Virus record (IMG/VR): IMGVR_UViG_3300044940_000144
Span: 1-64,000 of that record
Length of the DNA stretch: 64,000 nucleotides
Strand: one strand, 5' to 3'
Source of the DNA: a virus
The position numbers and the translations under genes are program-made. Below are positions 1 through 64,000 of this stretch, in pieces (within the stretch, counting starts at the first letter, position 1; the number at the start of each line of letters is the position of its first letter). Under the pieces are notes generated by a model, which saw nothing but the letters and a program-made list of their open reading frames with translations, was not told where the DNA came from and made no database searches.

Positions 1-230
1 CCGGTTGAGTTGATGGGGTCCACGCCAGCGTGGTGGGTGATGCGGGCGGCGCGCCGCCCGGGGCGGACGACGCTGTCGATCACCTCGATCGAGTCGGGCG
101 GCGCAACCTGCACCGCGCACCGGGCGATAGTCCCGTCGGGCTTTTTGACCGACGGGTCCGCCGGTCCCCGGTTCATGGTGCCGACCGGCAGGTCGTCCCA
201 CGTCCACAGCAGGGGGGGAAGTGTGCGCAT
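1..230 (-). CDS. Polysaccharide-lyase-like protein, N-terminal part (runs off the window); paralog of 3603-4892
   Basis: Manual translation from ATG 230 (GGAGATAGGA upstream): MRTLPPLLWTWDD...RRAARITHHAGVDPINSTG; DPINSTG is shared with AMRFVLQPGDDPINSTG in 3603-4892. Confidence 0.6.
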   Translation of the reverse strand, partial: MRTLPPLLWTWDDLPVGTMNRGPADPSVKKPDGTIARCAVQVAPPDSIEVIDSVVRPGRRAARITHHAGVDPINST

Positions 231-327
231 TCCTATCTCCTGTTTTGGCGACCCGCGATCTTGCGGATCAGCTCGTCGCGGATCTTGTCGGCCAACATGA
301 TCCGCGAGGCTGTTTCGCGGGCGACCG

Positions 328-777
328 TCAATGGCAGACTGCGCTGTTTAGCGACTGGTACTCGGCGTCGGAAAACACCTGCTGGTATTCCAGCTCCTGG
401 ACGGCCTCGCGCAGCAGCTGAATCCACGCGAGCGCGTGAGGGACGCCGCCGACCACGATGCGAGGTGGCGTAGGGTGCGGCCAGTCCGGGCCAGGGCCGA
501 CGATGTGGATCGTGCCGTCGATCACCCTGACCCAGATCGGGTGGTCCTCGGCGTTCTCGACGGGCCACTCATGGGCGCCGGGCGTGCCGATCGCCTCCAT
601 GGCGTCGTGCAGGGTGCCCGCCAGTTCACGCGCCTGCGGGCCCGTGAGCTTGATGTCCGCGACGTGGCGATACGACCTTTTAGCGTCCAGGATGAACACG
701 TGCTCGCCGTCGGCGGCCACGATCTCGATCGGGCTGTCGGCTATGTCGTCGATGTGCCAGGTTTTTTCCTTCATCAC
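328..777 (-). CDS. Hypothetical protein, 'ADxxLTGPQAxELA' paralog family
   Basis: ORF; aligns by eye with 793-1209 (PIEI/V, ADIKLTGPQARELA, EWP, WP..P.IVVG). Confidence 0.7.
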   Translation of the reverse strand: MMKEKTWHIDDIADSPIEIVAADGEHVFILDAKRSYRHVADIKLTGPQARELAGTLHDAMEAIGTPGAHEWPVENAEDHPIWVRVIDGTIHIVGPGPDWPHPTPPRIVVGGVPHALAWIQLLREAVQELEYQQVFSDAEYQSLNSAVCH

Positions 778-792
778 GTGCCTTTCGTGCCG

Positions 793-1209
793 TCAGTTGA
801 CGGCGATTCGGTCCTCAAGGAACTCGGCAGCCTCCCGGAGCACGCGCGCCCACTCACGGGCATGCTCTGCGACGCCGACCACGATGTGGGGGGCCACGAC
901 ATCCGGCCAGGCCGTGCCGCCGGACGTGATGCGGATCATCCTGGACGAGCGCGTCATCCCGTCGCTGACCTTCACCATGACCGGCGTGCCGTCAGCGGTC
1001 GCAAGCGGCCATTCGCGCACGCCGATCGCATCAAGCGTTTCGATGGCGTCGTAAAGGGCGCTCGCCAGTTCACGCGCCTGCGGGCCCGTGAGCGTCATGT
1101 CCGCGAACGACGATCCCATCGCGTCGCAGACGAACACGCGCCCGCCGGTGGCCGTCACCTCGATGGGCCTGCCGCCCATGTCCGTCAGCTCCCATCTGGC
1201 GAACGTCAT
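793..1209 (-). CDS. Hypothetical protein, 'ADxxLTGPQAxELA' paralog family
   Basis: ORF; tandem paralog of 328-777, with shared DNA cgccagttcacgcgcctgcgggcccgtgagc. Confidence 0.7.
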   Translation of the reverse strand: MTFARWELTDMGGRPIEVTATGGRVFVCDAMGSSFADMTLTGPQARELASALYDAIETLDAIGVREWPLATADGTPVMVKVSDGMTRSSRMIRITSGGTAWPDVVAPHIVVGVAEHAREWARVLREAAEFLEDRIAVN

Positions 1210-1230
1210 AGCTGCACCATCTTTCGCCGG

Positions 1231-1731
1231 TCATGCGCTTTTCTCGTCGGCCCAGGCCGCGACCAGGTCACGACCGGCCTCGGTGATGACGCACACCCGC
1301 TGCTTTTCACCGGCCGATCCTGTCCGCACCTGGTCGGTGACGGCGATCAGCCCGCTCTCGCGAAGCTCCGAGCAGCGCTTCCAGTAGCAGCAATGCGGTC
1401 TGTCGGCGAGCCCCGACGCCTTTCCTGCCTGCTCGTCGGTCAGCCCGTCCGGGTGGGCCGCATAGGCCTCAAGAAGCGCCGCTTTCTGCGTACCCGCCCG
1501 GATCCTGACAGATGCAGACGCCCGATGGGACGTGCGCGGATCCGTACGCCGCGCTCCGCCGCCCGGCCGCCGCCGCACGACCTCGGCTTCGAGCTCCATC
1601 ACCCGGCGCACCAGTGCCTCGCCCGCCTGCAGGACGGCGACGTCCCCGGGCAGCGGGCCGAGCACCTTGGATGCCGTCTCCCATCTGTGAATCAGTTCGA
1701 ATGACGACACTGCGTGCGCGTCGCTACTCAT
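1231..1731 (-). CDS. Winged-helix DNA-binding phage protein
   Basis: ARRTDPRTSHRAS motif followed by GLTDEQ..KRCSELRESGLI, typical of phage wHTH proteins; leaderless ATG at 1731. Confidence 0.65.
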   Translation of the reverse strand: MSSDAHAVSSFELIHRWETASKVLGPLPGDVAVLQAGEALVRRVMELEAEVVRRRPGGGARRTDPRTSHRASASVRIRAGTQKAALLEAYAAHPDGLTDEQAGKASGLADRPHCCYWKRCSELRESGLIAVTDQVRTGSAGEKQRVCVITEAGRDLVAAWADEKSA

Positions 1732-1738
1732 TGCACTG

Positions 1739-1766
1739 ATCCTAGCATGCACCCATACTATGTCAA
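1739..1766 (-). promoter_or_regulatory. SigmaA-type promoter, leaderless
   Basis: TTGACA-16nt-TAGGAT, then 7 nt to ATG 1731. Confidence 0.7.
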
Positions 1767-2044
1767 GTGCGCCCGCCGATGGGCCCCTCCCGGGAGGCCA
1801 CCAAGAAATGACTGTAATGGCCGTCCTGGTAGGCGATCAGCCCATCACCGGCGAGCCGGGCCAGCCGCGTCGCGACATAGCGCTCATCTATGTCCATGGC
1901 GAGCGCCACCTCGTACGGGGCCACCGGGCGGCGCCTGCGCGCCGACATCTCGAACGCCACGCGCAGGATGCGGGCGTCGAGCGCTCGCTCCGCCGTCGCG
2001 CCGGGGCGCAGACGGTACTGGTAGCGCAAGACTTGTCCCCACAT
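1763..2044 (-). CDS. Small wHTH protein with TnpB-derived N-terminus
   Basis: VLRYQYRLRPGAxAERAL matches the tnpB N-terminus; the rest (EVALAMDIDERYVATRLARLAGDGLI) is wHTH-like. Confidence 0.55.
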   Translation of the reverse strand: MWGQVLRYQYRLRPGATAERALDARILRVAFEMSARRRRPVAPYEVALAMDIDERYVATRLARLAGDGLIAYQDGHYSHFLVASREGPIGGRT

Positions 2045-2060
2045 ATCGGATCATACAGCG
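1979..2060 (-). mobile_element. Fragment of the tnpB element (promoter plus first ~20 codons)
   Basis: Near-identical to the tnpB 5' region at ~24020-24100 (tatgatcc.ata.gtggggac..gtcttgcgctaccagtaccgtctgcgccccgg.gcga.ggcggagcgagcgctc). Confidence 0.85.
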
Positions 2061-2086
2061 CGGCGCAGTATACTGCAAAGCAGTAC

Positions 2087-3622
2087 ATGACCCCTGAGAT
2101 GGACCTGGCGGAGCGCAACTCGCGGGCTGTTCGATATGCGATCGGCCAGTTCTTTACGCCAGAGCCCGTGGCCCGCTACATGGCTAGCCGTGTCCTAGAG
2201 CTATCGCCGGAACACATCCTGGATCCTGCGGTCGGCGCAGGCGTCCTGCTGCGGGCCCTGCCGCCCACGGTCGCTCGCTACGGGCTGGACATCGACCCAA
2301 GCGCGGTCGAGATCAGCCGTGCGGCGGTCACCGGCGGGCACGTCGAGATCTCCCTCGGGGACTTCCTCGCTGGCGCGACCCTTGAGCAGGCGAAAGACCT
2401 TCCCCTTTCGCGTCAGTACTTCGACGCCGTCATCGCCAATCCGCCGTACATCAGGCACCACCTGCTGTCGCAACCCCTGAAGGCCGGGGGCGGGGCGCGG
2501 TATGCCAGGTCCCTGGGGCTCAAGCCATCACGGCTCTCATCTGCCTACGTCTACTTCCTCCTAGAGAGCATCGTTCGGCTCCGACCCGGGGGACGGCTTG
2601 TCTTCATCACCCCGACCGAGTTCCTGGATGTCTCGTATGGGCGAGTCGTCAAGGAAGCCCTGTTGCGCCACTGCCAGATCGACGAACTGGTGGTCTTCGA
2701 CGAAGAGCACCTAACCTTTGGGGAAGGAGTTCTCTCGACGAGTGCCATCACAGTGGCGACCAAGCGCACCTCGCCGTCCGCCCGCGCAGGGCAGCGGACC
2801 GTGAAGGTCACCGAGCCGGTGGGCCCGGACCTTCGTGTGGACGTGACAAGTCGCGACGTTCTGGACCCCGATCCGGCCCTCCCTTGGACCGCGCTAACAC
2901 CCTCAAAGACCGAGGCTCACTCAGCGCTTCACGTCGGCCGCGGTCGCACGCTCGGTGATTTCGCGCGGGTCCGCCGAGGCATCGCCACGGGGTCGAAAGC
3001 GTTCTTCTGCCTCACCGAGAGTGAGCGGTGCTCGTGGGGTATCGAGGAACGCTTCGTGGTTCCGTGCTTGACCGGAGCACGCTCCGTTCCCGCAGATGGG
3101 CCCGTCGATGACGAGTGGTTCGCCTACCTGAAAAACAGCGGCGCACGATGCTGGCTTCTTTGGTGTCATGACGACGCGGAATCCCTGGTGGGAACTCGGG
3201 TTGCCGCCTACTTGGAGGAAGGGCTTCGCCGCGGTGTCCATGAGGCCTACAACTGCCGCACCCGCAAGCCGTGGTACTCAGTCGAGCGTGTGCCGCCGCC
3301 TGACTGGTTCGTGACCTACATGAGCAGGAACCACGCCCGCTTCAGCCGGAACCTCGTCGGCGCTCGGTGTCTGACGAGCCTTTTGAACGTGTGGAATACC
3401 GGCCCCGCATCGGTCGCATGGCTCGACGCACAGTTCCGGCACCCCGACATACCACTCCTGCTCCGCTCCGTCGGCCGGACCTACGGGGGCGGTCTCGGGA
3501 AAACGGAGCCGAAGGAGCTGCTGCGGCTGCCTCTGCCCGATTACCTAGGCGACCGAGGCGAAGCTGCCGCAGCGCACGCTGCGGCCGACAGGCCGAGAGG
3601 GTTCATCGCATCTGCTTGCTGA
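2087..3622 (+). CDS. Orphan N6-adenine DNA methyltransferase (gamma class, TaqI/Eco57I-like)
   Basis: GQFFTP, LDPAVGAG (motif I), NPPY (motif IV), RRGIATG; start likely ATG 2087 after palindrome GCAGTATACTGC (2065-2076). Confidence 0.9.
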   Translation: MTPEMDLAERNSRAVRYAIGQFFTPEPVARYMASRVLELSPEHILDPAVGAGVLLRALPPTVARYGLDIDPSAVEISRAAVTGGHVEISLGDFLAGATLEQAKDLPLSRQYFDAVIANPPYIRHHLLSQPLKAGGGARYARSLGLKPSRLSSAYVYFLLESIVRLRPGGRLVFITPTEFLDVSYGRVVKEALLRHCQIDELVVFDEEHLTFGEGVLSTSAITVATKRTSPSARAGQRTVKVTEPVGPDLRVDVTSRDVLDPDPALPWTALTPSKTEAHSALHVGRGRTLGDFARVRRGIATGSKAFFCLTESERCSWGIEERFVVPCLTGARSVPADGPVDDEWFAYLKNSGARCWLLWCHDDAESLVGTRVAAYLEEGLRRGVHEAYNCRTRKPWYSVERVPPPDWFVTYMSRNHARFSRNLVGARCLTSLLNVWNTGPASVAWLDAQFRHPDIPLLLRSVGRTYGGGLGKTEPKELLRLPLPDYLGDRGEAAAAHAAADRPRGFIASAC

Positions 3623-4892
3623 AACGCCAGAGCGCCTCGGTCGTGCGCTGGCAGGCGTTCGCCACCGAGGAGATCGCGTCCTTGAGATTGACGTTCGAGT
3701 AGTTCGACGCGATCGCCTTGGCGCGGTTGCGCGCCGAGATCGCCGAGTCGAGAGCGACCTGGTAGTCCGCATCGGTGCCGACCCACACCTGCTGCGCCGG
3801 AGGTGGGCCGATGACGACCGGGACCGCGGCCGAGGTCGTGTTGCCGACGGTGTCGGTGGCCTCGAACACCAGGTCGTAGCCGCCGGGCGCCAGCACAGGC
3901 AGGCTCACCGGGGAGCCATCGCCGAACGGGGCCTTGGTCTCGCGCGCGATCACCTGACCGGCGACCGCGACCGTCACCTGCGAGATGCCCGAAGGATCGA
4001 CGGCGTCCACCATCCAGGTCAGAAGGCCGTCGGTGATCCTCGTGCCCGGCCGAGGGGCGATGACCGTCATCTGCGGGCCGGTGGTGTCCGGCACGGGCAC
4101 GGGCACAGCGCCCGGAGCGAACAGCGCTTTCGCCTCGCTGACGCTTTGCACGCGCGCAAAGCCCCCGTGGTACCACTGCGACGCAGGACGGCCGTCGCCG
4201 AAGTAGCCGCCCCCCTTCCAGTAGCCCCCGCCGTGGCCGTCGTAATAGGTCGGGATGTTCTTGTCGAAGGCGATCGTCCAGTCCGAGTCGCCGATCTTCT
4301 TGTGGCACACGACCCGGCCGTTCGACCCCCACTTGACCTCGAAGATCAGCCGGATCCACTGATCGAGCGGGATCACATCGTGGATGATCGAGTTGATCTC
4401 AGACCCCCCCAGACCGGCGCGGGTGTCGAGAAACAGCTTGCCGTTGGGGTAGCGGCCCCACCCCTGGTCGGCCCGGACCGCGAACGGCGGGCTACCGGTC
4501 GAGCCGGGGTGGTGTATCTGCCATAGGATCGCCCAGCTCGGGCTCAGCGCCCACTTGGTGTCGGCCGGGTTCTTGGAGGATCCGCCGGGAAGCCAAAATG
4601 CCACCGCATAGACACCCGAGGTCCCCGACACCTCCCCGCCGCCCGAGGACTGCAGATGCGATCCGCAGAACTCGCAGCGCACGCCGGTCGAGTTGATCGG
4701 ATCGTCACCGGGCTGAAGGACGAACCTCATGGCCACCGGCGTGTCGGCCCAGACCGGCGGCAGATAGGTCACCGTGCGCGTGCGATCGGCCGAGACCCGC
4801 TGCCATCCGGTGCTCGGGCCGGGTGGGGATGAATCCCCGGAAACCCGTACGGCCTGCCAGCGGGCGTGGTGGGTGGGAAGTGGCATCGTCAA
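3603..4892 (-). CDS. Polysaccharide lyase-like (heparin lyase I-like) protein with C-terminal bacterial Ig-like domain
   Basis: RFVLQPGD..RCE, WQIHH..GSPPFA, VKW, YWKGGGY; Ig-like DTTGP..DPSGISQV..ATDTVGN. Confidence 0.75.
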   Translation of the reverse strand: MTMPLPTHHARWQAVRVSGDSSPPGPSTGWQRVSADRTRTVTYLPPVWADTPVAMRFVLQPGDDPINSTGVRCEFCGSHLQSSGGGEVSGTSGVYAVAFWLPGGSSKNPADTKWALSPSWAILWQIHHPGSTGSPPFAVRADQGWGRYPNGKLFLDTRAGLGGSEINSIIHDVIPLDQWIRLIFEVKWGSNGRVVCHKKIGDSDWTIAFDKNIPTYYDGHGGGYWKGGGYFGDGRPASQWYHGGFARVQSVSEAKALFAPGAVPVPVPDTTGPQMTVIAPRPGTRITDGLLTWMVDAVDPSGISQVTVAVAGQVIARETKAPFGDGSPVSLPVLAPGGYDLVFEATDTVGNTTSAAVPVVIGPPPAQQVWVGTDADYQVALDSAISARNRAKAIASNYSNVNLKDAISSVANACQRTTEALWRFSKQMR

Positions 4893-5009
4893 CGTCTCCC
4901 GTCTCGTGTTTATTGCTTACGCTTTTGATCGTTTTCGTCGAAATAGCCGGGTTTCAGCTCACGGGGCGCTCCACCACGCTCATGCGGTGCACGCGCCATA
5001 ATCCGGGGC

Positions 5010-5393
5010 ATGACGACAGCCAAAAAGACGCCTCCAAAAGGATACGTCACCATCGCCAGGGCCGCCGAGATGGACGACGTGACGATCCAGGCCATCAAGA
5101 ACCGCATCGCACGCGGCACACTGAAATCCATCAAGATCGGCAAGCTGCGCTACGTGCCGGTCAGATCGCTGCTGTACTACCGCCGCACGCACGTCCATAG
5201 AGCCATCCCGCCCAAGGGATTCGTCTACCGATCCTACCGCATGCCACTGTGGATGGCGGAAGCCCTCAAGGAGTACGCGCGCGTCCACGAAACCGATGCC
5301 TCTGCCGTCGTCAGGGACGCCGTTGATGCCCTGTTGACCTCCCGATGGCCCGAATATGCGTTTCGGTCGATTGAGCACCGGAAAAATGGCTGA
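5010..5393 (+). CDS. Excisionase-like HTH fused to a ribbon-helix-helix domain
   Basis: VTIARAAE..IARGTLKSIKIG..YVP (HTH_17-like) and SYRMP..EALKEYA..SAVVRDAVDALL (RHH); CATAAT-7nt-ATG. Confidence 0.7.
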   Translation: MTTAKKTPPKGYVTIARAAEMDDVTIQAIKNRIARGTLKSIKIGKLRYVPVRSLLYYRRTHVHRAIPPKGFVYRSYRMPLWMAEALKEYARVHETDASAVVRDAVDALLTSRWPEYAFRSIEHRKNG

Positions 5394-5407
5394 CGTTACT
5401 TAGTTCG

Positions 5408-5466
5408 CCGGTTATCGATCTTAGGCCATCGGATCGCCGGTTACCGATTTACCGGTTACCGATTTA
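5408..5466. repeat. Three ~15-bp direct repeats CCGGTTAYCGATYT
   Basis: ccggttatcgatct at 5408; ccggttaccgattta at 5437 and 5452. Confidence 0.8.
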
Positions 5467-5479
5467 GAGGTTTACTGGA

Positions 5480-5665
5480 CTAATGATCCTCGACGATGAC
5501 CTCGAATCTTGTGGCGTCCACGACCTGATTGGCCGCATCGACGCACTCCTGGAGGCTCGCGTACCGCGCCGACCAGGCGATCACCCGACCGCCGCGTCCT
5601 ATCAGCCGAAAGTGCCAGCGCTGGCGGCCGAACTGATTGCGCCCGCGCACGATGACGACCTTCAT
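5480..5665 (-). CDS. DUF1508/YegP-like small protein
   Basis: WHFRLIGRGGRVIAWSARYASLQECVDA pattern. Confidence 0.7.
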   Translation of the reverse strand: MKVVIVRGRNQFGRQRWHFRLIGRGGRVIAWSARYASLQECVDAANQVVDATRFEVIVEDH

Positions 5666-5985
5666 CCGCCCTGGTTCAGGTCGTGGATCGCGAAATCAAA
5701 ACGCGCCGTCTCGCCGCTTGGCTGCTCGCCGTCCTGACCGGCGAAACGGGACTCGTCGAAGACGGCCGTGAACACCAGTTGCCTGGCGCCCAACCCGCGC
5801 AGGTACGACGCCAGCACGTCGGTGGTCAGGTTGACCGAGCCCTCGATCGCCGACACGCGGGACTGGACGACGCCCATCTCGGTCGCCAGATCGACCTGGC
5901 TGACGCCAAGGGTCGTGCGCAAAAGCGCCAGTCCCGCCCCGACGGTTCCTCGCATGTTGTTCAGTGGATTCCTTGGATGCCCCAT
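5662..5985 (-). CDS. XRE-family HTH regulator
   Basis: LRTTLGVSQVDLATEMGVVQSRVSAIE; RBS GAGGTG before ATG 5985. Confidence 0.85.
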   Translation of the reverse strand: MGHPRNPLNNMRGTVGAGLALLRTTLGVSQVDLATEMGVVQSRVSAIEGSVNLTTDVLASYLRGLGARQLVFTAVFDESRFAGQDGEQPSGETARFDFAIHDLNQGG

Positions 5986-5990
5986 GATGT

Positions 5991-6218
5991 TCACCTCGAC
6001 ACCGGGATCGTCCAGCACGCGCCGTTGCCGGGACTGATCCGGGCGCTCGCCGCGGGACGGCCCGAGACGGACTCGTACTCCAAAGGAACGTCGTTCCACA
6101 CGTAAAGAACCCGCCCGTCGTCGCCGACGATCATCGACATCTCGACATCGCGGGTGGCGACGAGCTCTCCGTGCTCATCGAGCAGATCGATCGCACAGGT
6201 TCGCGTCTCGATGTGCAT
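5991..6218 (-). CDS. Hypothetical protein
   Basis: ORF in co-oriented string. Confidence 0.5.
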   Translation of the reverse strand: MHIETRTCAIDLLDEHGELVATRDVEMSMIVGDDGRVLYVWNDVPLEYESVSGRPAASARISPGNGACWTIPVSR

Positions 6219-6225
6219 GGCCCCG

Positions 6226-6465
6226 TCAGCAGACGTGCATGTCCCATCCGACAGACGACGCCAGCGCGAACACCGGCTCGGGGATGCGGGTCATCCCTTT
6301 CGGGTCGCGCCACTCGCAGACGCCGTCCGGTTGCGCAAGCGAATACCAACGGCCGAACACCTGGTTTTCCTCCTGGATGAGAACTTTTCCGAACACCGTC
6401 GCGGGGCCGCGGCCGTCGCACAGAAAGACATCCGCGACGCGCTTGCCGGATGACCGCTGAATCAT
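6226..6465 (-). CDS. Hypothetical protein
   Basis: ORF filling the gap; start uncertain. Confidence 0.45.
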   Translation of the reverse strand: MIQRSSGKRVADVFLCDGRGPATVFGKVLIQEENQVFGRWYSLAQPDGVCEWRDPKGMTRIPEPVFALASSVGWDMHVC

Positions 6466-6488
6466 ATCACTCTTCGGTATCGGGCCTC

Positions 6489-7103
6489 CTAGTACCACCC
6501 GCGCGATCTCTGCCAGGCATCCGCCGCGCAGGGGCCGCCGTAGCGGCCGTCCACGTAAGCGAAAAACCACCGCAACTGCGTTTTGGGGTTGGTCAGATAG
6601 TCCGCCCCGTAGGGCCTCATCTTCGACGCCGGAAGCGCCTGGCCAAGCCCATAGGCGCCCGAGCCCGAGTGGTTGCTCACCGTGACCTGCCAGCCCGACT
6701 CGCGCCGGATCAGCTCATGTACGCACGGCCACGCCGCCTCACCGTAGCGATCGACCGTCATGACGTATCCGATCCCCTTGACCGGGCCGTAGCGCCGCAC
6801 TGCGCGCGCGTGGCGCTTGGCCCTTTCGTGGGCGGCTCGGACGTTTGGATGCAGGATCATCCACAATCGCCGGGCTTCGGAGCGCACAAGCCCATGGTCG
6901 GCCCGGCCGTCTTTGGGTCTGCCATGCACAACGACGTTGCGGCCGCGCAAATGCTCAGGGACCGCCGCGTACATCCGCTCATAGGCCGACCGCAGCTTGG
7001 TCGTGCTGGATGGCAGAAAACCGTGGGCACCGGCATGGCTCACGGGCCCTGATAACGCTGCGCATATCGCCATGCAGGCGATTCGGACATGATGACTGAA
7101 CAC
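6489..7103 (-). CDS. Secreted lytic transglycosylase (SLT/lysozyme-like)
   Basis: Signal-like N-terminus; RESGW..SGAYGLGQALPASKM..NPKTQLRW..YVDGRYG..GWY. Confidence 0.85.
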   Translation of the reverse strand: MFSHHVRIACMAICAALSGPVSHAGAHGFLPSSTTKLRSAYERMYAAVPEHLRGRNVVVHGRPKDGRADHGLVRSEARRLWMILHPNVRAAHERAKRHARAVRRYGPVKGIGYVMTVDRYGEAAWPCVHELIRRESGWQVTVSNHSGSGAYGLGQALPASKMRPYGADYLTNPKTQLRWFFAYVDGRYGGPCAADAWQRSRGWY

Positions 7104-7186
7104 GGTGTGACCTTTCTGTTCGTTTGCACTTGGCTCCCGCCTTCTTGGGGTTGAAAAACGCTTATGTGTCGTCGTGGTTTACGGGT

Positions 7187-7492
7187 TTACAGCCGCGTGC
7201 CGGTTGTCCTTTCATATGCACGGGCGATGCCGAGCAGATATGCCGCCCTGCCCTGCTCACGCAGGCTCAGATATGGCAGAAGGTCCAGTCGGTGCTGGTC
7301 GTACTTTTCATGGCACGACCGGCACAATGGACAGATGTCGTCGGGGACGACGACCGCACGCTTTTTCGCGACCTTGGGGTCGTAGCGCCGGTAGGCGATG
7401 TGGGCGGCCTGGAGGTCGCGCGATGTCCCGCAGACCCGGCAGACGCCCTCAGCGTCAACCTTGGCTCGTGCGATTGAGAAGTCGCGTTCCAC
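7187..7492 (-). CDS. HNH-type endonuclease
   Basis: CRVCG..LQAAHI..PLCRSCH. Confidence 0.75.
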   Translation of the reverse strand: MERDFSIARAKVDAEGVCRVCGTSRDLQAAHIAYRRYDPKVAKKRAVVVPDDICPLCRSCHEKYDQHRLDLLPYLSLREQGRAAYLLGIARAYERTTGTRL

Positions 7493-7721
7493 GCGCGTTG
7501 CGCTTGTAGTGGTAGACGACGCTCGCACGACCGTTGTTGCGGCGCACCAGCCGCACGTCGACCAGCCGGTCCTCGGCGAGCCGGTTGAAGCTGACGACAG
7601 CCTGACGGTGGGAGATGATCAGCTCGTCGGCCATGTCGATGGCCGCGTACCAGATGCGCGGCTTCATGGCCGCGAGAAGCGCCAAGTCCTTCGGGCGGTG
7701 TGCCCACTGCTTGGCGGGCAT
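7455..7721 (-). CDS. Hypothetical (possible wHTH) protein
   Basis: ORF; start overlaps the upstream stop. Confidence 0.5.
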   Translation of the reverse strand: MPAKQWAHRPKDLALLAAMKPRIWYAAIDMADELIISHRQAVVSFNRLAEDRLVDVRLVRRNNGRASVVYHYKRNARGTRLLNRTSQG

Positions 7722-7963
7722 CAGCTCAGGCGCCAGTAGTGGCGCGTCGCGCCCCGGCTTCCGATGTCCACCTGGCGGCGCTCCAAGAGCCCTCGTGAGG
7801 TCAGCCGCTCAAGCGACAACTGCACCCCCTGCCGGGAGGGCAGCCGTCCCCAGGTGCCGATGGCCGCCTGGGCCACCTCGGCGATCGTCCACCAGTGGCC
7901 TTCGTCACCGGCCTTGATGGCCTCCAGGAGTGCCTGCTCCAGTTCAGTCTTTTGCACGCTCAT
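7721..7963 (-). CDS. Small wHTH protein
   Basis: WTIAEVAQ..SLERLTSRGLLERR; TATGCT-7nt-ATG; inverted repeat GCATACC-N5-GGTATGC (7972-7990) overlaps the promoter. Confidence 0.6.
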   Translation of the reverse strand: MSVQKTELEQALLEAIKAGDEGHWWTIAEVAQAAIGTWGRLPSRQGVQLSLERLTSRGLLERRQVDIGSRGATRHYWRLS

Positions 7964-7997
7964 GTCGTATAGCATACCACGTCGGTATGCAACCCTG

Positions 7998-10661
7998 CTA
8001 GCGGCGCGGGGCGATCCTCGAAGCCAGGCTGGCGATCTTTTTGTTGAGACGCTGGCGCTCCGGTCCCGCAGGCATCCGATCACGCTGAGCCTTGAGCTTG
8101 CGGATCTCTGCCTCAAGCTCGGCCACCGTCATCGCCTTGCCGGGCAGGAGCGTACGCAGCATGTTGGCGATCTGGTTCGCCCGCTCTTTCGCGAACGGCG
8201 TCGCACGGGGGCGGACGCTTTTGTCATCCCGGTTGACGTCCGCAAGCAGCCGCGACACGGCTGCGGTGACCGCCTGACGGCTTTCGATCGGCTGCTCCTC
8301 GATCCTTTGCAGCAGGCGCTTGCGCGTTTTGCCAGCACGCTCGATCAGTCCGGTAAGCTTGTTGTACTCGCTGTTCCACGTGCTGTCGCGCTCGGACTCA
8401 GGTGTCGTCTCAAGCACCGCCAGACGGGCGCGCCGCTTGTCGAGCAGCTCCTCGGCGCGCAGCAGCTTGTCGACGTGCTCCGACACGATCTCGCTCGGGG
8501 TCTTGGGCGGCCCGACACGCGCGGGGCGACGCGGCAGGGGCTGAGGCTCTTCGTCGGTCAGGCGCCACGGGCGGCCCTTGAGGGAGCGATGGCCCCTGGT
8601 GCCCGTCGAGACACCGGAAGCCCCACCGTAGGTGCTCACGGCCCGCGAGCGGGGGGCGCCGCCTTTAGAGATGTCTTTGCCCATCATCGCGGCGGCGGCG
8701 TCGATTGCGTCTTTGGCCTCGCGTTCGGCTGCGCCGCCGTACCCGCCGACGCGGGACGTGGGGAACTCCGACCGAAGCTCGGGTTGCGTCGCCTGCCCGC
8801 CGACGCGCTTTTCGGGCTGGCTGGTGATTTTGCGTGCGCGCTTTCTGATGACGGTCGATGCCTTGTCGAGGATGTCGGACATCTCGATGTGGGCGTCTTT
8901 CAGGGCCCTGCGGTCGGCATCGGAGACGTCGTTTTTGTTGGCCCACAACTCGGCGGCGAGCCGGGACTTTTTGACGGCCGAACGAACGTCGTCCTCGGTG
9001 GCGATGCCCGATGACCTCAGTCGCAGGCCGATATCGCGGTGATAGACATCGACTGCAGGCACCAGGGCACCGAGGCGCTTTTGGTGCCTGACGACGGCGT
9101 CGACGACCTTCATCACCTGACGCGCCCGGCCGATGTCGGTGTTTTCGACGTCGGCGTCGACGATTCTCTCGGGATCCGGCTTCATCGCCACGTCACCGCG
9201 GACCGCGGACTTCTCGCGCGGACCACTGATGATCCACTTGTCCGCCATCAAAAGGCGCGCGGTCTCCCACGCGTGGGCCATGGCCTCGTCATCTATCTTG
9301 TCGTCGACGACATCGACGTCGTCGGTCGTTTCGCTCTTTTCAGGACGCTTCAGCCCCCGGGCCGCGAGCACGTCGTCGATGACCTCGTTCGGGGAGTAGT
9401 TGTCATTCTCCCAGGGATAGGGTTCGGTCCACCATGCGTTGAGCTTCCCGTCGACGATCGGTGGCGGATAGCTGCGCCGCTGACCGGGATAAAGCGGGTG
9501 CTCGGCGTTCTGGAAGATCGGGTTGACACGCGCGGCAAGGGCATCGATGTCGGCGCGCAGCATCTCGTCGGCGACCTTCGGGTCCACGCCCTCTTCGTTC
9601 ACCAGGGCTTCGCGCCTGGCGTGGATTCGGTTCCATTCGTCCCGGAAGGGCGCCCAGTTCACCTCGCCGAACCAGCGACGGGTGACGGCGTCGATCGCCT
9701 GGCGCAGACGATTTGCGGTACCCACACGGTTCTCGCGCCGACTGATGTGACCGGCCTCGGTGCTCTGGCGGTTCCACAGCGAACGCGCCAGGGCGATCTC
9801 GTGCTCGGTCGGCTCACCACGAAGCCCGCGCTTGGGGTGGCCGATGACACTCGTCTGCACCGCAAGCAGATCGCGCAGGCGCTCTATGTCATCGGGGCCG
9901 GTGATGTGGACACCGAACCTTTTCTCAAGACGACGACGGTGCTCGGCGATCTGCTCGCGCTGACGATCGGTCAGCATGGCGCGCTGCTTGTCGGTGAGCT
10001 TTTGGGTATCGACCGCTTCCTGGCGGGCCCGCTTTTTGGCCGCGATCTGCTCAAGCACCGACAGATCGTCGGTCCACGCGCGGATCTTTTCCCGGCGCGC
10101 CTGGTTGACGAGGGTGTCGCCGTGTGCCTGGGGGGCATTGCCTGAAAGATCGCGACCATGCACCCCCGAGACGACGTCGGAGGCCTTCGGGGCGTCGGCG
10201 GCCTCCGGAAGCTCCGGGACGTGAACGTCCTTTTTGCCGCCGCCGGGATTGTGAGCGAACTGCCCGCCGGTCCCGCCGGGCGCACCATCGGGCATGCGGT
10301 AATAGGAGATCCACTTTCCACGACGCAGCATGTGCATCAGCACCGATTCCCGCAGCGGGTCGGTGCCGTCGATCCCCGCACGGATCAGGCCACACACAAG
10401 TCGCACACGATTCTCGCCGGAGGTCGTCATCTTCTTTTTTGCGCGACTCGCCGCCAGAACCGCGAGCGCCCGCCGCCGGACGCGGGCCTTTTCTTCTGGG
10501 GTCAGATCAGACGAGTTCAGATACGCGAGCGCCGAACGGGCGTGCCCGACCGACCCGGGAGGAATCGGGAACTTGCCGCCATCGCGCTTGATGACCGCGT
10601 ACTTGCGGCGGGCACTCGCGGTGATGCGGCCTCCGGGGGTCATGATCTTTTCGCCACGCAT
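7998..10661 (-). CDS. Large putative head-associated/ejected protein
   Basis: 887 aa ORF in the head module; FPIP..HARSALAY (DUF6582-like) and RMPDGAPGGTGGQFA motif. Confidence 0.6.
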   Translation of the reverse strand: MRGEKIMTPGGRITASARRKYAVIKRDGGKFPIPPGSVGHARSALAYLNSSDLTPEEKARVRRRALAVLAASRAKKKMTTSGENRVRLVCGLIRAGIDGTDPLRESVLMHMLRRGKWISYYRMPDGAPGGTGGQFAHNPGGGKKDVHVPELPEAADAPKASDVVSGVHGRDLSGNAPQAHGDTLVNQARREKIRAWTDDLSVLEQIAAKKRARQEAVDTQKLTDKQRAMLTDRQREQIAEHRRRLEKRFGVHITGPDDIERLRDLLAVQTSVIGHPKRGLRGEPTEHEIALARSLWNRQSTEAGHISRRENRVGTANRLRQAIDAVTRRWFGEVNWAPFRDEWNRIHARREALVNEEGVDPKVADEMLRADIDALAARVNPIFQNAEHPLYPGQRRSYPPPIVDGKLNAWWTEPYPWENDNYSPNEVIDDVLAARGLKRPEKSETTDDVDVVDDKIDDEAMAHAWETARLLMADKWIISGPREKSAVRGDVAMKPDPERIVDADVENTDIGRARQVMKVVDAVVRHQKRLGALVPAVDVYHRDIGLRLRSSGIATEDDVRSAVKKSRLAAELWANKNDVSDADRRALKDAHIEMSDILDKASTVIRKRARKITSQPEKRVGGQATQPELRSEFPTSRVGGYGGAAEREAKDAIDAAAAMMGKDISKGGAPRSRAVSTYGGASGVSTGTRGHRSLKGRPWRLTDEEPQPLPRRPARVGPPKTPSEIVSEHVDKLLRAEELLDKRRARLAVLETTPESERDSTWNSEYNKLTGLIERAGKTRKRLLQRIEEQPIESRQAVTAAVSRLLADVNRDDKSVRPRATPFAKERANQIANMLRTLLPGKAMTVAELEAEIRKLKAQRDRMPAGPERQRLNKKIASLASRIAPRR

Positions 10662-10663
10662 CG

Positions 10664-11194
10664 CTACTCCACGAATGTCGCGTCGATGGCCGCCAAAAGC
10701 TCAAGCTGCTCGGCCTCGCTCATGACGTCGATCTGCTTTAGGTACAATCGCAGATTACCGTCTACCGTCATCGTCGCCGCCGCCTCGCGGATCACCTCGT
10801 CGAGGTCGGGCATGTCCGCGTGACGACGACACGCCGTGTACAGGACATCGACATGGCGGGGGCTGATGATGTCCGCCTCAAGGGCGCGCAGGGCCGCGTT
10901 CCTGGCCTGGGCGGCTTTTTCGATCGCAAGGCTCTCCGCCTTCTGCTTGGGATCCGAGCTCCTGCCGCGCCACTTGGTCGTACCGGCCCATTGGTCCTTC
11001 AGCCAAGCACACAGCGCCGCACAGTTTCCCCTGCACACCTCGGGGTGCTCGGTCTGGAGCCGCTTGACGCAGATGTGGTGCTTGCCACCGGCCCAGGTGC
11101 CGAACGCGCGGACGATGTAGCGGATCTTCCCGAACTGGCGCGGGTCGTGGCCACCCATCGAGCCGCCTGCGGCGGTCTCGATCAGAACTGCCAT
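10664..11194 (-). CDS. Hypothetical head-module protein
   Basis: KIRY..CVKRL..LCAWLKD..W motif resembling actinophage head-associated domains. Confidence 0.55.
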   Translation of the reverse strand: MAVLIETAAGGSMGGHDPRQFGKIRYIVRAFGTWAGGKHHICVKRLQTEHPEVCRGNCAALCAWLKDQWAGTTKWRGRSSDPKQKAESLAIEKAAQARNAALRALEADIISPRHVDVLYTACRRHADMPDLDEVIREAAATMTVDGNLRLYLKQIDVMSEAEQLELLAAIDATFVE

Positions 11195-11364
11195 GACCCG
11201 ATCCTTCGCTGGCGGGCTGACCTCACCATCGGATCTTGCAAAGCACGGGGTCCCGGCGGTGCAGCAGGGTTCGCACACGGCGTCGTGCCCGTGTAGGACG
11301 CTGCGACCAGATCGCCGCATTCACCCACGTCGCCAAATAGCACGGCGATGCCATCGATCACCAC

Positions 11365-11730
11365 CTAATGGCCTCCGAGCTGAGCACCGAGCGCTTTCGC
11401 CTTGGTGCCCGCGCGGTATCTGGACAGGGCCGCTGCGAACTGTTTGTTCGGCTTGGCGTCGGTGTAGCCCTTGTGCCGACGCGCCACCAGATAGCGGACA
11501 GCCACATCGAGCAGCTTTGCGTTTTTGGGGTCACGCGCCCACTTGTGGGTGGCGACGAAGCGCTCCTTGACCCGCTGAGCCAGGACCGAATCGACCTTGT
11601 GCGCAAGCTGGCCGGATGCGGCAGCGGCCTGGGCCTTGGAGACGAACTTACCGCCCGCCTTGGTGCCCTTGCCGCCACGGGCCACGGCGATCTTCTTGCC
11701 GCCTCTGATGACGTAGTACGTCTCAGCCAT
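11365..11730 (-). CDS. Basic hypothetical head-module protein
   Basis: RGGKGTKAGGKFVSK motif; Lys/Arg-rich. Confidence 0.55.
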   Translation of the reverse strand: MAETYYVIRGGKKIAVARGGKGTKAGGKFVSKAQAAAASGQLAHKVDSVLAQRVKERFVATHKWARDPKNAKLLDVAVRYLVARRHKGYTDAKPNKQFAAALSRYRAGTKAKALGAQLGGH

Positions 11731-12292
11731 CCAGCCGCTCCAGTGATCGAAGACCCCACGGACCGTCGTGGTCCTCATCATGACGGGGACCGCGAGCACT
11801 TTCCATCACGATGTGGGCTGCTTCGCGCTCGGTGCCCCAACCAGCCGCGTCAGACGCGGGTATGAGAGTGCACCGGCAGCCTGGATGCCGTAGCGGATGA
11901 ACCCTCTGCAGCACCGACCACGGCCAGTTGCGGCCCGCCATGAACAGGCACCCTTTCGTGTGGGTCTTGGCCGTGACATCCAGCAGCCAATAGGCGCCTT
12001 CGGGGGAGATCTCCCTGACCGCGTCAAACGCCTGGGCCGCCGCCATCCGCCTATAGGAGGCGACCAAGTGCTGCTGCTCGTATCGGTCCTCGGCGCGGGC
12101 TTGCTTGATGAGCGCGCGCCGACGGGCTTCGTTGGCGCGCTCGATGTCTTCGGGGCGATCGGACGCGGGCCGGATCTTGTCAGCAGCGGCCCTCATGCGC
12201 TTGCGGTGATTGCGCGCCATCGCACGGCGGCGCTTCGCCTCGATCTCGCGCTGCTTGGCGACCTGGCTTTTTGCGGGGTCGAGACTAGCCAC
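11723..12292 (-). CDS. MuF-like minor capsid protein
   Basis: YW..HTKGC..AGR..HPLRHPGCRC motif, downstream of portal. Confidence 0.7.
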   Translation of the reverse strand: MASLDPAKSQVAKQREIEAKRRRAMARNHRKRMRAAADKIRPASDRPEDIERANEARRRALIKQARAEDRYEQQHLVASYRRMAAAQAFDAVREISPEGAYWLLDVTAKTHTKGCLFMAGRNWPWSVLQRVHPLRHPGCRCTLIPASDAAGWGTEREAAHIVMESARGPRHDEDHDGPWGLRSLERLDG

Positions 12293-12505
12293 GCACCCTG
12301 CGTGCCAGCTTTCGAAGCTTCCGGGAAGGCCTCGCGCGATCCAGCCGGAAATCGATGGGTGCCAGCTTGGGCAGCTTTGCCCGGAACGACGAGATCTGGG
12401 CCGATCTTGCGCGGGGAGTCGTCTCCAGCCGTGGATTGGCCATGACCTGATTATCGCTTGTGCTCACGCTGCTCGGCTAGGCCGGGCACGAGTGCTTTTG
12501 CGCTT

Positions 12506-12694
12506 TTACCGGCGCTTTTGCCTTTTCGACTTCAGGATGGCGTCGATCATTGCCGAGGCATCCTCAAAATGCTCGGGGACTTCCTCGGGTTCCAGGCCGA
12601 GCTTGACGAGCAGATTGCGCTGCTTTTTGGTCGTCTTGCTCATTTTCGGCATGCGCGCCAATCGCGCTTTTTCCCAGCTGAGCCGTTGAGCCAT
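12506..12694 (-). CDS. Hypothetical basic protein
   Basis: ORF with TKKQRNLLVKLG..ASAMIDAIL pattern. Confidence 0.5.
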   Translation of the reverse strand: MAQRLSWEKARLARMPKMSKTTKKQRNLLVKLGLEPEEVPEHFEDASAMIDAILKSKRQKRR

Positions 12695-12762
12695 TGGTCG
12701 CTCTCGCTTGCTTTTTCGGCTTTCCGGCCAACTTTTTGGCTTTTCCGGCCGATTTTTCCTCT

Positions 12763-12883
12763 TTTTGGCCTTCCTTAGCCTTTTAGCTTCTCTTTTTCCC
12801 CTTTTGGCCTTCCTTAGCCCCTTAGCTTCCCTTAGCCCCCCTAGCTTCCCTTAGCCCCCCTAGCTTCCCTTGGCCCCCCTAGC
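12763..12883. repeat. Tandem 19-bp repeat (TAGCTTCCCTTRGCCCCCC x3) plus degenerate copies
   Basis: Copies at 12823, 12842, 12861; ttttggccttccttagcc x2 upstream. Confidence 0.85.
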
Positions 12884-13214
12884 GCCCCTTGCTTAGCTTG
12901 GCCTTGCGTTTTCGGAGCTCGGTTTGAGCCTGTCGAGAGGCGTACTGCGCCCAGTGCTGGGACGCAGTACAGGCCAAATAGCAGCGTTTTCCTTGCGTTT
13001 CCATCGCCCGGAATCGCCCGCCGTTTCGGCCGAGAGACTCGAACCCGCCCAGGTAACGCTTTACCGGGTGGGGGGTAACTCCCCCGCTCGTCTCCCCTGC
13101 GCTCGCCTCGCGGCGACGCTCACGGCATGTGTGGCACCCGCCCGCTCTCTCCATTTTGCGGACGAGCCCACTCTGGGTTTTGTGCCAACTGGGGGTCGTC
13201 GCGATGGCCCCCAC
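12879..13214 (-). CDS. Hypothetical Cys-containing protein
   Basis: ORF with CHTC and CYLAC. Confidence 0.4.
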   Translation of the reverse strand: MGAIATTPSWHKTQSGLVRKMERAGGCHTCRERRREASAGETSGGVTPHPVKRYLGGFESLGRNGGRFRAMETQGKRCYLACTASQHWAQYASRQAQTELRKRKAKLSKGR

Positions 13215-13515
13215 CGCCCCGGCGGTCCGTTGCGGCTTCCGGTATTGTCGCCCCGGACGGCTATGGCACTCCCAGTATCGTTCCGCTGGGCACTACAGAC
13301 GGCTGGCTGGGAGGAAAGGACGAGGCTACCGTCTAGGTCCGGCCTCCCATGAGCTTGCGCGTGACCCCCGTAATGCAGCCATACGGCCGAACCGTACCCG
13401 CCGGGCCTGTCACGACGCTCACTGTCATGCGCACCAGCATAGCACCAAGCCCACCGTGCTGTAAAGTGGCAATCGCGCGGGGAGACGGCGTGGTTCCCCC
13501 ACTCCCCGCGCCCCC

Positions 13516-13728
13516 CTAGCGCTCAGAGCACAACTGGAGGCCGCTGCCGCCGCACGAGGGGCACGTGACGGGCACCAAGCCCTCGCCATTGGGCGCCTGG
13601 ACAAAGATCCTCCGCTGCCCCCAGCAGATCGTGCACGGGGCGTAGATCGCCCCCGGCAAGGGGCGAAGGTGGCAGTTGCCGGTATGGGTGAACTGGGCTT
13701 GCCAGCCTTTAGACCGTACAAAGAGCAT
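13516..13728 (-). CDS. Small DnaJ-type zinc-finger protein
   Basis: CTICWG and CPSCGGSG. Confidence 0.6.
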   Translation of the reverse strand: MLFVRSKGWQAQFTHTGNCHLRPLPGAIYAPCTICWGQRRIFVQAPNGEGLVPVTCPSCGGSGLQLCSER

Positions 13729-13735
13729 CTAACCC

Positions 13736-15613
13736 CTAACGAGGGATGCCCCGGTTGTCCGGGACGCCACGGTTGGGATCAGCAGCCCGCTGACGCGCGC
13801 CGTTGGCCGTACGGGCCCGGGGGTACTCGGTCGCCGACATCAGGTCCTCAAGCTGCTTGGTGACGTTTTCGACTTCCTGGTTCGTCGGCTCCGGCGGGGC
13901 GTTTGCCGCCGCGGCAGCGGCGGCTTGCTGGGCCGCTGGCATCACATACCCTTCGGGGAATACGCGCTTGACGATCTCCTGCGCGTCGGTGCGCCCGAGC
14001 GCCAGCAGCACCTCGTTCATGCCCCATCGGGCCAGCTCGACGTTCTGAGTCGAGCTGAGCGCGGACATCAGCGCCGTCACCGCGCCGGTGATCGCCGCCA
14101 GGTCGCGATCCAGGATCGGGGGCATGATGACCTCGATCTCGACCTCGTCGGGGATGCCCGCTCGATCGAGCACGTAGCGGCACAGATCGTAAAAGCACTG
14201 CTCCCACAGCTCCTGGCGGGCCTCGACCTGCTTGCGGGTCGGCAGCTCCATCGCCACCGAGTTCGACAGGCTGGCCGAGTTGTCGCCGCCCAGGTACGGC
14301 ATCGGCCAGTTGACACCGGCCGCGATCATGCCCAAAAAGTTCTGCTTGTCGATCTGCGCCGTTCCCGCGCCGGTCTCGAAGCTCATCGGCGCGATGTCCA
14401 TGGACGGGGTGTGCACCAGCGTCGCCGCCTGGGGCTGAGTCACGAGCGGATCGCGCGTGGGTGTGCGGGTCAGCGCCAGCATGTCCCCGGAGGCGAACGC
14501 CTGCACGACACGATCGACCTCGGTGGGCCCGCCCTCGACACGCACCCGCTGGGCGATCTTGTTCATGGCCCGCGCGATGGCCAGCCGGGCCTCCATGAAC
14601 TCGTGCAAGCCCTTAGCCCACTCCAAGACCCGCCGAAGCTCAGACACCCCGCGCTGCTGGCGCGAGGTGGCGTTGATCTTCAGGTGCATGACCTTCGCGT
14701 CGCCGATCTTTTCCTGTGGCGGCGGGGGGTCATTCGGGCCGGGCTCGTTGCGCCAGTGCGGGTAGTAGCGGACGATCCGATCGGTGGACGTCACCCACTG
14801 CTCTGTCTGGTAGTCCCAGTGCTGCTCCTGGTAGCAGCGCACGTACCACAGCGGCATCTTGTCGTTGTCGCGCGAGGTGATGATCTCGGTGATCTCACTC
14901 GGGTCCAGGTCCGACAAGAGCAGGTTCGCCTCGCCCTCGGCCGGGTCATCGTTGTCGTACAGCAAAAGAAAAATCTCGCCGTCGAGCTGAAGCTCGGTCG
15001 ACTTCTGCTCCTGGGCCAGATGGCTCGTGAGCGTCTGCTGGTTCTCCGGCTGCTTCCAGAAGGCCTTCAGCGCTTTTTCGGCCTTGTCGAAGACCTCGTC
15101 GTCGATCTGGTCGTCGTCTTCGGCGCGAAGCTCCCGCAGACGGACATCGGCCTCTTCGACGTCTGCCTCGTCCGGCACGAACAATGTGCCGGGTGGCACA
15201 TCTTGTGTGCCGGGTGGCATGACCAAAGAGGCGTTTTCTGCCTTTACGTCCTTGTAGGGGCGCTTGACGGTCGGTGTCTGGACGCCACGGCCGAACGTGT
15301 ACCAGTTCATCAGGTTCACGGCCTGACCGACGATCGGGTCCTTTTGCCAGTACGCGAACGCCCGCCTGCTGATGCGCTTGCGGTCCTCGGGCCTTTCGTC
15401 TAGCTCGTTGGCCTTGTAGGACAGCAGCTCATAGGCCATGTCCTCCAGGCGCCGCTCCATGATCCGGCGGGCGTTGTAGTCGTCGGCCGCCGCCTCCTGG
15501 AAGCGCGACAGGTCCTGCTGGAGCTGGTCGATGCGCTCAAGCAGATGCTCGCTGCCGTCGTCCGGCGACTGGGTCTGGGAAGGCGCTCCTAGAAGGCGGT
15601 CGAGAAATCCCAT
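13736..15613 (-). CDS. Portal protein
   Basis: 625 aa; YWQKDPIV, TFGRGV, LQLDGEIF, RGVSEL, RQELW; lies between terminase and MuF. Confidence 0.85.
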   Translation of the reverse strand: MGFLDRLLGAPSQTQSPDDGSEHLLERIDQLQQDLSRFQEAAADDYNARRIMERRLEDMAYELLSYKANELDERPEDRKRISRRAFAYWQKDPIVGQAVNLMNWYTFGRGVQTPTVKRPYKDVKAENASLVMPPGTQDVPPGTLFVPDEADVEEADVRLRELRAEDDDQIDDEVFDKAEKALKAFWKQPENQQTLTSHLAQEQKSTELQLDGEIFLLLYDNDDPAEGEANLLLSDLDPSEITEIITSRDNDKMPLWYVRCYQEQHWDYQTEQWVTSTDRIVRYYPHWRNEPGPNDPPPPQEKIGDAKVMHLKINATSRQQRGVSELRRVLEWAKGLHEFMEARLAIARAMNKIAQRVRVEGGPTEVDRVVQAFASGDMLALTRTPTRDPLVTQPQAATLVHTPSMDIAPMSFETGAGTAQIDKQNFLGMIAAGVNWPMPYLGGDNSASLSNSVAMELPTRKQVEARQELWEQCFYDLCRYVLDRAGIPDEVEIEVIMPPILDRDLAAITGAVTALMSALSSTQNVELARWGMNEVLLALGRTDAQEIVKRVFPEGYVMPAAQQAAAAAAANAPPEPTNQEVENVTKQLEDLMSATEYPRARTANGARQRAADPNRGVPDNRGIPR

Positions 15614-15617
15614 TTAT

Positions 15618-15683
15618 CGAATGACCCCCGAGAAAGCCCCTGCCTTCAGGCATGGGAAGGAATCGGGGCTACACGCGTCGCTG
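15618..15683 (+). mobile_element. Isolated IS200/IS605 left-end copy
   Basis: 15621-15683 equals the reverse complement of 24096-24158 with one mismatch; preceded by TTTAT (intact element: TTTAC). Confidence 0.9.
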
Positions 15684-17141
15684 TTTGCGCTTTTTTTGCT
15701 CTCGCTTTTCGCGGGCGATCTTGTCTTTGAGGATCTGGATCATCTGCGAGTCGCCGGGATCGAACCCCTCGTGGACGGCGAGCCAGTCTTCTTCACTGTC
15801 AAGAGCAAAATAGACGCGATCTGAGATGACGTCGCTCCTTGACAAGCCTGCGTCGCGCAATGCCCGGGCGGCTGCCTTTTTGTCCGGCTGAGCCGCTATC
15901 CAGGCGCCGATCAGGCCGTGCCCGTAATCTAGGCCCCCGTATTCCTTTTTCACGCGCTTTACAAGGTCCTTCGCGCTCTCATCGCCGACCTTTATGACGC
16001 TGAGCTTCGGAGGGGCGTCGTCTCGGCCGACCACCTTCACGTGCAGCAAGCGCTGCCCGTATTCATCCACGTCGTTGGATATGACCTTCAGGCGCATATT
16101 GCGGCCGATCAGAAACTCGTCGAGGAGCCCCATGCCCATGTTGTCTGGGAGCATAGTGCTGATCTCGCCAGCGTGAGTTCCCCGTGGCACGTCGATCACC
16201 ATGACGGCTTCTGCATCCGAATAGAGCGCGCGATCGTCCGGGTACGTCGAGATATACGCCGGGTCGGTGTATACGGTGCCAGGCTTGAGCTTTTCCATCC
16301 ACGACGTGTCGCCCTCGACCCTGCGGGTCACCACTTGGTCGTAGGAGGTCGGTTCCTCGGCCAAAAGGGCGTCGAGGCCTTCGATGGTCTTGAAGATGCT
16401 TTTTTCTTCGTGGGGGAGAACCTCACCACGTCGCAGCGCGGTGTTGATGCGGTACGAGCCGCCGATTCCCATATAGTCGAGGGCAGCTCGCTTTTGTTCT
16501 TCGTAGCTGATCGTTTGTGGGTAATCGTCGTCAAGCAGGTCGAACAGATCGCTGACGTCTTCGATGGCTTCCCGGTCACCCAAAAGCGAGGAGAGCTGGT
16601 CCTCCACCTTGCGCTTAGCACGTTTCAGTGAGCGGGATGCGTTTTGATTGCCGATCAGGTCGGCAAAGTCGATGCGCTCATCCCACTCATTTCTGATGTT
16701 GTCCAGGTCGATCGATGCCTTTGTAAGACGCTTACGCGACGCCGACGGGATCTTATCTTTTCGGATACGTCCTTTTTCGACGTCCTCATAAGTTTGTGCA
16801 ACGGCGTCGGCGTACCGGCGGGCGGCGTCGGAGTAAAGATCCTGCAGGTCCTTGTCGCTGGCGGTGAGGATTGCGTTGTGGCGCCCGCGGGGTGAGACCT
16901 CATCGAGCGTCTTGCCGCGCAGACGGGGCGGACCCTCCCGGATAAGGCCGCCCTTTCCCAGGTAGACATGCGTGCCCTTGATGGTGCGCCAGCCGATGTC
17001 GCCGGGCTCGATGTGCCAGTTGATGCCACCGGGGATGTTGGCAAGGCGGCGGCGAGCCTCTAACAGCAGCGTGACGACGGCGGCCTTGTCTTGCAGGATG
17101 CTTCTGCGATTCCTGCCTTGGGTTGTGCGCACGCCGCGCAT
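15669..17141 (-). CDS. VIP2-like ADP-ribosyltransferase
   Basis: Y..SYRINTALR, VVTRR (R), AYIST, DEFLIGR (catalytic E); N-terminal WRTIKGTHV motif. Confidence 0.8.
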   Translation of the reverse strand: MRGVRTTQGRNRRSILQDKAAVVTLLLEARRRLANIPGGINWHIEPGDIGWRTIKGTHVYLGKGGLIREGPPRLRGKTLDEVSPRGRHNAILTASDKDLQDLYSDAARRYADAVAQTYEDVEKGRIRKDKIPSASRKRLTKASIDLDNIRNEWDERIDFADLIGNQNASRSLKRAKRKVEDQLSSLLGDREAIEDVSDLFDLLDDDYPQTISYEEQKRAALDYMGIGGSYRINTALRRGEVLPHEEKSIFKTIEGLDALLAEEPTSYDQVVTRRVEGDTSWMEKLKPGTVYTDPAYISTYPDDRALYSDAEAVMVIDVPRGTHAGEISTMLPDNMGMGLLDEFLIGRNMRLKVISNDVDEYGQRLLHVKVVGRDDAPPKLSVIKVGDESAKDLVKRVKKEYGGLDYGHGLIGAWIAAQPDKKAAARALRDAGLSRSDVISDRVYFALDSEEDWLAVHEGFDPGDSQMIQILKDKIAREKREQKKRKQRRV

Positions 17142-17144
17142 CTT

Positions 17145-17516
17145 TTATGCGACCAACGCGGTCGTCTCGGACACGTAGATCTCCCTGCCCGTGCCCGCGC
17201 AGCCGTCGCAGGGCCTTTCGTCCATGTAGACGAGACCTGACGGGCTTATGCGCTCGAACTTCTCGATTCCGGTGCCCAGGCACTCGCGACAAGCCACCTT
17301 GCGGGGGTTTCCCTGAGCCGCCTGCACCGCCGGGTCGTGCTCTTTGTCGGCGATCCACGCCGGGCAGCGGTGGTATTCGCTTGCGCACCACCCGGCGACG
17401 GTGCGGGGGTTGTCCCGGAAGGCGAACACCCGGTTTTCGATCTTGCACATGACACATGCCCGCCCGTCACGCTCCACATAGGAGCCAGCGGGACACGCGA
17501 TGGGCGGATGCGACAT
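17145..17516 (-). CDS. Cys-rich protein with DnaJ-type zinc finger
   Basis: CRECLGTG and CDGCAGTG; TAAGAT-7nt-ATG. Confidence 0.65.
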   Translation of the reverse strand: MSHPPIACPAGSYVERDGRACVMCKIENRVFAFRDNPRTVAGWCASEYHRCPAWIADKEHDPAVQAAQGNPRKVACRECLGTGIEKFERISPSGLVYMDERPCDGCAGTGREIYVSETTALVA

Positions 17517-17565
17517 GCTTGCGATCTTAGCCGTTCCCTTGCGGTCGGAATAGTCTGCCGGGGGC

Positions 17566-18582
17566 TCATTCGATCGCCAGCCGCGCCCCGCCGGGATCGT
17601 AGGGATCGTAGTGGTGGAAATCGTCATCGCGCATGCCCGGCAGATCGAACGCCGACACGATCTGCTCGCTCGGCCGGACATAGACGGCGTGACCGATCTC
17701 AGCCAGATAGCCGACGCACCCTGCAACCGCGTCCGCAGTGTCCTTGGAGCCACCGACCGGGTGGTCGGGGGCCTTGCCGGGGATGTCCTGCAGGCGGTTC
17801 ATCTCGTGGATCAACGGCAGGTAGTCCGGCAGCAGGATCCGCTGCTCGTTGATCGCTTCTTTGAGTTCCTGGTGCGGCCCCACTGTGCGATCGACCGAGA
17901 AGGGCTTGCCGAATCCATACAGGCGCCCTAGCTCGTCCATGCGGACCCCGGCCGTCACCAGACCCGCCTGGGTGAGCTCCTGGATCGCCCCGGCCGACTG
18001 GAACCCGTCATAGGAAAACGACGTGATGTTGATGCCACGTATACCGCGCAGCTGGAGGATGAACTTGGAGATGGAGCTCAGCGTGATCTCGCCGTACTCG
18101 GGGGCGATGATCTGGAACACCAGCGGGACGATGTAGCGATTCACGCGCCGCGCCTCGTCGCCGTAGATGATGTCGACCTGGTCCAGGATGCGGCCCACCG
18201 CGAGACCCGACGCATCGCCCTTGCGGCCCCGGCCGAGCCCGGGGTCGACATGGACGTGCCATGCGTGGGTGCGCCAGTCCTGGCGCAGGTTGAAGCTCTC
18301 GTCGTCGATGGCGTACAGCAATGAATCGTCGACCGGATGGGCGACGGCCGCCATCCACTCTTCGCCGTTGTTGTTGAACCGGCGCACCGCCGCGATACCG
18401 CCGCACATGTTCGGCAGCACGCATACCGCGCGCAGCTTTTCCGGCTCGGTCAGCCACAGCGAGCGGCCACGCTGAGGGAGTGCCCCGTACTTGATGAGCG
18501 CGTCCATCGGATCGCGCACGAACTCGGCACGGTATTCGAATGGGATGGCGACGACGTCGCGGCCGTTGATCTTCTGCGACAT
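17566..18582 (-). CDS. Terminase large subunit, nuclease (C-terminal) half
   Basis: HVHVDPG..DASG, SYDGFQS, DHPVGGSKDTADAVAG. Confidence 0.85.
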   Translation of the reverse strand: MSQKINGRDVVAIPFEYRAEFVRDPMDALIKYGALPQRGRSLWLTEPEKLRAVCVLPNMCGGIAAVRRFNNNGEEWMAAVAHPVDDSLLYAIDDESFNLRQDWRTHAWHVHVDPGLGRGRKGDASGLAVGRILDQVDIIYGDEARRVNRYIVPLVFQIIAPEYGEITLSSISKFILQLRGIRGINITSFSYDGFQSAGAIQELTQAGLVTAGVRMDELGRLYGFGKPFSVDRTVGPHQELKEAINEQRILLPDYLPLIHEMNRLQDIPGKAPDHPVGGSKDTADAVAGCVGYLAEIGHAVYVRPSEQIVSAFDLPGMRDDDFHHYDPYDPGGARLAIE

Positions 18583-18615
18583 ATGCAAAGCATAGTCGCA
18601 CGAGGGCCACGGGTG

Positions 18616-19635
18616 CTAGACGCCCTCGTCCTCGGCAGGCGTATACGTGATCGACTCGCCGGTGTGCGGGTCCTCCAGGTAGCCAGGCGAGATGTAGACG
18701 AGCGGCTCCGATGTCAGCACCCGCATCCGGTCCGGATCGCGGTCGAGCAAAAACACCTGGGCGCCGGGCTTGAGCTCCCCTTTCGCGTTCCAGGTGGTCG
18801 TGCGCCTGACGAGCATAGTGTGATCCCACGACTCGCCCTGACGGGCCAGCGCCTCGACGTACGCCGTGTCCGTGCCGGGAGACGTCAGGATCATCCCCGC
18901 CCCGAGGCTCCCGAACCGGGAACGGCGCCGCTGGTTCAAGGCGTTGAACATCTCTGCGACGTAGTCGGCACGCTCGGTGACCTGGCCGAGGGCGGCCTCG
19001 TCGACGACGAACATAAACACGTTCCAGCCCAGTGCCGAGCGCCAGCTGGATGACCCGGGCGACAGCCGGATGCGGTTGGGGAACAAAAGCTCAGAGTGTT
19101 TGCGGTCGTAGAACTTGAAGCGCTCAAGAAAGTACGGCGACTCGGTGATGCGCGTGAACGCCTCGCGGTAGACGATTTTCGACGACTGGTCGGCACCGGC
19201 CGCCGATGCAGTCATGAACACGATCTCCGAGTCGGCCGACAGCGACACCCCCGGGAAGCGGCTCATCCACTTCATCGGGGACCTCATGATCGACACCAGG
19301 TAGATGCCGTAAGCAAGGCTCAAGGACGCCAGAAACGACTTGCCCGACCCGATTCCGCCAACGTAGTTCAGGACCTGGTACTGGGAGTCGATGGCCCAGA
19401 ACTCGTCGAGGATGTCCTTGATGCGCGGGCGCACGTTGATACCGGCACCGACGTAGTACGGGTCGGTGACGAAGTAGTCCACCGGTACCGGCCACTCGAC
19501 CAGGTTCTCGTCGCCCGTCAGCTCTGCCCACATCAGCGATCGGTCGCGGGGCGAAAGCTTCAGGATGCGGCACAGCTCCAGAAAGTGAGCCCATTGCTCG
19601 CGGTAGTGCTCTGGATGCAGGCCTGCGACGTTCAC
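18616..19635 (-). CDS. Terminase large subunit, ATPase (N-terminal) half
   Basis: PVDYFVTDPYY, Walker A GGIGSGKS, Walker B VVDEAA, LTSP. Confidence 0.85.
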   Translation of the reverse strand: MNVAGLHPEHYREQWAHFLELCRILKLSPRDRSLMWAELTGDENLVEWPVPVDYFVTDPYYVGAGINVRPRIKDILDEFWAIDSQYQVLNYVGGIGSGKSFLASLSLAYGIYLVSIMRSPMKWMSRFPGVSLSADSEIVFMTASAAGADQSSKIVYREAFTRITESPYFLERFKFYDRKHSELLFPNRIRLSPGSSSWRSALGWNVFMFVVDEAALGQVTERADYVAEMFNALNQRRRSRFGSLGAGMILTSPGTDTAYVEALARQGESWDHTMLVRRTTTWNAKGELKPGAQVFLLDRDPDRMRVLTSEPLVYISPGYLEDPHTGESITYTPAEDEGV

Positions 19636-19695
19636 GTCAAGAAAGCCCCCAGACGCACGACGGGCGCCCCGAGGGACGCCCGTGTAAGTTGGCTA

Positions 19696-20064
19696 TCAGG
19701 CTGCGGCCTGGGTAGTACGAGTACGGCGAGGACGACGACGACGCCTCGCGCGACGCTGGGCACGCGTCGCCAGCTCCTGGATGAAAGACCGAAGCTCCTC
19801 GGGCATGTTCTGCATGGTCACGTTCATCCGCGCACCGCGACCCATAGCCGCGTAGCGCAGGCCCCGTGCGCGCGAGCCGATGGCCGTGGGTCGGCCGAGA
19901 AGCCGGGCAGCCTCCTCAGGGTTCACAGCCCGGGCTGCACGCAGAAGCTCGCCCCTGGTGACGTCGCGCAACCCAACGCCGATGGTGCCGCCCTGTTGCC
20001 GAATCGCCGCACGCAGGGCGCGCCGATACAGCCGCTGCACGTCAGTGAGTTTCTCCTTGGGCAT
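19696..20064 (-). CDS. Very Arg-rich small protein
   Basis: RBS GAGGTG; C-terminal RRARRRRRPRRTR. Confidence 0.6.
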   Translation of the reverse strand: MPKEKLTDVQRLYRRALRAAIRQQGGTIGVGLRDVTRGELLRAARAVNPEEAARLLGRPTAIGSRARGLRYAAMGRGARMNVTMQNMPEELRSFIQELATRAQRRARRRRRPRRTRTTQAAA

Positions 20065-20174
20065 CCGAGAATCACCTCTTTCAAGGTCGATAGCGACGCC
20101 CGGCTGCGGCGTCATCTGAAACCCAGATTACAAGCGATCCCGAAAAGTGGACAAGCCGAAAACGTGGGGAGGAT

Positions 20175-21401
20175 TCAAATACTTTGGTCGCCCGCCAGCG
20201 CAGGAAGCAGCTTCTTGGACCACGCACGCCAGCGCTCCAGCCCCATGCAGAAGATTTCCGCACTGGACGCCTTCTGGCGCGACATCCGCTGTCCGCCGGG
20301 CAGTTCCCAGTACTTGGAACGCATGTAGGCGTCGAGATTCGACAGGTAGATGTCACCGTTGCGCCTGTAGGCGGCGATAGCAGGAAGAGCCCTTTCGACA
20401 CTTGAGATGCCCGACAGCACAAACATCATCCCTTCTGGGAGACTGCGAGCGTTCTTTACGACCCTTCCGATCTGATGCGAGCTGCGCATCGTCTGGAACG
20501 ACTCGTGCAGCGCCCCAATCCCGTTGCGCACCAGGAAGTCCTGTTGGTATTTGATGAGATACCAGGGCAGCAACGAGTCGTACTCGAACGCCACCGACAC
20601 TCCCCGCTCGGTCATCTCCCGGTAACAGATGAACATGCGCTTGAGCGACTGGAACGCCAGCGCTCTCGGCATGTTCCCCCAGGGAGAGAAGTTGACCATC
20701 ATCACCATGTCGAATCGCTGGCGTGCGATCCAGTCGAAGAACCGCAGCCGGTCGCCCTCCCAGATGTCTTCCAGGATCTTGTCCTTGATGCGGAAGTTCA
20801 GGGCGAAGAAGTGGTCATCCTCGATGCCGAACGCCTCCCGCACGTCGCGGGGCCCCTTCGGGAACATGCCCTTGGCCGCGGCCATCCAGGAGCGGTGGCC
20901 GGTGCGCTCGGTCGCCAGGCGCACGAAGGTCTTGTTGCGCTCGACACCCGCGATGAAGCGGTCATAGGGGCGCTTGACCGGGGGTATCCACGCGATGTCG
21001 GCGTTGTCGTAGTCCAGGCCCCCGAGTTCGTCCTCGATGACCGTGTTGACGAACGGGTGCTTCTGCCCGCAGACGGCCGGGATACCCTCAATGACCGCAG
21101 TGGGGTCTTTGGTGCCCCTGGAGCGATATTCGACGTGGCAGAAGTGGCAATCGAAGCTGCATCTACGCCGGGCGCACGGGATCGACCGATCCGTCGCGCA
21201 ACCTGCGCACCACGCGCGCAGCCCGTCGGGACGACGGATCCTCCCGTCGGACCGGATCATCTCCTCGGAGCCGTAGAGCTTGCAGACGGCCGTGTTGCAC
21301 GGAAGTACGCAGCGCCCCCGGGCGATCTGCTCGCGCTCTTCGGCAGTGGTGTCGCCGTAGTGGCGCTCCCATGTCGAGGGGTCCGACTGCGCTAGCGGCA
21401 C
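20175..21401 (-). CDS. DUF4417-like protein with Cys-rich N-terminus
   Basis: NFRIKDKILEDIW..VNFSPWGNMPRAL resembles DUF4417 F..D..W..PDFS..DMP; several CxxC. Confidence 0.55.
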   Translation of the reverse strand: MPLAQSDPSTWERHYGDTTAEEREQIARGRCVLPCNTAVCKLYGSEEMIRSDGRIRRPDGLRAWCAGCATDRSIPCARRRCSFDCHFCHVEYRSRGTKDPTAVIEGIPAVCGQKHPFVNTVIEDELGGLDYDNADIAWIPPVKRPYDRFIAGVERNKTFVRLATERTGHRSWMAAAKGMFPKGPRDVREAFGIEDDHFFALNFRIKDKILEDIWEGDRLRFFDWIARQRFDMVMMVNFSPWGNMPRALAFQSLKRMFICYREMTERGVSVAFEYDSLLPWYLIKYQQDFLVRNGIGALHESFQTMRSSHQIGRVVKNARSLPEGMMFVLSGISSVERALPAIAAYRRNGDIYLSNLDAYMRSKYWELPGGQRMSRQKASSAEIFCMGLERWRAWSKKLLPALAGDQSI

Positions 21402-22396
21402 TACTTGGTTCTCCGCGGGCGGGGAAACGGCGGGAACAGGCCGTTGCCCATGATGTACTCCGGGCTGAACGGGTGGGCGGAGTGGTATTCGCTGGGGTCG
21501 AGCACATCGGTTGCATCTGCCGCAAGCTCGGTAAAGGCGCGTAGCCGTCGCGCGCCCATCCTGCGGTCGATCTCCCGCTCGTAAGGGAAGTACGTCTTGA
21601 ACCGCTCCAGGTAGACCTTGTTTTCTCCCTCGGAGAGCTCCGCAGCGGTCTTTTTCACCATCTCAAGCTCGTTCGGCGAGCCTTCGTGTTCGATCAGCTC
21701 ATCGAAGAGGGCCGTCGAGATCGACAAAAAGACGGCGTGTATCATGGCGTGCTGCCAGTTGGACTGCATCTTTTCGAAGTCTTCCAATGAGCGCCCGGTG
21801 TGCCAGACCCATATCGCGGGGGTCGCAACCTTCATCGACCACCAGATGCCGATGCGCGAGTGGGCGCCGGGGCAGTGGCCAAGCTCGTCAGGAAACTCTG
21901 CGGCGAGATCATCGAGCTTGTCGATCCACTCAGGCGTGGCGTGCAGGCCGTTGGTCTCGATCTGGAAGATCGGCAGACTGGGGAGGTCGGCATCCAAGAC
22001 CCGCTCTGCGACCGCGAGCAGGTGCTCCGGGTACAAAAACGGCTCGCCGTTGGAGATGCGGACGATCTTGTGCCCGGTGCGACGGACGACTTGGATCAGC
22101 TTGTCGGCGGCCTCGTCGGCGTGCATCCACTTCATCGAGTCCTTGCCCGCCAGCCCGTAGGTTGACCAGCACTGGTTGCAGGCGAACCCGCAGCCGATGA
22201 CGTCCGCCGACACTGAACCGCCCAGGTCGGGGTACATCTCCGAACGGCTGCGGATGCGCCGGTACGGCGCCACCAGCGGATCGCGCTTGGTCGATGCGAT
22301 GACTTCTTCGGTGTCCACAAGATCCGTTGCGTCGACGTGATCGGACACCAGCTCCCGGATGTGGGCTTCGTTCGGGAGGTGACGATCGTCGGTCAC
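21401..22396 (-). CDS. Radical SAM protein
   Basis: GCGFACNQCW (CxxxCxxC), RISNGEP, IETNG. Confidence 0.9.
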   Translation of the reverse strand: MTDDRHLPNEAHIRELVSDHVDATDLVDTEEVIASTKRDPLVAPYRRIRSRSEMYPDLGGSVSADVIGCGFACNQCWSTYGLAGKDSMKWMHADEAADKLIQVVRRTGHKIVRISNGEPFLYPEHLLAVAERVLDADLPSLPIFQIETNGLHATPEWIDKLDDLAAEFPDELGHCPGAHSRIGIWWSMKVATPAIWVWHTGRSLEDFEKMQSNWQHAMIHAVFLSISTALFDELIEHEGSPNELEMVKKTAAELSEGENKVYLERFKTYFPYEREIDRRMGARRLRAFTELAADATDVLDPSEYHSAHPFSPEYIMGNGLFPPFPRPRRTK

Positions 22397-22550
22397 TAGT
22401 GCCTCGCTAGTTTCGTCATCAAAGGTTGAGCCCAGCAGGGAGGGGGCACCACTCCCCTCCCCGCCGGGTCATCGCAAGTCACCCGCGGGGGTAAGGGGGG
22501 AACCCCCCGGGGTCTGACCTGCGCTTTCTGCCAGATGCTCGCGCATCGCA

Positions 22551-22901
22551 CTAAGCATAGCACCTACCCATGCTCAGTTGACGCGCGCCGCCTCCGGCGA
22601 TCTTGGACATTTGAATCTCGTTCAGCGACGCCACCGGGGCGCCCAGGACGACGTTGACCAGGGGACGATACATGCGGCCGGTATCGAGATTGGCGATCAC
22701 CAGTGGTAGCCAGCGGCGGTGCACCGACGCCGCCCCGTGCTCGACGAGCGTGGTCAGGCTTATATCGGAGATGACAGCGCACGCGCCGGACGGCGAGGAG
22801 AGCACCATCGCCCACATGGGCGGTGGGTCGTCGCTTGGGTTCGGCTTGACCCCGAAGTGGACGCATAGATCGCGCAGGCGATCACGTCTGCTCATCGTCA
22901 T
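22551..22901 (-). CDS. Hypothetical protein
   Basis: ORF with AAAGGGGGAACC RBS. Confidence 0.6.
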   Translation of the reverse strand: MTMSRRDRLRDLCVHFGVKPNPSDDPPPMWAMVLSSPSGACAVISDISLTTLVEHGAASVHRRWLPLVIANLDTGRMYRPLVNVVLGAPVASLNEIQMSKIAGGGARQLSMGRCYA

Positions 22902-24081
22902 CGGTTCCCCCTTTCCTTTTTGACATCCTCCCCACGGCTAAGGCCCGGGGATTCCCGCCTCGGCCTGCACCCTTTCCTCGAAAAGGAGAAGGATGTCTTA
23001 CGGCGTCAGCAGCGGCAGGGTTGAGACCAGCCCTGGCCAGAATCGCTCTGGCAGCGTTTCTGTCGCGGTCGCTCACCAGCCCGCAGGCATGGCAGACGAA
23101 CTCGCGCTTTGCCAGTTCCAACCGCTGCTTGGCTCTCGCTCCACAGTTGGAACAGGTCATAGTCGTGTAGGCGGGCGGCACCAGCACCACCTTCCGGCCC
23201 GCCCGCTCGGCGTGTTCGATGAGGATGCGTTTCGCGACCCCGATGGCGGCGTCCTGAGCCTTGCGGGCCATCCTGGTCTTGGCGAGGAACGACGGCTTGA
23301 AGTCCTCGACGGCGAGCGCCCCGTGGTCGCGCACGACGGACACAGCCCACTTGCGGGCGGTGTCCTGTCGCTGTCGGACGACTTTCTTGGCAACTTTGGC
23401 CGCGTCCTGTTTCGCCTTGCGGTAGCCGACGGACCCCGCCTTGCCCCGCTCTGGCTTACGGCGAGCCATCCGTCGCTGGTACTTGGCGAGCGCCTTCGCC
23501 GCTTTGCGGGCGTACTGCGGATGCGGAAGGTCGTAGGCGGGGTCGGTGGTGGTGGCGATTGTCTTGACGCCCCAGTCGATGCCGATGGCGGCATCCGAAT
23601 CGGCCATCGGTTCGTCGTTCCGACGGACGACGAAACTGGCGTACCAATGGCCGAGAGAGTCACGGTACACCCGCACACTGGTCGGTTCGGACGGCAGGTC
23701 GCGGGACCACACGACAGGGATGCTCAGCCCACCGGCCAGACGCAGACGCCCATCCTTGAGCGAGAAGCCGCAGCGCGTGTAGTTGAGACTTGGCATGGTC
23801 CTGCGGGAGGACTTGAACTTGCGCCGCCCCTTGCCTTCGGCTCGCTTGGCGCGGAAGTTCCTCAACTCCTGCTGTTGCACGACGCTGCTACCGGCGCGGA
23901 GCCATTCGTGCTCGCGCCGCCATGCGGTCAGGTCACTGTCGCGGACCCATGTGCCCGTGGTCCGGAGCATGGCGACGGACTGGTTCCACAGCCAGCGGGT
24001 GCGGTGCCATTCGGAGATGAGCGCTCGCTCCGCCTTCGCACCGGGGCGCAGACGGTACTGGTAGCGCAAGACCGTCCCCAC
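22882..24081 (-). CDS. tnpB: RNA-guided endonuclease TnpB
   Basis: YRLRP, GIDWG (RuvC-I), VEDF (RuvC-II), CSNCG/CHACG, DRDRNAA (RuvC-III); TATGAT-7nt-GTG. Confidence 0.95.
   Translation of the reverse strand: MGTVLRYQYRLRPGAKAERALISEWHRTRWLWNQSVAMLRTTGTWVRDSDLTAWRREHEWLRAGSSVVQQQELRNFRAKRAEGKGRRKFKSSRRTMPSLNYTRCGFSLKDGRLRLAGGLSIPVVWSRDLPSEPTSVRVYRDSLGHWYASFVVRRNDEPMADSDAAIGIDWGVKTIATTTDPAYDLPHPQYARKAAKALAKYQRRMARRKPERGKAGSVGYRKAKQDAAKVAKKVVRQRQDTARKWAVSVVRDHGALAVEDFKPSFLAKTRMARKAQDAAIGVAKRILIEHAERAGRKVVLVPPAYTTMTCSNCGARAKQRLELAKREFVCHACGLVSDRDRNAARAILARAGLNPAAADAVRHPSPFRGKGAGRGGNPRALAVGRMSKRKGGTDDDEQT
22900..23060 (-). ncRNA. Predicted omegaRNA (reRNA) scaffold plus guide
   Basis: Overlaps the tnpB 3' end; scaffold ends at TCAA (22920-22923); guide would start AAAGGAAAGGGGGAACCGAT; 5' boundary approximate. 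Confidence 0.6.
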
Positions 24082-24161
24082 GTATTGGATCATACCAGCG
24101 ACGCGTGTAGCCCCGATTCCTTCCCATGCCTGAAGGCAGGGGCTTCCTCGGGGGTCATCTG
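22920..24161 (-). mobile_element. Non-autonomous IS200/IS605-family element (tnpB only, IS1341-like)
   Basis: TTTAC then left end with hairpin; right end GGGGAGGATGTCAA; no tnpA. Confidence 0.85.
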
Positions 24162-24171
24162 GTAAAGCAAG

Positions 24172-24253
24172 TGGGGGCCGAGGGAGTCGAACCCTCATGC
24201 CTTGCGGCGCCGGATTTTGAGTCCGGTGCGTATGCCAGTTCCGCCAGACCCCC
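24172..24253 (-). tRNA. tRNA-Leu(CAA)
   Basis: GGGGGTC/GGCCCCC acceptor stem, CCGGA-CTCAAAA-TCCGG anticodon arm, long variable arm, GGTTCGACTCC; CCA not encoded. Confidence 0.95.
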
Positions 24254-24261
24254 GGTGGCCC

Positions 24262-24552
24262 TTACAGGGCCAGTTGGTCGTTCAAGTAGACGCGTAGCTC
24301 TGTTAGCCTGCCATCCGAGTAGCCGAGCGCCAGGTCGTAGATCTCGGCGCCCACACCGGCTTCGTCCACCGTGATCGCCCCGTAGACGTGGCCGTTGTCA
24401 TCGGCGCGGTAGGCGACCTCGACATCGTCCCAACCCCAGGTCTTGAGATTGGCGACGACCTCCCCGTTGGACGCGATGCCGTTGAGAAGCTCGTCGCCCC
24501 GGTTGATCCCGATGGTGCGGACCAACTCGATGAGTTTGACGATCACATTCAT
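24262..24552 (-). CDS. Hypothetical protein
   Basis: RBS AGGGGGAACC before ATG 24552. Confidence 0.65.
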   Translation of the reverse strand: MNVIVKLIELVRTIGINRGDELLNGIASNGEVVANLKTWGWDDVEVAYRADDNGHVYGAITVDEAGVGAEIYDLALGYSDGRLTELRVYLNDQLAL

Positions 24553-24615
24553 CGCGGTTCCCCCTGTGGAGGGGGCTTGAGCCTCCATGCCCAAGCCCCC
24601 TCCAGCTCAGATGTC

Positions 24616-25158
24616 CTATGCCGTGGATTCTGCCAGTGCCGTGCGCATCGCTTTGACGAAGCGACCATCGGAGGCGACGGACCGAGACCACTCTTTCAGA
24701 GTGGCGGTGCCATCGTCCTCACGGGACATCATCGCAGTGATCCCACGCACTTCGTCGCGGCTGGCCATCGTGATGCAGACCGCCTCGTCCTTCCAGGGCG
24801 AGTCACCGATGCTGCCGTACTGCTCGACGATGACCTGCCCGATGTCCTGTTCCGGGACACCGGGGTATGCCGCTCGCACCTGGTCGTTGATCTGGACGAA
24901 CCAGGACGACACGACCATGCCAAGGGCGATGGCCTTCGTGCCGTTGGCGAACTGCGGGATCAAGACGCGGCACAGGATCTCTTTGCCTTCCTGGCTGTTC
25001 ATGAACTCCTGCGGGATCGGGAAAACGATGATCTTCATGTTCGAAGACACGACGAACAGCACCGGGGCGATGTCATCGTCCCAGTCGGTGAACTGGCCGA
25101 CGTTTTCCTCGACGCCCTTTTGGATGACCTTTTCCAGGTCGTCTAGCACGCTGGCCAT
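24616..25158 (-). CDS. Hypothetical protein
   Basis: 180 aa ORF. Confidence 0.7.
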   Translation of the reverse strand: MASVLDDLEKVIQKGVEENVGQFTDWDDDIAPVLFVVSSNMKIIVFPIPQEFMNSQEGKEILCRVLIPQFANGTKAIALGMVVSSWFVQINDQVRAAYPGVPEQDIGQVIVEQYGSIGDSPWKDEAVCITMASRDEVRGITAMMSREDDGTATLKEWSRSVASDGRFVKAMRTALAESTA

Positions 25159-25161
25159 GGC

Positions 25162-25452
25162 CTAGAGCCTCTGGAGAAGCGTCTCGCCGTACTCGTCGAC
25201 CGAGGCGAGGAACCGCTTTTCGCCGCCGACGATCGCAATGACGATCCAGGCCAGCCACCAAACTCCGAACGTGATCAGGCCGATCACAAAGTGGAGCAGG
25301 TGGTTGACCCTGTGACCCTTCACCAGCACCGCGTCGTAGTCGTTCTGCGACTCGATGCGGGCTCCTTGGACGACCTGGGTTCTGATGACCCTGGAGAGCG
25401 CTTCCTTGCGCTGCCAAGCCGTAGCCTGCGGCCTTGGCGTGTCTGTGCTCAT
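25162..25452 (-). CDS. Small membrane protein
   Basis: NHLLHFVIGLITFGVWWLAWIVIAI; AAAGGGGGAACC RBS. Confidence 0.75.
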   Translation of the reverse strand: MSTDTPRPQATAWQRKEALSRVIRTQVVQGARIESQNDYDAVLVKGHRVNHLLHFVIGLITFGVWWLAWIVIAIVGGEKRFLASVDEYGETLLQRL

Positions 25453-25601
25453 GGGTGGTTCCCCCTTTATCGGTGTTCTCCAATGGCCTGGCATCCCCCG
25501 GCAGAAAGCCGGGTTATCGGTTCACGGTTCAACGGCCCGGCCAACGCCAAGCCTCCCCGCGCAGTCACGGCGTGCCCCGCCGCCATGCGAGAGCATAGCT
25601 A

Positions 25602-25648
25602 GTGCAGTGTAGTCCTAGTCCTCGTTCGCCTCCTCGGGAACGACGATC
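25602..25648. repeat. 47-bp duplicate of the AAA ATPase gene 3' end (~26621-26667)
   Basis: gtgcagtgtagtcctagtcctcgttcgcctcStcgggaacgacgatc at both loci, one mismatch. Confidence 0.9.
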
Positions 25649-25652
25649 AATC

Positions 25653-25706
25653 GCGTTTCGTCTCTGCCGTGAGACTCATCAGGCGGGCGGCATCAGCCCG
25701 CGACGC
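25653..25706 (-). ncRNA. Hammerhead ribozyme, type III
   Basis: gcGUC^gcgggc-ugaugcc-gcccgc CUGAUGA gucuc-acggca-gagac GAAAC gc; cleavage after 25702; loops ugcc/ggca complementary. Confidence 0.92.
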
Positions 25707-25733
25707 CGGGGGCACCGAAGTGCCCCCCGCCTT

Positions 25734-26105
25734 TTACCGGATGCCACTGACCACCCAGTCAAGCATGGCTTGGACCTGATAGTCCGGGACCAGGACCGAC
25801 GCGGGCGCCGCCGACGGATTGCCGGGATCGTGGATCGTGACCAGAAGGACACGGCCCGGGTTGTCGCGGATCCACGCAAAGACCTCGGGATACTCCTTCT
25901 CCATGCTTTCTGGTGGCTGCACACTATCCGGAGCCGACAAGTCGATCTGAGTGATCTGAAGGCACTCAGACCCAAGCAGGTCTGAGATGACCGCCACCCG
26001 GGAGTCGTCATTGACTCCTTTCGACTCCCACAGCGTGGTGAGAACCAGACCGTTCTGACCAGACGATGCGCGCTTTTCGCGCCGAGGACCGATTCGGAAT
26101 CCCAT
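25734..26105 (-). CDS. Hypothetical protein, paralog of 26118-26504
   Basis: EYPEVFAWIRDNPGRVLLV vs DHPDLIDWVKANPNRTAML; start uncertain. Confidence 0.55.
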   Translation of the reverse strand: MGFRIGPRREKRASSGQNGLVLTTLWESKGVNDDSRVAVISDLLGSECLQITQIDLSAPDSVQPPESMEKEYPEVFAWIRDNPGRVLLVTIHDPGNPSAAPASVLVPDYQVQAMLDWVVSGIR

Positions 26106-26117
26106 GGATCAATCCTT

Positions 26118-26504
26118 TCATCCGGCCATGATCCAGCCGATCAGGTCCCCGAGCTTTCCGGTGACGGCATCTGCGTCCAGGAACTTGGCGGTGGAGTCCT
26201 CCAGGCGCTCGCCCTTGTGGACCCACAGGGCCGCCTCAAGCAGTTGCTTGATGTCCAGGCAGCAGACAACTTGCGTCCCGTCTCCGGCCTCGACCACCAG
26301 CATCGCCGTCCGGTTGGGGTTGGCCTTCACCCAATCGATCAGATCGGGGTGGTCGCTGATGATCTCCCGCGGAACCTGCTCGTCGTCGTCGATGCGCAGG
26401 CTGAACAGCCCCCACGAGAAGTCTCCCGTGACCTCAAGGCCGTGGGCCATGCGATCGTCGTCCGAGACCTGGGCCAGCAGCAGCGGTTTCGGTTCGTAGC
26501 TCAT
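26118..26504 (-). CDS. Hypothetical protein
   Basis: AAAGGGGGAACC RBS. Confidence 0.7.
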   Translation of the reverse strand: MSYEPKPLLLAQVSDDDRMAHGLEVTGDFSWGLFSLRIDDDEQVPREIISDHPDLIDWVKANPNRTAMLVVEAGDGTQVVCCLDIKQLLEAALWVHKGERLEDSTAKFLDADAVTGKLGDLIGWIMAG

Positions 26505-26537
26505 TGGTTCCCCCTTTCATCGGTGCGTGCACGAAAT

Positions 26538-26595
26538 GGCGTTTCGGCCCTCGATTAGGCCATCATTCAGGCCGGGGAGATACCCCGACGACGCC
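26538..26595 (-). ncRNA. Hammerhead ribozyme, type III, with core insertions
   Basis: ggcGUC^gucgggg-uaucu-ccccggc CUGAAUGA U ggcc-uaaucgag-ggcc GAAAC gcc; cleavage after 26590. Confidence 0.8.
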
Positions 26596-26633
26596 CCCGG
26601 GCGCCGGAGCGCCCGGGTTCGTGCAGTGTAGTC

Positions 26634-28175
26634 CTAGTCCTCGTTCGCCTCGTCGGGAACGACGATCGAGCCGAACACGGTGTCGAAGCGGTCGCGCACC
26701 TGCGCGCCCTGAACCTGCGACTTGACCTGCCGGGTGACCAGCTCGCGCATGGCCAGGTCGATCGTCGGCAGACGCTCGCCCTCGCCAGCGTTCAGCATCA
26801 GCTGAAGCTGGCCGCGCAGGCCGTTGGCCGCGTTGACGAAGTCCTGCGTCGTCAGCACGTCCGGGCGCCCGCCCGTCCGGGTGACCGCGTAGCGGACGGC
26901 CCGGTCGATCGCCTCCTTGCAGAAGGCGGGCGTGTAGCCTGACATGGCCGAGTAAATCGCCTCGAAGTCGAGCTTTGGGGCGAGCATGTCGGCCGGTATG
27001 ACCGAGCGGATCAGGTCGCAGACCCCGTCCAGGTCGAGCGCGCCGAAGTGGATGGCGGCGTCCAGACGTCCCGGACGCATCATCCCCTTGTGGATGCGGT
27101 CGGCGTGGTTGGTGGTCATGACGATCATCAGCTCGGTGCCCTTCGCGGTGATCCCGTCGAAGATGTCGAGCAGGCGGGTGACGTTGTCGGACTCCCCGTT
27201 CTGGGCGATCGTATCGACGTCCTCGAAGAACACGACGGCGGGCTGGTAGAGCCGGGCCGTCGACACCACCGTGTCCAGGTCGTCCTTGCCCGGACGGCAG
27301 TAGATAAAGGTCCAGCCCTCCTCGACCGCAACTTGCGCGGTCAGGAAGGCCGCTAGCGTCTTGCCGGTGCCGAAGTCGCCCTCCAGCAGGACGGCGCGCT
27401 TCAGCGGGACCTTCAGCTCGCGCAAGATGTCCGCGTGGCGCAGCGGGGTCCACACGTTGGCGGCCAGCTGCTCACGGACGTCTTGCGAGTAGATGACCCG
27501 GTCGGGGTCGACCCCGGTGAGGTCGATGAACTCCGGCTCGGTCTGCCCGTCGATGGCCGCGCCCTTGTAGATCGAGTTGGAGGCCAGCTCCTGCTCGACC
27601 AACTTGAACAGGCCCTCGACGTGGCCGCGGAACTTGCGCGGCGCGTCGATCACCAGCCGGAACAAGGGGCCGTAGACGTAGTCGTACTTCTCGGTCGTGT
27701 GCATCACGCCCTCGAAGATCGGCACCTTGATCTTGCCCCACGGAACCTGCTCGGTGGCGTCCACGCCGACCGAGATGGTCCGCAGCTCCGGCGGGTACTG
27801 CCCGAAGAACGAGGACTGCGCCTTCTGGTGCCCGGTCGTGCCGAAGACCCGCTTGAGGGCCTTCGACAGCGCTCGCGCGCCGTCCAGCGGCCGGTATCGG
27901 AAGATCCGGCTGAACCGGGTCTCCTCCTCCTGCTGCTCGATGTGCGACTCCAGGAAGTTGATGACCCCGCGAAGGTCGCCCCGCATCGTCTCGGGGAAGA
28001 TGTACTTCTGCCCCTCGAAGTGCAGGTTGTCCTCGGTCACCAGCTGTCCGCCGAGCTTAGCAAGCGTGTCCAGCAGGTCACGCTCGATGCGCTTGGTGGA
28101 CGTCGGCGTCCTGACGGTTTTCTTCGAGGACGCCGAGACGTCCTCCTCCGCGGTGGTGATCGTGTCGTCAGACAT
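26634..28175 (-). CDS. AAA+ ATPase (classical AAA clade)
   Basis: GDFGTGKT, FFEDVD, TTNH..RPGRLD (SRH). Confidence 0.9.
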   Translation of the reverse strand: MSDDTITTAEEDVSASSKKTVRTPTSTKRIERDLLDTLAKLGGQLVTEDNLHFEGQKYIFPETMRGDLRGVINFLESHIEQQEEETRFSRIFRYRPLDGARALSKALKRVFGTTGHQKAQSSFFGQYPPELRTISVGVDATEQVPWGKIKVPIFEGVMHTTEKYDYVYGPLFRLVIDAPRKFRGHVEGLFKLVEQELASNSIYKGAAIDGQTEPEFIDLTGVDPDRVIYSQDVREQLAANVWTPLRHADILRELKVPLKRAVLLEGDFGTGKTLAAFLTAQVAVEEGWTFIYCRPGKDDLDTVVSTARLYQPAVVFFEDVDTIAQNGESDNVTRLLDIFDGITAKGTELMIVMTTNHADRIHKGMMRPGRLDAAIHFGALDLDGVCDLIRSVIPADMLAPKLDFEAIYSAMSGYTPAFCKEAIDRAVRYAVTRTGGRPDVLTTQDFVNAANGLRGQLQLMLNAGEGERLPTIDLAMRELVTRQVKSQVQGAQVRDRFDTVFGSIVVPDEANED

Positions 28176-28314
28176 AGATTGTTCCCCCCTTTAGGGTGTC
28201 GTGTTTGCCCAGCCTGATGGCTGGTGAGAACCCCTGCCTTTCGCAGGAGCTCTCATCAACCACCGTCAGGGCATGGGGGTGGCTCAAGACCACCCCCATA
28301 CACCCGATACAGCC

Positions 28315-28779
28315 CTAGCTGCTAAGCAGCGCTAGGGCGGCATCGACCAGCGCGATAGCCTGGTTCTCGCCGGTCAGGACATCGTCGTTGTACGCTTCCA
28401 CCAGACCGCGGCCATCGCCATCGGCACGGACGAAGCCGGTGTCGATGATGGCTTGGCACAGAGCGCGCTCGGCCTCCTTCACCGGGTCTGGCGTGGAGTC
28501 GTCGTCCATGTACGTCGCATTCGACGTATCGACTCCGGTCACCAGGCCGAGCATGCCCTCAAGGCATGCTGCGCAAAAGACATCGCCCGAGTCGGGCGTG
28601 ACCTCCATCGGGTTGCGGACCGCGAACTCATGGTCCTCCCCCTCGAAGGAGCGCACGATCAGGTAATCGTTCCTGGTCCAGGCGATCTGACTGGATTCGT
28701 ACAGCTCACGAATGCGCTGGAGAATCTCCGGCGCAGATGCGTGTCGCACGCACCCGACGATGTCGGTCGTGACGGTCAT
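28315..28779 (-). CDS. DUF6197-like hypothetical protein
   Basis: WTR..CLEG..YNDD..AIALVDAAL pattern. Confidence 0.5.
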   Translation of the reverse strand: MTVTTDIVGCVRHASAPEILQRIRELYESSQIAWTRNDYLIVRSFEGEDHEFAVRNPMEVTPDSGDVFCAACLEGMLGLVTGVDTSNATYMDDDSTPDPVKEAERALCQAIIDTGFVRADGDGRGLVEAYNDDVLTGENQAIALVDAALALLSS

Positions 28780-28850
28780 ATGTGGTTCCCCCTTGTGTGG
28801 GTTTTCGATGTCCAGCCCTTCGTTATGGGCTGGGCGGCCTAAGCCACTTT

Positions 28851-28918
28851 GGGCTACCGCTTCCCGGACGTCGGTGACGTCCGGGATTCATGCCTGCCCA
28901 GGGCAATCGTCAGGCGGC
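28851..28918 (-). ncRNA. Hammerhead ribozyme, type I, variant core (U15.1-A16.1)
   Basis: gccgc CUGACGA U ugcc-cugggca-ggca U GAAU cccggacguc-acc-gacguccggg AA^gcggu agccc. Confidence 0.7.
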
Positions 28919-31186
28919 TTACCGCTGATGACGACTGACCAGATGCGCGACCGTCGCGCGCATGCCGTCCTCAGCGTTCGACACCTCACCGTCGGTAGCG
29001 GCGTCAACCACAGCGGCCTTGCCCGAGAGCACTGCCTCCATGTCGGTGTCGATGGAGTCCTGGCACAGCAGCCAGTAGACGTTCACCATCTCGGCCGTTT
29101 GACCGATCCGGTGAACCCGGTCCTCGGCCTGTCGCATGTCCTTGGGCGTCCAGCCCAGTTCCAGAAACGCGACGTGCGACGCCGCGTGCAGGGTGAACCC
29201 TGCCTGCCCGGCCATGAGGCTGACGACGATCAGCCGCGTGTCCGGGTCGTTCTGGAACCGCTGCACGGACGCATCGTTGGCGTCGTTAGCGCCTCCGATG
29301 ACCCGCACCGCGCCCGGGAAGGCCTTGTAGAGCGCCTCCTGGGCCTCGCGGTGGTGGGCGAACAGCACCAGCTTTTCATCGCTGGACTCCAGGAACTCCT
29401 TCGTCCACTCGATGGCGTCGCGCACCTTGCCTTTCGCCGCCAGGCGACGAAGGGCGGTGAGCCGCGCCAGTGCTTCCGCTTGCAGCACCCTGCCGGGGTC
29501 GTAGCCGTTGGCAAGCAGCCACGCCACGAAGTCACGTTCGGCAAGCTCGTATTCGGCCCGATTCGTCAGGTCGACGTCGATGACCGAACGTAGCTTGGGC
29601 GGCAGGTCAGGCATGACCTGAGCCTTCGTGCGCCGCACGTAGCAGGATGACCGGAGCCGCTGATTGAGCTCCTCAAGGTTCGCGGCACCGCCGTATGTCG
29701 TGCCCCACTTGCTGTAGATGGGCTCGCAATAGCGGTTCTTGAACTGCCTGGGGCCACCGAACTCGGCGATCCGCCCCATCATCTTGAGAAGCGGGACAAG
29801 CTCCACCGGCCGGTTGACGACCGGGGTGCCCGTCAAAAGCAGGACGTTTTCGACCTGCTTGGAGAGCCACAAAAGCGCACGGGTGCGCTTTGCGTTCTCA
29901 TTTTTGGCGTAGTGGGCCTCGTCCACGACGAGCATCTTGGGCTGGATCTTCGCAAGCGCTTCGATCCAGCCTGCGGGCTCGCGCGTCCGGGAGCCGGGCA
30001 CGGCGTGGAGGTCTCCGAGGATGTCGTAGTTGACGATGACGACGTCCGCGTCAGCCACCAAGCCGTAGTCCGGCTTTTTGCCCGCCAGAACGGCGATGTT
30101 CAGGCCGGGCATCCACTTGTTGATCTCGCGCTCCCAGTTCCGCTTCAGAGCGGCCGGGCACACGATGACCAACGGCGCGGCATCCAGATACCACGCCACG
30201 CCGAGAGCCTGGAGGGTTTTCCCCAGGCCCATCTCATCGGCGATGAGCACGCCGCCAGAGGCAAGCCTCTTGATGGCGTACGCGACCCCTGCCCGCTGAA
30301 AGCCGAACAGGGACTCGCCCTCGGGGCCGAAGCCGTCGAGGTCAACGACCGCATCAGTGGCCATGGATTCCTCGATCGAGGTCTCCCGGTCCGCCTGCTG
30401 ATCGACGAACGAAATCGCCTCATTAGAGACGTCCCATCCGTGACGCAGGGCGTATGCGACAAGCTCCGGACCGTTCAGGGTGCTGACTTCCCAGATCCGG
30501 TTCACCTTGTTCCAGCGCCGCCCCTGCAGATTCCGAAGGAACGTAAGGTTCACTTCGAAGTCGGGGTGGCCCGGGGTCAGGTACACTGCGAAGGTCTTGC
30601 CGTCGCTGTCCAGATCAACCGCCGCAGGAACGATCTCATGCGGCGGCGGGGCCGACGCAATGTACTCGTCGGCCTTGTCGGTCAGCTTGAACGAGTGCTT
30701 CTTGGCGAACTCCGCGACTGCCGAAGCAGAACTCAGCGGAACGCGGTTGAAGCGCCCGTCCCAATGGCGACCTGGCAACGTCCGGACATCGGTAACGAGA
30801 TCGGCGTCGTAGCGGAATGCGATGACGAACTCATCGCCTTCCACGTCGATCAGCTTGGACGACTGCAGAGCTTTTTCCCGAAGCACCTTGCGTCCCGTTG
30901 CCTGCATGCGCTCGCGCCCGTAGTAGGTGCTCGCGACCTGGCCCGGGGGCTCGATGGCATCAAGATTGATCCCGGCGTCGGACAGCTGACGACGGTAGTG
31001 GCGAAGCATGGAATATGCCTCCCACGTCTCCTCGTCCGACCACGTGCCCGGGTCGGACGCTGCCAGACCGTGGCCGAACGAGGCGTCGGGCTTGGAGTAC
31101 CCTTGCCCGTCCTCGGATTCGGCCCAGTCGCACCGTGACGCCAGGTAACTGGCGGCCCGATGCAGAACGGTCCTTGTATCCGTCAT
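28919..31186 (-). CDS. SNF2-family helicase (SMARCAL1/HARP-like)
   Basis: IADEMGLGKT, DEAH, LTGTP, QAEDRVHRIGQ; N-terminal HARP-like repeats. Confidence 0.92.
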   Translation of the reverse strand: MTDTRTVLHRAASYLASRCDWAESEDGQGYSKPDASFGHGLAASDPGTWSDEETWEAYSMLRHYRRQLSDAGINLDAIEPPGQVASTYYGRERMQATGRKVLREKALQSSKLIDVEGDEFVIAFRYDADLVTDVRTLPGRHWDGRFNRVPLSSASAVAEFAKKHSFKLTDKADEYIASAPPPHEIVPAAVDLDSDGKTFAVYLTPGHPDFEVNLTFLRNLQGRRWNKVNRIWEVSTLNGPELVAYALRHGWDVSNEAISFVDQQADRETSIEESMATDAVVDLDGFGPEGESLFGFQRAGVAYAIKRLASGGVLIADEMGLGKTLQALGVAWYLDAAPLVIVCPAALKRNWEREINKWMPGLNIAVLAGKKPDYGLVADADVVIVNYDILGDLHAVPGSRTREPAGWIEALAKIQPKMLVVDEAHYAKNENAKRTRALLWLSKQVENVLLLTGTPVVNRPVELVPLLKMMGRIAEFGGPRQFKNRYCEPIYSKWGTTYGGAANLEELNQRLRSSCYVRRTKAQVMPDLPPKLRSVIDVDLTNRAEYELAERDFVAWLLANGYDPGRVLQAEALARLTALRRLAAKGKVRDAIEWTKEFLESSDEKLVLFAHHREAQEALYKAFPGAVRVIGGANDANDASVQRFQNDPDTRLIVVSLMAGQAGFTLHAASHVAFLELGWTPKDMRQAEDRVHRIGQTAEMVNVYWLLCQDSIDTDMEAVLSGKAAVVDAATDGEVSNAEDGMRATVAHLVSRHQR

Positions 31187-31215
31187 GGTCCCCCCTTGTT
31201 GTGGTGTACGGTAGG

Positions 31216-31280
31216 CGAGCTACCGCGACCTCCCTTTGCAGGGAGGTTTCGGCCTTGCTCAAGGGCCATCGTCAGGCGGC
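31216..31280 (-). ncRNA. Hammerhead ribozyme, type I
   Basis: gccgc CUGACGA U ggcc-cuugagcaa-ggcc GAAAC cuccc-ugcaaa-gggag GUC^gcggu; cleavage after 31227. Confidence 0.9.
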
Positions 31281-31298
31281 ATGTAGCTTGATTCCACT

Positions 31299-31517
31299 TC
31301 AAGAATCGTCGCCTTTCCTGAGGACGAGCCGCTGCCCCCGGCCGAGGCCGAGGGAGCATTCGAAGTAGTCGAAGCACGCTTTGCACAGATACCCCCAGGA
31401 ACCGCCAGTGGCGGGAATGCGGGCATCTGCGTATGCCTCGCCGTGGGCGGCGTCGATGTCGCAGAACGGGATCCTCTCGACGAGGATCGTGTTCGTGGAC
31501 TTGCCAGGCTCCGACAT
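31299..31517 (-). CDS. Conserved small phage protein
   Basis: CD..YADA..WGYLCKACF..LGLGRGQ motif. Confidence 0.75.
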   Translation of the reverse strand: MSEPGKSTNTILVERIPFCDIDAAHGEAYADARIPATGGSWGYLCKACFDYFECSLGLGRGQRLVLRKGDDS

Positions 31518-31542
31518 GATTCCCCCTTTGGTGCGTTCTCCC

Positions 31543-31603
31543 GCCTCCGTGCGACTCGTCAGGCCCCGTCCTGGGGCGACGCCCCCCTAGGGGGGCGTTT
31601 CGT
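31543..31603 (-). ncRNA. Hammerhead ribozyme, type II
   Basis: aC GAAAC gccccc-cuag-gggggc GUC^gcccc-aggac-ggggc CUGACGA Gucgcacggag; cleavage after 31578. Confidence 0.88.
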
Positions 31604-31611
31604 TCTTGTGT

Positions 31612-32013
31612 CTAGTAGTCCGCAGGCAGCATGGCCGTGTAGAAACCGGCCTCGTTCTGGACGAACCACACCCGCTCCGACCGGTCGGGCAGCCAGGACG
31701 TCAGCAGATAGCCGTCTTGCTTGTCCTCGGTCATCACCGCCTTATCGGCGGTGACTCTCAAGACGAGCGACGCAAGCGCACGGCGCACCTGCTCCGGCAT
31801 GTCCACGCCGACCGTTTTGTCGATGCACTTATCGATCTTGCCCATCAGGTGGGACGTCGCCCTGGTGACGACGCTCCGCGCCACCGGCCACGGAGCGTTT
31901 CGCAGGAACACGCCCCAATCGGTGCAGTTGATGAGCACGCCCTCGTCAAGGGCTACCTCGTCCGAGTAGAACGAATAGATGACGGGTATGTCATCGAACG
32001 GGTCGTCGGACAT
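31612..32013 (-). CDS. DUF6573-like protein
   Basis: VIYS..ALDEGVLI..TAMLPADY. Confidence 0.6.
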   Translation of the reverse strand: MSDDPFDDIPVIYSFYSDEVALDEGVLINCTDWGVFLRNAPWPVARSVVTRATSHLMGKIDKCIDKTVGVDMPEQVRRALASLVLRVTADKAVMTEDKQDGYLLTSWLPDRSERVWFVQNEAGFYTAMLPADY

Positions 32014-32060
32014 TGTTTGTCCCCCCTTTTTGGTTGTGTGCGTTCCCATAATGCAGTAGC

Positions 32061-32125
32061 GCGAGCTACCGCGACCCCCCGCCAGGGGGGGTTTCGGCCT
32101 TGCTCAAGGGCCATCGTCAGGCGGC
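32061..32125 (-). ncRNA. Hammerhead ribozyme, type I
   Basis: Same core and stems I/II as 31216-31280, with a different stem III; cleavage after 32073. Confidence 0.9.
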
Positions 32126-32129
32126 GTCG

Positions 32130-32399
32130 CTAAGACTCGTCCGATTGCCAGTACTCCCCGGAGTTGTGCTGGAAGACCCCCTCGGAGGTGTCAGGCACAT
32201 ACTCGCTCGGGTCCATCACCACGCGGGCCAGGACCTTGAAATCGCCGGAGATGTACCCGCGCTCCCGGGCCTTGCGAAGGCCCTTGAGCAGGTGCTCCAC
32301 GGCGGCCTTGCCGTAGCCGTTGTGGACGTCGAAACCGTCGGCGTAGTCGCCGACGCGCTCGATGGTGACCGAGTAGCTGTACACGGTGTCGTCGCTCAC
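32130..32399 (-). CDS. Hypothetical protein, paralog of 32504-32761
   Basis: SDDTVY.Y..RVGD..DG..ARERGYI.GD..DP. Confidence 0.75.
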   Translation of the reverse strand: MSDDTVYSYSVTIERVGDYADGFDVHNGYGKAAVEHLLKGLRKARERGYISGDFKVLARVVMDPSEYVPDTSEGVFQHNSGEYWQSDES

Positions 32400-32433
32400 C
32401 CTTGGTCCCCCCTTGTGTGGTTTTTCGCTTTTC

Positions 32434-32500
32434 GCCTCCGTGCGACTCGTCAGGCCCCGTCCTGGGGCGACGCCCCCCCTAGGGAGGCGTTTCGTTTCGC
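32434..32500 (-). ncRNA. Hammerhead ribozyme, type II
   Basis: Same architecture as 31543; cleavage after 32469; gcga/ucgc extends stem II. Confidence 0.88.
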
Positions 32501-32503
32501 GGG

Positions 32504-32761
32504 CTACATCTTCATCCACCGGTAGCTGTCCTCGAACTGGCCCATCGCGGGCTCCAGGTAGTCGTCCGGGTCGGTGTACACCGCGCGGGACCGGACCCGG
32601 ATGTCGCCAACGATGTAGCCACGGTCGCGGGCCTCTTGGAACTCCCGGAGGAGCTGCTCGGCCGCGCCCTTGGCAGTGCCGTCGTGGTGCTCGCGACCGT
32701 CCTGATCATCGCCGACCCGCACGACGTGCAGCAGGTAGCGGTAGACAGTGTCGTCGCTCAC
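32504..32761 (-). CDS. Hypothetical protein, paralog of 32130-32399
   Basis: GTG start after AAGGGGGAACC. Confidence 0.75.
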   Translation of the reverse strand: MSDDTVYRYLLHVVRVGDDQDGREHHDGTAKGAAEQLLREFQEARDRGYIVGDIRVRSRAVYTDPDDYLEPAMGQFEDSYRWMKM

Positions 32762-32795
32762 GTTGGTTCCCCCTTCGTAGTGATGATGCAGTAGC

Positions 32796-32860
32796 GCGAG
32801 CTACCGCGACCCCCCGCCAGGGGGGGTTTCGGCCTTGCTCAAGGGCCATCGTCAGGCGGC
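32796..32860 (-). ncRNA. Hammerhead ribozyme, type I
   Basis: Identical to 32061-32125; cleavage after 32808. Confidence 0.9.
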
Positions 32861-32862
32861 TT

Positions 32863-33321
32863 TTAGCGTCCGGAGCGCGCTCGGCGCCGATCCTCGTACT
32901 CGTCCACGGGGTGGCGAACGATGCGGCGCTCGTCGTCCAGGTCGTAGAGGCTGACCGGCGAGCACGCCGGGTGCCAGGTCTCGCCACCGCCGTAGGCGAT
33001 GGTGTGGCCACTGGCGAACTGCTTACCGCAGGAGCGGCAGTGGCCGGGGTACCTCGCCGTTATCAGCTTGACCGGGCGGACCACGTTCTGGTCGGCCTCG
33101 CCAGCGGCGCGCACGAGCTCGCGCATCGCGGCCTCCAGGGCGGCGATGTGGCGCTTGTGCGAGGCAATCTCCTCAGCCTGACGCTCAATGACGTCGGCCA
33201 TGTTGAAGATCACGTCGTCGAGCGACCTTACCTTCGCATCGACGTTGGCGAGCGCGCAGTCGACGGTGTCGAGCTTCTCAGCGAGCGACGCGACCGTCGG
33301 ACGCACAACAGTAGTACCCAT
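32863..33321 (-). CDS. Coiled-coil plus small Zn-binding domain protein
   Basis: ARYPGHCRSCG..WHPAC. Confidence 0.7.
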   Translation of the reverse strand: MGTTVVRPTVASLAEKLDTVDCALANVDAKVRSLDDVIFNMADVIERQAEEIASHKRHIAALEAAMRELVRAAGEADQNVVRPVKLITARYPGHCRSCGKQFASGHTIAYGGGETWHPACSPVSLYDLDDERRIVRHPVDEYEDRRRARSGR

Positions 33322-33349
33322 GGTTCCCCCTTGTGTGTTCCCGCTTCCC

Positions 33350-33416
33350 GCCTCCGTGCGACTCGTCAGGCCCCATCCTGGGGCGACGCCCCCAATAGAG
33401 GGGCGTTTCGTTCGCG
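33350..33416 (-). ncRNA. Hammerhead ribozyme, type II
   Basis: GAAAC gcccc-ucuauug-ggggc GUC^gcccc-aggau-ggggc CUGACGAG; cleavage after 33385. Confidence 0.88.
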
Positions 33417-33418
33417 GG

Positions 33419-33652
33419 CTAGACGATTTTGGCGTCGTCCGGCGTGCGGCGGCGAACCCAGACGTCGAACTGCTCGACTCCTGAGCAGTTACGGGCCTTC
33501 AGGCTGAAGCCGCTAGATGTGCCATCGCCGTAGTGAATCTTCGATAGCACGCGGCCGTCGGAGCACAGGACATAGGTCGTACTGACCCCGGATCCGTACT
33601 CGACCCGCCTACGGGCGACCTCAGTCGCGCCGCGAGCACTGATCTTCGCCAT
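33419..33652 (-). CDS. Hypothetical protein
   Basis: AAGGGGGGAAC RBS. Confidence 0.7.
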   Translation of the reverse strand: MAKISARGATEVARRRVEYGSGVSTTYVLCSDGRVLSKIHYGDGTSSGFSLKARNCSGVEQFDVWVRRRTPDDAKIV

Positions 33653-33684
33653 CGTTCCCCCCTTGTAGTGCGTTCCCCATCATC

Positions 33685-33750
33685 GCCTTCCGTGCGACTC
33701 ATCAGGCCCCAATCCATAGGGCGACGCTCCCCTGACGGGGAGCGTTTCGT
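33685..33750 (-). ncRNA. Hammerhead ribozyme, type II
   Basis: GAAAC gcucccc-guca-ggggagc GUC^gcccu-auggauu-ggggc CUGAUGAG; cleavage after 33723. Confidence 0.88.
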
Positions 33751-33757
33751 TTAGGGA

Positions 33758-34636
33758 CTACTGACGCCGGAGCGTCTTGCGCGGCCCGCGCTTGGTCTGG
33801 ACGACCTCGGGCTCGGCCTCGGCCTTCGCCTCCGGCTCGGCCTTCGCCTCCGGCTCGGTCCGGGCCCCGACGGGCTTGTTCTTGCCGTTGACCCCGACGG
33901 ACACCTTGAGAGTGCCGGTGGGGTTCTCCGTCGCCGGAGCCTCGCTGACGGCCTCGGCCTTGTCCGCCGCGTGCTTCTCAGCGAACCCATCGATGACCTT
34001 CTGCAGGGCGGACTTCTCCTTGTCCAGCTCGCGAAGCTGGGACTGGTAGTCGTTCGCCTGCTGCTCGGTCTTCATGTGCTCGATGAGCGTTGACATCGCC
34101 GAGAACACGAAGATCACGTCGGACGACAGGCCGGGCATGACCCGCTCGACCGCCTGCGCGACGGCGTTGCGGAAGGGGTCGGTGACCTTCCGACGGCCGA
34201 CCATGACGTCGACCTCGTACATGGCGTAGGCCATCACCATCATCCCGAACGCGAAGGCGTCGCGCGCCTTCGAGACGTGGGCGATCTTCTCCGACGCCGT
34301 CATCCGCGTCGGCCGCTGGAAGGCGCTCCCGCCGACGTGCTGGGTCAGGATCTCGACCGCCGCCTTGAACTGGGTCGTGAGAATCTCCCGGTCCAGCTTC
34401 GGCATGTCGAGGATCGACCCGTCTTTGAACGGGTTCGCGGCCTCCTCGGCGATCGTCGCCACCACGTCGAGGAACTCGGCGAACTGGGCCGAGTTTTCGG
34501 TCGTGGTGTGCTCCGCGCCGCCGAAGACGTGCTCAATCACGTCGTCCTTGGTCATCTTGCCGATCGCGTCGAGAAGGTCGCCCTCCTCGGTGGGGATCAG
34601 GTCGACCTTGCCGGGACGCTTGTAGGACGTGCTCAT
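33758..34636 (-). CDS. Hypothetical early protein
   Basis: 292 aa; AAAAGGGGGAACC RBS; EPEAKA repeats. Confidence 0.8.
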   Translation of the reverse strand: MSTSYKRPGKVDLIPTEEGDLLDAIGKMTKDDVIEHVFGGAEHTTTENSAQFAEFLDVVATIAEEAANPFKDGSILDMPKLDREILTTQFKAAVEILTQHVGGSAFQRPTRMTASEKIAHVSKARDAFAFGMMVMAYAMYEVDVMVGRRKVTDPFRNAVAQAVERVMPGLSSDVIFVFSAMSTLIEHMKTEQQANDYQSQLRELDKEKSALQKVIDGFAEKHAADKAEAVSEAPATENPTGTLKVSVGVNGKNKPVGARTEPEAKAEPEAKAEAEPEVVQTKRGPRKTLRRQ

Positions 34637-34664
34637 GGGGTTCCCCCTTTTGGGTGTGTGTTTT

Positions 34665-34728
34665 GCCTCCGTGCGACTCGTCAGGCCCCGTCATAGGGCA
34701 ACACCCCCCCGGCGGGGGGGTGTTTCGT
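34665..34728 (-). ncRNA. Hammerhead ribozyme, type II (GUU site)
   Basis: GAAAC acccccc c-gcc-ggggggg u GUU^gcccu-augac-ggggc CUGACGAG; cleavage after 34700. Confidence 0.85.
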
Positions 34729-35113
34729 TTGTGGACCGCCCCGAAGGACGTCCACACACACACACACACATAAAGGGTAGGGAACCGATATTTATCGCCT
34801 CACTGCACCCAATCCCGTCCGGGGACGGGCAGCGTGGCACGGACAGGGTCCAGTATGTACGCTGGAACCGAGTGTCGCCAGGGCAGGGGGTCCACAGGAC
34901 TAACGCACGCGCACGCGTGCGTGACCCTGCATGCTGAGCCCCTCGCGAACGCGCGTCGCACGCGACGCGCGCGCCAACTTCGAGCCCTCCCTGACCTGCG
35001 ACCGCCGCGCATAAGCACTCCGTGCGACGCGAGTCCAACTCGCCGCCCGCGCGACCCCGACGTTCGTGCCCGCGCGACCGCCGCAGCAACCGCGCGTCCG
35101 AAATGACACTTCC

Positions 35114-35143
35114 ATGCTAGCACCCCCCATCATGCAATGTCAA
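35114..35143 (-). promoter_or_regulatory. Strong sigmaA-type promoter for the ribozyme-punctuated region
   Basis: TTGACA-18nt-TAGCAT with TG extended -10 motif. Confidence 0.75.
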
Positions 35144-35154
35144 GCCCCCCCCCC

Positions 35155-35547
<393 letters not shown>

Positions 35548-35573
35548 CCCCCCCGCTTGCCGCCTGAGTGCCG

Positions 35574-35645
35574 GCTACCCCCCCCCGGGGGGGCCGCTAC
35601 CGCCCCCCGGGGGGGCCGCTACCGCCCCCCGGGGGGGCTACCGCC
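35574..35645. repeat. Three ~22-bp repeats GCTACCGCCCCCCGGGGGGGCC with palindromic C/G core
   Basis: Directly visible. Confidence 0.85.
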
Positions 35646-35673
35646 ACGAAGCCCCCCGCCGGGGAACCGGCGG

Positions 35674-36246
35674 CTACCGCATGGGTGCCACCGAGCCCGT
35701 CCCGGTCTCCCAGGACAGCAAAAACACCTGGCAGTCGACCACGTCCACCGTGCGCGCGGACACGATGACGCGGGAGATTTCACGGCGCTTGATCCAACGC
35801 TTGGTGACGCTCATGCGGACGATCTGGACGTCGTCCTTCCAGGCGTGCTGATTGAGCGCGTCCATGACGAGCTTGGCGGCGTTGTCCAAGTCGGGCTTGG
35901 TCGCGTACGGATGAGGGAAGCGCTTACCGGACGCCGACAGCGCCCCGGACGACAGCGTATGCGACCCCGGACGCCGCAGGCAGACAGTGATATCGACCTC
36001 GATCGGCTTGTCCTGCCCCAAAAAACACGCCCCGGCGCGTCTCCAAGCCGTCTGGATCATCCGTTCGGCGATCTTGGTCCGGTCGCTGGTGCGCGTGTAC
36101 ACGCGGCCGCTGCTGCTAATGCTGAACCGCGGCCGCTCCTTGGTCGGGGCGTAGCGGTTCGAGTAAGGGTCCTTGGTACCCGCGTTCAGCCCGCCTGGGC
36201 CGTGAATGGGGATATCGAACTGGAAGTCACTGACGAGTCTGGTCAT
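35674..36246 (-). CDS. rusA: RusA-like Holliday junction resolvase
   Basis: KERPR, KPDLDNAAKLVMDAL..WKDDVQIV. Confidence 0.88.
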   Translation of the reverse strand: MTRLVSDFQFDIPIHGPGGLNAGTKDPYSNRYAPTKERPRFSISSSGRVYTRTSDRTKIAERMIQTAWRRAGACFLGQDKPIEVDITVCLRRPGSHTLSSGALSASGKRFPHPYATKPDLDNAAKLVMDALNQHAWKDDVQIVRMSVTKRWIKRREISRVIVSARTVDVVDCQVFLLSWETGTGSVAPMR

Positions 36247-36631
36247 GGCTGGGTGGCTTCCACCTGTCGTCCTTATCCGGATGATCGCGCAGGATCCCGG
36301 CGATGGCCAAGGCGTGGAAAACCAAGTGCCCGTAGTGAGCCATGCCGGACTCCGGGTCGATGTCCTCGCCACGGGCGATCGCGGTCAGATGGCGAAACGC
36401 AGAGGCGACCGACAACGACACCGGGTAGCCCTTGCGCCAGTTCTGGGGCGTGTACTTGGAAGCCCCATACCCGTACACCCGTGCGACCTCGTCCATGAGG
36501 TCCCACGGGATCAGATGGTACGCCTCAGGCTTGGCGTCCTTCATAGCGCCCGTATCGGGATCGGTGTAGCGGATCTCGGCCAGCTGCTGCTGGGCCAGAT
36601 CGGCGGCGTTGGTGATCTTGCGCACCGTCAA
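36227..36631 (-). CDS. dATP/dGTP diphosphohydrolase-domain protein (DUF5664)
   Basis: LIP..YGASKY..NWRKG..RHL..GEDIDPESG..H..H. Confidence 0.88.
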   Translation of the reverse strand: MTVRKITNAADLAQQQLAEIRYTDPDTGAMKDAKPEAYHLIPWDLMDEVARVYGYGASKYTPQNWRKGYPVSLSVASAFRHLTAIARGEDIDPESGMAHYGHLVFHALAIAGILRDHPDKDDRWKPPSHDQTRQ

Positions 36632-36999
36632 GACGCCTCTACAGGGAACTCGTCGTCATGGCGATTCATGTCCATGCGGCCCGCAAGGCGGTTGGTCAGC
36701 TCGCGCAGCCACTCGGTCGGGATCGTCTGGCCCGACTCGATCTGATGCTGACCGGAACGCTCGCGCTCGATACGCTGCCGGGCCGCGTCACGACACAGCG
36801 TGTAGACCGTTCCCAACGGGGGGGCCGCATAGCCGGTATGGTGCTTGATCGCCTCCGTCACCGCGGCGTCGAGATCGCGCGGGTCTTGATTGGCAAATGC
36901 CCGGTACCACTCCTCCAGGCGCTGCTCGTCCCACGGATCACGCGGCCACAGCGATGCCAGGCGCGCTGTCTGACGCAGCAGTTGTTCCCGGGTTATCAT
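36628..36999 (-). CDS. Putative helicase loader/inhibitor (G39P-like)
   Basis: WP..W..F..D..AV..PPLG pattern immediately after the initiator. Confidence 0.55.
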   Translation of the reverse strand: MITREQLLRQTARLASLWPRDPWDEQRLEEWYRAFANQDPRDLDAAVTEAIKHHTGYAAPPLGTVYTLCRDAARQRIERERSGQHQIESGQTIPTEWLRELTNRLAGRMDMNRHDDEFPVEAS

Positions 37000-37706
37000 G
37001 CCGGAAGGCCGTCTTCGATGGCCGTCATTGAGTTCATGGAGCTGGCTGCGCGCAGCATGTCGCGGGCCGACAGCGACCCGCCCCGGCCGGTGCCGCCGTG
37101 GATGGCCTCCCAGCAGCGCTCGAACTGGGCGTCGTTGCCGTAGATCAGATTCAGCCCGGGACGTCCCGTCCACCAGCGGTCGCCCTCGAAGAAGCGTTCG
37201 ATGATCTGCTGGTGCTCCTGCAGGCCGACGGACGAGTAGTTGCGGATGCGGCATACGAGCATCCGCAGGTGGTCGTTGTTGAGCGTGTAGCGGGTGCCCG
37301 CCACCTGGTTGAAGTGCGCCAGGATGCCCTCGGCCAGCAATCGCTCGTCATCGGAGACGGCTTTACCGGACACTACCTTGCGCGTGACCGCGGGCGCGGC
37401 GACCGCGGGCGCGGCGGGCACCGTGTCCCACCAGGTGCCCTTGAGCACGTAGACGTCGCTGCCGCCGATCACGTCGGTCACCAGCTCGGCCATCCCGGCG
37501 CTCGTCAGCTCTGCCCAGAACTTGGGTAGCGACGTCTGGCGGACGCCGAGCATCTTGGCGACGGCCGGGTCACCCGGGTAGCGCGTCATGCCGCAGGCTA
37601 TGGCGTACAGCAACCGCGCCTCACGGCTGAGAGAGGTGTTGGAAAGCACGGACGTGGGCACGACGGCGATGTCACCGTCCCAATCGCGCCTGACGTGCTG
37701 GGTCAT
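36996..37706 (-). CDS. Putative phage replication initiator
   Basis: VL.NTSLSREARLLY HTH N-terminus; ILAHFN..WW..LIY..FE C-terminus. Confidence 0.65.
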   Translation of the reverse strand: MTQHVRRDWDGDIAVVPTSVLSNTSLSREARLLYAIACGMTRYPGDPAVAKMLGVRQTSLPKFWAELTSAGMAELVTDVIGGSDVYVLKGTWWDTVPAAPAVAAPAVTRKVVSGKAVSDDERLLAEGILAHFNQVAGTRYTLNNDHLRMLVCRIRNYSSVGLQEHQQIIERFFEGDRWWTGRPGLNLIYGNDAQFERCWEAIHGGTGRGGSLSARDMLRAASSMNSMTAIEDGLPA

Positions 37707-38494
37707 TCTTCTGGTTCCCCCTTGTCGCCATCGTCGGGGACGACGATCTCATGCTGCATGGCCCGCAACGGGTCGAACTCAGACAGCAGATGATGCAGTT
37801 TGTGCCGGTCATCAGGATCGGTGACGCTGGCTATCAGCGCTCGTGCGGCCTCGAACTTCTCGGGATCGTCCGGCTTGACCAAGGACCCGCCATCGACGTT
37901 GACGTTGACCTGCTCGATCTGCTGGCGCTGATCGATCTGCTGCTGGGTCTTGATCGGGACCAACTCATACTCGTCGTAGCCACGCAGCTTGGACTTGTAT
38001 TCGAGCAACCGCATGACCGCGCTCTGCCATAGCTGGAACCAGTTGCCCGTGGACTCCTGGGTCATGCCCAGCTCCTCGTCCTGCTTTTTGCAGCGCAGGT
38101 ACTCCATGCGGGCGACCTCGACCTGGGTCTCCAGCTCCTCGATCTCCCAGTGAATGCTCTGGCGAGGACGGCGCGGCGGGCGCGCGGGGTAGAACTCGTC
38201 GAACTCCGAGTCATCCAGCGGCTCGCGCCATTCCCTGTCGACCAGGTACCGGTTGCGGTAGGCGATCAGCGTCTTTCGCGGGATGTGAAAGCGCTTGTTG
38301 GAGGGGTCTTTCGCGACCGGATAGCGAAGCTGCAGCCACTTCTCGACCTGGTAGGCGCTTTTGACCATCAGCATGTCCTCGATGTGCTGACGGTCCGGAT
38401 GCCTCCAGACGGCCGTGCGGCGGCGGTTGGCCAGCTCGGCCTCCTGCGCCGCCGCCTTGACGTCCGGCAGATCGCCTTTGCGCCTACGCGCCAT
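37703..38494 (-). CDS. Hypothetical protein (possible terminase small subunit-like)
   Basis: HTH-like start, coiled coil, QVNVNV. Confidence 0.4.
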   Translation of the reverse strand: MARRRKGDLPDVKAAAQEAELANRRRTAVWRHPDRQHIEDMLMVKSAYQVEKWLQLRYPVAKDPSNKRFHIPRKTLIAYRNRYLVDREWREPLDDSEFDEFYPARPPRRPRQSIHWEIEELETQVEVARMEYLRCKKQDEELGMTQESTGNWFQLWQSAVMRLLEYKSKLRGYDEYELVPIKTQQQIDQRQQIEQVNVNVDGGSLVKPDDPEKFEAARALIASVTDPDDRHKLHHLLSEFDPLRAMQHEIVVPDDGDKGEPEE

Positions 38495-38502
38495 CGCGTC
38501 TG

Positions 38503-38772
38503 TTAGCTGTCCACCCGGAAGGTGGCCTTCAGCGGCAGGCCGTTCATAGCCACCAGCTTCATCATCGAGGCGAACTCGCTCGACGGGATCTCGAACGTGA
38601 CCCGGGCCGACGGCGGGTTGTCACCGGTGATCCGCCAGGTCGATGCGCCCTGGGCCAGCGACAGGATCAGCGTGACCTCCTGGAGCCGTGAGTCCACCGG
38701 ACGACCCGGCCAGTCGCGGACGTCCGTGACCTCTCCCGTTGCGGGGTCGTAGTCAACCTCACCGATGCTCAT
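38503..38772 (-). CDS. Hypothetical protein
   Basis: ORF with GAAAGGA RBS. Confidence 0.6.
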   Translation of the reverse strand: MSIGEVDYDPATGEVTDVRDWPGRPVDSRLQEVTLILSLAQGASTWRITGDNPPSARVTFEIPSSEFASMMKLVAMNGLPLKATFRVDS

Positions 38773-38802
38773 AGCAGTCCTTTCCGGCGATTGCGGCCGT
38801 TG

Positions 38803-39606
38803 TCAAGGCCTCAGCCCTTTCGGATTGTGAATACAGTCATCGTAAAATGGGCACCACTTGGATGAGCAATGCCACCCATCGCGGCGGCGCGGGAAGTACC
38901 CTGCACGGATCAGCCCGGCGACGTCACGAACGGTCTCAGAGGCGAACGACGAAAACGCGCTCGTGGCGCCGTGGTCGATGCGCTGGCGCTGGACCGTGAC
39001 ACCCTTGCGGGGTGAGTCGACCAGATAGACGTAGTTGATGGGCGCCCCGTCGCGGGCCATGTGGTAGATCTCCGACTGGATCGCCCTGAACGCCATGTCG
39101 TCGGAGGGGGCCTTCTGCTTGGTTTTCCAGTCGAAGGTCTCGCCCGCTTCGTCGATCATGTCGATGCGTCCGACCACCCGGACGTCGCCGACCTCGATGG
39201 AGAAGGTTTTCTCGACGAACAGCGGCTTGGCACCAGGCAGCACGTCGGTCGCCCAGGTGCGCGTCAGCCGCACCGCCTTGTCCACGGCGTGATCGGAGTG
39301 CTTGGCCGACAGCTCCTCGTTGGCGCCACGCAGCGTGGTCTTGTCCCGCGCGGCGTCGAGCACGGCATCAAGCGGTGGGTCCTTTTTCTGGCTGATCTTG
39401 TGGGTCAGCGCGTATTCGGCGGCGTCATGGAATCCCAGACCGGCGACCAGGCCCGCGTCACCCCTGAATGGGACCTTGGCGATCTTCTCGTACCAGAAGC
39501 GCCGGGGGCATTTCAGATACGTCGCGATCGAGGACGGGGACAGATGACCGATAAGCCCGGGGACGACCTCCAGGCCCGACGAGACCGGCAGGTCGGGGGT
39601 GCTCAT
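38803..39606 (-). CDS. Cas4/RecB-like PD-(D/E)XK exonuclease
   Basis: LSPSS..CP, GRID..DWKT, HC..WCPFYDDC. Confidence 0.88.
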   Translation of the reverse strand: MSTPDLPVSSGLEVVPGLIGHLSPSSIATYLKCPRRFWYEKIAKVPFRGDAGLVAGLGFHDAAEYALTHKISQKKDPPLDAVLDAARDKTTLRGANEELSAKHSDHAVDKAVRLTRTWATDVLPGAKPLFVEKTFSIEVGDVRVVGRIDMIDEAGETFDWKTKQKAPSDDMAFRAIQSEIYHMARDGAPINYVYLVDSPRKGVTVQRQRIDHGATSAFSSFASETVRDVAGLIRAGYFPRRRDGWHCSSKWCPFYDDCIHNPKGLRP

Positions 39607-39869
39607 GCCACGTTCTCCGCGTACGAGCCGTCGGAGTCCGAGCGCATCATCCATACGGCTTGTCCGACGACCTCGATGTCCTCCCACAACGCGCGGTAAT
39701 ACGCCAGCCCCGGGGGTTCGGCGCGCGTCTCAGGGCACAGGACATATCCCGCGACGCCCCAGGTCGCGACCTTCTCGACCGTCATGAAACAGCCGGGGAA
39801 GAACGAGTCGAAGAGATCGGGACGTATCTGCACGACCGTGCCCGGGGGCATGTCGGGGGCAGGCCGCAT
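39603..39869 (-). CDS. Hypothetical protein
   Basis: ORF with coupled overlaps. Confidence 0.6.
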   Translation of the reverse strand: MRPAPDMPPGTVVQIRPDLFDSFFPGCFMTVEKVATWGVAGYVLCPETRAEPPGLAYYRALWEDIEVVGQAVWMMRSDSDGSYAENVA

Positions 39870-40807
39870 CAGAACTTGATCGACTCTGCCTGGATCAGGT
39901 TCTTGCAGTTGTCGAAGATCGACATGTCGTCGGGATCCTGGGCGTTGACCAGCGATTTCATGTCGTTGACACCGACCGCCCGCAGGATCTCGTTGACCCG
40001 GGCCTTTTCGACCCCGCCTTCGGCGCCGAGCTCGACCAGCCGCTCGTAGCGCTCCTGGCCGAGCCGCACGACGTCGAACGACGCCCGCCGGGCCTCGGGG
40101 GTGGTCGCCTGCGCAGGCGCGGGGAGCTCGCCCGTGTTGGCGAAGTGCTGGATAGCCTGCAGGACGCGATCGACGTCGCCCATCGTCAGATGGGACATGC
40201 CGCCGCCGGTCTCAGACATGATGAGCTGCTCCAGGTTCTCATCCGAGAGCCCGGCCGCCCTGGCACGGGCGCCCACCAGGCCGCGCTGCTTGTCCGAGGC
40301 GGGCCGGTTCGGGTCACGGGGGCCACTGCCATAACCGCCGCCTGCCGGGCGCACCTGTTGTGTCTCGGAGCCCGCCGGGGGAGTCCATGCGATCCCCTCG
40401 GATGCGTCGGCCTCCTCGTCGCCTGTGGCGATCATGAACAGGTTTATCAAAAAGTACTTACGGCAGGCCGTCATGGCCTTGTTCAGGCCCTTGTCGGACC
40501 AGTCGTCGGCCTCGCCGGACCACGAGACGACGCGCTCCGAGGTGCCGTCGGTGATCGTGTATTCGACCACCACCGTGTGCCGGGTGCCGCCCCGGCTCTG
40601 GTCACCCACCGGAGTCGCCGTGTGCTCTTTCAGGTTTGGGATGATGGCGATGCCATGCTTGGCCAGATGCGGCCGGATCGCATCGCTGATGTCCGCCTCG
40701 GTGGCGAAATGCCACCCCTGCGGGTGGCGGCCCGTCTTGGGGACGCGCGTCATCGCGCCAGAGATCGCCGCGAGCTTGCCCGCAAGGCTGAGATCGTCTG
40801 TAGCCAC
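39869..40807 (-). CDS. ERF-family ssDNA annealing protein
   Basis: K.G..FATEADI..RP.LAKHG..DKGLNKAMTACRKYFL..F.IATGD. Confidence 0.85.
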   Translation of the reverse strand: MATDDLSLAGKLAAISGAMTRVPKTGRHPQGWHFATEADISDAIRPHLAKHGIAIIPNLKEHTATPVGDQSRGGTRHTVVVEYTITDGTSERVVSWSGEADDWSDKGLNKAMTACRKYFLINLFMIATGDEEADASEGIAWTPPAGSETQQVRPAGGGYGSGPRDPNRPASDKQRGLVGARARAAGLSDENLEQLIMSETGGGMSHLTMGDVDRVLQAIQHFANTGELPAPAQATTPEARRASFDVVRLGQERYERLVELGAEGGVEKARVNEILRAVGVNDMKSLVNAQDPDDMSIFDNCKNLIQAESIKF

Positions 40808-41028
40808 AGTCGGTCGTCCTATTGTTGAGGATGCAAGTGGCCCGCGTCGTCGATGGGGGGCCGCCTGCGGGCGGGACGGCTCGGTTTCTTCCTCGTTGTT
40901 CGAGGAGGGGGACCCTCCCCCATGGGCTCGAACGACTCACCCAGGTCTGTCTGCCGACCGGCGCGATGGTGTTTTTCCTGCACTTTGCAGCTTCCATCGC
41001 GTTACAGACAACCTACAACATGACCATG

Positions 41029-41301
41029 CTACCCGTCAACCACCCGAACCGAACCCGTCGCGACCCGGGCTGCAGGCAAGCCGTTCTGCCAGAGCAAGAC
41101 CGTCCAGCGCAGGTCGTTTTCCAGGACCGGGAAATCGACCTCCAGGACCCCGTCGTGCAGCGAGAGAACCGCCTCGACCGACGGGTCGGTGCACGTGAAC
41201 GAGAGCCTTTGCCCATCCTGGAGCACCAGCGGCTCTCCGTGGTGGTCATTGACCACGGCCCGGAGGCGGGATTGCCGCCCCCGGAGCGCGAGGAGCTGCA
41301 T
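41029..41301 (-). CDS. Hypothetical protein
   Basis: ORF coupled to the holin stop. Confidence 0.5.
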   Translation of the reverse strand: MQLLALRGRQSRLRAVVNDHHGEPLVLQDGQRLSFTCTDPSVEAVLSLHDGVLEVDFPVLENDLRWTVLLWQNGLPAARVATGSVRVVDG

Positions 41302-41597
41302 CAGGGGGTCGGCTCGTCCGCTCCGCCCTCGGTCGGGACGGGCTCGGGGACGACGATGCCACCGGCCATCATCGCCGCCTGCCACATCCGGCCGATGACC
41401 GTGACCGACAATAGGATCGCCGAGGCGATGACCCAGATGTCCGGGTCCACGCCGAGCGGGGCCGATGCATCGGCCAGCTCGCCAATGAGCGGGACGATGG
41501 CCGACGCCGCTCCCGAGACGAACCCCACGACGGTGCTGATACCGACGGCAACCGAACGGTCAAGCGCCACGAGTTTCCTCCTTGCGTGTTGAGTCAT
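41301..41597 (-). CDS. Holin-like membrane protein
   Basis: Two hydrophobic segments, directly after the endolysin. Confidence 0.65.
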   Translation of the reverse strand: MTQHARRKLVALDRSVAVGISTVVGFVSGAASAIVPLIGELADASAPLGVDPDIWVIASAILLSVTVIGRMWQAAMMAGGIVVPEPVPTEGGADEPTP

Positions 41598-42364
41598 GAC
41601 ACCCGCACCCGTCGCTTCAGGGTACGGAAGCGGTGTCCGGGACGCTGTGCCCTGGCCTTTGCGAGATCGGCGTCCCTTCTGGCTTTGGTCGCGAACCACG
41701 GCGACAGGGCGCGCTGCCCCGTCCAGAACACCCATCGTGGCACCACAACACCGTTGACGCGTCGCAGGATCCTACCGCGTCGCACGTGGCCGGGGTTGCC
41801 GTGGGCGGCGACCCACTTGGCAATCGCTGCCTCGCGATGCTCCGCCCGCGCCCACGGGCCGTGCATGACGGGCTTGGCGTCGAGGTCTTGCCATGAGTAC
41901 TCGGTGCGGTAGACGGGCGACGAAGGGGCGGCGGTGAGCGCCGACGGCACGCAGAAAAACGCACCCGCAATAGAGCGGTCGTGCTCGCGCACCATGTCGC
42001 CGGTGTTGCCCCCGATCGTTCTCCATATGCCCGGGGCGACCCGCTTGACGGCGATCTCCACGTGCCCATGGGGGCCGGGGTTCCAGACGACGAAGCACCC
42101 CGGCACGGGCTCCGGGCGCAGTCGGCCCTTCGCCCTGGCGTTGGCATAAATCGTCCAGGTTGACGGGTGACCGAGGTCGTCGTCGTCGACTCCCGCCTCG
42201 CGGTACATCGCGTCCGCGAACATGCCGCACCACGGCTGCCCGGCCATCCCCCAGAACCGCTGCCAACGGTCGATGTCCGGGCCTCTGTTGCTGCCAGGCG
42301 GCGTCTCCGCGGTCCCCACATACCGGCGGGCCTGGGCGATGATTCTCGCCGCCGCGTTGCTCAC
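41594..42364 (-). CDS. Endolysin, CHAP domain
   Basis: GSN..PWCGMF..GHVEI..IGGNT. Confidence 0.88.
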   Translation of the reverse strand: MSNAAARIIAQARRYVGTAETPPGSNRGPDIDRWQRFWGMAGQPWCGMFADAMYREAGVDDDDLGHPSTWTIYANARAKGRLRPEPVPGCFVVWNPGPHGHVEIAVKRVAPGIWRTIGGNTGDMVREHDRSIAGAFFCVPSALTAAPSSPVYRTEYSWQDLDAKPVMHGPWARAEHREAAIAKWVAAHGNPGHVRRGRILRRVNGVVVPRWVFWTGQRALSPWFATKARRDADLAKARAQRPGHRFRTLKRRVRVS

Positions 42365-42386
42365 GACACCCCTCCCAATCGACGGT

Positions 42387-42767
42387 TCACGGCACGAAAT
42401 CGCCGACGGGCCCCGGGTCGATGCCGGTCACGCGGATCGCCGTCTCGCGACACGACTGGATCACGAGCGCATCCGGATCCAGCTGCGGGACATAAAAGCC
42501 CCTTCCAGAGGCCCTGCGGTCCCTCGCCTGCTCGTTGGCGATAGCCCGGACGGCGCGGCGCAACTCGTTGCCGCGCTCGCACGTCAGCACGGTCTGCGCG
42601 ACGGTCGCGCCGATGACGCGCTCAACGTCATCGACGTTCGCCTCGATACGGGCGAACATCATGCCAACCAGGGCGAGAGTCACTGCGAGCATCACCGCCA
42701 TCCACGCCAGGGCCCGGCGTTTCATGCGCGCAATGACCCGCTCGTGATCTGCATGCGGGATCATGCG
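42387..42767 (-). CDS. Membrane-anchored lysis-module protein
   Basis: One TM segment then a coiled region with two Cys. Confidence 0.55.
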   Translation of the reverse strand, partial: RMIPHADHERVIARMKRRALAWMAVMLAVTLALVGMMFARIEANVDDVERVIGATVAQTVLTCERGNELRRAVRAIANEQARDRRASGRGFYVPQLDPDALVIQSCRETAIRVTGIDPGPVGDFVP

Positions 42768-42837
42768 AGGAACCTCACAACCGACGCGACGATCGTGGCC
42801 CACACAATCGCCGTCAGCAACATGACCACGACGAGCG

Positions 42838-43047
42838 TCACCGCCGGAACGCGCGGTCCGCCACCGCCGACAGTCCCATGCCCAGGAGCACCAGCGTCCC
42901 GGCGAACGCCAGGACCTCCGGCCTGCCTTCCCCCCGGGACTCCACGGTGGCGAGCACCAGGCCCCACACGTACGCCACGATCGTGGTCAGACGTACCCAC
43001 CAGCGCGGACGCCATGAGCCTCCGTTGCTGTTGCGTTCGGGGCTCAC
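42838..43047 (-). CDS. Small two-TM membrane protein
   Basis: Two hydrophobic helices. Confidence 0.55.
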   Translation of the reverse strand: MSPERNSNGGSWRPRWWVRLTTIVAYVWGLVLATVESRGEGRPEVLAFAGTLVLLGMGLSAVADRAFRR

Positions 43048-43129
43048 GCACGCTCACCGTCCCCTACGGCATCGCCCGGCTGGCCCAAGACGTAGCGGTG
43101 TTTCCGGCTCATCATGTGTCAACGTACAC

Positions 43130-44110
43130 TCATGTCTTGATGATAGCACCGAGCGCCATGTAGGGCTGGACATTGTTGTGCGCGGTACCGGCCCCCTGGG
43201 CGGTGATCGTGTGAGTGTGGGCACCGCCGGAGTCGATCGACACAGAGTGTGAGTGCGACCCGCTTGATGCGATCGAGTGGCTGTGCCCGCCGCCTGAGCT
43301 GATCGTCAACGAGTGGGTGTGGTCACCAGACGAGTTCGTCGTGACGTTGTGAGTGTGCGCACCGGCCGACTGCATCGAGTGGCTGTGCGATCCGCGCGCA
43401 CCGACGCTGCCGCCGACATTGGTCCCATCGTTCCAGAAGCCCCAGTAGGGCCCGGGAGTGATGGACTGCGTCCCGTACACATAGGTGTTGAACCCGTTGG
43501 CGTCGATCGGGTGCCAGTGCGACCCGGCCGAATCGGTGTACCCGGAGTGCGAGTGCGAACCGGCCACATCCGCCGTACCCGTGTGGGTGTGCGCCCCGGA
43601 CGTGTCGGTGGTGTGGGTGTGCGAACCACCCGTGCCGACGGTTCCCGTGTGAGTGTGCGACCCACTTGAGGACGTCGAGCCCGTGTGATCGTGGCTCGGC
43701 ATCTCCGACAGGCTCAGCGTATGCGTCTCGGATCCACCCGAGCCGCCGAGCTGGTCGGCGGCCGCCGCCGTGATCCGGTTGGCGCTGGACCCGTTCAGGT
43801 TGTCCAGGCCGATGACGACGCGACCACGCAGGTCCGGGACGTTGAAGGTATTGACGCCATCGCCGGAACCGAAAGTGGTCCCGATGACCGAAAACAAAGC
43901 GCTGTAGGTGGTCCGCGAGACCGCCTGACCGGCGCACAAAAGCCACCCCGGAGGGGCGGTCGTGCCCGCGAACGGCGTGATGACGCCGGTCGGGACGGCG
44001 GCGATGCCACCGAGCGCCGCCTGGACGGCGGCAGTGACCTGCGCGTCGATGTCTGCCTTGGTTTTTACGTCCTTACCGGGGGTGGCCCCCGGTGACAGCA
44101 GCATGCGCAT
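43130..44110 (-). CDS. Tail fibre with tail-collar domain and HxH repeats
   Basis: PPGWLLCAGQAVSRTTYSALF..FNVPDLRGR; GxHxH repeats; HNNVQPY. Confidence 0.9.
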   Translation of the reverse strand: MRMLLSPGATPGKDVKTKADIDAQVTAAVQAALGGIAAVPTGVITPFAGTTAPPGWLLCAGQAVSRTTYSALFSVIGTTFGSGDGVNTFNVPDLRGRVVIGLDNLNGSSANRITAAAADQLGGSGGSETHTLSLSEMPSHDHTGSTSSSGSHTHTGTVGTGGSHTHTTDTSGAHTHTGTADVAGSHSHSGYTDSAGSHWHPIDANGFNTYVYGTQSITPGPYWGFWNDGTNVGGSVGARGSHSHSMQSAGAHTHNVTTNSSGDHTHSLTISSGGGHSHSIASSGSHSHSVSIDSGGAHTHTITAQGAGTAHNNVQPYMALGAIIKT

Positions 44111-44463
44111 CAGACGATCCGGTGCGCGTATCCGAAGACGTTGAGCAGGCTGCCGCCGGTGCCGCAGAAGGCCTTGATGACCGCGCCGTTGTTGAGCACC
44201 AGCCCCGGGACGATCAGAAGCGGACCCGCCTTGAGATTCGGGACTTCCACTGTCATCTCGTCCGACGTCGAGGTGCCTCCGTACAACACCGTCAGCGTCG
44301 CCGCCGATGCGGACCGGCTGGCGACCCACAAATAGACCTCGTCCAGCGCGCTGGTGCCGCTGACGGCTGTATGGATCGTATTCGCCGAGCCCGACGCCGT
44401 TCCGGTGATGATGATGCCGCGCCCATTGGTGGAACCAGACAGCGCGATCTTGGTGATTGCCAC
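44110..44463 (-). CDS. Minor tail protein
   Basis: ORF in the tail module. Confidence 0.6.
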   Translation of the reverse strand: MAITKIALSGSTNGRGIIITGTASGSANTIHTAVSGTSALDEVYLWVASRSASAATLTVLYGGTSTSDEMTVEVPNLKAGPLLIVPGLVLNNGAVIKAFCGTGGSLLNVFGYAHRIV

Positions 44464-44472
44464 CAGGCCCTC

Positions 44473-45003
44473 CTATAGAAAGACGCGGGTTGCCGCCAGC
44501 ATGGCGTCCGTGCTCAGGTTGGCCCCCGAGATCGAGCCCGCGACCAAGGGGTCCGACCCCCCGGGCGCATGCTGGGATGCGTGGCTGGTCTGGCCGATCC
44601 CGGGTTCGGTCACAAGCGACGACAGCGATGACCCGTCCCAGTAGACCGTGGCCAGCTTGCGGTAGTGCGTGACAGACGGAACGCCAGGGTCCGCCACCTT
44701 GGTCAGCGAGAACGCCGGATCGACGTCAGAACTCGCGATCTGGGCGAAGATGCCGTACGTCCCCGGGCTATCGGACCCTGAAAACGACAGGGTCTTGTTC
44801 GCCTCGGCGGTGCGCATCTGGCCGTTGATGTTGATGACGCATGCGTCCTGGCCCGCACCGCACGCGAGCACGAAGTTCGTGGTCGTGATGGAGATGCTCT
44901 TGACCCGGATCAGGCCGATGTTCATCTCCTGCATCCGGTTGAGCCACGCGGCGACGACGGCGGTGACGCTATCGACGAAGGTCGTATGTACCGGAATCGC
45001 CAT
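44473..45003 (-). CDS. Minor tail protein
   Basis: AAWLN and HASQHAPGGSDP motifs. Confidence 0.6.
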   Translation of the reverse strand: MAIPVHTTFVDSVTAVVAAWLNRMQEMNIGLIRVKSISITTTNFVLACGAGQDACVININGQMRTAEANKTLSFSGSDSPGTYGIFAQIASSDVDPAFSLTKVADPGVPSVTHYRKLATVYWDGSSLSSLVTEPGIGQTSHASQHAPGGSDPLVAGSISGANLSTDAMLAATRVFL

Positions 45004-45012
45004 TTTCAGCTC

Positions 45013-48000
45013 CTAGAGAGAGTCCCCGGCCTTGGAGACACCGGCGATGAACGCCGACTGGTTGACCACGACCTGGATGCCCACCGGCTTGACGTCCCGG
45101 ATGAGCGCCTCGGCACGCTGCCGTGCCCCAGTATTCACCGACGGAAGCCGGATATCCACGCGGTATGCAGGATAGTTGTCCGTGACGGACAACCCGCCGA
45201 CGAGGTTTTTCAGCAGCGCAAAGAACGCCTCACGCGACCCGCCCCGCTGGCGGAATCTCGCCACCAGGTGATCGCGGCGCTGATCGAGCGGGAGCGAGGG
45301 GTTGGACGCGATCCCCATCTGCCGCTCCCAGATGGGCACCGACCACGTCGCGTTGTCCACGAACGTCTGGTACGCCGCATCCTCGGATGTCGCGACCAGG
45401 TCTCCAAGCATCTTCGCGATCGCCGTGTAGATGCCCCGGATCCGCATCCCGTCGCGCAGCACCGATGGGGACGTCACGCCGATCATGTGGTCCACAAGGT
45501 TGTTCGCCTCGTACGGCCACGTGTATCGGTTGTCGAGCACGATCTTGGCTGCGCCCGTATCGGCGCGCACCACACGAACCTGGATGCGGTAGTCATGCCC
45601 GCGCGCAAAAACCGCGTCATAGACGGCAAGCGTCTGCTCGCTCGGGGTCACCCCTGAGGCCGGGTGGTAGTGGAGAACCCCCAGTTCCCACCACCATGTG
45701 CCCGGCGTGTTCTGGCAATCGGCCAGAGACGTGGCGCGCTTGATGACCTGCGAGCGGTCCCAGAGGCGGATGACCGGACGCCACGCGGGGACGGTGTAGA
45801 CACCATTGCTGTACGCCCACCCCGACAATACCTCGGATGCCGACGACCACGGAGCAGGATGATCGCCGTGGACCCACAGCCAGAACTTCTTGCCCGCGAC
45901 GACCGGGCCATGACCGTCCGACCAATGGCCGTTCGCAGACGCCCGCCACTGGACCGCGCTCAGATCGGTGCCGTCGCGCTCGACGTATCCCGTGACCAGG
46001 ATGCGGCCATTGCCGATCGCGCCCATCCGGAACAGGTCGTCGACGCGCACCCCGGACGGCAACCGTGACTCATCTTCGACGAGGGTGACGACGATAGTCG
46101 AGTCGCCCTCAAGGCTGACCACGACCTGCTGAGGGATGTAATCGATGAGAGCATCGATCTGGCTTGAGCCGTTGACACCGGCGAACATCCCCAACCCGGA
46201 CTCATAAAGAGCGGCGACCTGCGCAGCGGACAACGCCGTGTCGAAGACGGCCGGATCCTGGACCTGCAACGGACCCCAGTTGGTAGGAGTACTTGATCCG
46301 TTGCTGACAAACCCCCACGAGGCGTTGGTCTTGAGCGTGATTCCGGGGTACGAGTCCGACGCCGCAACCTGAGTGCCGTTGACATACAGCCGCATCCACG
46401 TGCCGTCATACGTGCCGACGACATGGCGCCAGACGGAATCGTTATGGGTAATGACGCCCCCGACGCTGCGCATCGTCGAGCTCATGTCGGTGACCCCGAA
46501 AAAGATCTGCCCCGAGCTGGTCGTGTGGATGATCCACCCTCCGGCCGACCCCCACCCGTTGTGCACCAGGTTGAACCATGACTTGTGGACGCTGGCCCGG
46601 AACCAGCACGAGACGCTCACCTGGCTCGTCGAGGCGCCGACGGGGTTCGCCGACAGCGAGGCACGTGGCTGGCTGGTCATCGTCGCCCGCATGACGCCGA
46701 AGGCGTCGCGGTCGCCGAACCCCTTGTCAGAGATCTCCTGGCGGGCGTATGCCGACAGCGATGCGACCTCAGACTCGGTCAGCACACCAGACCAGATGCC
46801 GACATGGCCCATGTCGCCGCGGAAGTACCGCGCCGATCCGGTATATGCGCGCCCGATGCGCGTGAGCGCGTTCCACCCGGTGAAGTTCGGCGCCGCACTG
46901 AGCGTGCCCGTACAGCGCAGGATGCCGTCGACGTAGATCTTCACGTTGCCGGAGCCGGTCGTCATCGTCACGATCACGACGCTCGTTCGCCCGGCCGTGA
47001 TCCCGGCGCCGGATGTCTGAAAGCTGTGGTTGCCGCTGGAGGTCCTGACAATCAGGACCACCTCGCCGCTTGGCTGAAGCGAGACATGGAACTCGTTCTC
47101 GTCTCCGAACCCGTCCCCGGCCGCCGTCTGGCCGCACCAGATCAGGTGCTTGGCGTCGTCAAGCAGCGTCGGCCGCACGACGGCCATAAACGACATAGTC
47201 GCCGACACCAGAAGCTCGTTGCGCTCCAGGTATTGGTCGTCGGTGTCAGGGAACTTGGTCGAGATATAGCCCGGGACGACGCTCTGGTCTCCCTGGACCG
47301 ATGTCACCGCCCATGTGCCGTGCTTGCCGTTGCCCGATGAGTCGGTCGCGGTAGTCGAGCCGACCGAGTTCATGCGCCAGATGGCGACCTTGTTGTTGGT
47401 GCTGGCGACTGCTGACTCAAGCGACGACGCGCTCGTGCCGACGTAGGTGATCTGATTGGCGTTTTTGACCGCCAGGTCCGGATCGGTGCCTGAGTGAACA
47501 GGATTGCGCGGGCGCCAGAACCCGACCGGCTTGTACTTGATGACCTGGTGCCAGTAAGGGTCGCGCATCGCGTAGTAGTGCGCAGCCACGCGATCCGGGG
47601 TGAGCGCGTAGTCGTAGACGGCGACCTCGGTCATGTGGCGGGTGACACCGGATTCGCTCGTGTAGCCCGCCCGGAGATTGGTCTGAGTCCCGCAGAACGG
47701 GTCGGGATCGGCATAGCTGAGCGTCCCAGAGATCGCGCCATCCCAGTAGACCCGGGCAGTGACCCCGTCGTACGTCGCCACGATGTGGTGCCAGTAGCCG
47801 TCGTTCCAGCCCACCGATGGGGTCTGGCACGTCTTATGGCCTCCGGGAACGTGGTTCCACATGAACTTGATGATCCCGGCGGGGTCGGCAAACAACGCCC
47901 AGCCACCGGCCATCTGATACCACTTTAGGCTCACCAGCTCGATGCCGTTGGACGGGTAGGCGCCGACATAGCGCAGCCAGCACTCGACCGACATCGCCGT

Positions 48001-48291
48001 CACCGGTCCGGCAAAGCTTTGGGATCGCCAGACGATCGACTCGTACTGGTCCGAGTGCGAGGCGGCGGCAAAACGAGCATCAGCCGGGTCGGGGGGCGGG
48101 GATGCGACCGTCGTCGGGGAGTGGGTCCCGTCGTGCCCATGCCCGGAGACATCGGGCTCGGTGGTGTTGCTGCCGGGATTGGTCATCCGCCACCACACAA
48201 TCGGGGCGTCATCCAGAACCGCATCCTGGTAGGCGCTCGGGGTGGGCGGGGGGAACCCGGAAAGCCCAAGGAGGAACGTCATCCTCCACAC
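45013..48291 (-). CDS. Baseplate/receptor-binding protein: three LamG domains plus C-terminal YmfQ/DUF2313-like domain
   Basis: WHHIVATYDG..YWDG and WRHVVGTYDG..YVNG; ATWSVPIWE..I..DQRR..VKP. Confidence 0.8.
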   Translation of the reverse strand: MWRMTFLLGLSGFPPPTPSAYQDAVLDDAPIVWWRMTNPGSNTTEPDVSGHGHDGTHSPTTVASPPPDPADARFAAASHSDQYESIVWRSQSFAGPVTAMSVECWLRYVGAYPSNGIELVSLKWYQMAGGWALFADPAGIIKFMWNHVPGGHKTCQTPSVGWNDGYWHHIVATYDGVTARVYWDGAISGTLSYADPDPFCGTQTNLRAGYTSESGVTRHMTEVAVYDYALTPDRVAAHYYAMRDPYWHQVIKYKPVGFWRPRNPVHSGTDPDLAVKNANQITYVGTSASSLESAVASTNNKVAIWRMNSVGSTTATDSSGNGKHGTWAVTSVQGDQSVVPGYISTKFPDTDDQYLERNELLVSATMSFMAVVRPTLLDDAKHLIWCGQTAAGDGFGDENEFHVSLQPSGEVVLIVRTSSGNHSFQTSGAGITAGRTSVVIVTMTTGSGNVKIYVDGILRCTGTLSAAPNFTGWNALTRIGRAYTGSARYFRGDMGHVGIWSGVLTESEVASLSAYARQEISDKGFGDRDAFGVMRATMTSQPRASLSANPVGASTSQVSVSCWFRASVHKSWFNLVHNGWGSAGGWIIHTTSSGQIFFGVTDMSSTMRSVGGVITHNDSVWRHVVGTYDGTWMRLYVNGTQVAASDSYPGITLKTNASWGFVSNGSSTPTNWGPLQVQDPAVFDTALSAAQVAALYESGLGMFAGVNGSSQIDALIDYIPQQVVVSLEGDSTIVVTLVEDESRLPSGVRVDDLFRMGAIGNGRILVTGYVERDGTDLSAVQWRASANGHWSDGHGPVVAGKKFWLWVHGDHPAPWSSASEVLSGWAYSNGVYTVPAWRPVIRLWDRSQVIKRATSLADCQNTPGTWWWELGVLHYHPASGVTPSEQTLAVYDAVFARGHDYRIQVRVVRADTGAAKIVLDNRYTWPYEANNLVDHMIGVTSPSVLRDGMRIRGIYTAIAKMLGDLVATSEDAAYQTFVDNATWSVPIWERQMGIASNPSLPLDQRRDHLVARFRQRGGSREAFFALLKNLVGGLSVTDNYPAYRVDIRLPSVNTGARQRAEALIRDVKPVGIQVVVNQSAFIAGVSKAGDSL

Positions 48292-48920
48292 CCCCGCAGG
48301 AGCAATCCTGAGCGCTTTTGCCTGCGGACCTCAAAGGTGTCAACGCGCACGACGTTTCCCTCGGTGACGATCCAGACCCGGCCACCGCCCGAGTAGGTGC
48401 TGTCACTGACGTTGGACCCGACCTGGGTCCAGGTTCTATTCGACGTGCCGTAAAACATCTGGATGGTCGACCCGGTGCGTCGCACGCCGAAATACTCACC
48501 GGCCACGAACTCACGGTAGCCGGTCACCAGCGATGTGTAGGAGTCATCGACCACGCGATAGGTGCGCCACGTGTCATCCGACGTCGACATGTACTGCATC
48601 CGGATCGCATACCCATCCGGCCCCGACGTTCCCATCTGCTGGCCGCAGATCCCGATGTAGACCGAATGGCCATGGTTCGACGGCAGCGTTGCTATCCTGA
48701 GGATCACGTCGATGTCGTTCGGGAACGACCGCAGCGTGTACGCGGACGAGAACGCACTCGGGCCGGACCCGGTGACCTTGTTGGACACGACCTGGCAGAT
48801 CGGATCACCGGCGGCATAGGGCGCGCCCCAGTTGGATGCGCCGACGGTGTTCAGAGCACCGTCGGCGTAGGCGAACCCGTCGGAGAAAAGAATGTCCCCG
48901 GTGCCGAAGGCAACCGCCAC
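48279..48920 (-). CDS. Minor tail protein (lectin-like fold)
   Basis: FSDGF..DSTYSGGG.V. Confidence 0.55.
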   Translation of the reverse strand: MAVAFGTGDILFSDGFAYADGALNTVGASNWGAPYAAGDPICQVVSNKVTGSGPSAFSSAYTLRSFPNDIDVILRIATLPSNHGHSVYIGICGQQMGTSGPDGYAIRMQYMSTSDDTWRTYRVVDDSYTSLVTGYREFVAGEYFGVRRTGSTIQMFYGTSNRTWTQVGSNVSDSTYSGGGRVWIVTEGNVVRVDTFEVRRQKRSGLLLRGCGG

Positions 48921-48928
48921 GACGGCCC

Positions 48929-49786
48929 CTACTTGTAAGACAGGTTGAGGATCACATCACCGGCGGCGACGCTGGTGTTGTCACTGGTCTCGTACGATCC
49001 GACGATGGCGAACGCGATCCCCGTCGAGAAACGCAACCCCGGCTCCAGTGGCACGACGACGCCACCCGAGGGCGGCACCGGGATGTTGTGGACAAGAAGC
49101 GAGCTGTCGCTTGCCGGAGACGGGGCTGAAGCCTTGTTGTAGAGCTTGACGTACTTCTCGGACGATGACCGGTTATAGGCGTAGATGTGCGTGACCACGC
49201 CCGCCGAGGCCTTGACAGAGGTGGCGTTGTTGGTGGCGGCCGAGACAAGCGTGTACGGGGTCACCCCCTGGGCGGGGTCGACGATCTTCGACACCCATAG
49301 GGCGCCAGACGAGTTCGTCGCAAAAGGCGAGTAGTCGGAGTCGGATCCCGCACGCTGAGTCGGAGTGTCAGTGCGCACCGCCAGCGCGAACACCCCCGTA
49401 TCGCCGGAAGCATGGACCGCGTCCTCGGCCTTGCCCAGGTGCGTTGCCGATGTCCCCGGCACGATGGAGGTCCCGATCGTCGAGACCGCAAGCGTCGGCG
49501 TGGTCACGTCAACGCGCAGCGACCCGGACGAGTTGACTTGCAGGACCGAGATGTCGCCGTCGGTGCCCGCCAGTGCCGTCCCTGTATCCTTGCGGATCGC
49601 ACCGATCATCAGCGCCGGGAGCGTCGTCAGCGCAGGCGCGACGGCATCATTGATGCGCACCGCCTCGACCGAGCCGTCACCAAGCGTCACGAACTGGACG
49701 TGACCTGATGCGCCCTTGTCCGCGGTGGCGATGATCGTCGCGTTGGCCGGTCCTGCCGGAGAGGTGCTGGTAAGTGTGATCGGCAT
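48929..49786 (-). CDS. Minor tail protein
   Basis: Internal repeat (DGD.S.L..NSSG.L.V); C-terminal YVKLYN..FSTGI. Confidence 0.6.
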   Translation of the reverse strand: MPITLTSTSPAGPANATIIATADKGASGHVQFVTLGDGSVEAVRINDAVAPALTTLPALMIGAIRKDTGTALAGTDGDISVLQVNSSGSLRVDVTTPTLAVSTIGTSIVPGTSATHLGKAEDAVHASGDTGVFALAVRTDTPTQRAGSDSDYSPFATNSSGALWVSKIVDPAQGVTPYTLVSAATNNATSVKASAGVVTHIYAYNRSSSEKYVKLYNKASAPSPASDSSLLVHNIPVPPSGGVVVPLEPGLRFSTGIAFAIVGSYETSDNTSVAAGDVILNLSYK

Positions 49787-49788
49787 GT

Positions 49789-50196
49789 TTACGCCTCAGT
49801 GTGTGAGAAAAAGCCAGCGGGGATCTTCAGGGGGACGTTGCTGTAAGTCTGGATCGGGCTCGCTAGCTGAGCCGTCGCCCGGCAGTTGCCGCCGGTCGAT
49901 GCGTCCCACACCGACACGTGGGTCACAAGACCCCAGTCGCCGCCGGTCGGAGTGGAGAACGCAATGTCGATTTTGCTGGTGATGACGTTTCCCGAACGCT
50001 GCCATGTCACCGATGAGTTCGTGACCGACTTGCGCACGTATCCGTTCACCGACGCGCACTCGTTGGCGGTTCCGTCCGGTCCCGGAGGTCCCGTGTGCAG
50101 GGCCAAATAGACGGTCCCGGGCACGCTGGGTGTTGCCAGCCCGTACTCGTAGTCGAGCATCCTCCCACCCAGGTATGCCGTCTTTGATCCCGCCAT
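49789..50196 (-). CDS. Tail-associated structural protein
   Basis: YLALHTG.P..WG.VTH..WDA.TGGN. Confidence 0.7.
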   Translation of the reverse strand: MAGSKTAYLGGRMLDYEYGLATPSVPGTVYLALHTGPPGPDGTANECASVNGYVRKSVTNSSVTWQRSGNVITSKIDIAFSTPTGGDWGLVTHVSVWDASTGGNCRATAQLASPIQTYSNVPLKIPAGFFSHTEA

Positions 50197-50206
50197 CGAA
50201 TCGCTC

Positions 50207-51820
50207 CTAGTTCAGCGTAAGGGTACCGAGCACGGGCCTTTGGTCGGGGCCCAGCACGATGTTCGAGGCCGACAGGTTCATGGTCACCGACGAGTAGCTC
50301 ACGACACCAGGGGTGTCGTGGATCAGGTTGGCGATGTCGGTCAGGTAGATGACCTGGCCAGGGGCCGTCGTCCTGAAGAAGTCCTGGATCGCCTGGGAGA
50401 TGTACGGCTCGACGTCGGCGTTGGTGACCCCGGTCTGAAGCACCAGCGATGCCGCGACGTTGATCGCCAGAGCCCGGGCCGAGCGCACCGTGATCTGAAC
50501 GCCCAACGGGGCCAGGCCACCGCTGAACCCACCCTTGTCGCGGGCGATGCGCAGCCCGTCGAACACCATGACCGCGGTGCCGCTGGCGGACGCCTTCAGC
50601 CGGATCGTGATCCCGGCGACGGCCCCCCAGGAGAACGTGCCGGTGCCGTTGGTAATCACGAAGTCCGAGCGCTTGACCTTCAGGTGGGCGCGGCTGGTGA
50701 CGTTCGCCATGCCGTTGATGTTCGCCTCGGGGATCGTCGCCTCGGCCTTGGCGACGCTCGCGCCACCGGCGGCGTAGAACTGAATGACCAGCGCATCGAC
50801 CGAGGCGAGGGTGTTGGACGCCGACTCACGACGCACGAACAACCAGATCTCATCGTCGTTGTCGTCCCACGGCGCCAGGTTCAGCGGAACATCGAGGCTC
50901 ATCGATGCAATGCTCGACGTCGTCGCCGTCAGGCGACGCGACCCCTGCCCCTCCAAGGGGGTGTCCGCCACGTACTCCCCGCCGACCCAGTTCTCGATGC
51001 CCTCGAAGTGGGCCAGGCACATGACCGATGGGTCGAACTGGGACTGCAGCAGATCGACCGTCTGCGTCTGGCACCACGGCAGGGCGGCATTGCCGACGAC
51101 CACCAGACCGGTGCCGTTGCCGTCCCACAGGTCGTCTACACCGACCACGCCGACGTCGGAGTTCTGCATGGCGAGGGTCTTGTACGTGTTGGCGTTGCCG
51201 GACTCGGGAAACACGCTCGCCCGCTGGATGGCCGCACGGCGCAGCCCCTCGTCGTCCTGCTCGTCGATGCCACCGGACGCCGCCGACTCGTTGGTGACGC
51301 TCACCACACCACTGGGAGCGTCCACGATGATCGTGACCGACCCGGCGGGGACATTACCGGCAGAACCCTCGACAGTCGCCACCGCACGCACCTGGACCAT
51401 GCCAGCGGCCAGGATCGTCGCCTCGGACTGGGTCACGAAACCGACGCCCGCAGAGCCGGTGACCGGATTCCCCTCGGTGGCGAACTGGGAGCCGACCGGC
51501 ACGACCGTGCCCTCGGCACCGGATATGGTCAGCGTCACCTCGGCACGGGTGGCGCCTCCGCGGGTGATACCCAGCTCGGCGGACCGCAGTTCGAGCAGGT
51601 CACCTTCCGCGTACTGAAGGAACGTCCCGAGTGCCGCCTCGCGGATATAGGCGACCAGCCGACGGCGCTCGATCACGAACGGCATCAGGATCCCGTGCAG
51701 CACCGAGCCCTCACGGGTGTTCCATGTCTCCCCACCGGCCAACGGCGGGAGGTCCGCGACCATCCGCGCGTAGACCTCTTCGTCGCTTTCCAGCGGCAGA
51801 AGGTTGTCGATATCAGCCAC
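50207..51820 (-). CDS. Baseplate J/gp47 protein
   Basis: REGS, AEG..L, GSAGNVPAG, GGIDEQDDEGLR, PGV. Confidence 0.9.
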   Translation of the reverse strand: MADIDNLLPLESDEEVYARMVADLPPLAGGETWNTREGSVLHGILMPFVIERRRLVAYIREAALGTFLQYAEGDLLELRSAELGITRGGATRAEVTLTISGAEGTVVPVGSQFATEGNPVTGSAGVGFVTQSEATILAAGMVQVRAVATVEGSAGNVPAGSVTIIVDAPSGVVSVTNESAASGGIDEQDDEGLRRAAIQRASVFPESGNANTYKTLAMQNSDVGVVGVDDLWDGNGTGLVVVGNAALPWCQTQTVDLLQSQFDPSVMCLAHFEGIENWVGGEYVADTPLEGQGSRRLTATTSSIASMSLDVPLNLAPWDDNDDEIWLFVRRESASNTLASVDALVIQFYAAGGASVAKAEATIPEANINGMANVTSRAHLKVKRSDFVITNGTGTFSWGAVAGITIRLKASASGTAVMVFDGLRIARDKGGFSGGLAPLGVQITVRSARALAINVAASLVLQTGVTNADVEPYISQAIQDFFRTTAPGQVIYLTDIANLIHDTPGVVSYSSVTMNLSASNIVLGPDQRPVLGTLTLN

Positions 51821-52298
51821 CCACGACCCCCTGCAGAGCGATCCGGGCAGAATCGTCCAGGACGGGAACTGCAAAAAAGAACACCGGATCGCCGGTGTCC
51901 TCCGGGGGCATCACCTGGACCTCGGACACCCCGACGATGCGATCATGACGCAAAAGCGTCTCCCGCAGCATCGCCTCGATCTGGGTGGCAAGGGCCGAGC
52001 TCGGGAATCCGGACCCGATCAACACGTTCATGTCGGAGCCGAAATCCGGCGAGTAGCATAGATCCGCACCGCGAATGGTGTTCATGGCGATCGTCAGCCA
52101 CGACACGAGCGCAGCCTGCTCGGTGGAGATCTCCAGATCGCCGTCCGGGCCGAGGACCAGGTCGTTCGTCAGCGGGTCATACCCCAGGTCGTGACCGAGG
52201 GGGGTCTGCTGATCGACGACCGATGCCGCGTCCTCTGCTTTCGGATTGAGCAGAGGGACCGTCAGGCCGAAGTCCTCGAAGCGCGGCAGCACCCCCAT
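51813..52298 (-). CDS. Baseplate wedge gp25/XkdS-like protein
   Basis: YSPDFGS..ETLLRHDRIVGV. Confidence 0.8.
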   Translation of the reverse strand: MGVLPRFEDFGLTVPLLNPKAEDAASVVDQQTPLGHDLGYDPLTNDLVLGPDGDLEISTEQAALVSWLTIAMNTIRGADLCYSPDFGSDMNVLIGSGFPSSALATQIEAMLRETLLRHDRIVGVSEVQVMPPEDTGDPVFFFAVPVLDDSARIALQGVVGG

Positions 52299-52580
52299 CT
52301 AACCCATCTCCACGGGGGCGATGAACCACTCTCCGCTAGACACAGACACGACGATCACCATGTCTCCGACCTCTGGCACATACTTCGGATCGCGCAGTAT
52401 GTGCGGCGCCGACACGTCTATGTTAGATGCCGGGATCGTCACCGTCAGCGGCACAAGGTCGGTTACCTCGCCGCGCTCGACGTAGACGCCCTCGCGCCTT
52501 TGGATGCCACGCGCGCGAGCGTCCATCGCCGCGATCACCGCCGACGCGAATCGGTCCTCCGGCCTTCTACCCGATGCCAA
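52299..52580 (-). CDS. Putative baseplate spike (XkdR-like)
   Basis: GEVT..PL..PEVGDMV; position. Confidence 0.6.
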   Translation of the reverse strand: MASGRRPEDRFASAVIAAMDARARGIQRREGVYVERGEVTDLVPLTVTIPASNIDVSAPHILRDPKYVPEVGDMVIVVSVSSGEWFIAPVEMG

Positions 52581-54693
52581 GGAGACTCCTGGCCCGCGAG
52601 TACTGGGCAGCGTACTGGGATCCCGTCGGATTGGCCGACTTCTCGATGTCCTGGATCCAGCCCGGATAGCCGGACGGTCCCTTGGACGCCCAGCGCGACT
52701 TGATCTTGTTGGCCTCGCCGATGAACCACTCGATCTGAAGCTGAGGACGCCGCCGCATCTGCTCCCAGTCATATCCGTTGCTACGGGCCCGGCTTGGGTG
52801 AATCGAGAAGAATCCCATCGCCAGGTCATCATAGGAGGGACCCCCGTCGGGGTACGGAGCGTGGTTTTTGAGCCCTGACTCGGCCAGCGCCGCCATCACC
52901 GGAAGCTCGGGCGGAAGGCCGTATTTCTGCGCAGCCGCGCCCATCCAGCGCGCGATTGCCTGAGGGCCCGCATTGTCGCCGGGGTACGACGATGAGCCGA
53001 CGATGTCGGCGGTCACACCCGACCCAAAGCGACCACCAGACGAGTCGATGTTGCTGATCTGCCCGGGGGCAAAGACCCACTCGTCCGGCGGGACACCCGC
53101 CGAACCGCCCAACGGCGCGATCCGGATGGCCCTCGTCCGGGTGGGACGCGACGATGGCGCTCGTGCCGTCGCCGATTCCGAGATCGTCAGATGGACGTGA
53201 TCCGAGTGCCCGCCGATGGGGCCGATCGAGATTCCGTTCTTCCAGCCCCCGAGGGGGTCGTAGTAGACCTCGGTGAACTGGTCGAGGTGCTGAGACGCCC
53301 ACCTGGCAAGCGCCATCATCGCGCTGGCCGACCCGCTCAAGTCGGCCGCCCGCCCCCACTGCATGTGGTACGAGTTCGCCGATCCCCCGACCGCAGCGTT
53401 CTGTGACGGACTGCGGAAAGTGGACGTCACCGTCAGGCCGAAGCGCTTGGCGAGCTCATAGGCCCACGAGTAGTCGCCCGTGTATGTCACGCCCGACGAC
53501 GTCGGGCCCGAGCGCGCCACGACGGTCTCGCCTGCTGAAGACACCTGCTCGGGCTTGAGCTCGTCGCTGGACAGCTCCGCCTCGGGGAACTGGGCGACAC
53601 GGTCCAGCTCGACGTGCATCGAGTGGGTTCCTGCGGAGATCGTATGCGAGACACTGGTCACGAAAAACGTGCCCCGCAGACGCGACCCGGACTCCTCGAT
53701 GTAGACCGAGTCGGCGGCCCGCATGAACGGGATGCCCTCGGCCTCGACCGTGATGGTCCGCTTGAGGTCGCCCCGCTTGACAAGCTCCTGGCGGATGGCG
53801 CGCTCAAGTGCCGCCGCAGATGTCCTCGGAGCGGTCATGACGTTCTTGCGCAGCCTGCCATAGCGCCGCACGTCGCCCGACACGACCCGCACCCGCCGGA
53901 CCTCACGGCCGTTGCCGGAGACCCCGACACCCAGAACGTCGGTGACCTTGCCGTCCAGCGATTCCTCCCACTGGAGCGACATCAGATTCGACCCTTCCTT
54001 GATCACCCAGGTCATATTGGTCTGGACGGCGGGGGAGATGACGATCTTGTCAAGATCGACCATCGAGCCACGCGCCGGATCGAATCTGCCCGCCCGGATG
54101 CGATAGCGCACCCCCGAGACAGCCTTGTCGGCCATCAAGGCCTTTACGATCGCCTCGTATGGCGTGCTTGAGCGCAGCATCAGGTACGGGATGCGATAGC
54201 GCGTCGGGGTGACCCTGGCGTCGATCTCCAGGTCGAACAGGATCGTCTCGGCGATCTCGGAGGCCAGCCAGCCGCGCGGGTGGGACTTGGTCTTGCGAAA
54301 AAAATAGTCCGCCTCTCCCTCGCGCTGGAGAAACGACGATACATCGAACACGGTTACGTTGACCGTGTTCGCATACCTGTCGGTGAAGGCGCGACCCCAG
54401 ACATAGAGCATCGGGCAGATGTGCCCCCAGCGCTTGGTCTCGGGATCCTGCATCGACACATCAAGCCATGTCCCGGGAGCCAGCACCTTGTGCGCCAGAT
54501 CAGCCGAGTTGTCGAGCGTCAGCGAGCCCTCGATGGCAGCCTTGTCGGCCTGCTCGGACCAGGAGATCGTGACGACCAGCTCGGAGATGTCGACCGCGTC
54601 GGATTCGAACGGGTAGGCGACCACCCGGACCGCGCGCAGGTCGGGGAAGTCCCCCGCCGCCGGAGTCGTCACAGCCCGTGGTCTCGTCGGCAC
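52567..54693 (-). CDS. Baseplate hub (XkdQ-like) fused to M15-like peptidase and lysozyme-like domains
   Basis: Hub fold ending VTSVSHT; TSTFRS..SYH..AAD..HSDHVH; PELPVMAALAESGL. Confidence 0.8.
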   Translation of the reverse strand: MPTRPRAVTTPAAGDFPDLRAVRVVAYPFESDAVDISELVVTISWSEQADKAAIEGSLTLDNSADLAHKVLAPGTWLDVSMQDPETKRWGHICPMLYVWGRAFTDRYANTVNVTVFDVSSFLQREGEADYFFRKTKSHPRGWLASEIAETILFDLEIDARVTPTRYRIPYLMLRSSTPYEAIVKALMADKAVSGVRYRIRAGRFDPARGSMVDLDKIVISPAVQTNMTWVIKEGSNLMSLQWEESLDGKVTDVLGVGVSGNGREVRRVRVVSGDVRRYGRLRKNVMTAPRTSAAALERAIRQELVKRGDLKRTITVEAEGIPFMRAADSVYIEESGSRLRGTFFVTSVSHTISAGTHSMHVELDRVAQFPEAELSSDELKPEQVSSAGETVVARSGPTSSGVTYTGDYSWAYELAKRFGLTVTSTFRSPSQNAAVGGSANSYHMQWGRAADLSGSASAMMALARWASQHLDQFTEVYYDPLGGWKNGISIGPIGGHSDHVHLTISESATARAPSSRPTRTRAIRIAPLGGSAGVPPDEWVFAPGQISNIDSSGGRFGSGVTADIVGSSSYPGDNAGPQAIARWMGAAAQKYGLPPELPVMAALAESGLKNHAPYPDGGPSYDDLAMGFFSIHPSRARSNGYDWEQMRRRPQLQIEWFIGEANKIKSRWASKGPSGYPGWIQDIEKSANPTGSQYAAQYSRARSLLGIG

Positions 54694-54699
54694 GTTTTC

Positions 54700-55434
54700 C
54701 TACTTGGTGAGCTTCAAGACCTTCTTGGCGTCCGGGATGGTCGCCTTCGGCGTCCACTTGATGCCGTTCATCTTGGCGATCTCCTTGGCGCGCGACGGGG
54801 TGCCGAAAAAGCGATAGGAGACATCGAAAAGATCCTCCCCGGAGCGCGGCTTGTAGGTCTTGGGCAGCTTCTCATAGCGGACCCCGGCCTTGACCGTCAG
54901 CTTCTGCTTGCGCCACTCGGTGAACGTGATCGAGAACAGGCGGTGGTGCGGACGACCCGGCGCCTCCGACCAGGCAAAGCTTGTGATCGCCACCGGCAGG
55001 TTGACGATCAGATGGTCGATGCTCAAAAGCACCACGTCCTGGGAGACGTGCAGGTTGGTGAGCACCTTCACGTATGCGTCCGCATCCTTGAGCATGAAGC
55101 TGGCATCCGGGATGCCGACGCAAACGTGCTTGTCGTACCAGGAAGGAAAGAATCCCTGCATGCTCACCTGGGCGAGCCCACGCCCCGCCGGGTGGATGAC
55201 ATCCCCGAAGCCCACGATCGAGACGGTGTTCCACTTGCCCGACGGCGTGAACTCGTACGACTCCGGCGGCACCGGGAACCAGATGCCGGTGGGCGCGATC
55301 GACGCCTTGGAGCGCGTGACGTTCGCATCGGCACGCAGATAGACCGCCCGCCCCTCCGGCGTGACGTTCTTGCTCTTGATCGACCCTCCGTACTCGGAGA
55401 CCTCGAAGGTGCGCACGGAGTAGTTGGTGCTCAT
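54700..55434 (-). CDS. XkdP-like tail tube initiator with LysM
   Basis: PVPPE, GFFP; C-terminal Y..GEDL..IAKMN. Confidence 0.75.
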   Translation of the reverse strand: MSTNYSVRTFEVSEYGGSIKSKNVTPEGRAVYLRADANVTRSKASIAPTGIWFPVPPESYEFTPSGKWNTVSIVGFGDVIHPAGRGLAQVSMQGFFPSWYDKHVCVGIPDASFMLKDADAYVKVLTNLHVSQDVVLLSIDHLIVNLPVAITSFAWSEAPGRPHHRLFSITFTEWRKQKLTVKAGVRYEKLPKTYKPRSGEDLFDVSYRFFGTPSRAKEIAKMNGIKWTPKATIPDAKKVLKLTK

Positions 55435-58253
55435 GCGTACATCCCGGTCATGTCCACGTGCGGGGTGTTGGCGAGCCCCCTCTTGATGGCGTCCTCGATC
55501 TTGGCGACGAACGAGTCCATGTCGTCGCCCGACGAGATGGTGACATCACCGAAGTTGATGGTAACGCTGGCACCACCGGTAGAGCTTGACGCACCGATGC
55601 GACGCAGGATTGATTCGCGCTGCTGGGCATATCCCGGCCCGAGCGGCACGATCGCCTCGGGGCCACGCTCGGCGAAAACCGCCAAGGACGGCGACGTGTA
55701 GATACCGCCGGTCGCTTTACGATCCGGTTTGGCGCTCTTGCCGAAAAACCAACCGCCTACGCTGCTCGTCGCGAAGTTGCTCAGGTTCTGGATGAGCAGC
55801 TGGACCGCGGATCTGGCCTTGCCGATGGCCCCGAGAACGTTCGCCTTCCACTCGCTCATGTCCGGAGGACGCATTTTCCCGCTCAATATCTTGTTCAGGG
55901 CGTCAACCTTCTCCTTCGCGGTGAGGTTCGTGTTTTGGAGAACCTGGCTGATCTGCCTGGAGTACCTTCTCAGGTTGGGAGTGTTTTTGAGCGCCCTCCC
56001 AAGAGTCTCCACCAGATCCTTGGCAGGCGCCTTGGAGTCCTTGAGGACCTTCATCATCAGCAAAAACTCGCGGCGCTGCCGGGCCGAGAGGTTCACGTTT
56101 CTCAGCAAAGCGATCCCCTGTGCCGACAGCTCAGTGCGCAGGTTGGCGATCTTCTTGTCGCCTTCTTTGCCCCCGAGCGCGTACCACGCCCCACCAAGGG
56201 CCTTTTTGCGCTCCTCAAGCTTCTGAAGCTGCTCCGCGGTGTGCATCATCGGGAGAAGGCTGACGCTATTGGCGAGCCTCGCCTCACGCACCGCCCGGCG
56301 GGAACGCGCACGTTGCCTGCTGCGGTCCTCCAGTGCATTCCGCAGATCCATTTCCGCCTGGCGCACATCAAGGCTTGCCTGTTTCCATTCGAACGTGCCC
56401 TTTTTGGCCTGGCGCAAGCGCAAGCGGGCCTGCTGCAGGTTCAGTTGTGCCTGATCCGCCGCCAGCTCGGAGCGCTCAAGTCCGCGGCGCGCCGCAGACA
56501 GATTGCGAGCCGCATCGGCGGCACGATCCATCGCTTCCTTGTTGCGCTTGAGCGCCGCAGTGTGGCGCTCTTCCTCGCTTACGCCGTTTTTCAGCCACTT
56601 GACGAGCCGGTAGATGCCGTACCCGAGCCCGACCGCCGCCGTGACGGCAAGCGCCATCCACCCCGCGGGGTTGGTTGCCGCCGCGGCCAGAGAGGCGGTG
56701 CTGAACAGCCCCATCGACGTCGCCGCCCGTGCGAGCGCCGGGGCCAGATTGATCAGCAGCACCGCCGCCAGGGTCTTGATCCCGGCAGTGACGATGGGGA
56801 GGATCCCCATCGCCTTGAACGCAAGACCGAACCCGATGACCACCGCCGTGGCCTTGCGGATCGGGTAGGGCAGCGCGTTGAAAGCGCCCATGATCGCGTT
56901 GAGCGAGTCGATGATGAACCCCGCCACCTCGCGCCACGGGGGCAGGAACGTGATCGCCAGCTCGCCGATGTTGCGCATCGTCTCGTCCAGGCGCGGGCCG
57001 ATCACCTGGTTGACGGCGACCGCGTAGTCGGCCAGGTATCCACCGGCGGTCCTCAGCGAGTCGATCACGGGCGCGATGTCCACCGACTTGCCGATGCGGA
57101 TCAGCCCGTGCCAGGCATCCCGGATCAGGCCACCGATCAGCTTCAGCGTCGGGATCGTCCCGACGAACTTCTGGCGAAGCCCCTCGATGTTCTGCTCGGC
57201 CCGGTTGGCGATGCCATTGGTCCACGACTCGAAGATCTTCGCCATCCAGAGCCCGAGCGGCTGCGCAGCCAGCGTCACCGCCTGAAGCCACCGGAAAAGA
57301 TTCCCGAACGAGTTGCCGATCGACTCCAGGATCGGCACCCATCCCACCATCAGGCGCCGCATCATGAGAATCTGGGTGGGGCGCTCAAAAAACTGGGCGA
57401 TGGCGTTGCCCTGACGCTCGAACATGGCCGCGAACGGCTTGAAGGCCGGTGCGACTCCCCGGAGCGCAGCACGAGCCGACTTGACCATGTTCACCGAGAA
57501 GCTGCCGATGACCTCGCGCAAGGGGGCCGACGCCTTGGTCCACTCGGCAGCAAGAGCTTTTGTCTGGGCGATCAGCTGCCTTTGGATGGGAGAAAGCTTC
57601 TTCTGGGCCTCAGCCAGCTGCTCAAGCGCTTTTGCGCGCTCGGCGGCCGTGTCGGCCTCGGCCAGGGCTTTCTCGGCCTTTTTGATCTCCTGGTAGCCCT
57701 CGATGGTCTTTTTGAAGAACGGGATGGCCGTGCCGAGCATCAACCCGAACCCGCTTGCAACGGCCCCCATGATCGGCAGCAGCCCACCCATCGCCACGCC
57801 CAGCTGGGTGGCCAGCGGGATCGCCGCGCTCAGATAAGGGATCGCCAGCGAGGCCATCCCGGTGACACCGATGGCTGCGGCCGAGATCGACGGTCGCACG
57901 ACCATCGTCTTGTTCGCGCGCTCAAGCGCCCTTTGCTTGACGGCAAGGCCCGCCAGCGCCCGCTCGGCCGGGCGGGTGTTGGCATCGATGTGGATCGTCG
58001 CCCTGGACTTGTCGATCGCCTCGATTTCGGCTCTCACCCGGCGAAGATCGGCCTCGGCCTTTTTCGTCTGGGCATAGATCTTCGGGCTCGCAGTCGACCT
58101 GTCGAGCATCTGCAAGTGACGCTCAAGGTCGTTGACCTCGCGCGTGAGCTTTCTGACGTCCCTTTCGGTCTTTCTCGTCTCCACCTGGACAGTCCGCAGC
58201 GGGCGCGAGAACTGGTCGTGGAGCTTGAGGAAGGCTTCGAGAACGTTCGCCAC
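55431..58253 (-). CDS. Tape measure protein
   Basis: 940 aa helical Ala-rich; ATGG..ERGPEAIVPL; position after chaperones. Confidence 0.92.
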   Translation of the reverse strand: MANVLEAFLKLHDQFSRPLRTVQVETRKTERDVRKLTREVNDLERHLQMLDRSTASPKIYAQTKKAEADLRRVRAEIEAIDKSRATIHIDANTRPAERALAGLAVKQRALERANKTMVVRPSISAAAIGVTGMASLAIPYLSAAIPLATQLGVAMGGLLPIMGAVASGFGLMLGTAIPFFKKTIEGYQEIKKAEKALAEADTAAERAKALEQLAEAQKKLSPIQRQLIAQTKALAAEWTKASAPLREVIGSFSVNMVKSARAALRGVAPAFKPFAAMFERQGNAIAQFFERPTQILMMRRLMVGWVPILESIGNSFGNLFRWLQAVTLAAQPLGLWMAKIFESWTNGIANRAEQNIEGLRQKFVGTIPTLKLIGGLIRDAWHGLIRIGKSVDIAPVIDSLRTAGGYLADYAVAVNQVIGPRLDETMRNIGELAITFLPPWREVAGFIIDSLNAIMGAFNALPYPIRKATAVVIGFGLAFKAMGILPIVTAGIKTLAAVLLINLAPALARAATSMGLFSTASLAAAATNPAGWMALAVTAAVGLGYGIYRLVKWLKNGVSEEERHTAALKRNKEAMDRAADAARNLSAARRGLERSELAADQAQLNLQQARLRLRQAKKGTFEWKQASLDVRQAEMDLRNALEDRSRQRARSRRAVREARLANSVSLLPMMHTAEQLQKLEERKKALGGAWYALGGKEGDKKIANLRTELSAQGIALLRNVNLSARQRREFLLMMKVLKDSKAPAKDLVETLGRALKNTPNLRRYSRQISQVLQNTNLTAKEKVDALNKILSGKMRPPDMSEWKANVLGAIGKARSAVQLLIQNLSNFATSSVGGWFFGKSAKPDRKATGGIYTSPSLAVFAERGPEAIVPLGPGYAQQRESILRRIGASSSTGGASVTINFGDVTISSGDDMDSFVAKIEDAIKRGLANTPHVDMTGMYA

Positions 58254-58256
58254 TGG

Positions 58257-58493
58257 CTATCCCAATACGGAGGGCTGCTGGCCCAATGATGCCTGGTATA
58301 GGCGTGCATCTTCAGCCCGCAGGTACAGGATCGCGGCGAAAATGAACGCGCGGGCACGTGCGGGATTGGCGGGGGGCGGGATGCTGCCGTCGCTGCGCAT
58401 GTAAGGCAGATTCCATAGCCGCAAGGGATCGACTCCGTATCGGATCCCCTGGGCCAGGATGGCGGCGTTGCCACCCGCCTCGATCAGTTTCCC
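58257..58493 (-). CDS. Tail assembly chaperone, frameshifted extension
   Basis: -1 frame GKLIEAGG.. opens at slippery GGGAAAC (58487-58493). Confidence 0.75.
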   Translation of the reverse strand, partial: GKLIEAGGNAAILAQGIRYGVDPLRLWNLPYMRSDGSIPPPANPARARAFIFAAILYLRAEDARLYQASLGQQPSVLG

Positions 58494-58933
58494 GCGACTC
58501 TCACCGCGTCGTCGGACATGCCGGAGATCTCCATGACGATGTTGGCCAGCTTCGTGATCTCCAGCGGACGCAGCACGGCGCGCAGCGCCATTTCCGCGTT
58601 CTGCCCGCACCCGAAGCGGGCGTGCAGCTTGTCGAGCACCGCCGGGTCGCGCAGGTTCGGATCGATCATCGCCATCGCCACGATGCGGGCCTGCTGGTCG
58701 ATGGTGTTGACCGGAGCGCCCTCTGCTTTGCGCTCCTGGTCGGCCTCGTAGCGGCTCAGGATGTCGTTGATCTCCGACTCATCCAGCTCGCGGATGGTCA
58801 CCGACACGCCCAAAGACTTGATGTGGACCTCACGCGTGTCCTTGGGGCGCTTCGGATCGACCGACAAAAACGCATCGAGGGCCGTGACTTCCTTCTTGAC
58901 GCGCTCGACGACATCGTCGGTCCTGGTGGTCAT
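58484..58933 (-). CDS. Tail assembly chaperone (XkdN-like)
   Basis: P.L.D..L.P.EI..L..ISG; position between tube and TMP. Confidence 0.85.
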   Translation of the reverse strand: MTTRTDDVVERVKKEVTALDAFLSVDPKRPKDTREVHIKSLGVSVTIRELDESEINDILSRYEADQERKAEGAPVNTIDQQARIVAMAMIDPNLRDPAVLDKLHARFGCGQNAEMALRAVLRPLEITKLANIVMEISGMSDDAVRVAGN

Positions 58934-59026
58934 ACTGCCCGCCTTTCTCAGAGGGAAAGCCCGTACGGGCCGATCATCTCACGATCAGCCCGTACAAGCA
59001 TAGGATGCATGTCGGCGAGCAGGAGC

Positions 59027-59524
59027 CTACTGGGTGGGCGCCACCGGATAGTTCGGCGACCCGGCGATCATCGCCAGCTTCGTGATCCCGCGGAACGTGA
59101 AGGCCCAGTCGCGGTTGACCAGGTCGGTGAGCGAGTACCCGCCCTGCATCGACCAGAACTTCACCCCGTCGAGCTGGACCTGCTCGACCCCGTAAGAGAG
59201 CGGGTCGTCCAGGGTGACGGAGATGGTGTGGTGCGGGCGCGGGTTCTGTCCTGCGTCGCGCATCGCGCGAAGCTCGGTGGCCGACTTGGACACATAGTCG
59301 AGGAACATCGACTCGAACGACGAGTACGCCTTGACCGTGCGCAGGGTGCCAGACCCGCGCACCTGGCCCTCGACGAAGCTGATCCAGGCACCGCCCGTGA
59401 TCGGGACGTCCACCTGGTCGATCTCGACCGTAAACTCGATGCCGACGGCCTCGGCGACCACGATGGAGTTGAGGCGGATCTCCCCCCATCGGCCGTGAAC
59501 TCGCTTGACCTCCGGAACTGCCAT
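59027..59524 (-). CDS. Tail tube protein (XkdM-like)
   Basis: G.WG..GSGTL..LDDP..GVKF..FTF. Confidence 0.88.
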   Translation of the reverse strand: MAVPEVKRVHGRWGEIRLNSIVVAEAVGIEFTVEIDQVDVPITGGAWISFVEGQVRGSGTLRTVKAYSSFESMFLDYVSKSATELRAMRDAGQNPRPHHTISVTLDDPLSYGVEQVQLDGVKFWSMQGGYSLTDLVNRDWAFTFRGITKLAMIAGSPNYPVAPTQ

Positions 59525-59537
59525 GGAGATCCCCTCC

Positions 59538-60983
59538 TTACGACGAGATCGTCATGCGCCCGAGGATCTGCTCGATTCCCGGCGCGATGGTCAGCTTGTA
59601 GATCAGGTGCAGCGACTCACCCGTGTTGTTGTAGGAGTCGTCGACATGGACCGACCCCGCACCGGGGGTGAGCACGTTGCGGGCCTCCAAGTCCTTGATC
59701 TTGGCGGCGTACAGACCGAGCAGCGCGTCACGGTCGTTGGGCGTGTTGACGAACTGCCCGGAGGAGATGATGGCCGTGCCGATCTCATCCAGCTCGCGGA
59801 TGGACTGCTGGACCTTGCGCATGAACAGCAGGCTCGCGAACTGGGCCGGGTTGGATTCCGTAGGCGTGGTGAGCGTCGTCTGGCCGCGCTGAAGGCGAAC
59901 CGCGACGCCATCCGACCAGAACGGAACCACCTTGGCGCGCACGGCGGACTCGACGGCCGACGCACTGGGCGGGCTCGTCATCGTCGCCTCGGGGATCTGG
60001 GCGAAGGTGATCGAGCGCTGGTATCCGCAGTTGGCGATGATGCCCGCCACCCGGGCCGTCATGGCGGCCGACGAGTAGCTGGTGCCGTCGATGTTGATGT
60101 CGCCGAAGATGTTGACGACGTACGGTGAGTCCATCGCCTGTGACCGGGCGATCGCATCCGCCACGGTCTCGGATGCGGCACCGCCGACCACCAGGTGGAA
60201 CAGGCGCCCTTCGGTGTTGAGCCGGTTCGCCCAGTCCTTGTAGGTGGCCCTGATGGTGTTGTCGGTGAGCCCGACCGGGGCGATCACGCTGAACTGCCCG
60301 GTCGCCTCGAAGGCGCTCATAGCCGCGACGTGCTCAGCGCTGGTCAGCGACGAGCCGGAGTTGCCGCCCGTCAACGACTGGGTAGTGACCGTCGCAAGCG
60401 CGACGCCATCGGTGACGACCGTGGCCGTGACCAAGTTGGACGTGGCGTTGATCGCCGCCGCCATCGCGGCAATCGAGGACTTGGCCAGGCGCACGTAGGA
60501 CTCGCGCAAGACCGTGCCTTCGTAGATGAGGATGTCCAGGTGGGTCGTCTGGTCCGGCGGTGCCGACGTCTTGACCGTCACCTTGAAGTTGTTGCCGCGC
60601 GTGCCCGTGTACTTGGCGGTCAGCGTCAGCGCGTTGGCGGCGCTCGTGTTGTTGAGGATGATCGACGCCTTCGCAGACGACGAGGTCGCCGCCCGGTACA
60701 CCTTGACGACGCTCGCGCCGGAACGACCGGCGATGCCTTCGCCTCTCAGGGCCTGCTTGATCGCCCAGCTGGCGTTGCCGCCCGTGTGGAAGACCGCAGT
60801 CGCCGCAGTGTCCGAGTCGATATCGACGATCTGGTTTTCCGGACCCCAGTCCGCAGTCACGACAAGACCGACGACCCCGTTGGCATCAGCGGCGACACGC
60901 GGGGTGGCGACGGTGTCGATGTTGATGAAAACGCCCGACCGAACGGGAGGATCGGCCGAGTTCCACGTGCCTCCGTAGGCCAT
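59538..60983 (-). CDS. Tail sheath protein
   Basis: RSGVFIN, DWGP, AKYTGTRGN, LTGG. Confidence 0.92.
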   Translation of the reverse strand: MAYGGTWNSADPPVRSGVFINIDTVATPRVAADANGVVGLVVTADWGPENQIVDIDSDTAATAVFHTGGNASWAIKQALRGEGIAGRSGASVVKVYRAATSSSAKASIILNNTSAANALTLTAKYTGTRGNNFKVTVKTSAPPDQTTHLDILIYEGTVLRESYVRLAKSSIAAMAAAINATSNLVTATVVTDGVALATVTTQSLTGGNSGSSLTSAEHVAAMSAFEATGQFSVIAPVGLTDNTIRATYKDWANRLNTEGRLFHLVVGGAASETVADAIARSQAMDSPYVVNIFGDINIDGTSYSSAAMTARVAGIIANCGYQRSITFAQIPEATMTSPPSASAVESAVRAKVVPFWSDGVAVRLQRGQTTLTTPTESNPAQFASLLFMRKVQQSIRELDEIGTAIISSGQFVNTPNDRDALLGLYAAKIKDLEARNVLTPGAGSVHVDDSYNNTGESLHLIYKLTIAPGIEQILGRMTISS

Positions 60984-61006
60984 ATCGCTTTACTCCCTCG
61001 GTGGTA

Positions 61007-61234
61007 TCAGCCCGCCTGACGGGTCATGAAAGCCTGTATCGCGACCTCGATTTGATCGCGGGTGTAGAGCTCGTCGGGGTTGATGGCGTTCTTGACCACC
61101 TCGGGTGGCAGACCGAACACCGCGTACGACGACTCCGCCCAACGATGCCCTGGAAGCGCGTCGTCGGCAGGCTCCGGAGCCTCGGCGTCTGCGAGAGGCT
61201 CTTCGTCCTGCGTGTTCCTGCGCGTCGGACTCAT
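61007..61234 (-). CDS. Small hypothetical protein
   Basis: ORF; YT..I..F pattern typical before sheath genes. Confidence 0.6.
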   Translation of the reverse strand: MSPTRRNTQDEEPLADAEAPEPADDALPGHRWAESSYAVFGLPPEVVKNAINPDELYTRDQIEVAIQAFMTRQAG

Positions 61235-61788
61235 TCGATCTCCGTCTTTTTGGCGATGCTGGTGACGATGCTGGGACTCGGAAGATCAACCGGAGTGCCC
61301 GTCTGGTACAGGGTAGCCTCACCGAGGCGCACGGAATAGCGCAGTGTGACGGGAACCATCCACTTATTGTCGATATCCGGCATCAGGTCGCCCGACACGC
61401 TGCCCGGGCTGACTTCGATCCCATGGTTGGTGTTGACCAGGTTCGGGGCTTGCGAGAAGTCGTAGATCGTAATGACTCCGCCGCCGAGTGCGCCCTCGCC
61501 GCGCGACAGGACGCGCATCAGCCACGACTGCATCTGGCGCGCTTCGGCCTCGTCGGTTGCACCGTACCAGGTGCACGACAAAGCACGGGTCTTGTCGATC
61601 AGCCTCCGGCCGATGGTGTTCTCAGATGCATCGACGATCCGCAAAACGATCGAAGGGCGCAAGAACGCTCCCTCGCCGCGGTTGATCCGCACTTCTTCTG
61701 GGCAGTCGGGAAATAAGCGCAAGAATCGGCGGACAGAGCGAAGCTCATGCTCGATGTCGTGCTGAGGCCAGGGGCGCAGGATGCCCAA
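61231..61788 (-). CDS. Putative tail terminator
   Basis: Position and F.RP motif. Confidence 0.6.
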   Translation of the reverse strand: MGILRPWPQHDIEHELRSVRRFLRLFPDCPEEVRINRGEGAFLRPSIVLRIVDASENTIGRRLIDKTRALSCTWYGATDEAEARQMQSWLMRVLSRGEGALGGGVITIYDFSQAPNLVNTNHGIEVSPGSVSGDLMPDIDNKWMVPVTLRYSVRLGEATLYQTGTPVDLPSPSIVTSIAKKTEIE

Positions 61789-61904
61789 TCGTCGTCACCG
61801 TCTTCTCATAAGGGTGCGGTCGTAAAACACGCGCCCGTCGTCTGCGATGATCACGTCCGGACAGTCACTGACGTCGCAAGGGATCCAGTACATCATGGGG
61901 GGGG

Positions 61905-62789
61905 TCACTTCCCCTTCTCCAGGAACTGGCTGAACAGCAGGCGATTCATCACCTTCAGCGGGCCGCCGGGCTTCTTTGCGGCCACCAGGACGGGATTTTT
62001 TTTCGTGTTCCATAGCTCGATCTCCACGTCGGTCATTGATGCGATCTCTGGGAAGCTGCGTGCCACGCCGCGGTGCTTTTGGCGAATCAACTCGGCGGGG
62101 ATCACGCGCCCGAAGTCTTCGCCGGGTGTCTTTGCGCGCTCGTCCGCGCGCCTGATGGCTTCGTCGACGTCGACGTCGGCATAGACGATCTTCACGCGGC
62201 GCCCCGCGGCAAGTTCGTCGTTGATCCTGCGGACGAACAATCCATCTTTGTTGTCGCCGCATTGATCGACGATCATGTGGTAGCGGCCCTCACGCCCACG
62301 GGCGCGCAAGAGCTCCAAGACGTCGCTGGACTCGTCGTGCACAAAACCGGCGGCCTTGGGATCACCCGCCTCTTGCAACTTCTGGAACTCCGGGATCTTT
62401 TGCTTGATCTTGTCGGAATCGACCCTGACTGCACCGGGCGGGGCCTCCACGACGCCATTTCTGATTAGCGAGCTTTTCCCGGATCCCGGTCCACCTGCGG
62501 TGAACAGCGTCATGGGCTCCCGCTGGCCGGGTGTTCCTGATACAAGGAACTCCGATACCCATTTCTTGTGCATCTCGGCACGGCTGGGTCGGTAGGCGTA
62601 GCGGCCATCCAGGTCGTCGGAGACGTCATCATAGGTATAGACGCCGTCCGGGTCACCGATGACATGCGCTATCAGGGTGCTGGTTATCTTGCGCCAGCGT
62701 CCTCCGATCGGCGTCCCTTTTGGCCAGCGGGGCTGGTCGGGATCGAACTCGATGAACCGCCTGGCTCGTAGGTACCAGCTACCAGCCAT
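61905..62789 (-). CDS. Zeta-toxin-family P-loop kinase
   Basis: AGGPGSGKS, DSDKIK, VHDESS, GRVIP; N-terminal FDPDQPRWPKG..GGRW. Confidence 0.85.
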   Translation of the reverse strand: MAGSWYLRARRFIEFDPDQPRWPKGTPIGGRWRKITSTLIAHVIGDPDGVYTYDDVSDDLDGRYAYRPSRAEMHKKWVSEFLVSGTPGQREPMTLFTAGGPGSGKSSLIRNGVVEAPPGAVRVDSDKIKQKIPEFQKLQEAGDPKAAGFVHDESSDVLELLRARGREGRYHMIVDQCGDNKDGLFVRRINDELAAGRRVKIVYADVDVDEAIRRADERAKTPGEDFGRVIPAELIRQKHRGVARSFPEIASMTDVEIELWNTKKNPVLVAAKKPGGPLKVMNRLLFSQFLEKGK

Positions 62790-63246
62790 GCTTTCTTACC
62801 CACTTGCGGATCTCGCGTTCGCCGATCCTCGGTAGCTCACGCTGAACCTGGGCGGTGGACTTTGTGAGCATGAACGCGCCTGTGGTTCCAGGATGCATGA
62901 CGCGAGCGGCGAACACCAGGTGGCCGTCAACACGGAAGCGCAGCGCCTTGGCCTTCTTGGGCGTGATTACGTGCGGTGCCGTGTCGTACTCGACGAACTT
63001 TGCGTAGGGCACGCGGGTGTAGATCACCGTGTGTTGACCGGACCGCCGGACCTTCCAGGATCTACGCAAGCGCCCGGGACGGTGGTGGGGGTCATCGGGG
63101 TCGATGTCCGAGACCGGTGTAAGCTGCTTGACCAGCACCAGCCAGCGGCTGCCCACGGCCTTGTGGATGTTGCGGTCAAGCTCGGGGGCGGCGTTGGCCA
63201 GCCGCTGCAGCTTGGACGACAGCTCGCCCCTGACAAATGACGGCAC
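62779..63246 (-). CDS. HK97 gp10-like neck/tail-completion protein
   Basis: TPV..GRLRRSW..YAKFVEYDT.PH.I..HPGT. Confidence 0.85.
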   Translation of the reverse strand: MPSFVRGELSSKLQRLANAAPELDRNIHKAVGSRWLVLVKQLTPVSDIDPDDPHHRPGRLRRSWKVRRSGQHTVIYTRVPYAKFVEYDTAPHVITPKKAKALRFRVDGHLVFAARVMHPGTTGAFMLTKSTAQVQRELPRIGEREIRKWVRKHGW

Positions 63247-63247
63247 G

Positions 63248-63649
63248 TCACCACTCCGTGCGTCGCACGACGGTGGCCACCAAGAGCAGATACGCGCCAA
63301 CGCCATTGCGAGGCGTCATGACCGACAGGACCTCCCAGATTCCCTCGGGAGTGTAGTCCGGTCCTGGCCCCGACTCGATCTCCAGGCGATCCTGTTCGCG
63401 CAAGATCACCTTTTCGCCCGTGAGGTCGGTGAGCTTGGCTGTCAGCTGGCGCCGGTCGGTCAGCTCGTTTTTGTCCTCTTGACGCGACTCGACCGACTCG
63501 TTGGGTGGCAGGCGGCACTTGAACCACGGACCAGTGGTCTCGACGATCTGCGTCTCGCCCTCGATGCGCGGGCCGTGGTCGCGACGGATGACCCGGGCTC
63601 GGTCGATCCAGACGCTTAGATCAAGCGGTGGATCAAGTCGGCTCCACAT
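63248..63649 (-). CDS. Putative head-closure protein
   Basis: Position; FKCRL..DRLEI. Confidence 0.55.
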   Translation of the reverse strand: MWSRLDPPLDLSVWIDRARVIRRDHGPRIEGETQIVETTGPWFKCRLPPNESVESRQEDKNELTDRRQLTAKLTDLTGEKVILREQDRLEIESGPGPDYTPEGIWEVLSVMTPRNGVGAYLLLVATVVRRTEW

Positions 63650-64000
63650 CTAAGGCCTCGGCTTTGCCGTCGAGCACCTGCTGGGCGCGGGCGCGCAGGT
63701 CGTCGGGCATCGCCAGGGCGGCCCGCAACTTCATGAACTCACGCAAGGCCTCAGGGGTGCCTCCGATCGTGATGTAAAAGGAGGACCACCTGCGCGGAAG
63801 CTCCCAGGTGCGGCCCTTGATCCAGTCGGCGTTGTCGCCCTCGTCGATGTAGAGAATCTCTTTCTGGGTCATTCTCCTGACCTTTCCAGTATGCAGGACT
63901 GCCTTCGCAAGCTCGATGGCATCGCCAATGGCGCTCGCCAAGGCCAGCGCCTGGGGGCCCGTGAACGTCATGTCCGCGACATCATTCAGTGGAGATATCC
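63633..64000 (-). CDS. Hypothetical protein (partial), third member of the 'ADxxxTGPQA' family; possible internal start at 63872
   Basis: Frame open to the window end: VADMTFTGPQALALASAIGDAIE. Confidence 0.55.
   Translation of the reverse strand, partial: ISPLNDVADMTFTGPQALALASAIGDAIELAKAVLHTGKVRRMTQKEILYIDEGDNADWIKGRTWELPRRWSSFYITIGGTPEALREFMKLRAALAMPDDLRARAQQVLDGKAEALDVEPT

What the first reader, a model, noticed from the sequence alone, without database searches (positions are those of the whole stretch)
25653..34728. Phage early region punctuated by 11 hammerhead ribozymes of all three topologies
Seen: the minus-strand intergenic gaps contain complete hammerhead cores (CUGAYGA, GAAA, NUH) with fully paired stems. 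Type II at 34665, 33685, 33350, 32434, 31543; type I at 32796, 32061, 31216, 28851; type III at 26538, 25653. Nine consecutive gaps from 34.7 to 28.8 kb each hold one. All are sense-strand; ten lie between a stop codon (or the leader) and an AAGGGGG RBS, and 25653 is separated from the next RBS by a duplicated segment and another structure. Stem III sequences differ between copies but keep pairing. Established: hammerheads self-cleave to give 2',3'-cyclic phosphate and 5'-OH ends; T7 uses host RNase III to cut its early polycistron. Inference: this phage processes one early transcript protein-independently into mostly single-gene 5'-OH mRNAs, which could resist 5'-monophosphate-dependent decay by RNase E/J. 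Units have RtcB-compatible ends and could be circularised. The repeats may also serve as recombination points for swapping gene cassettes.
Basis: partly seen in the sequence, partly recalled or inferred. Interest (0 to 1): 0.96.

Follow-up and report, generated by a model that had tools for sequence, protein, structure and literature searches.

The report
Hammerhead ribozyme array in phage operon
An uncultured hot-spring phage places nine well-formed and two altered self-cutting hammerhead RNAs between the genes of one operon, probably chopping one long transcript into single-gene messages; the layout has been known in phages since 2011, so this is a large, mixed example rather than a new phenomenon.

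Summary
A strict descriptor finds nine canonical hammerheads, all on the minus (sense) strand between 25.6 and 34.7 kb: five type II, three type I and one type III. None appeared in 100 shuffled genomes. The other two claimed copies have non-canonical cores. One has an insertion after A6. The other has a flipped 15.1-16.1 pair. Both match natural variants reported to cleave slowly. Stems and a loop II/3'-tail pseudoknot covary with relatives in other viral contigs.

The host genome is a complete 76-kb myovirus from a hot-spring mat metagenome. The array sits in its non-structural operon, behind one strong promoter-like site.

The most likely function is self-processing of a polycistronic RNA into mono- or dicistronic mRNAs. 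In every case these would end in a GC hairpin and begin with a hairpin.

This layout was described by Perreault et al. 2011. I found arrays of 6-7 copies in other phages. Earlier notes of this scan report up to 30 copies on other DNA.

Cleavage is untested and no RNA data exist. Verdict: a new member of a known kind.

The parts
35114..35143 (-). Promoter-like site TTGACA-18 nt-(TG)TAGCAT, the only good minus-strand match in 22.5-37.5 kb
   Evidence: sequence
34729..35107 (-). ORF-poor leader of about 380 nt, which would be released by the first ribozyme
   Evidence: folds no better than shuffles; the 34790-34750 segment pairs with the gene-1 5'UTR
34664..34728 (-). Type II hammerhead #1, cleavage after U34700, with 3' tail CGCACGGAGGCA
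   Evidence: (26.5 bits)
33684..33750 (-). Type II hammerhead #2, cleavage after C33723
   Evidence: (32.2 bits)
33349..33411 (-). Type II hammerhead #3, cleavage after C33385
   Evidence: (33 bits)
32788..32860 (-). Type I hammerhead #1 (extra U after A9; loop II GAGC pairs with tail GCUC), cleavage after C32808, with the post-cleavage 5' hairpin
   Evidence: 71 bits
32433..32495 (-). Type II hammerhead #4, cleavage after C32469
   Evidence: (28.6 bits)
32053..32125 (-). Type I hammerhead #2, cleavage after C32073; 99% identical to #1 over 78 nt
   Evidence: (family D3)
31542..31603 (-). Type II hammerhead #5, cleavage after C31578
   Evidence: (31.4 bits)
31208..31281 (-). Type I hammerhead #3, cleavage after C31227; stem III differs from #1 and #2 by compensatory changes
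28839..28921 (-). Diverged type I copy with U15.1-A16.1, A17 (predicted cut after A28861) and an imperfect stem II; the pseudoknot is kept by covariation (UGGGC/GCCCA)
   Evidence: z -5.7; 33.2 bits, E about 1e-7, not in the seed
26538..26617 (-). Type III-shaped copy with core CUGAAUGA (insertion after A6), predicted cut after C26590, preceded by a 9-bp GC hairpin (26596-26617)
   Evidence: (z -4.9)
25653..25728 (-). Canonical type III hammerhead, cleavage after C25702, preceded by a GC hairpin (25708-25728); loop I UGCC and loop II GGCA could pair
   Evidence: (36.1 bits, E 7e-5)
25734..34636 (-). Twelve operon genes, each behind an A(A)GGGGG RBS: 34636-33758, 33652-33419, 33321-32863, 32761-32504, 32399-32130, 32013-31612, 31517-31299, 31186-28919 (SNF2 helicase), 28779-28315 (DUF6197), 28175-26634 (AAA ATPase), 26504-26118, 26105-25734
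25602..26667 (-). Two-gene cassette with both type III-shaped copies, bracketed by 47-bp direct repeats (26621-26667 and 25602-25648, 98% identical)
   Evidence: family D11

Best explanation
The region is one rightward-to-leftward (minus-strand) non-structural operon of a 76-kb myovirus. Almost every gene junction carries a self-cleaving hammerhead ribozyme.

Proposed mechanism: host RNA polymerase starts at the promoter-like site near 35.11 kb and makes one long RNA. Each ribozyme folds as it is transcribed and cuts itself at H17. Predicted products are a leader of about 400 nt; seven single-gene mRNAs of 340-980 nt; the SNF2 helicase mRNA (about 2.4 kb); a DUF6197+ATPase unit (about 2.3 kb); and a two-gene unit (about 0.9 kb). 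The last three boundaries depend on the two core-variant copies, which probably cut slowly.

Whatever the topology, each upstream product ends in an 8-11-bp GC hairpin 1-6 nt from a 2',3'-cyclic phosphate. Each downstream product starts at nucleotide +1 with a hairpin and a 5'-OH, followed 30-75 nt later by a strong RBS. The likely benefit is that each cistron's stability and translation become independent of its neighbours, with both ends structurally protected.

Shown by computation: the motifs, their covariation, orientation and placement, and the shapes of the product ends. Inferred: a single transcript, cleavage in vivo, and the effect on stability.
For: - Nine canonical hammerheads, all sense-strand, against 0 in 100 shuffles. 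Six have Rfam E-values of 7e-5 to 0.06.
- Type I copies aligned with 23 relatives from other viral contigs: 89.9% of cells paired, against 29-41% when partners are slid. 14 of 20 pairs change on both sides. The loop II/3'-tail pseudoknot covaries in 4 of 4 pairs.
- Stem III shows compensatory changes among the five type II copies within this genome.
- The variant at 28.85 kb is found by a model built without it (33 bits). It keeps the pseudoknot through a double change.
- There is one promoter-like site upstream and no convincing minus-strand terminator inside the operon.
- Every copy lies between a stop codon (or the leader) and an A(A)GGGGG RBS.
- Product ends are hairpins in all eleven cases. 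In 93 non-redundant type I relatives, the 5' end of the downstream product is paired in 86%, against 60 +/- 4% for shuffles.
- Published precedent: triple prophage hammerhead clusters cleave fully in vitro and in vivo. The A6a-insertion and U15.1-A16.1 variants cleave slowly (PMC3088659; PMC10085705).
Against: - No cleavage or expression data exist for this phage, and no RNA sequencing run holds it.
- No copy reaches Rfam's gathering score.
- The type II copies have only a 2-bp open stem II and no identifiable stem I/II tertiary pairing. Pairing between their flanks is no better than chance.
- The single-transcript model rests on consensus scans only.
- The nearest relatives by ATPase (57% aa identity) have tightly packed genes and no ribozymes. 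The array is therefore dispensable for this gene set.
- The near-identity of the modules (99% over 78 nt) beside genes only 51% identical could reflect recent spread rather than long selection.
- The end-protection idea is weak for type III relatives: 4 of 8 have an upstream hairpin.
- In hosts with RNase J, a 5'-OH may destabilise rather than protect.
Confidence: 0.62

Rival explanations
1. Cleavage serves decay or timing rather than stabilisation. The cuts expose 5'-OH ends that a host 5'-exonuclease (RNase J type) attacks. Fast canonical copies and slow variant copies would then set different lifetimes and amounts for each cistron, for example a rapid shut-off of the small first genes.
For: The glmS ribozyme's 5'-OH product is degraded by RNase J1 (PMC3328962). 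Two copies carry core changes reported to slow cleavage, so cleavage rates are not uniform along the operon. Perreault et al. raise regulated cleavage for phage variants.
Against: Every downstream product begins with a stable hairpin at nucleotide +1. This feature is enriched across the type I family. By general knowledge of 5'-terminal stem-loops, it would hinder 5'-end-dependent nucleases. The host, and therefore its RNases, is unknown.
Confidence: 0.15
2. The ribozyme modules are mainly selfish or recombinogenic repeats. These 78-81-nt units spread or are homogenised within the operon and mediate cassette gain, loss and duplication. Any effect on mRNA would be secondary.
For: Modules have sharp boundaries and are up to 99% identical, while flanking paralogous genes are 51% identical. 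A 1-kb two-gene cassette with a ribozyme at each end is bracketed by a 47-bp direct repeat. The closest relatives by ATPase lack the array. Assembly graphs break at the repeats.
Against: Catalytic cores are intact in 9 of 11 copies. Differences between copies are compensatory. All copies are in sense orientation and placed exactly between stop codon and RBS. That pattern is what selection on the RNA predicts, not what neutral repeats predict.
Confidence: 0.12
3. The units between two ribozymes are ligated by host RtcB into circular mRNAs or RNA circles.
For: The ends (5'-OH and 2',3'-cyclic phosphate) suit RtcB chemically (established chemistry). RtcB is present in many bacteria (control row).
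Against: The phage encodes no RtcB or RNA ligase. Perreault et al. looked for circular or spliced products from clustered prophage hammerheads and detected none. The two ends of each unit are each locked in a separate hairpin, with no pairing that would bring them together.
Confidence: 0.04
4. The motifs do not cleave in vivo. They act only as structured spacers, such as exonuclease barriers, translational insulators or terminators of antisense transcription.
For: Stems III and I are very GC-rich hairpins. On the plus strand, two type II modules look like intrinsic terminators. No copy passes Rfam gathering.
Against: Conservation of the unpaired catalytic nucleotides (CUGANGA, GAAA, H17) in nine copies and in more than 100 relatives has no explanation without catalysis. 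The covarying pseudoknot is the tertiary element shown to be needed for fast cleavage.
Confidence: 0.05

Closest known systems
Clustered hammerhead ribozymes flanking single genes or short gene blocks in prophages (Perreault et al. 2011, PLoS Comput Biol, PMC3088659)
   Same: Several hammerheads of types I, II and III lie in one orientation between phage genes. They are proposed to cut long transcripts into operon- or gene-length mRNAs. Pseudoknots join stems I and II. Natural slow variants occur with an insertion after A6 or with U15.1-A16.1.
   Different: The tested clusters there had three copies. Here there are 9 canonical plus 2 variant copies in 9 kb, in an uncultured hot-spring myovirus. 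The type II copies carry an invariant 3' mini-hairpin instead of the loop I/tail pseudoknot described there.
Rfam Hammerhead_II (RF02276), Hammerhead_3 (RF00008), Hammerhead_1 (RF00163) and HH9 (RF02275)
   Same: The core and three-helix junction are the same. Five copies align end to end with RF02276 and one with RF00008.
   Different: All scores fall below gathering (26.5-36 bits). The type I copies are not detected at all. They belong to a widespread viral family with an extra U after A9 and a tail pseudoknot, found in more than 114 IMG/VR contigs.
Phage T7 early-transcript processing by host RNase III (established knowledge, not tested here)
   Same: One long early transcript is cut in the intergenic regions into gene-length mRNAs that end in hairpins.
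   Different: In T7 a host protein cuts double-stranded sites and leaves 5'-phosphate and 3'-OH. Here the RNA would cut itself, leaving 5'-OH and 2',3'-cyclic phosphate. The resemblance is in how it works, not in ancestry.
glmS ribozyme with RNase J1 decay (Collins et al. 2007, as reviewed in PMC3328962)
   Same: Self-cleavage within an mRNA yields a 5'-OH downstream product whose fate depends on host 5'-end-dependent nucleases.
   Different: glmS is ligand-activated and destabilises its message. Here there is no ligand domain, and each downstream product has a hairpin at its very 5' end.
Other hammerhead arrays noted by this scan on other DNA (e1-5865677, e1-5967410, e1-6029276, e1-5899842)
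   Same: Nearly one hammerhead per gene junction in small-gene operons of uncultured or Streptomyces phages (unchecked AI notes). My own search found 6-7 type I copies in each of five other viral records.
   Different: Those notes report up to 17-30 copies, often of one topology. This array is mid-sized, but it mixes three topologies drawn from two sequence lineages.

Membership tests
Hammerhead ribozyme (class) | Conserved core: C3 U4 G5 A6 N7 G8 A9 ... G12 A13 A14 ... A15.1-U16.1, H17 | tested here: met
   Met by nine copies. Not met by the copy at 26538-26595 (CUGAAUGA) or the copy at 28839-28921 (GAAU...AA with an imperfect stem II).
Hammerhead ribozyme (class) | Three helices around the core, paired up to the core and supported by covariation | tested here: met
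   Type I copies with relatives: 89.9% of cells paired against 29-41% when slid; 14 of 20 pairs change on both sides. Compensatory stem III changes occur among the type II copies. Stem II of the type II copies is only 2 open base pairs.
Hammerhead ribozyme (class) | Tertiary contact between stems I and II (loop-loop contact or pseudoknot), needed for fast cleavage | tested here: inconclusive
   The type I loop II/tail pseudoknot covaries in 4 of 4 pairs and in the 28.85-kb variant. The type III copy at 25702 has a possible 4-bp loop-loop pairing (UGCC/GGCA), seen in one sequence only. No pairing was found for the five type II copies or for the 26.5-kb copy.
Hammerhead ribozyme (class) | Site-specific self-cleavage giving 2',3'-cyclic phosphate and 5'-OH | not testable with these tools
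   No RNA run holds the sequence. An in vitro assay is needed.
Rfam hammerhead families (RF02276, RF00008, RF00163, RF02275) | Score at or above the curated gathering threshold | tested here: not met
   Best scores are 33 bits (gathering 37) for RF02276 and 36.1 bits (gathering 48.5) for RF00008. The type I copies get no hit from RF00163 or RF02275.
Clustered prophage/phage hammerhead arrays (Perreault et al. 2011) | Several hammerheads in one orientation flanking single genes or short gene blocks of a phage transcript | tested here: met
   Eleven copies, all sense-strand, bound 7 single genes and 3 larger units in a complete phage genome with sheath, baseplate and portal genes.
Viroid-like / retrozyme circular RNAs | A unit bounded by hammerheads that is circularised and replicated or retro-transposed | not tested
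   No RNA data. There is no ligase in the phage. Not filed under this family.

The most novel reading that the evidence does not exclude
Topology is used as a design variable and changes easily within phage arrays. The operon holds two sequence lineages of hammerhead, each present in two circular permutations.

Lineage A has an extra U after A9 and a GGCC stem II. It occurs as type I and as type III.

Lineage B has GUC(G/U)CACGG after the core. It occurs as type II and as type III.

On this reading the five type II copies would be an undescribed 'nicked stem II' form. They have two open base pairs stacked on a retained 3-bp mini-hairpin that preserves loop II. The form would derive from the co-resident type III form by recombination between neighbouring copies.

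The mix of topologies would ensure that every cistron is released with a hairpin at both ends.
Probability: 0.25. Interest if true: 0.55.

Novelty: new member of a known kind. Interest (0 to 1): 0.36.

Why it matters
The biological reason why phages cluster self-cleaving ribozymes between their genes is still open; the 2023 permutation paper says so explicitly.

This operon is a compact natural test set:
- nine canonical copies in three topologies;
- two natural core variants;
- two ribozyme-free gaps under one promoter.

In vitro work on about 9 kb could therefore ask three questions at once. Does topology decide which product keeps the ribozyme? Do terminal hairpins protect the products? Do slow variants leave deliberate dicistrons?

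It also shows a practical gap. Rfam's curated thresholds and type I models miss all of these copies, along with a type I family present in more than 100 viral contigs. Standard annotation therefore under-reports such arrays.

It does not reveal a new class of element.

Tried and rejected
- **Expression data.** No RNA holder is listed for the 9.8-kb stretch. The DNA runs laid on it were the same sample at lower depth and said nothing on cassette exchange. One low-depth joint (25739 to 28876) is not reliable.
- **Relatives of the type II form.** Exact-pattern scans of viral, metagenome and genome collections for the CGCACGG tail gave only chance hits in coding DNA, or ordinary type II copies. 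The tail mini-hairpin could therefore not be tested by covariation.
- **A distal helix closing stem II of the type II copies.** Flank-to-flank duplex energies are no better than shuffles.
- **Cleavage changing RBS accessibility.** The result is inconsistent: accessibility rises for the three type I copies and not for the others.
- **Post-cleavage 5' hairpin in alignment A1.** 71% of cells are paired against 38-51% when slid, but no covariation is possible because GCGG is invariant. The broader shuffle test was positive.
- **Upstream hairpin as a general type III feature.** Only 4 of 8 relatives have one.
- **Leader as trans antisense to all operon RBSs.** Only the pairing with gene 1's own UTR stands out.
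- **Cultured relatives.** Megablast and blastn against 50,697 phage records gave no match. The nearest cultured phages by ATPase (Gordonia phages, 42% aa identity) have a different layout and no hammerheads.
- **Phage-encoded end-healing enzymes.** There is no RtcB or RNA ligase. The AAA_33 hit is a Zeta-toxin-like kinase, not a polynucleotide kinase.
- **The 28.2-kb gap as a decayed hammerhead or another known ribozyme.** No Rfam hit at E up to 10, and the GAA of the core is absent.

Full report
**Observation**

I scanned the window and then the whole 75,957-bp genome on both strands with a strict descriptor. It required CUGANGA, GAAA, A15.1-U16.1, H17, and helices paired from the core outward, and it allowed all three topologies.

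It returned nine hits, all on the minus strand, all between 25.6 and 34.7 kb:
- type II, cleaving after 34700, 33723, 33385, 32469 and 31578;
- type I, cleaving after 32808, 32073 and 31227;
- type III, cleaving after 25702.

One hundred dinucleotide shuffles of the genome gave no hit at all.

Rfam at gathering thresholds reports no hammerhead. In E-value mode it aligns the five type II copies end to end with RF02276 (26.5-33 bits, gathering 37). It aligns the type III copy with RF00008 (36.1 bits, E 7e-5, gathering 48.5). Rfam's type I models do not see the type I copies.

Two of the eleven claimed copies are not canonical:
- The copy at 26538-26595 has full type III shape (fold z -4.9), but its core reads CUGAAUGA, with one extra base after A6.
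- The copy at 28839-28921 has type I shape but reads GAAU...AA (U15.1-A16.1, A17) and has an imperfect stem II.

Both kinds of change were found in natural hammerheads and shown to cleave, but slowly (PMC3088659; PMC10085705).

**Context**

The window is the first 64 kb of a complete IMG/VR virus record with direct terminal repeats. It was assembled from a hot-spring / microbial-mat metagenome.

The virus is a myovirus. It has a tail sheath, baseplate wedge, tail fibre, portal and endolysin. Almost all genes are on the minus strand.

The ribozyme region is the non-structural module: an SNF2 helicase, a DUF6197 protein, an AAA ATPase (phrog_10440) and nine small proteins of unknown function.

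The only good sigma-70-like site on the minus strand in 22.5-37.5 kb is TTGACA-18-(TG)TAGCAT at 35143-35114. It lies about 400 nt upstream of the first ribozyme. No convincing minus-strand terminator lies inside the operon.

'Early' is therefore plausible but inferred.

The strong A(A)GGGGG ribosome-binding site is concentrated in this operon.

The closest cultured phages by ATPase are Gordonia terrae phages at 42% aa identity. Their layout differs and they have no hammerheads. Two IMG/VR relatives at 57% identity have tightly packed genes and no ribozymes. The array is therefore lineage-specific.

**Are they real ribozymes?**

The family has stem I CCGC/GCGG and usually an extra U after A9. 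Arrays reach 5-6 copies in the fetched stretches and 6-7 copies in whole records.

I aligned the three window copies with 23 relatives (A1):
- 89.9% of cells form standard pairs, against 29-41% when partners are slid.
- 14 of 20 pairs change on both sides.
- A pseudoknot between loop II and the tail just 3' of stem I covaries in all four pairs. It reads GAGC/GCUC here, and UGGC/GCCA, UAGC/GCUA, GGCU/AGCC, GGGU/ACCC and GAAA/UUUC elsewhere.

Perreault et al. showed that such pseudoknots are needed for fast cleavage.

A covariance model built from A1 finds the 28.85-kb variant, which was not in the seed, at 33 bits (E about 1e-7). It finds nothing else in the window. That variant keeps the pseudoknot through a double change (UGGGC/GCCCA), which argues that it is still under selection.

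Among the five type II copies, stem III differs by compensatory changes (G-C to A-U, and C-G to U-A). The core and a 12-13-nt tail are invariant.

**Two lineages, three topologies**

Repeat analysis (family D4) shows that the type III copy's segment GCCUGAUGAGUCUCACGGCAG is 81-90% identical to the type II copies' GCCUGAYGAGUCGCACGGAGG.

In the type III copy this segment forms the closed stem II (GUCUC-ACGGCA-GAGAC).

In the type II copies only A11.2 and C11.1 come from the 5' side. The tail can fold into CGC-ACGGAG-GCG (4 of 5 copies; folds). I read the type II copies as a stem II of two open pairs stacked on a retained mini-hairpin.

This rests on one genome, because no relatives with that tail were found in any collection.

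Likewise, the 26.5-kb type III-shaped copy shares the extra U and the GGCC stem II of the type I family. So does a type III copy in another contig, L016.

The operon thus holds two sequence lineages, each in two permutations.

**How it probably works**

For all eleven sites I folded the last 45 nt of the upstream product and the first 45 nt of the downstream product.

Every upstream product ends in an 8-11-bp GC hairpin that stops 1-6 nt before the cut. This is stem III for types I and II, and a separate hairpin just upstream for both type III-shaped copies.

Every downstream product begins with a hairpin at nucleotide +1. This is stem I for types II and III. For type I, the released GCGG strand re-pairs with a downstream complement.

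In 93 non-redundant type I relatives, the 5' end of the product is paired in 86%, against 60 +/- 4% of shuffles. The alignment-based test was inconclusive, and the type III sample is small (4 of 8).

The best reading is co-transcriptional self-processing of one long RNA into seven monocistronic mRNAs plus larger units. Each unit would be capped by structure at both ends and carry its own strong RBS.

The slow-variant copies may deliberately leave SNF2 / DUF6197+ATPase / two-gene units partly joined. None of this is shown experimentally.

- *Resistance of 5'-OH ends to RNase J.* This is contradicted by the glmS precedent, where the 5'-OH product is an RNase J1 substrate. If the ends are protected, the terminal hairpins are the better candidate.
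- *Circularisation.* This has no support. The phage has no ligase. The one kinase-like hit is Zeta-toxin-like. A published search for circles in comparable clusters was negative.
- *The recombination idea.* This has some support. Modules of 78-81 nt have sharp edges and up to 99% identity, beside paralogous genes only 51% identical. A 1-kb two-gene cassette with a ribozyme at each end is bracketed by a 47-bp direct repeat. Assembly graphs break at the repeats.

**Comparison and verdict**

Perreault et al. (2011) described clustered hammerheads flanking single genes in prophages. They proposed exactly this processing role, and triple clusters cleaved in vitro and in vivo.

Later work notes that ribozymes are enriched near phage genes and near one another, for reasons still unknown.

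Earlier notes of this scan report the same layout on other DNA in at least 71 genomes, with up to 17-30 copies (unchecked). My own search confirms 6-7 copies in five other viral records.

This is therefore a genuine, well-formed, fairly large and unusually mixed member of a known kind, not a new kind of system.

Its modest added value lies in four things:
- the two-lineage, three-topology composition;
- the type II form with a 3' mini-hairpin;
- the uniform hairpin-capped product ends;
- the demonstration that curated models miss these copies.

Noticed in passing
window 28176-28318 (-): This is the one long gap in the operon without a hammerhead (DUF6197 to ATPase). It folds into three very stable adjacent hairpins (MFE -79 kcal/mol, z -7.0) and has no Rfam match at E up to 10. 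Ribozymes cluster with other ribozymes, so it is a candidate for another processing element.
   Followed up: partly
window 25602-26667: A 47-bp direct repeat (98% identical) duplicates the 3' end of the ATPase gene. It brackets a 1-kb cassette made of hairpin + type III-like ribozyme + two weakly paralogous genes + hairpin + type III ribozyme.
   Followed up: partly
window 34750-34790 (-) versus 34637-34664 (-): A leader segment (GGUUCCCUACCCUUUAUG(UG)n) is complementary to gene 1's 5'UTR/RBS on the other side of the first ribozyme. The duplex energy is -33 kcal/mol, and only 1 of 300 shuffles is as good. Pairing with the other operon UTRs is not above chance.
   Followed up: partly
window 35155-35548 and 35574-35638: About 100 imperfect copies of a 4-nt unit (GCCA on the plus strand) lie immediately upstream of the operon's promoter-like site. 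Next to them is a 22-nt unit repeated three times.
   Followed up: no
window 22882-24253 (-): A TnpB-type gene (OrfB_IS605 plus a Cas12f1-like TNB domain, 395 aa) lies directly downstream of a tRNA-Leu(CAA) gene (24171-24253), just after the ribozyme operon.
   Followed up: no
window 13031-13182 (-): An Rfam EGFOA RNA match scores above gathering (47.5 bits against 37.7), next to the portal gene region.
   Followed up: no
window 36227-36631 (-) and 21401-22348 (-): There is a dATP/dGTP diphosphohydrolase N-terminal domain protein and a radical-SAM (QueE-like) protein. These hint at nucleotide-pool or DNA-modification functions. No PurZ-like gene was seen among the ORFs tested.
   Followed up: partly
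window 31578-31599 and 34700-34724 (+): Read on the antisense strand, two type II modules (stem III followed by UUUCGUU) score as intrinsic-terminator-like sites. They could block antisense transcription into the operon.
   Followed up: no
window 61905-62513 (-): A Zeta-toxin-like P-loop kinase domain protein (Pfam E 3e-23) sits among the head/neck genes.
   Followed up: partly
loci L012-L134 (IMG/VR): A type I hammerhead family has stem I CCGC/GCGG, usually an extra U after A9, and a loop II/tail pseudoknot. It occurs in more than 114 viral contigs, but Rfam RF00163 and RF02275 did not detect the window's three copies of it.
   Followed up: partly

Follow-up and report, generated by a model that had tools for sequence, protein, structure and literature searches.

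The closest described counterparts of the ribozyme analysed here are found among the natural hammerheads reported by Perreault et al. in 2011 (PMC3088659). A15.1-U16.1 is the most conserved pair of the hammerhead class, and its absence served in that work as a rejection criterion; variants with measured activity were re-admitted, one of them carrying U15.1-A16.1, and A15.1-U16.1 is thus a consensus feature and not an absolute one. The natural U15.1-A16.1 hammerhead cleaves itself less efficiently than typical ones, its low activity being blamed on the loss of the A15.1-G5 contact, and 15.1/16.1 mutants were at least 10-fold slower than the wild type in earlier work cited in the same paper. The U10.1-U11.1 mismatch at the start of stem II is natural and active as well, and it is the best-tolerated mispair. 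A pseudoknot between stems I and II occurs in about 40% of hammerheads and is needed for fast cleavage. Prophage hammerheads flank single genes, and tandem sets of them cleave in vitro and in vivo; tuned variants were discussed for haloviruses (all PMC3088659). The pairwise-mutagenesis paper PMC9901934 reports no 15.1-16.1 swap.

The hammerhead described below belongs to a virus record of 75,957 bp with direct terminal repeats, a part of which was analysed (the window, i.e. the whole stretch of 64,000 nucleotides; G+C 65%). The runs containing the window sequence are hot-spring or microbial-mat metagenomes, and the region of the variant is letter-identical in DNA contigs of three runs, all of one sample. 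Low-depth contigs of the same sample (run X3) covering 28688-28851 and 32546-32760 differ from the window by C>T only in one contig and by G>A only in another (20 changes in 164 bases and 10 in 215); either strand-specific, deamination-like hypermutation or an artefact of the library could lie behind this.

Direct reading and a covariance model place the variant, a type I hammerhead, at 28918-28850 on the minus strand. The sequence-only reading had given its extent as 28851-28918 and named no strand; the element does lie there, but it runs one base further, as its 5-bp pseudoknot ends at 28850. The first base of the variant is directly 3' of the TAA stop (28921-28919) of a 755-aa SNF2-type helicase ORF. 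On its 3' side follow two hairpins, the RBS AAGGGGGAA (28794-28786, minus) preceding the ATG (28779) of a DUF6197 gene, and then an AAA ATPase gene. The second of these 5'-UTR hairpins, CCAGCCC-AUAACGAA-GGGCUGG, is predicted by folding at 28812-28833 (minus), ahead of the RBS. No terminator-like site was found 3' of the variant on the minus strand of the window.

Anatomy of the variant copy

The minus strand, read 5' to 3' from 28918, is GCCGC CUGACGA U UGCC-CUGGGCA-GGCA U GAA U-CCCGGACGUC-ACC-GACGUCCGGG-A A / GCGGU A GCCCA, where the slash marks the predicted cleavage site. Parsing gives the type I order, with stem I open and stem-loops II and III closed, and the alignment to the covariance model places all three stems. 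Stem I is formed by the 5' strand GCCGC (28914-28918) and by GCGGU (28860-28856). Enclosed between them are the core bases C3 U4 G5 A6 C7 G8 A9 (CUGACGA, 28907-28913), the same as in three paralogs of this genome; stem-loop II (28890-28906) with the UGCC/GGCA stem and the loop CUGGGCA; the core bases G12 A13 A14 (GAA, 28887-28889, direct reading); and stem III (28862-28886), in which U15.1 (28886) pairs with A16.1 (28862) and is followed by the 10-bp GC-rich helix CCCGGACGUC/GACGUCCGGG and the loop ACC. The hammerhead consensus predicts cleavage 3' of A17 (28861, triplet GAA), between 28861 and 28860, and the 3' strand of stem I, GCGGU (28856-28860), would open the downstream RNA with a 5'-OH. 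The linker A and the pseudoknot tail GCCCA (28850-28855) complete the element. The tail is complementary to loop II, and the resulting pseudoknot of 5 bp, UGGGC (28900-28896) with GCCCA (28854-28850), provides the tertiary contact of stems I and II.

All consensus core bases are kept (CUGACGA, GAA and A17, position 17 accepting A, C or U and not G) except at two places. The consensus pair A15.1-U16.1 is replaced by U(28886)-A(28862), and the standard closing pair of stem II, usually G10.1-C11.1, is replaced by U(28906).U(28890) or, equivalently, by U-A with a U on each side. The core GAAU...AA with U15.1-A16.1 and the GAA triplet had been pointed out in the sequence-only reading together with an extra U before G12. 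All of these are read directly from the minus strand, and the extra U makes, with the U after A9, the U10.1-U11.1 mismatch of PMC3088659.

The hammerhead fold of the variant amounts to -30.8 kcal/mol against -31.2 kcal/mol for the MFE fold, a gap of 0.4 kcal/mol with the pseudoknot uncounted. Folded with its flanks, the variant yields an MFE structure other than the hammerhead, since both strands of the pseudoknot are taken up in a nested helix; this outcome counts neither for nor against the element. Next to the stems III of the paralogs, that of the variant is of unusual length and stability.

Paralogs, relatives and a second inverted pair

Three canonical type I copies are located on the minus strand at 31219-31280 (63.7 bits; upstream of the helicase gene), 32065-32125 (65.1 bits) and 32800-32860 (65.1 bits). 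They read GAAA...UC and have loop II CUUGAGCAA and the tail AGCUCG. The cleavage sites predicted for them are after 31227, 32073 and 32808. Their pseudoknot is UGAGC/GCUCG and that of the variant UGGGC/GCCCA; the loop II GAGC and tail GCUC of the paralogs, which had been set earlier against GGGC and GCCC of the variant, are all seen in the sequence. The loop II-tail pseudoknot deduced from this difference stands, both by the compensated change from A-U to G-C between the paralogous copies and by covariation across the 66 family members described below. GCCGCCUGACGAU and GCGGUAGC are exactly common to all four type I copies. Over stem I, CUGACGAU, GAA and GCGGUAGC (GCGGU-AGC) the variant is identical to the paralogs at 24 of 24 positions, whereas outside these blocks the identity is 13/57 to 16/56 (23-29%), and yet every helix is complementary.

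A covariance model (R1) was built from 22 canonical family members with the variant left out. On the window it scores the variant at 42.7 bits (E about 1e-8) and the three paralogs at 64-65 bits, the next-best match outside the family reaching 12 bits. The models of Rfam release 15 gave no match to the variant at gathering scores or at E<=10, and none to the three canonical paralogs (31212-31280, 32058-32125 and 32793-32860) even at E<=10. As the canonical copies are missed too, the failure reflects the models and not the variant; it would seem that the public models, as run here, do not cover the pseudoknotted type I subfamily with GCCGC/GCGGU as stem I and AGCC in the tail.

For the wider family, IMG/VR, JGI metagenomes and a set of prokaryote genomes, one for each species, were searched with a pattern in which only stem I, CUGAYGA, GAA and GCGGUAGC were fixed, and parsing and model search resulted in an alignment of 66 distinct well-formed members. 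The relatives, about 60 in number, come from metagenomes, Alphaproteobacteria, Streptomyces-free prophage regions etc. The variant has in common with them and with the paralogs stem I, CUGACGAU, GAA, the GCGGU-AGC tail, the pseudoknot geometry and the hairpin at the 5' end of the product. Unlike the variant, the paralogs and relatives have A15.1-U16.1, C, U or A at position 17 and mostly a G10.1-C11.1 start; the family model gives them 64-89 bits and the variant 42.7.

In the alignment of the 66 members, 95.4% of cells are standard-paired as opposed to 76.7% after shuffling, where 0 of 500 replicates attain the value, and 29-45% when the partners are slid. All four helices, the pseudoknot included, contain pairs changed on both sides. 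Stem I is paired in 99.4% of cells and the pseudoknot helix in 87.9%; two of the four pseudoknot pairs change on both sides, and one of them occurs as GC, AU, GU and CG. An alignment fitted by a model leans to the structure of that model; the slid controls and the double-sided changes are nevertheless clear.

The 15.1-16.1 pair is A-U in 64 of the 66 members, U-A in two and unpaired in none. The U.U start of stem II is found in six members, the variant, L061, L036, L038, L075 and L093, the last four of which have the normal A-U pair at 15.1-16.1. All six carry A17. The flipped pair is thus present in 2/6 members with the U.U start and in 0 of about 60 others. One further member, on a Shinella sp. 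contig (L120:2314-2378, minus), has an otherwise perfect core and stems but G17. G at position 17 normally blocks hammerhead cleavage. This copy is probably inactive, although it might possibly be another tolerated variant.

The second flipped case, L061, is a phage-like JGI metagenome contig of 2.1 kb from soil that shares no gene with the locus of the variant. Its element, on the minus strand at L061:933-997, reads GCCGC CUGAUGA U UCCC CUGGCC GGGA U GAA U GCCGC AAACCA GCGGC A A GCGGU A GCCA. MFE folding of this element returns the hammerhead junction. Common to both elements are the inverted 15.1-16.1 pair, A17 and the U...U flanking stem II; the sequences of stem II, stem III and the pseudoknot differ, and all differences are compensated. 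Part of the conservation of the L061 core follows of necessity from the pattern used in the search. The element is sense-oriented between a 52-aa ORF and the small gene that comes next, with a methyltransferase gene on its upstream side. The UGA stop of the 52-aa ORF upstream lies inside the CUGAUGA core (L061:1000-991, minus strand of the locus). With this stop inside the core and the helicase TAA abutting the variant, translation termination and ribozyme folding would overlap physically.

A search for the same variant in related genomes had been proposed in the sequence-only reading, and it was made in order to learn if kin phages retain the variant at the orthologous junction. No kin phage was found by megablast against phage records or by a search with the portal protein, and none of the helicase relatives in IMG/VR and INPHARED exceeds 35% identity. 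The closest helicase by protein search (70% identity) is on a 1.9-kb contig (P0002). A relaxed viral scan for the double variant with the 5' strand of stem I left free gave 12 matches, all lacking stems and approximately the number expected by chance.

The ribozyme array and its presumed transcript

A promoter-like site (TTGACA, 18 nt, TAGCAT, with upstream TG) is present at 35143-35114 on the minus strand. Comparison with the ORF map shows that nine consecutive gene junctions downstream of it (34730-28850, minus) each carry a hammerhead, the variant being the last. Five of these are type II-like copies on the minus strand (34730-34668, 33752-33689, 33413-33353, 32497-32437 and 31605-31546), detected as sub-threshold matches to RF02276 with 26-33 bits against a gathering score of 37. 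All five end with GUCGCACGGA, have a stem II of only about 2 bp and alternate with the four type I copies. A type III-like hammerhead with the core CUGAUGA...GAAAC also occurs at 25709-25650 (minus; RF00008, 36.1 bits, gathering score 48.5).

The predicted 3' product of the variant has an alternative hairpin at 28834-28860 (minus; MFE fold), in which GCGGUAGCC pairs with the downstream GGCU and GCCGC (28845-28834). This hairpin (28860-28834) cannot coexist with stem I and the pseudoknot. Analogous product hairpins are seen in the three paralogs (e.g. 31226-31208 and 32072-32053), in L061 and in most family members: GCGGU, often together with the pseudoknot tail, pairs a few bases downstream (e.g. 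GCGGU-AGCC-ACCGC). By MFE folding, the first five bases of the predicted 3' product are paired downstream in 57 of 67 family members and in 58% of shuffles. Refolding of this kind could prevent re-ligation, or it could shield the newly made 5' end.

Several other features were observed on the minus strand of the window. A TnpB-like ORF with OrfB_IS605 and Cas12f1-like TNB domains extends over 22885-24253, and its listed start overlaps a tRNA match at 24253-24172 (53.6 bits, CAA anticodon loop, long variable arm). An EGFOA RNA match at 13031-13182 (47.5 bits, gathering score 37.7) has a 39-nt insertion near its 5' end and adjoins the portal-like gene. Between the portal-like gene and other ORFs of the structural region lies a 490-aa ORF (15672-17141) with an ADP-ribosyltransferase exoenzyme domain (PF03496, 35.6 bits).

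Interpretation and comparison with known systems

The reading that we prefer, with a probability of roughly 0.6, is that the variant is a genuine and maintained pseudoknot-stabilised type I hammerhead, the last of nine ribozymes along an early phage transcript, and that it is expected to self-cleave. The early transcript would run leftward from the promoter-like site near 35.1 kb. Stems I-III would fold, and the pairing of loop II with the tail would align stems I and II; self-cleavage after A17, between 28861 and 28860, would then yield two messages, a helicase mRNA ending in the folded ribozyme and a DUF6197/AAA-ATPase mRNA that would have 5'-OH GCGGU as its first bases and refold into the terminal hairpin. 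Owing to U15.1-A16.1 and the U.U start of stem II, the variant probably cleaves more slowly than the three canonical copies. For continued cleavage as well as for the lower rate we argue from the published hammerheads.

The rival that survives best, which we consider rather unlikely, is a dead or nearly dead hammerhead relic, whose structure would be kept as a spacer or stabiliser, the junction being left unprocessed or cut by host RNases. The flipped pair is accompanied by a second non-consensus feature at 10.1/11.1, and the loss of activity by 10-fold or more in the 15.1/16.1 mutants and the low activity of the natural U-A variant (PMC3088659) are what such a relic would lead one to expect; the same can be said of the length and stability of stem III (11 bp), unusual in comparison with the paralogs and reminiscent of a stabiliser hairpin. 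The family also holds the probably inactive G17 copy, hence broken copies are not purged quickly. However, CUGACGA, GAA, stem I, the 5-bp pseudoknot and the tail of the variant are intact while the rest of it fell to 23-29% identity. Both sides of the 15.1-16.1 pair changed with pairing kept in two unrelated sequences, and the pair is broken in 0 of 66 members. A need for stability would hardly account for this, since one more U-A pair adds little to 10 G/C-rich pairs; with stem III already made of 10 strong pairs, the extra pair matters for the geometry of the junction and not for stability. A maintained working junction is favoured because the flip needs two specific substitutions, is seen in two unrelated sequences and is never found broken. 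The comparison of sequences thus argues for maintenance, be it tolerance or selection, over decay. Selection rather than decay had already been claimed in the sequence-only reading on the ground of two compensated changes. The 24/24 identity of stem I, core and tail and the never broken pair agree with this claim, but the flip is not compensated in the catalytic sense, because the pair swap probably loses the A15.1-G5 contact (PMC3088659).

That U10.1.U11.1, U15.1-A16.1 and A17 together make a distinct selected subclass with conditional cleavage (slow, hairpin-gated or at high temperature only) appears improbable to us. The U-A/U.U core would in this case have been selected for slow or high-temperature-only cleavage and would, with the hairpin 28860-28834, set the ratio of helicase-only to read-through mRNA; if so, phages would use the ribozyme as a timer or ratio-setter at particular gene junctions. 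A rate-tuned ribozyme controlling processing behind the helicase gene had been put forward in the sequence-only reading; such a function is a plausible hypothesis, but it is not supported as stated there. The recurrence of the double variant in L061 and the association of the flip with the U.U class (2/6 against 0 of about 60) speak in favour of such tuning, as do the ability of the downstream sequence to sequester the 3' strand of stem I and the pseudoknot tail, the origin of the sample from a hot-spring microbial mat and the discussion of variants of this kind for haloviruses (PMC3088659). The competitor hairpin, however, is shared by the canonical paralogs and by most of the family and is therefore not special to the variant, and the two U-A cases may simply go back to a common ancestor inside the U.U subgroup.

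Chance resemblance or an assembly artefact, in whose favour nothing was found besides the failure of the Rfam models, is refuted by the exact matches to the paralogs over 13 and 8 bases, the score of the family model (E about 1e-8) and the family covariation, and it is at odds with the correct order of three helices and a pseudoknot and with the identical sequence in contigs of three runs of one sample.

The variant, taken as a maintained hammerhead that is expected to cleave, opens no new class or mechanism. A claim of novelty for it cannot be upheld: each of its ingredients, namely U15.1-A16.1, the U.U start, the pseudoknot and the clustering of ribozymes in phages, had been described by 2011 (PMC3088659). 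What is added here is small and consists in the joint recurrence of the flipped pair and the U.U start in two phage contexts unrelated to each other. Breakers of the "invariant" A15.1-U16.1 rule are rare (2/66 in the subfamily) and are usually dropped by search filters. The second independent instance with both deviations and fully compensated helices suggests that this rule is softer in pseudoknot-stabilised hammerheads than minimal-construct mutagenesis implied. The variant and the three canonical copies, all within one transcript, form a natural matched set for the cost of the flip.

Among the known systems, the U15.1-A16.1 hammerhead of Perreault et al. 2011 resembles the variant in the inverted pair, in the otherwise consensus sequence and in its mobile-element or phage-like context (PMC3088659). 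The variant differs from it in sequence and host and has, in addition, the U.U start and the 5-bp loop II/tail pseudoknot. The construct oligo of phage PaP3 in the supplement of PMC3088659 has the same GA-UU..stem..AU-GAA layout (GAUUCC...GGAUGAAA) and is likewise from a phage intergenic region; judging from the oligo sequence, PaP3 would be the U.U example of that paper. In contrast to the variant, it keeps GAAA (A15.1), and the oligo table lists it as a potential type III hammerhead.

The prophage clusters (the A. tumefaciens ardA trio, A. caulinodans and C. scindens; PMC3088659) are similar to the present array in that a pseudoknot replaces the loop-loop contact and the ribozymes flank single genes. 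The prophage sets were shown to cleave in vitro, and that of A. tumefaciens also in vivo (PMC3088659). The array described here occupies nine consecutive junctions with type II and type I copies alternating, and it is denser than the two- and three-ribozyme arrangements tested in PMC3088659.
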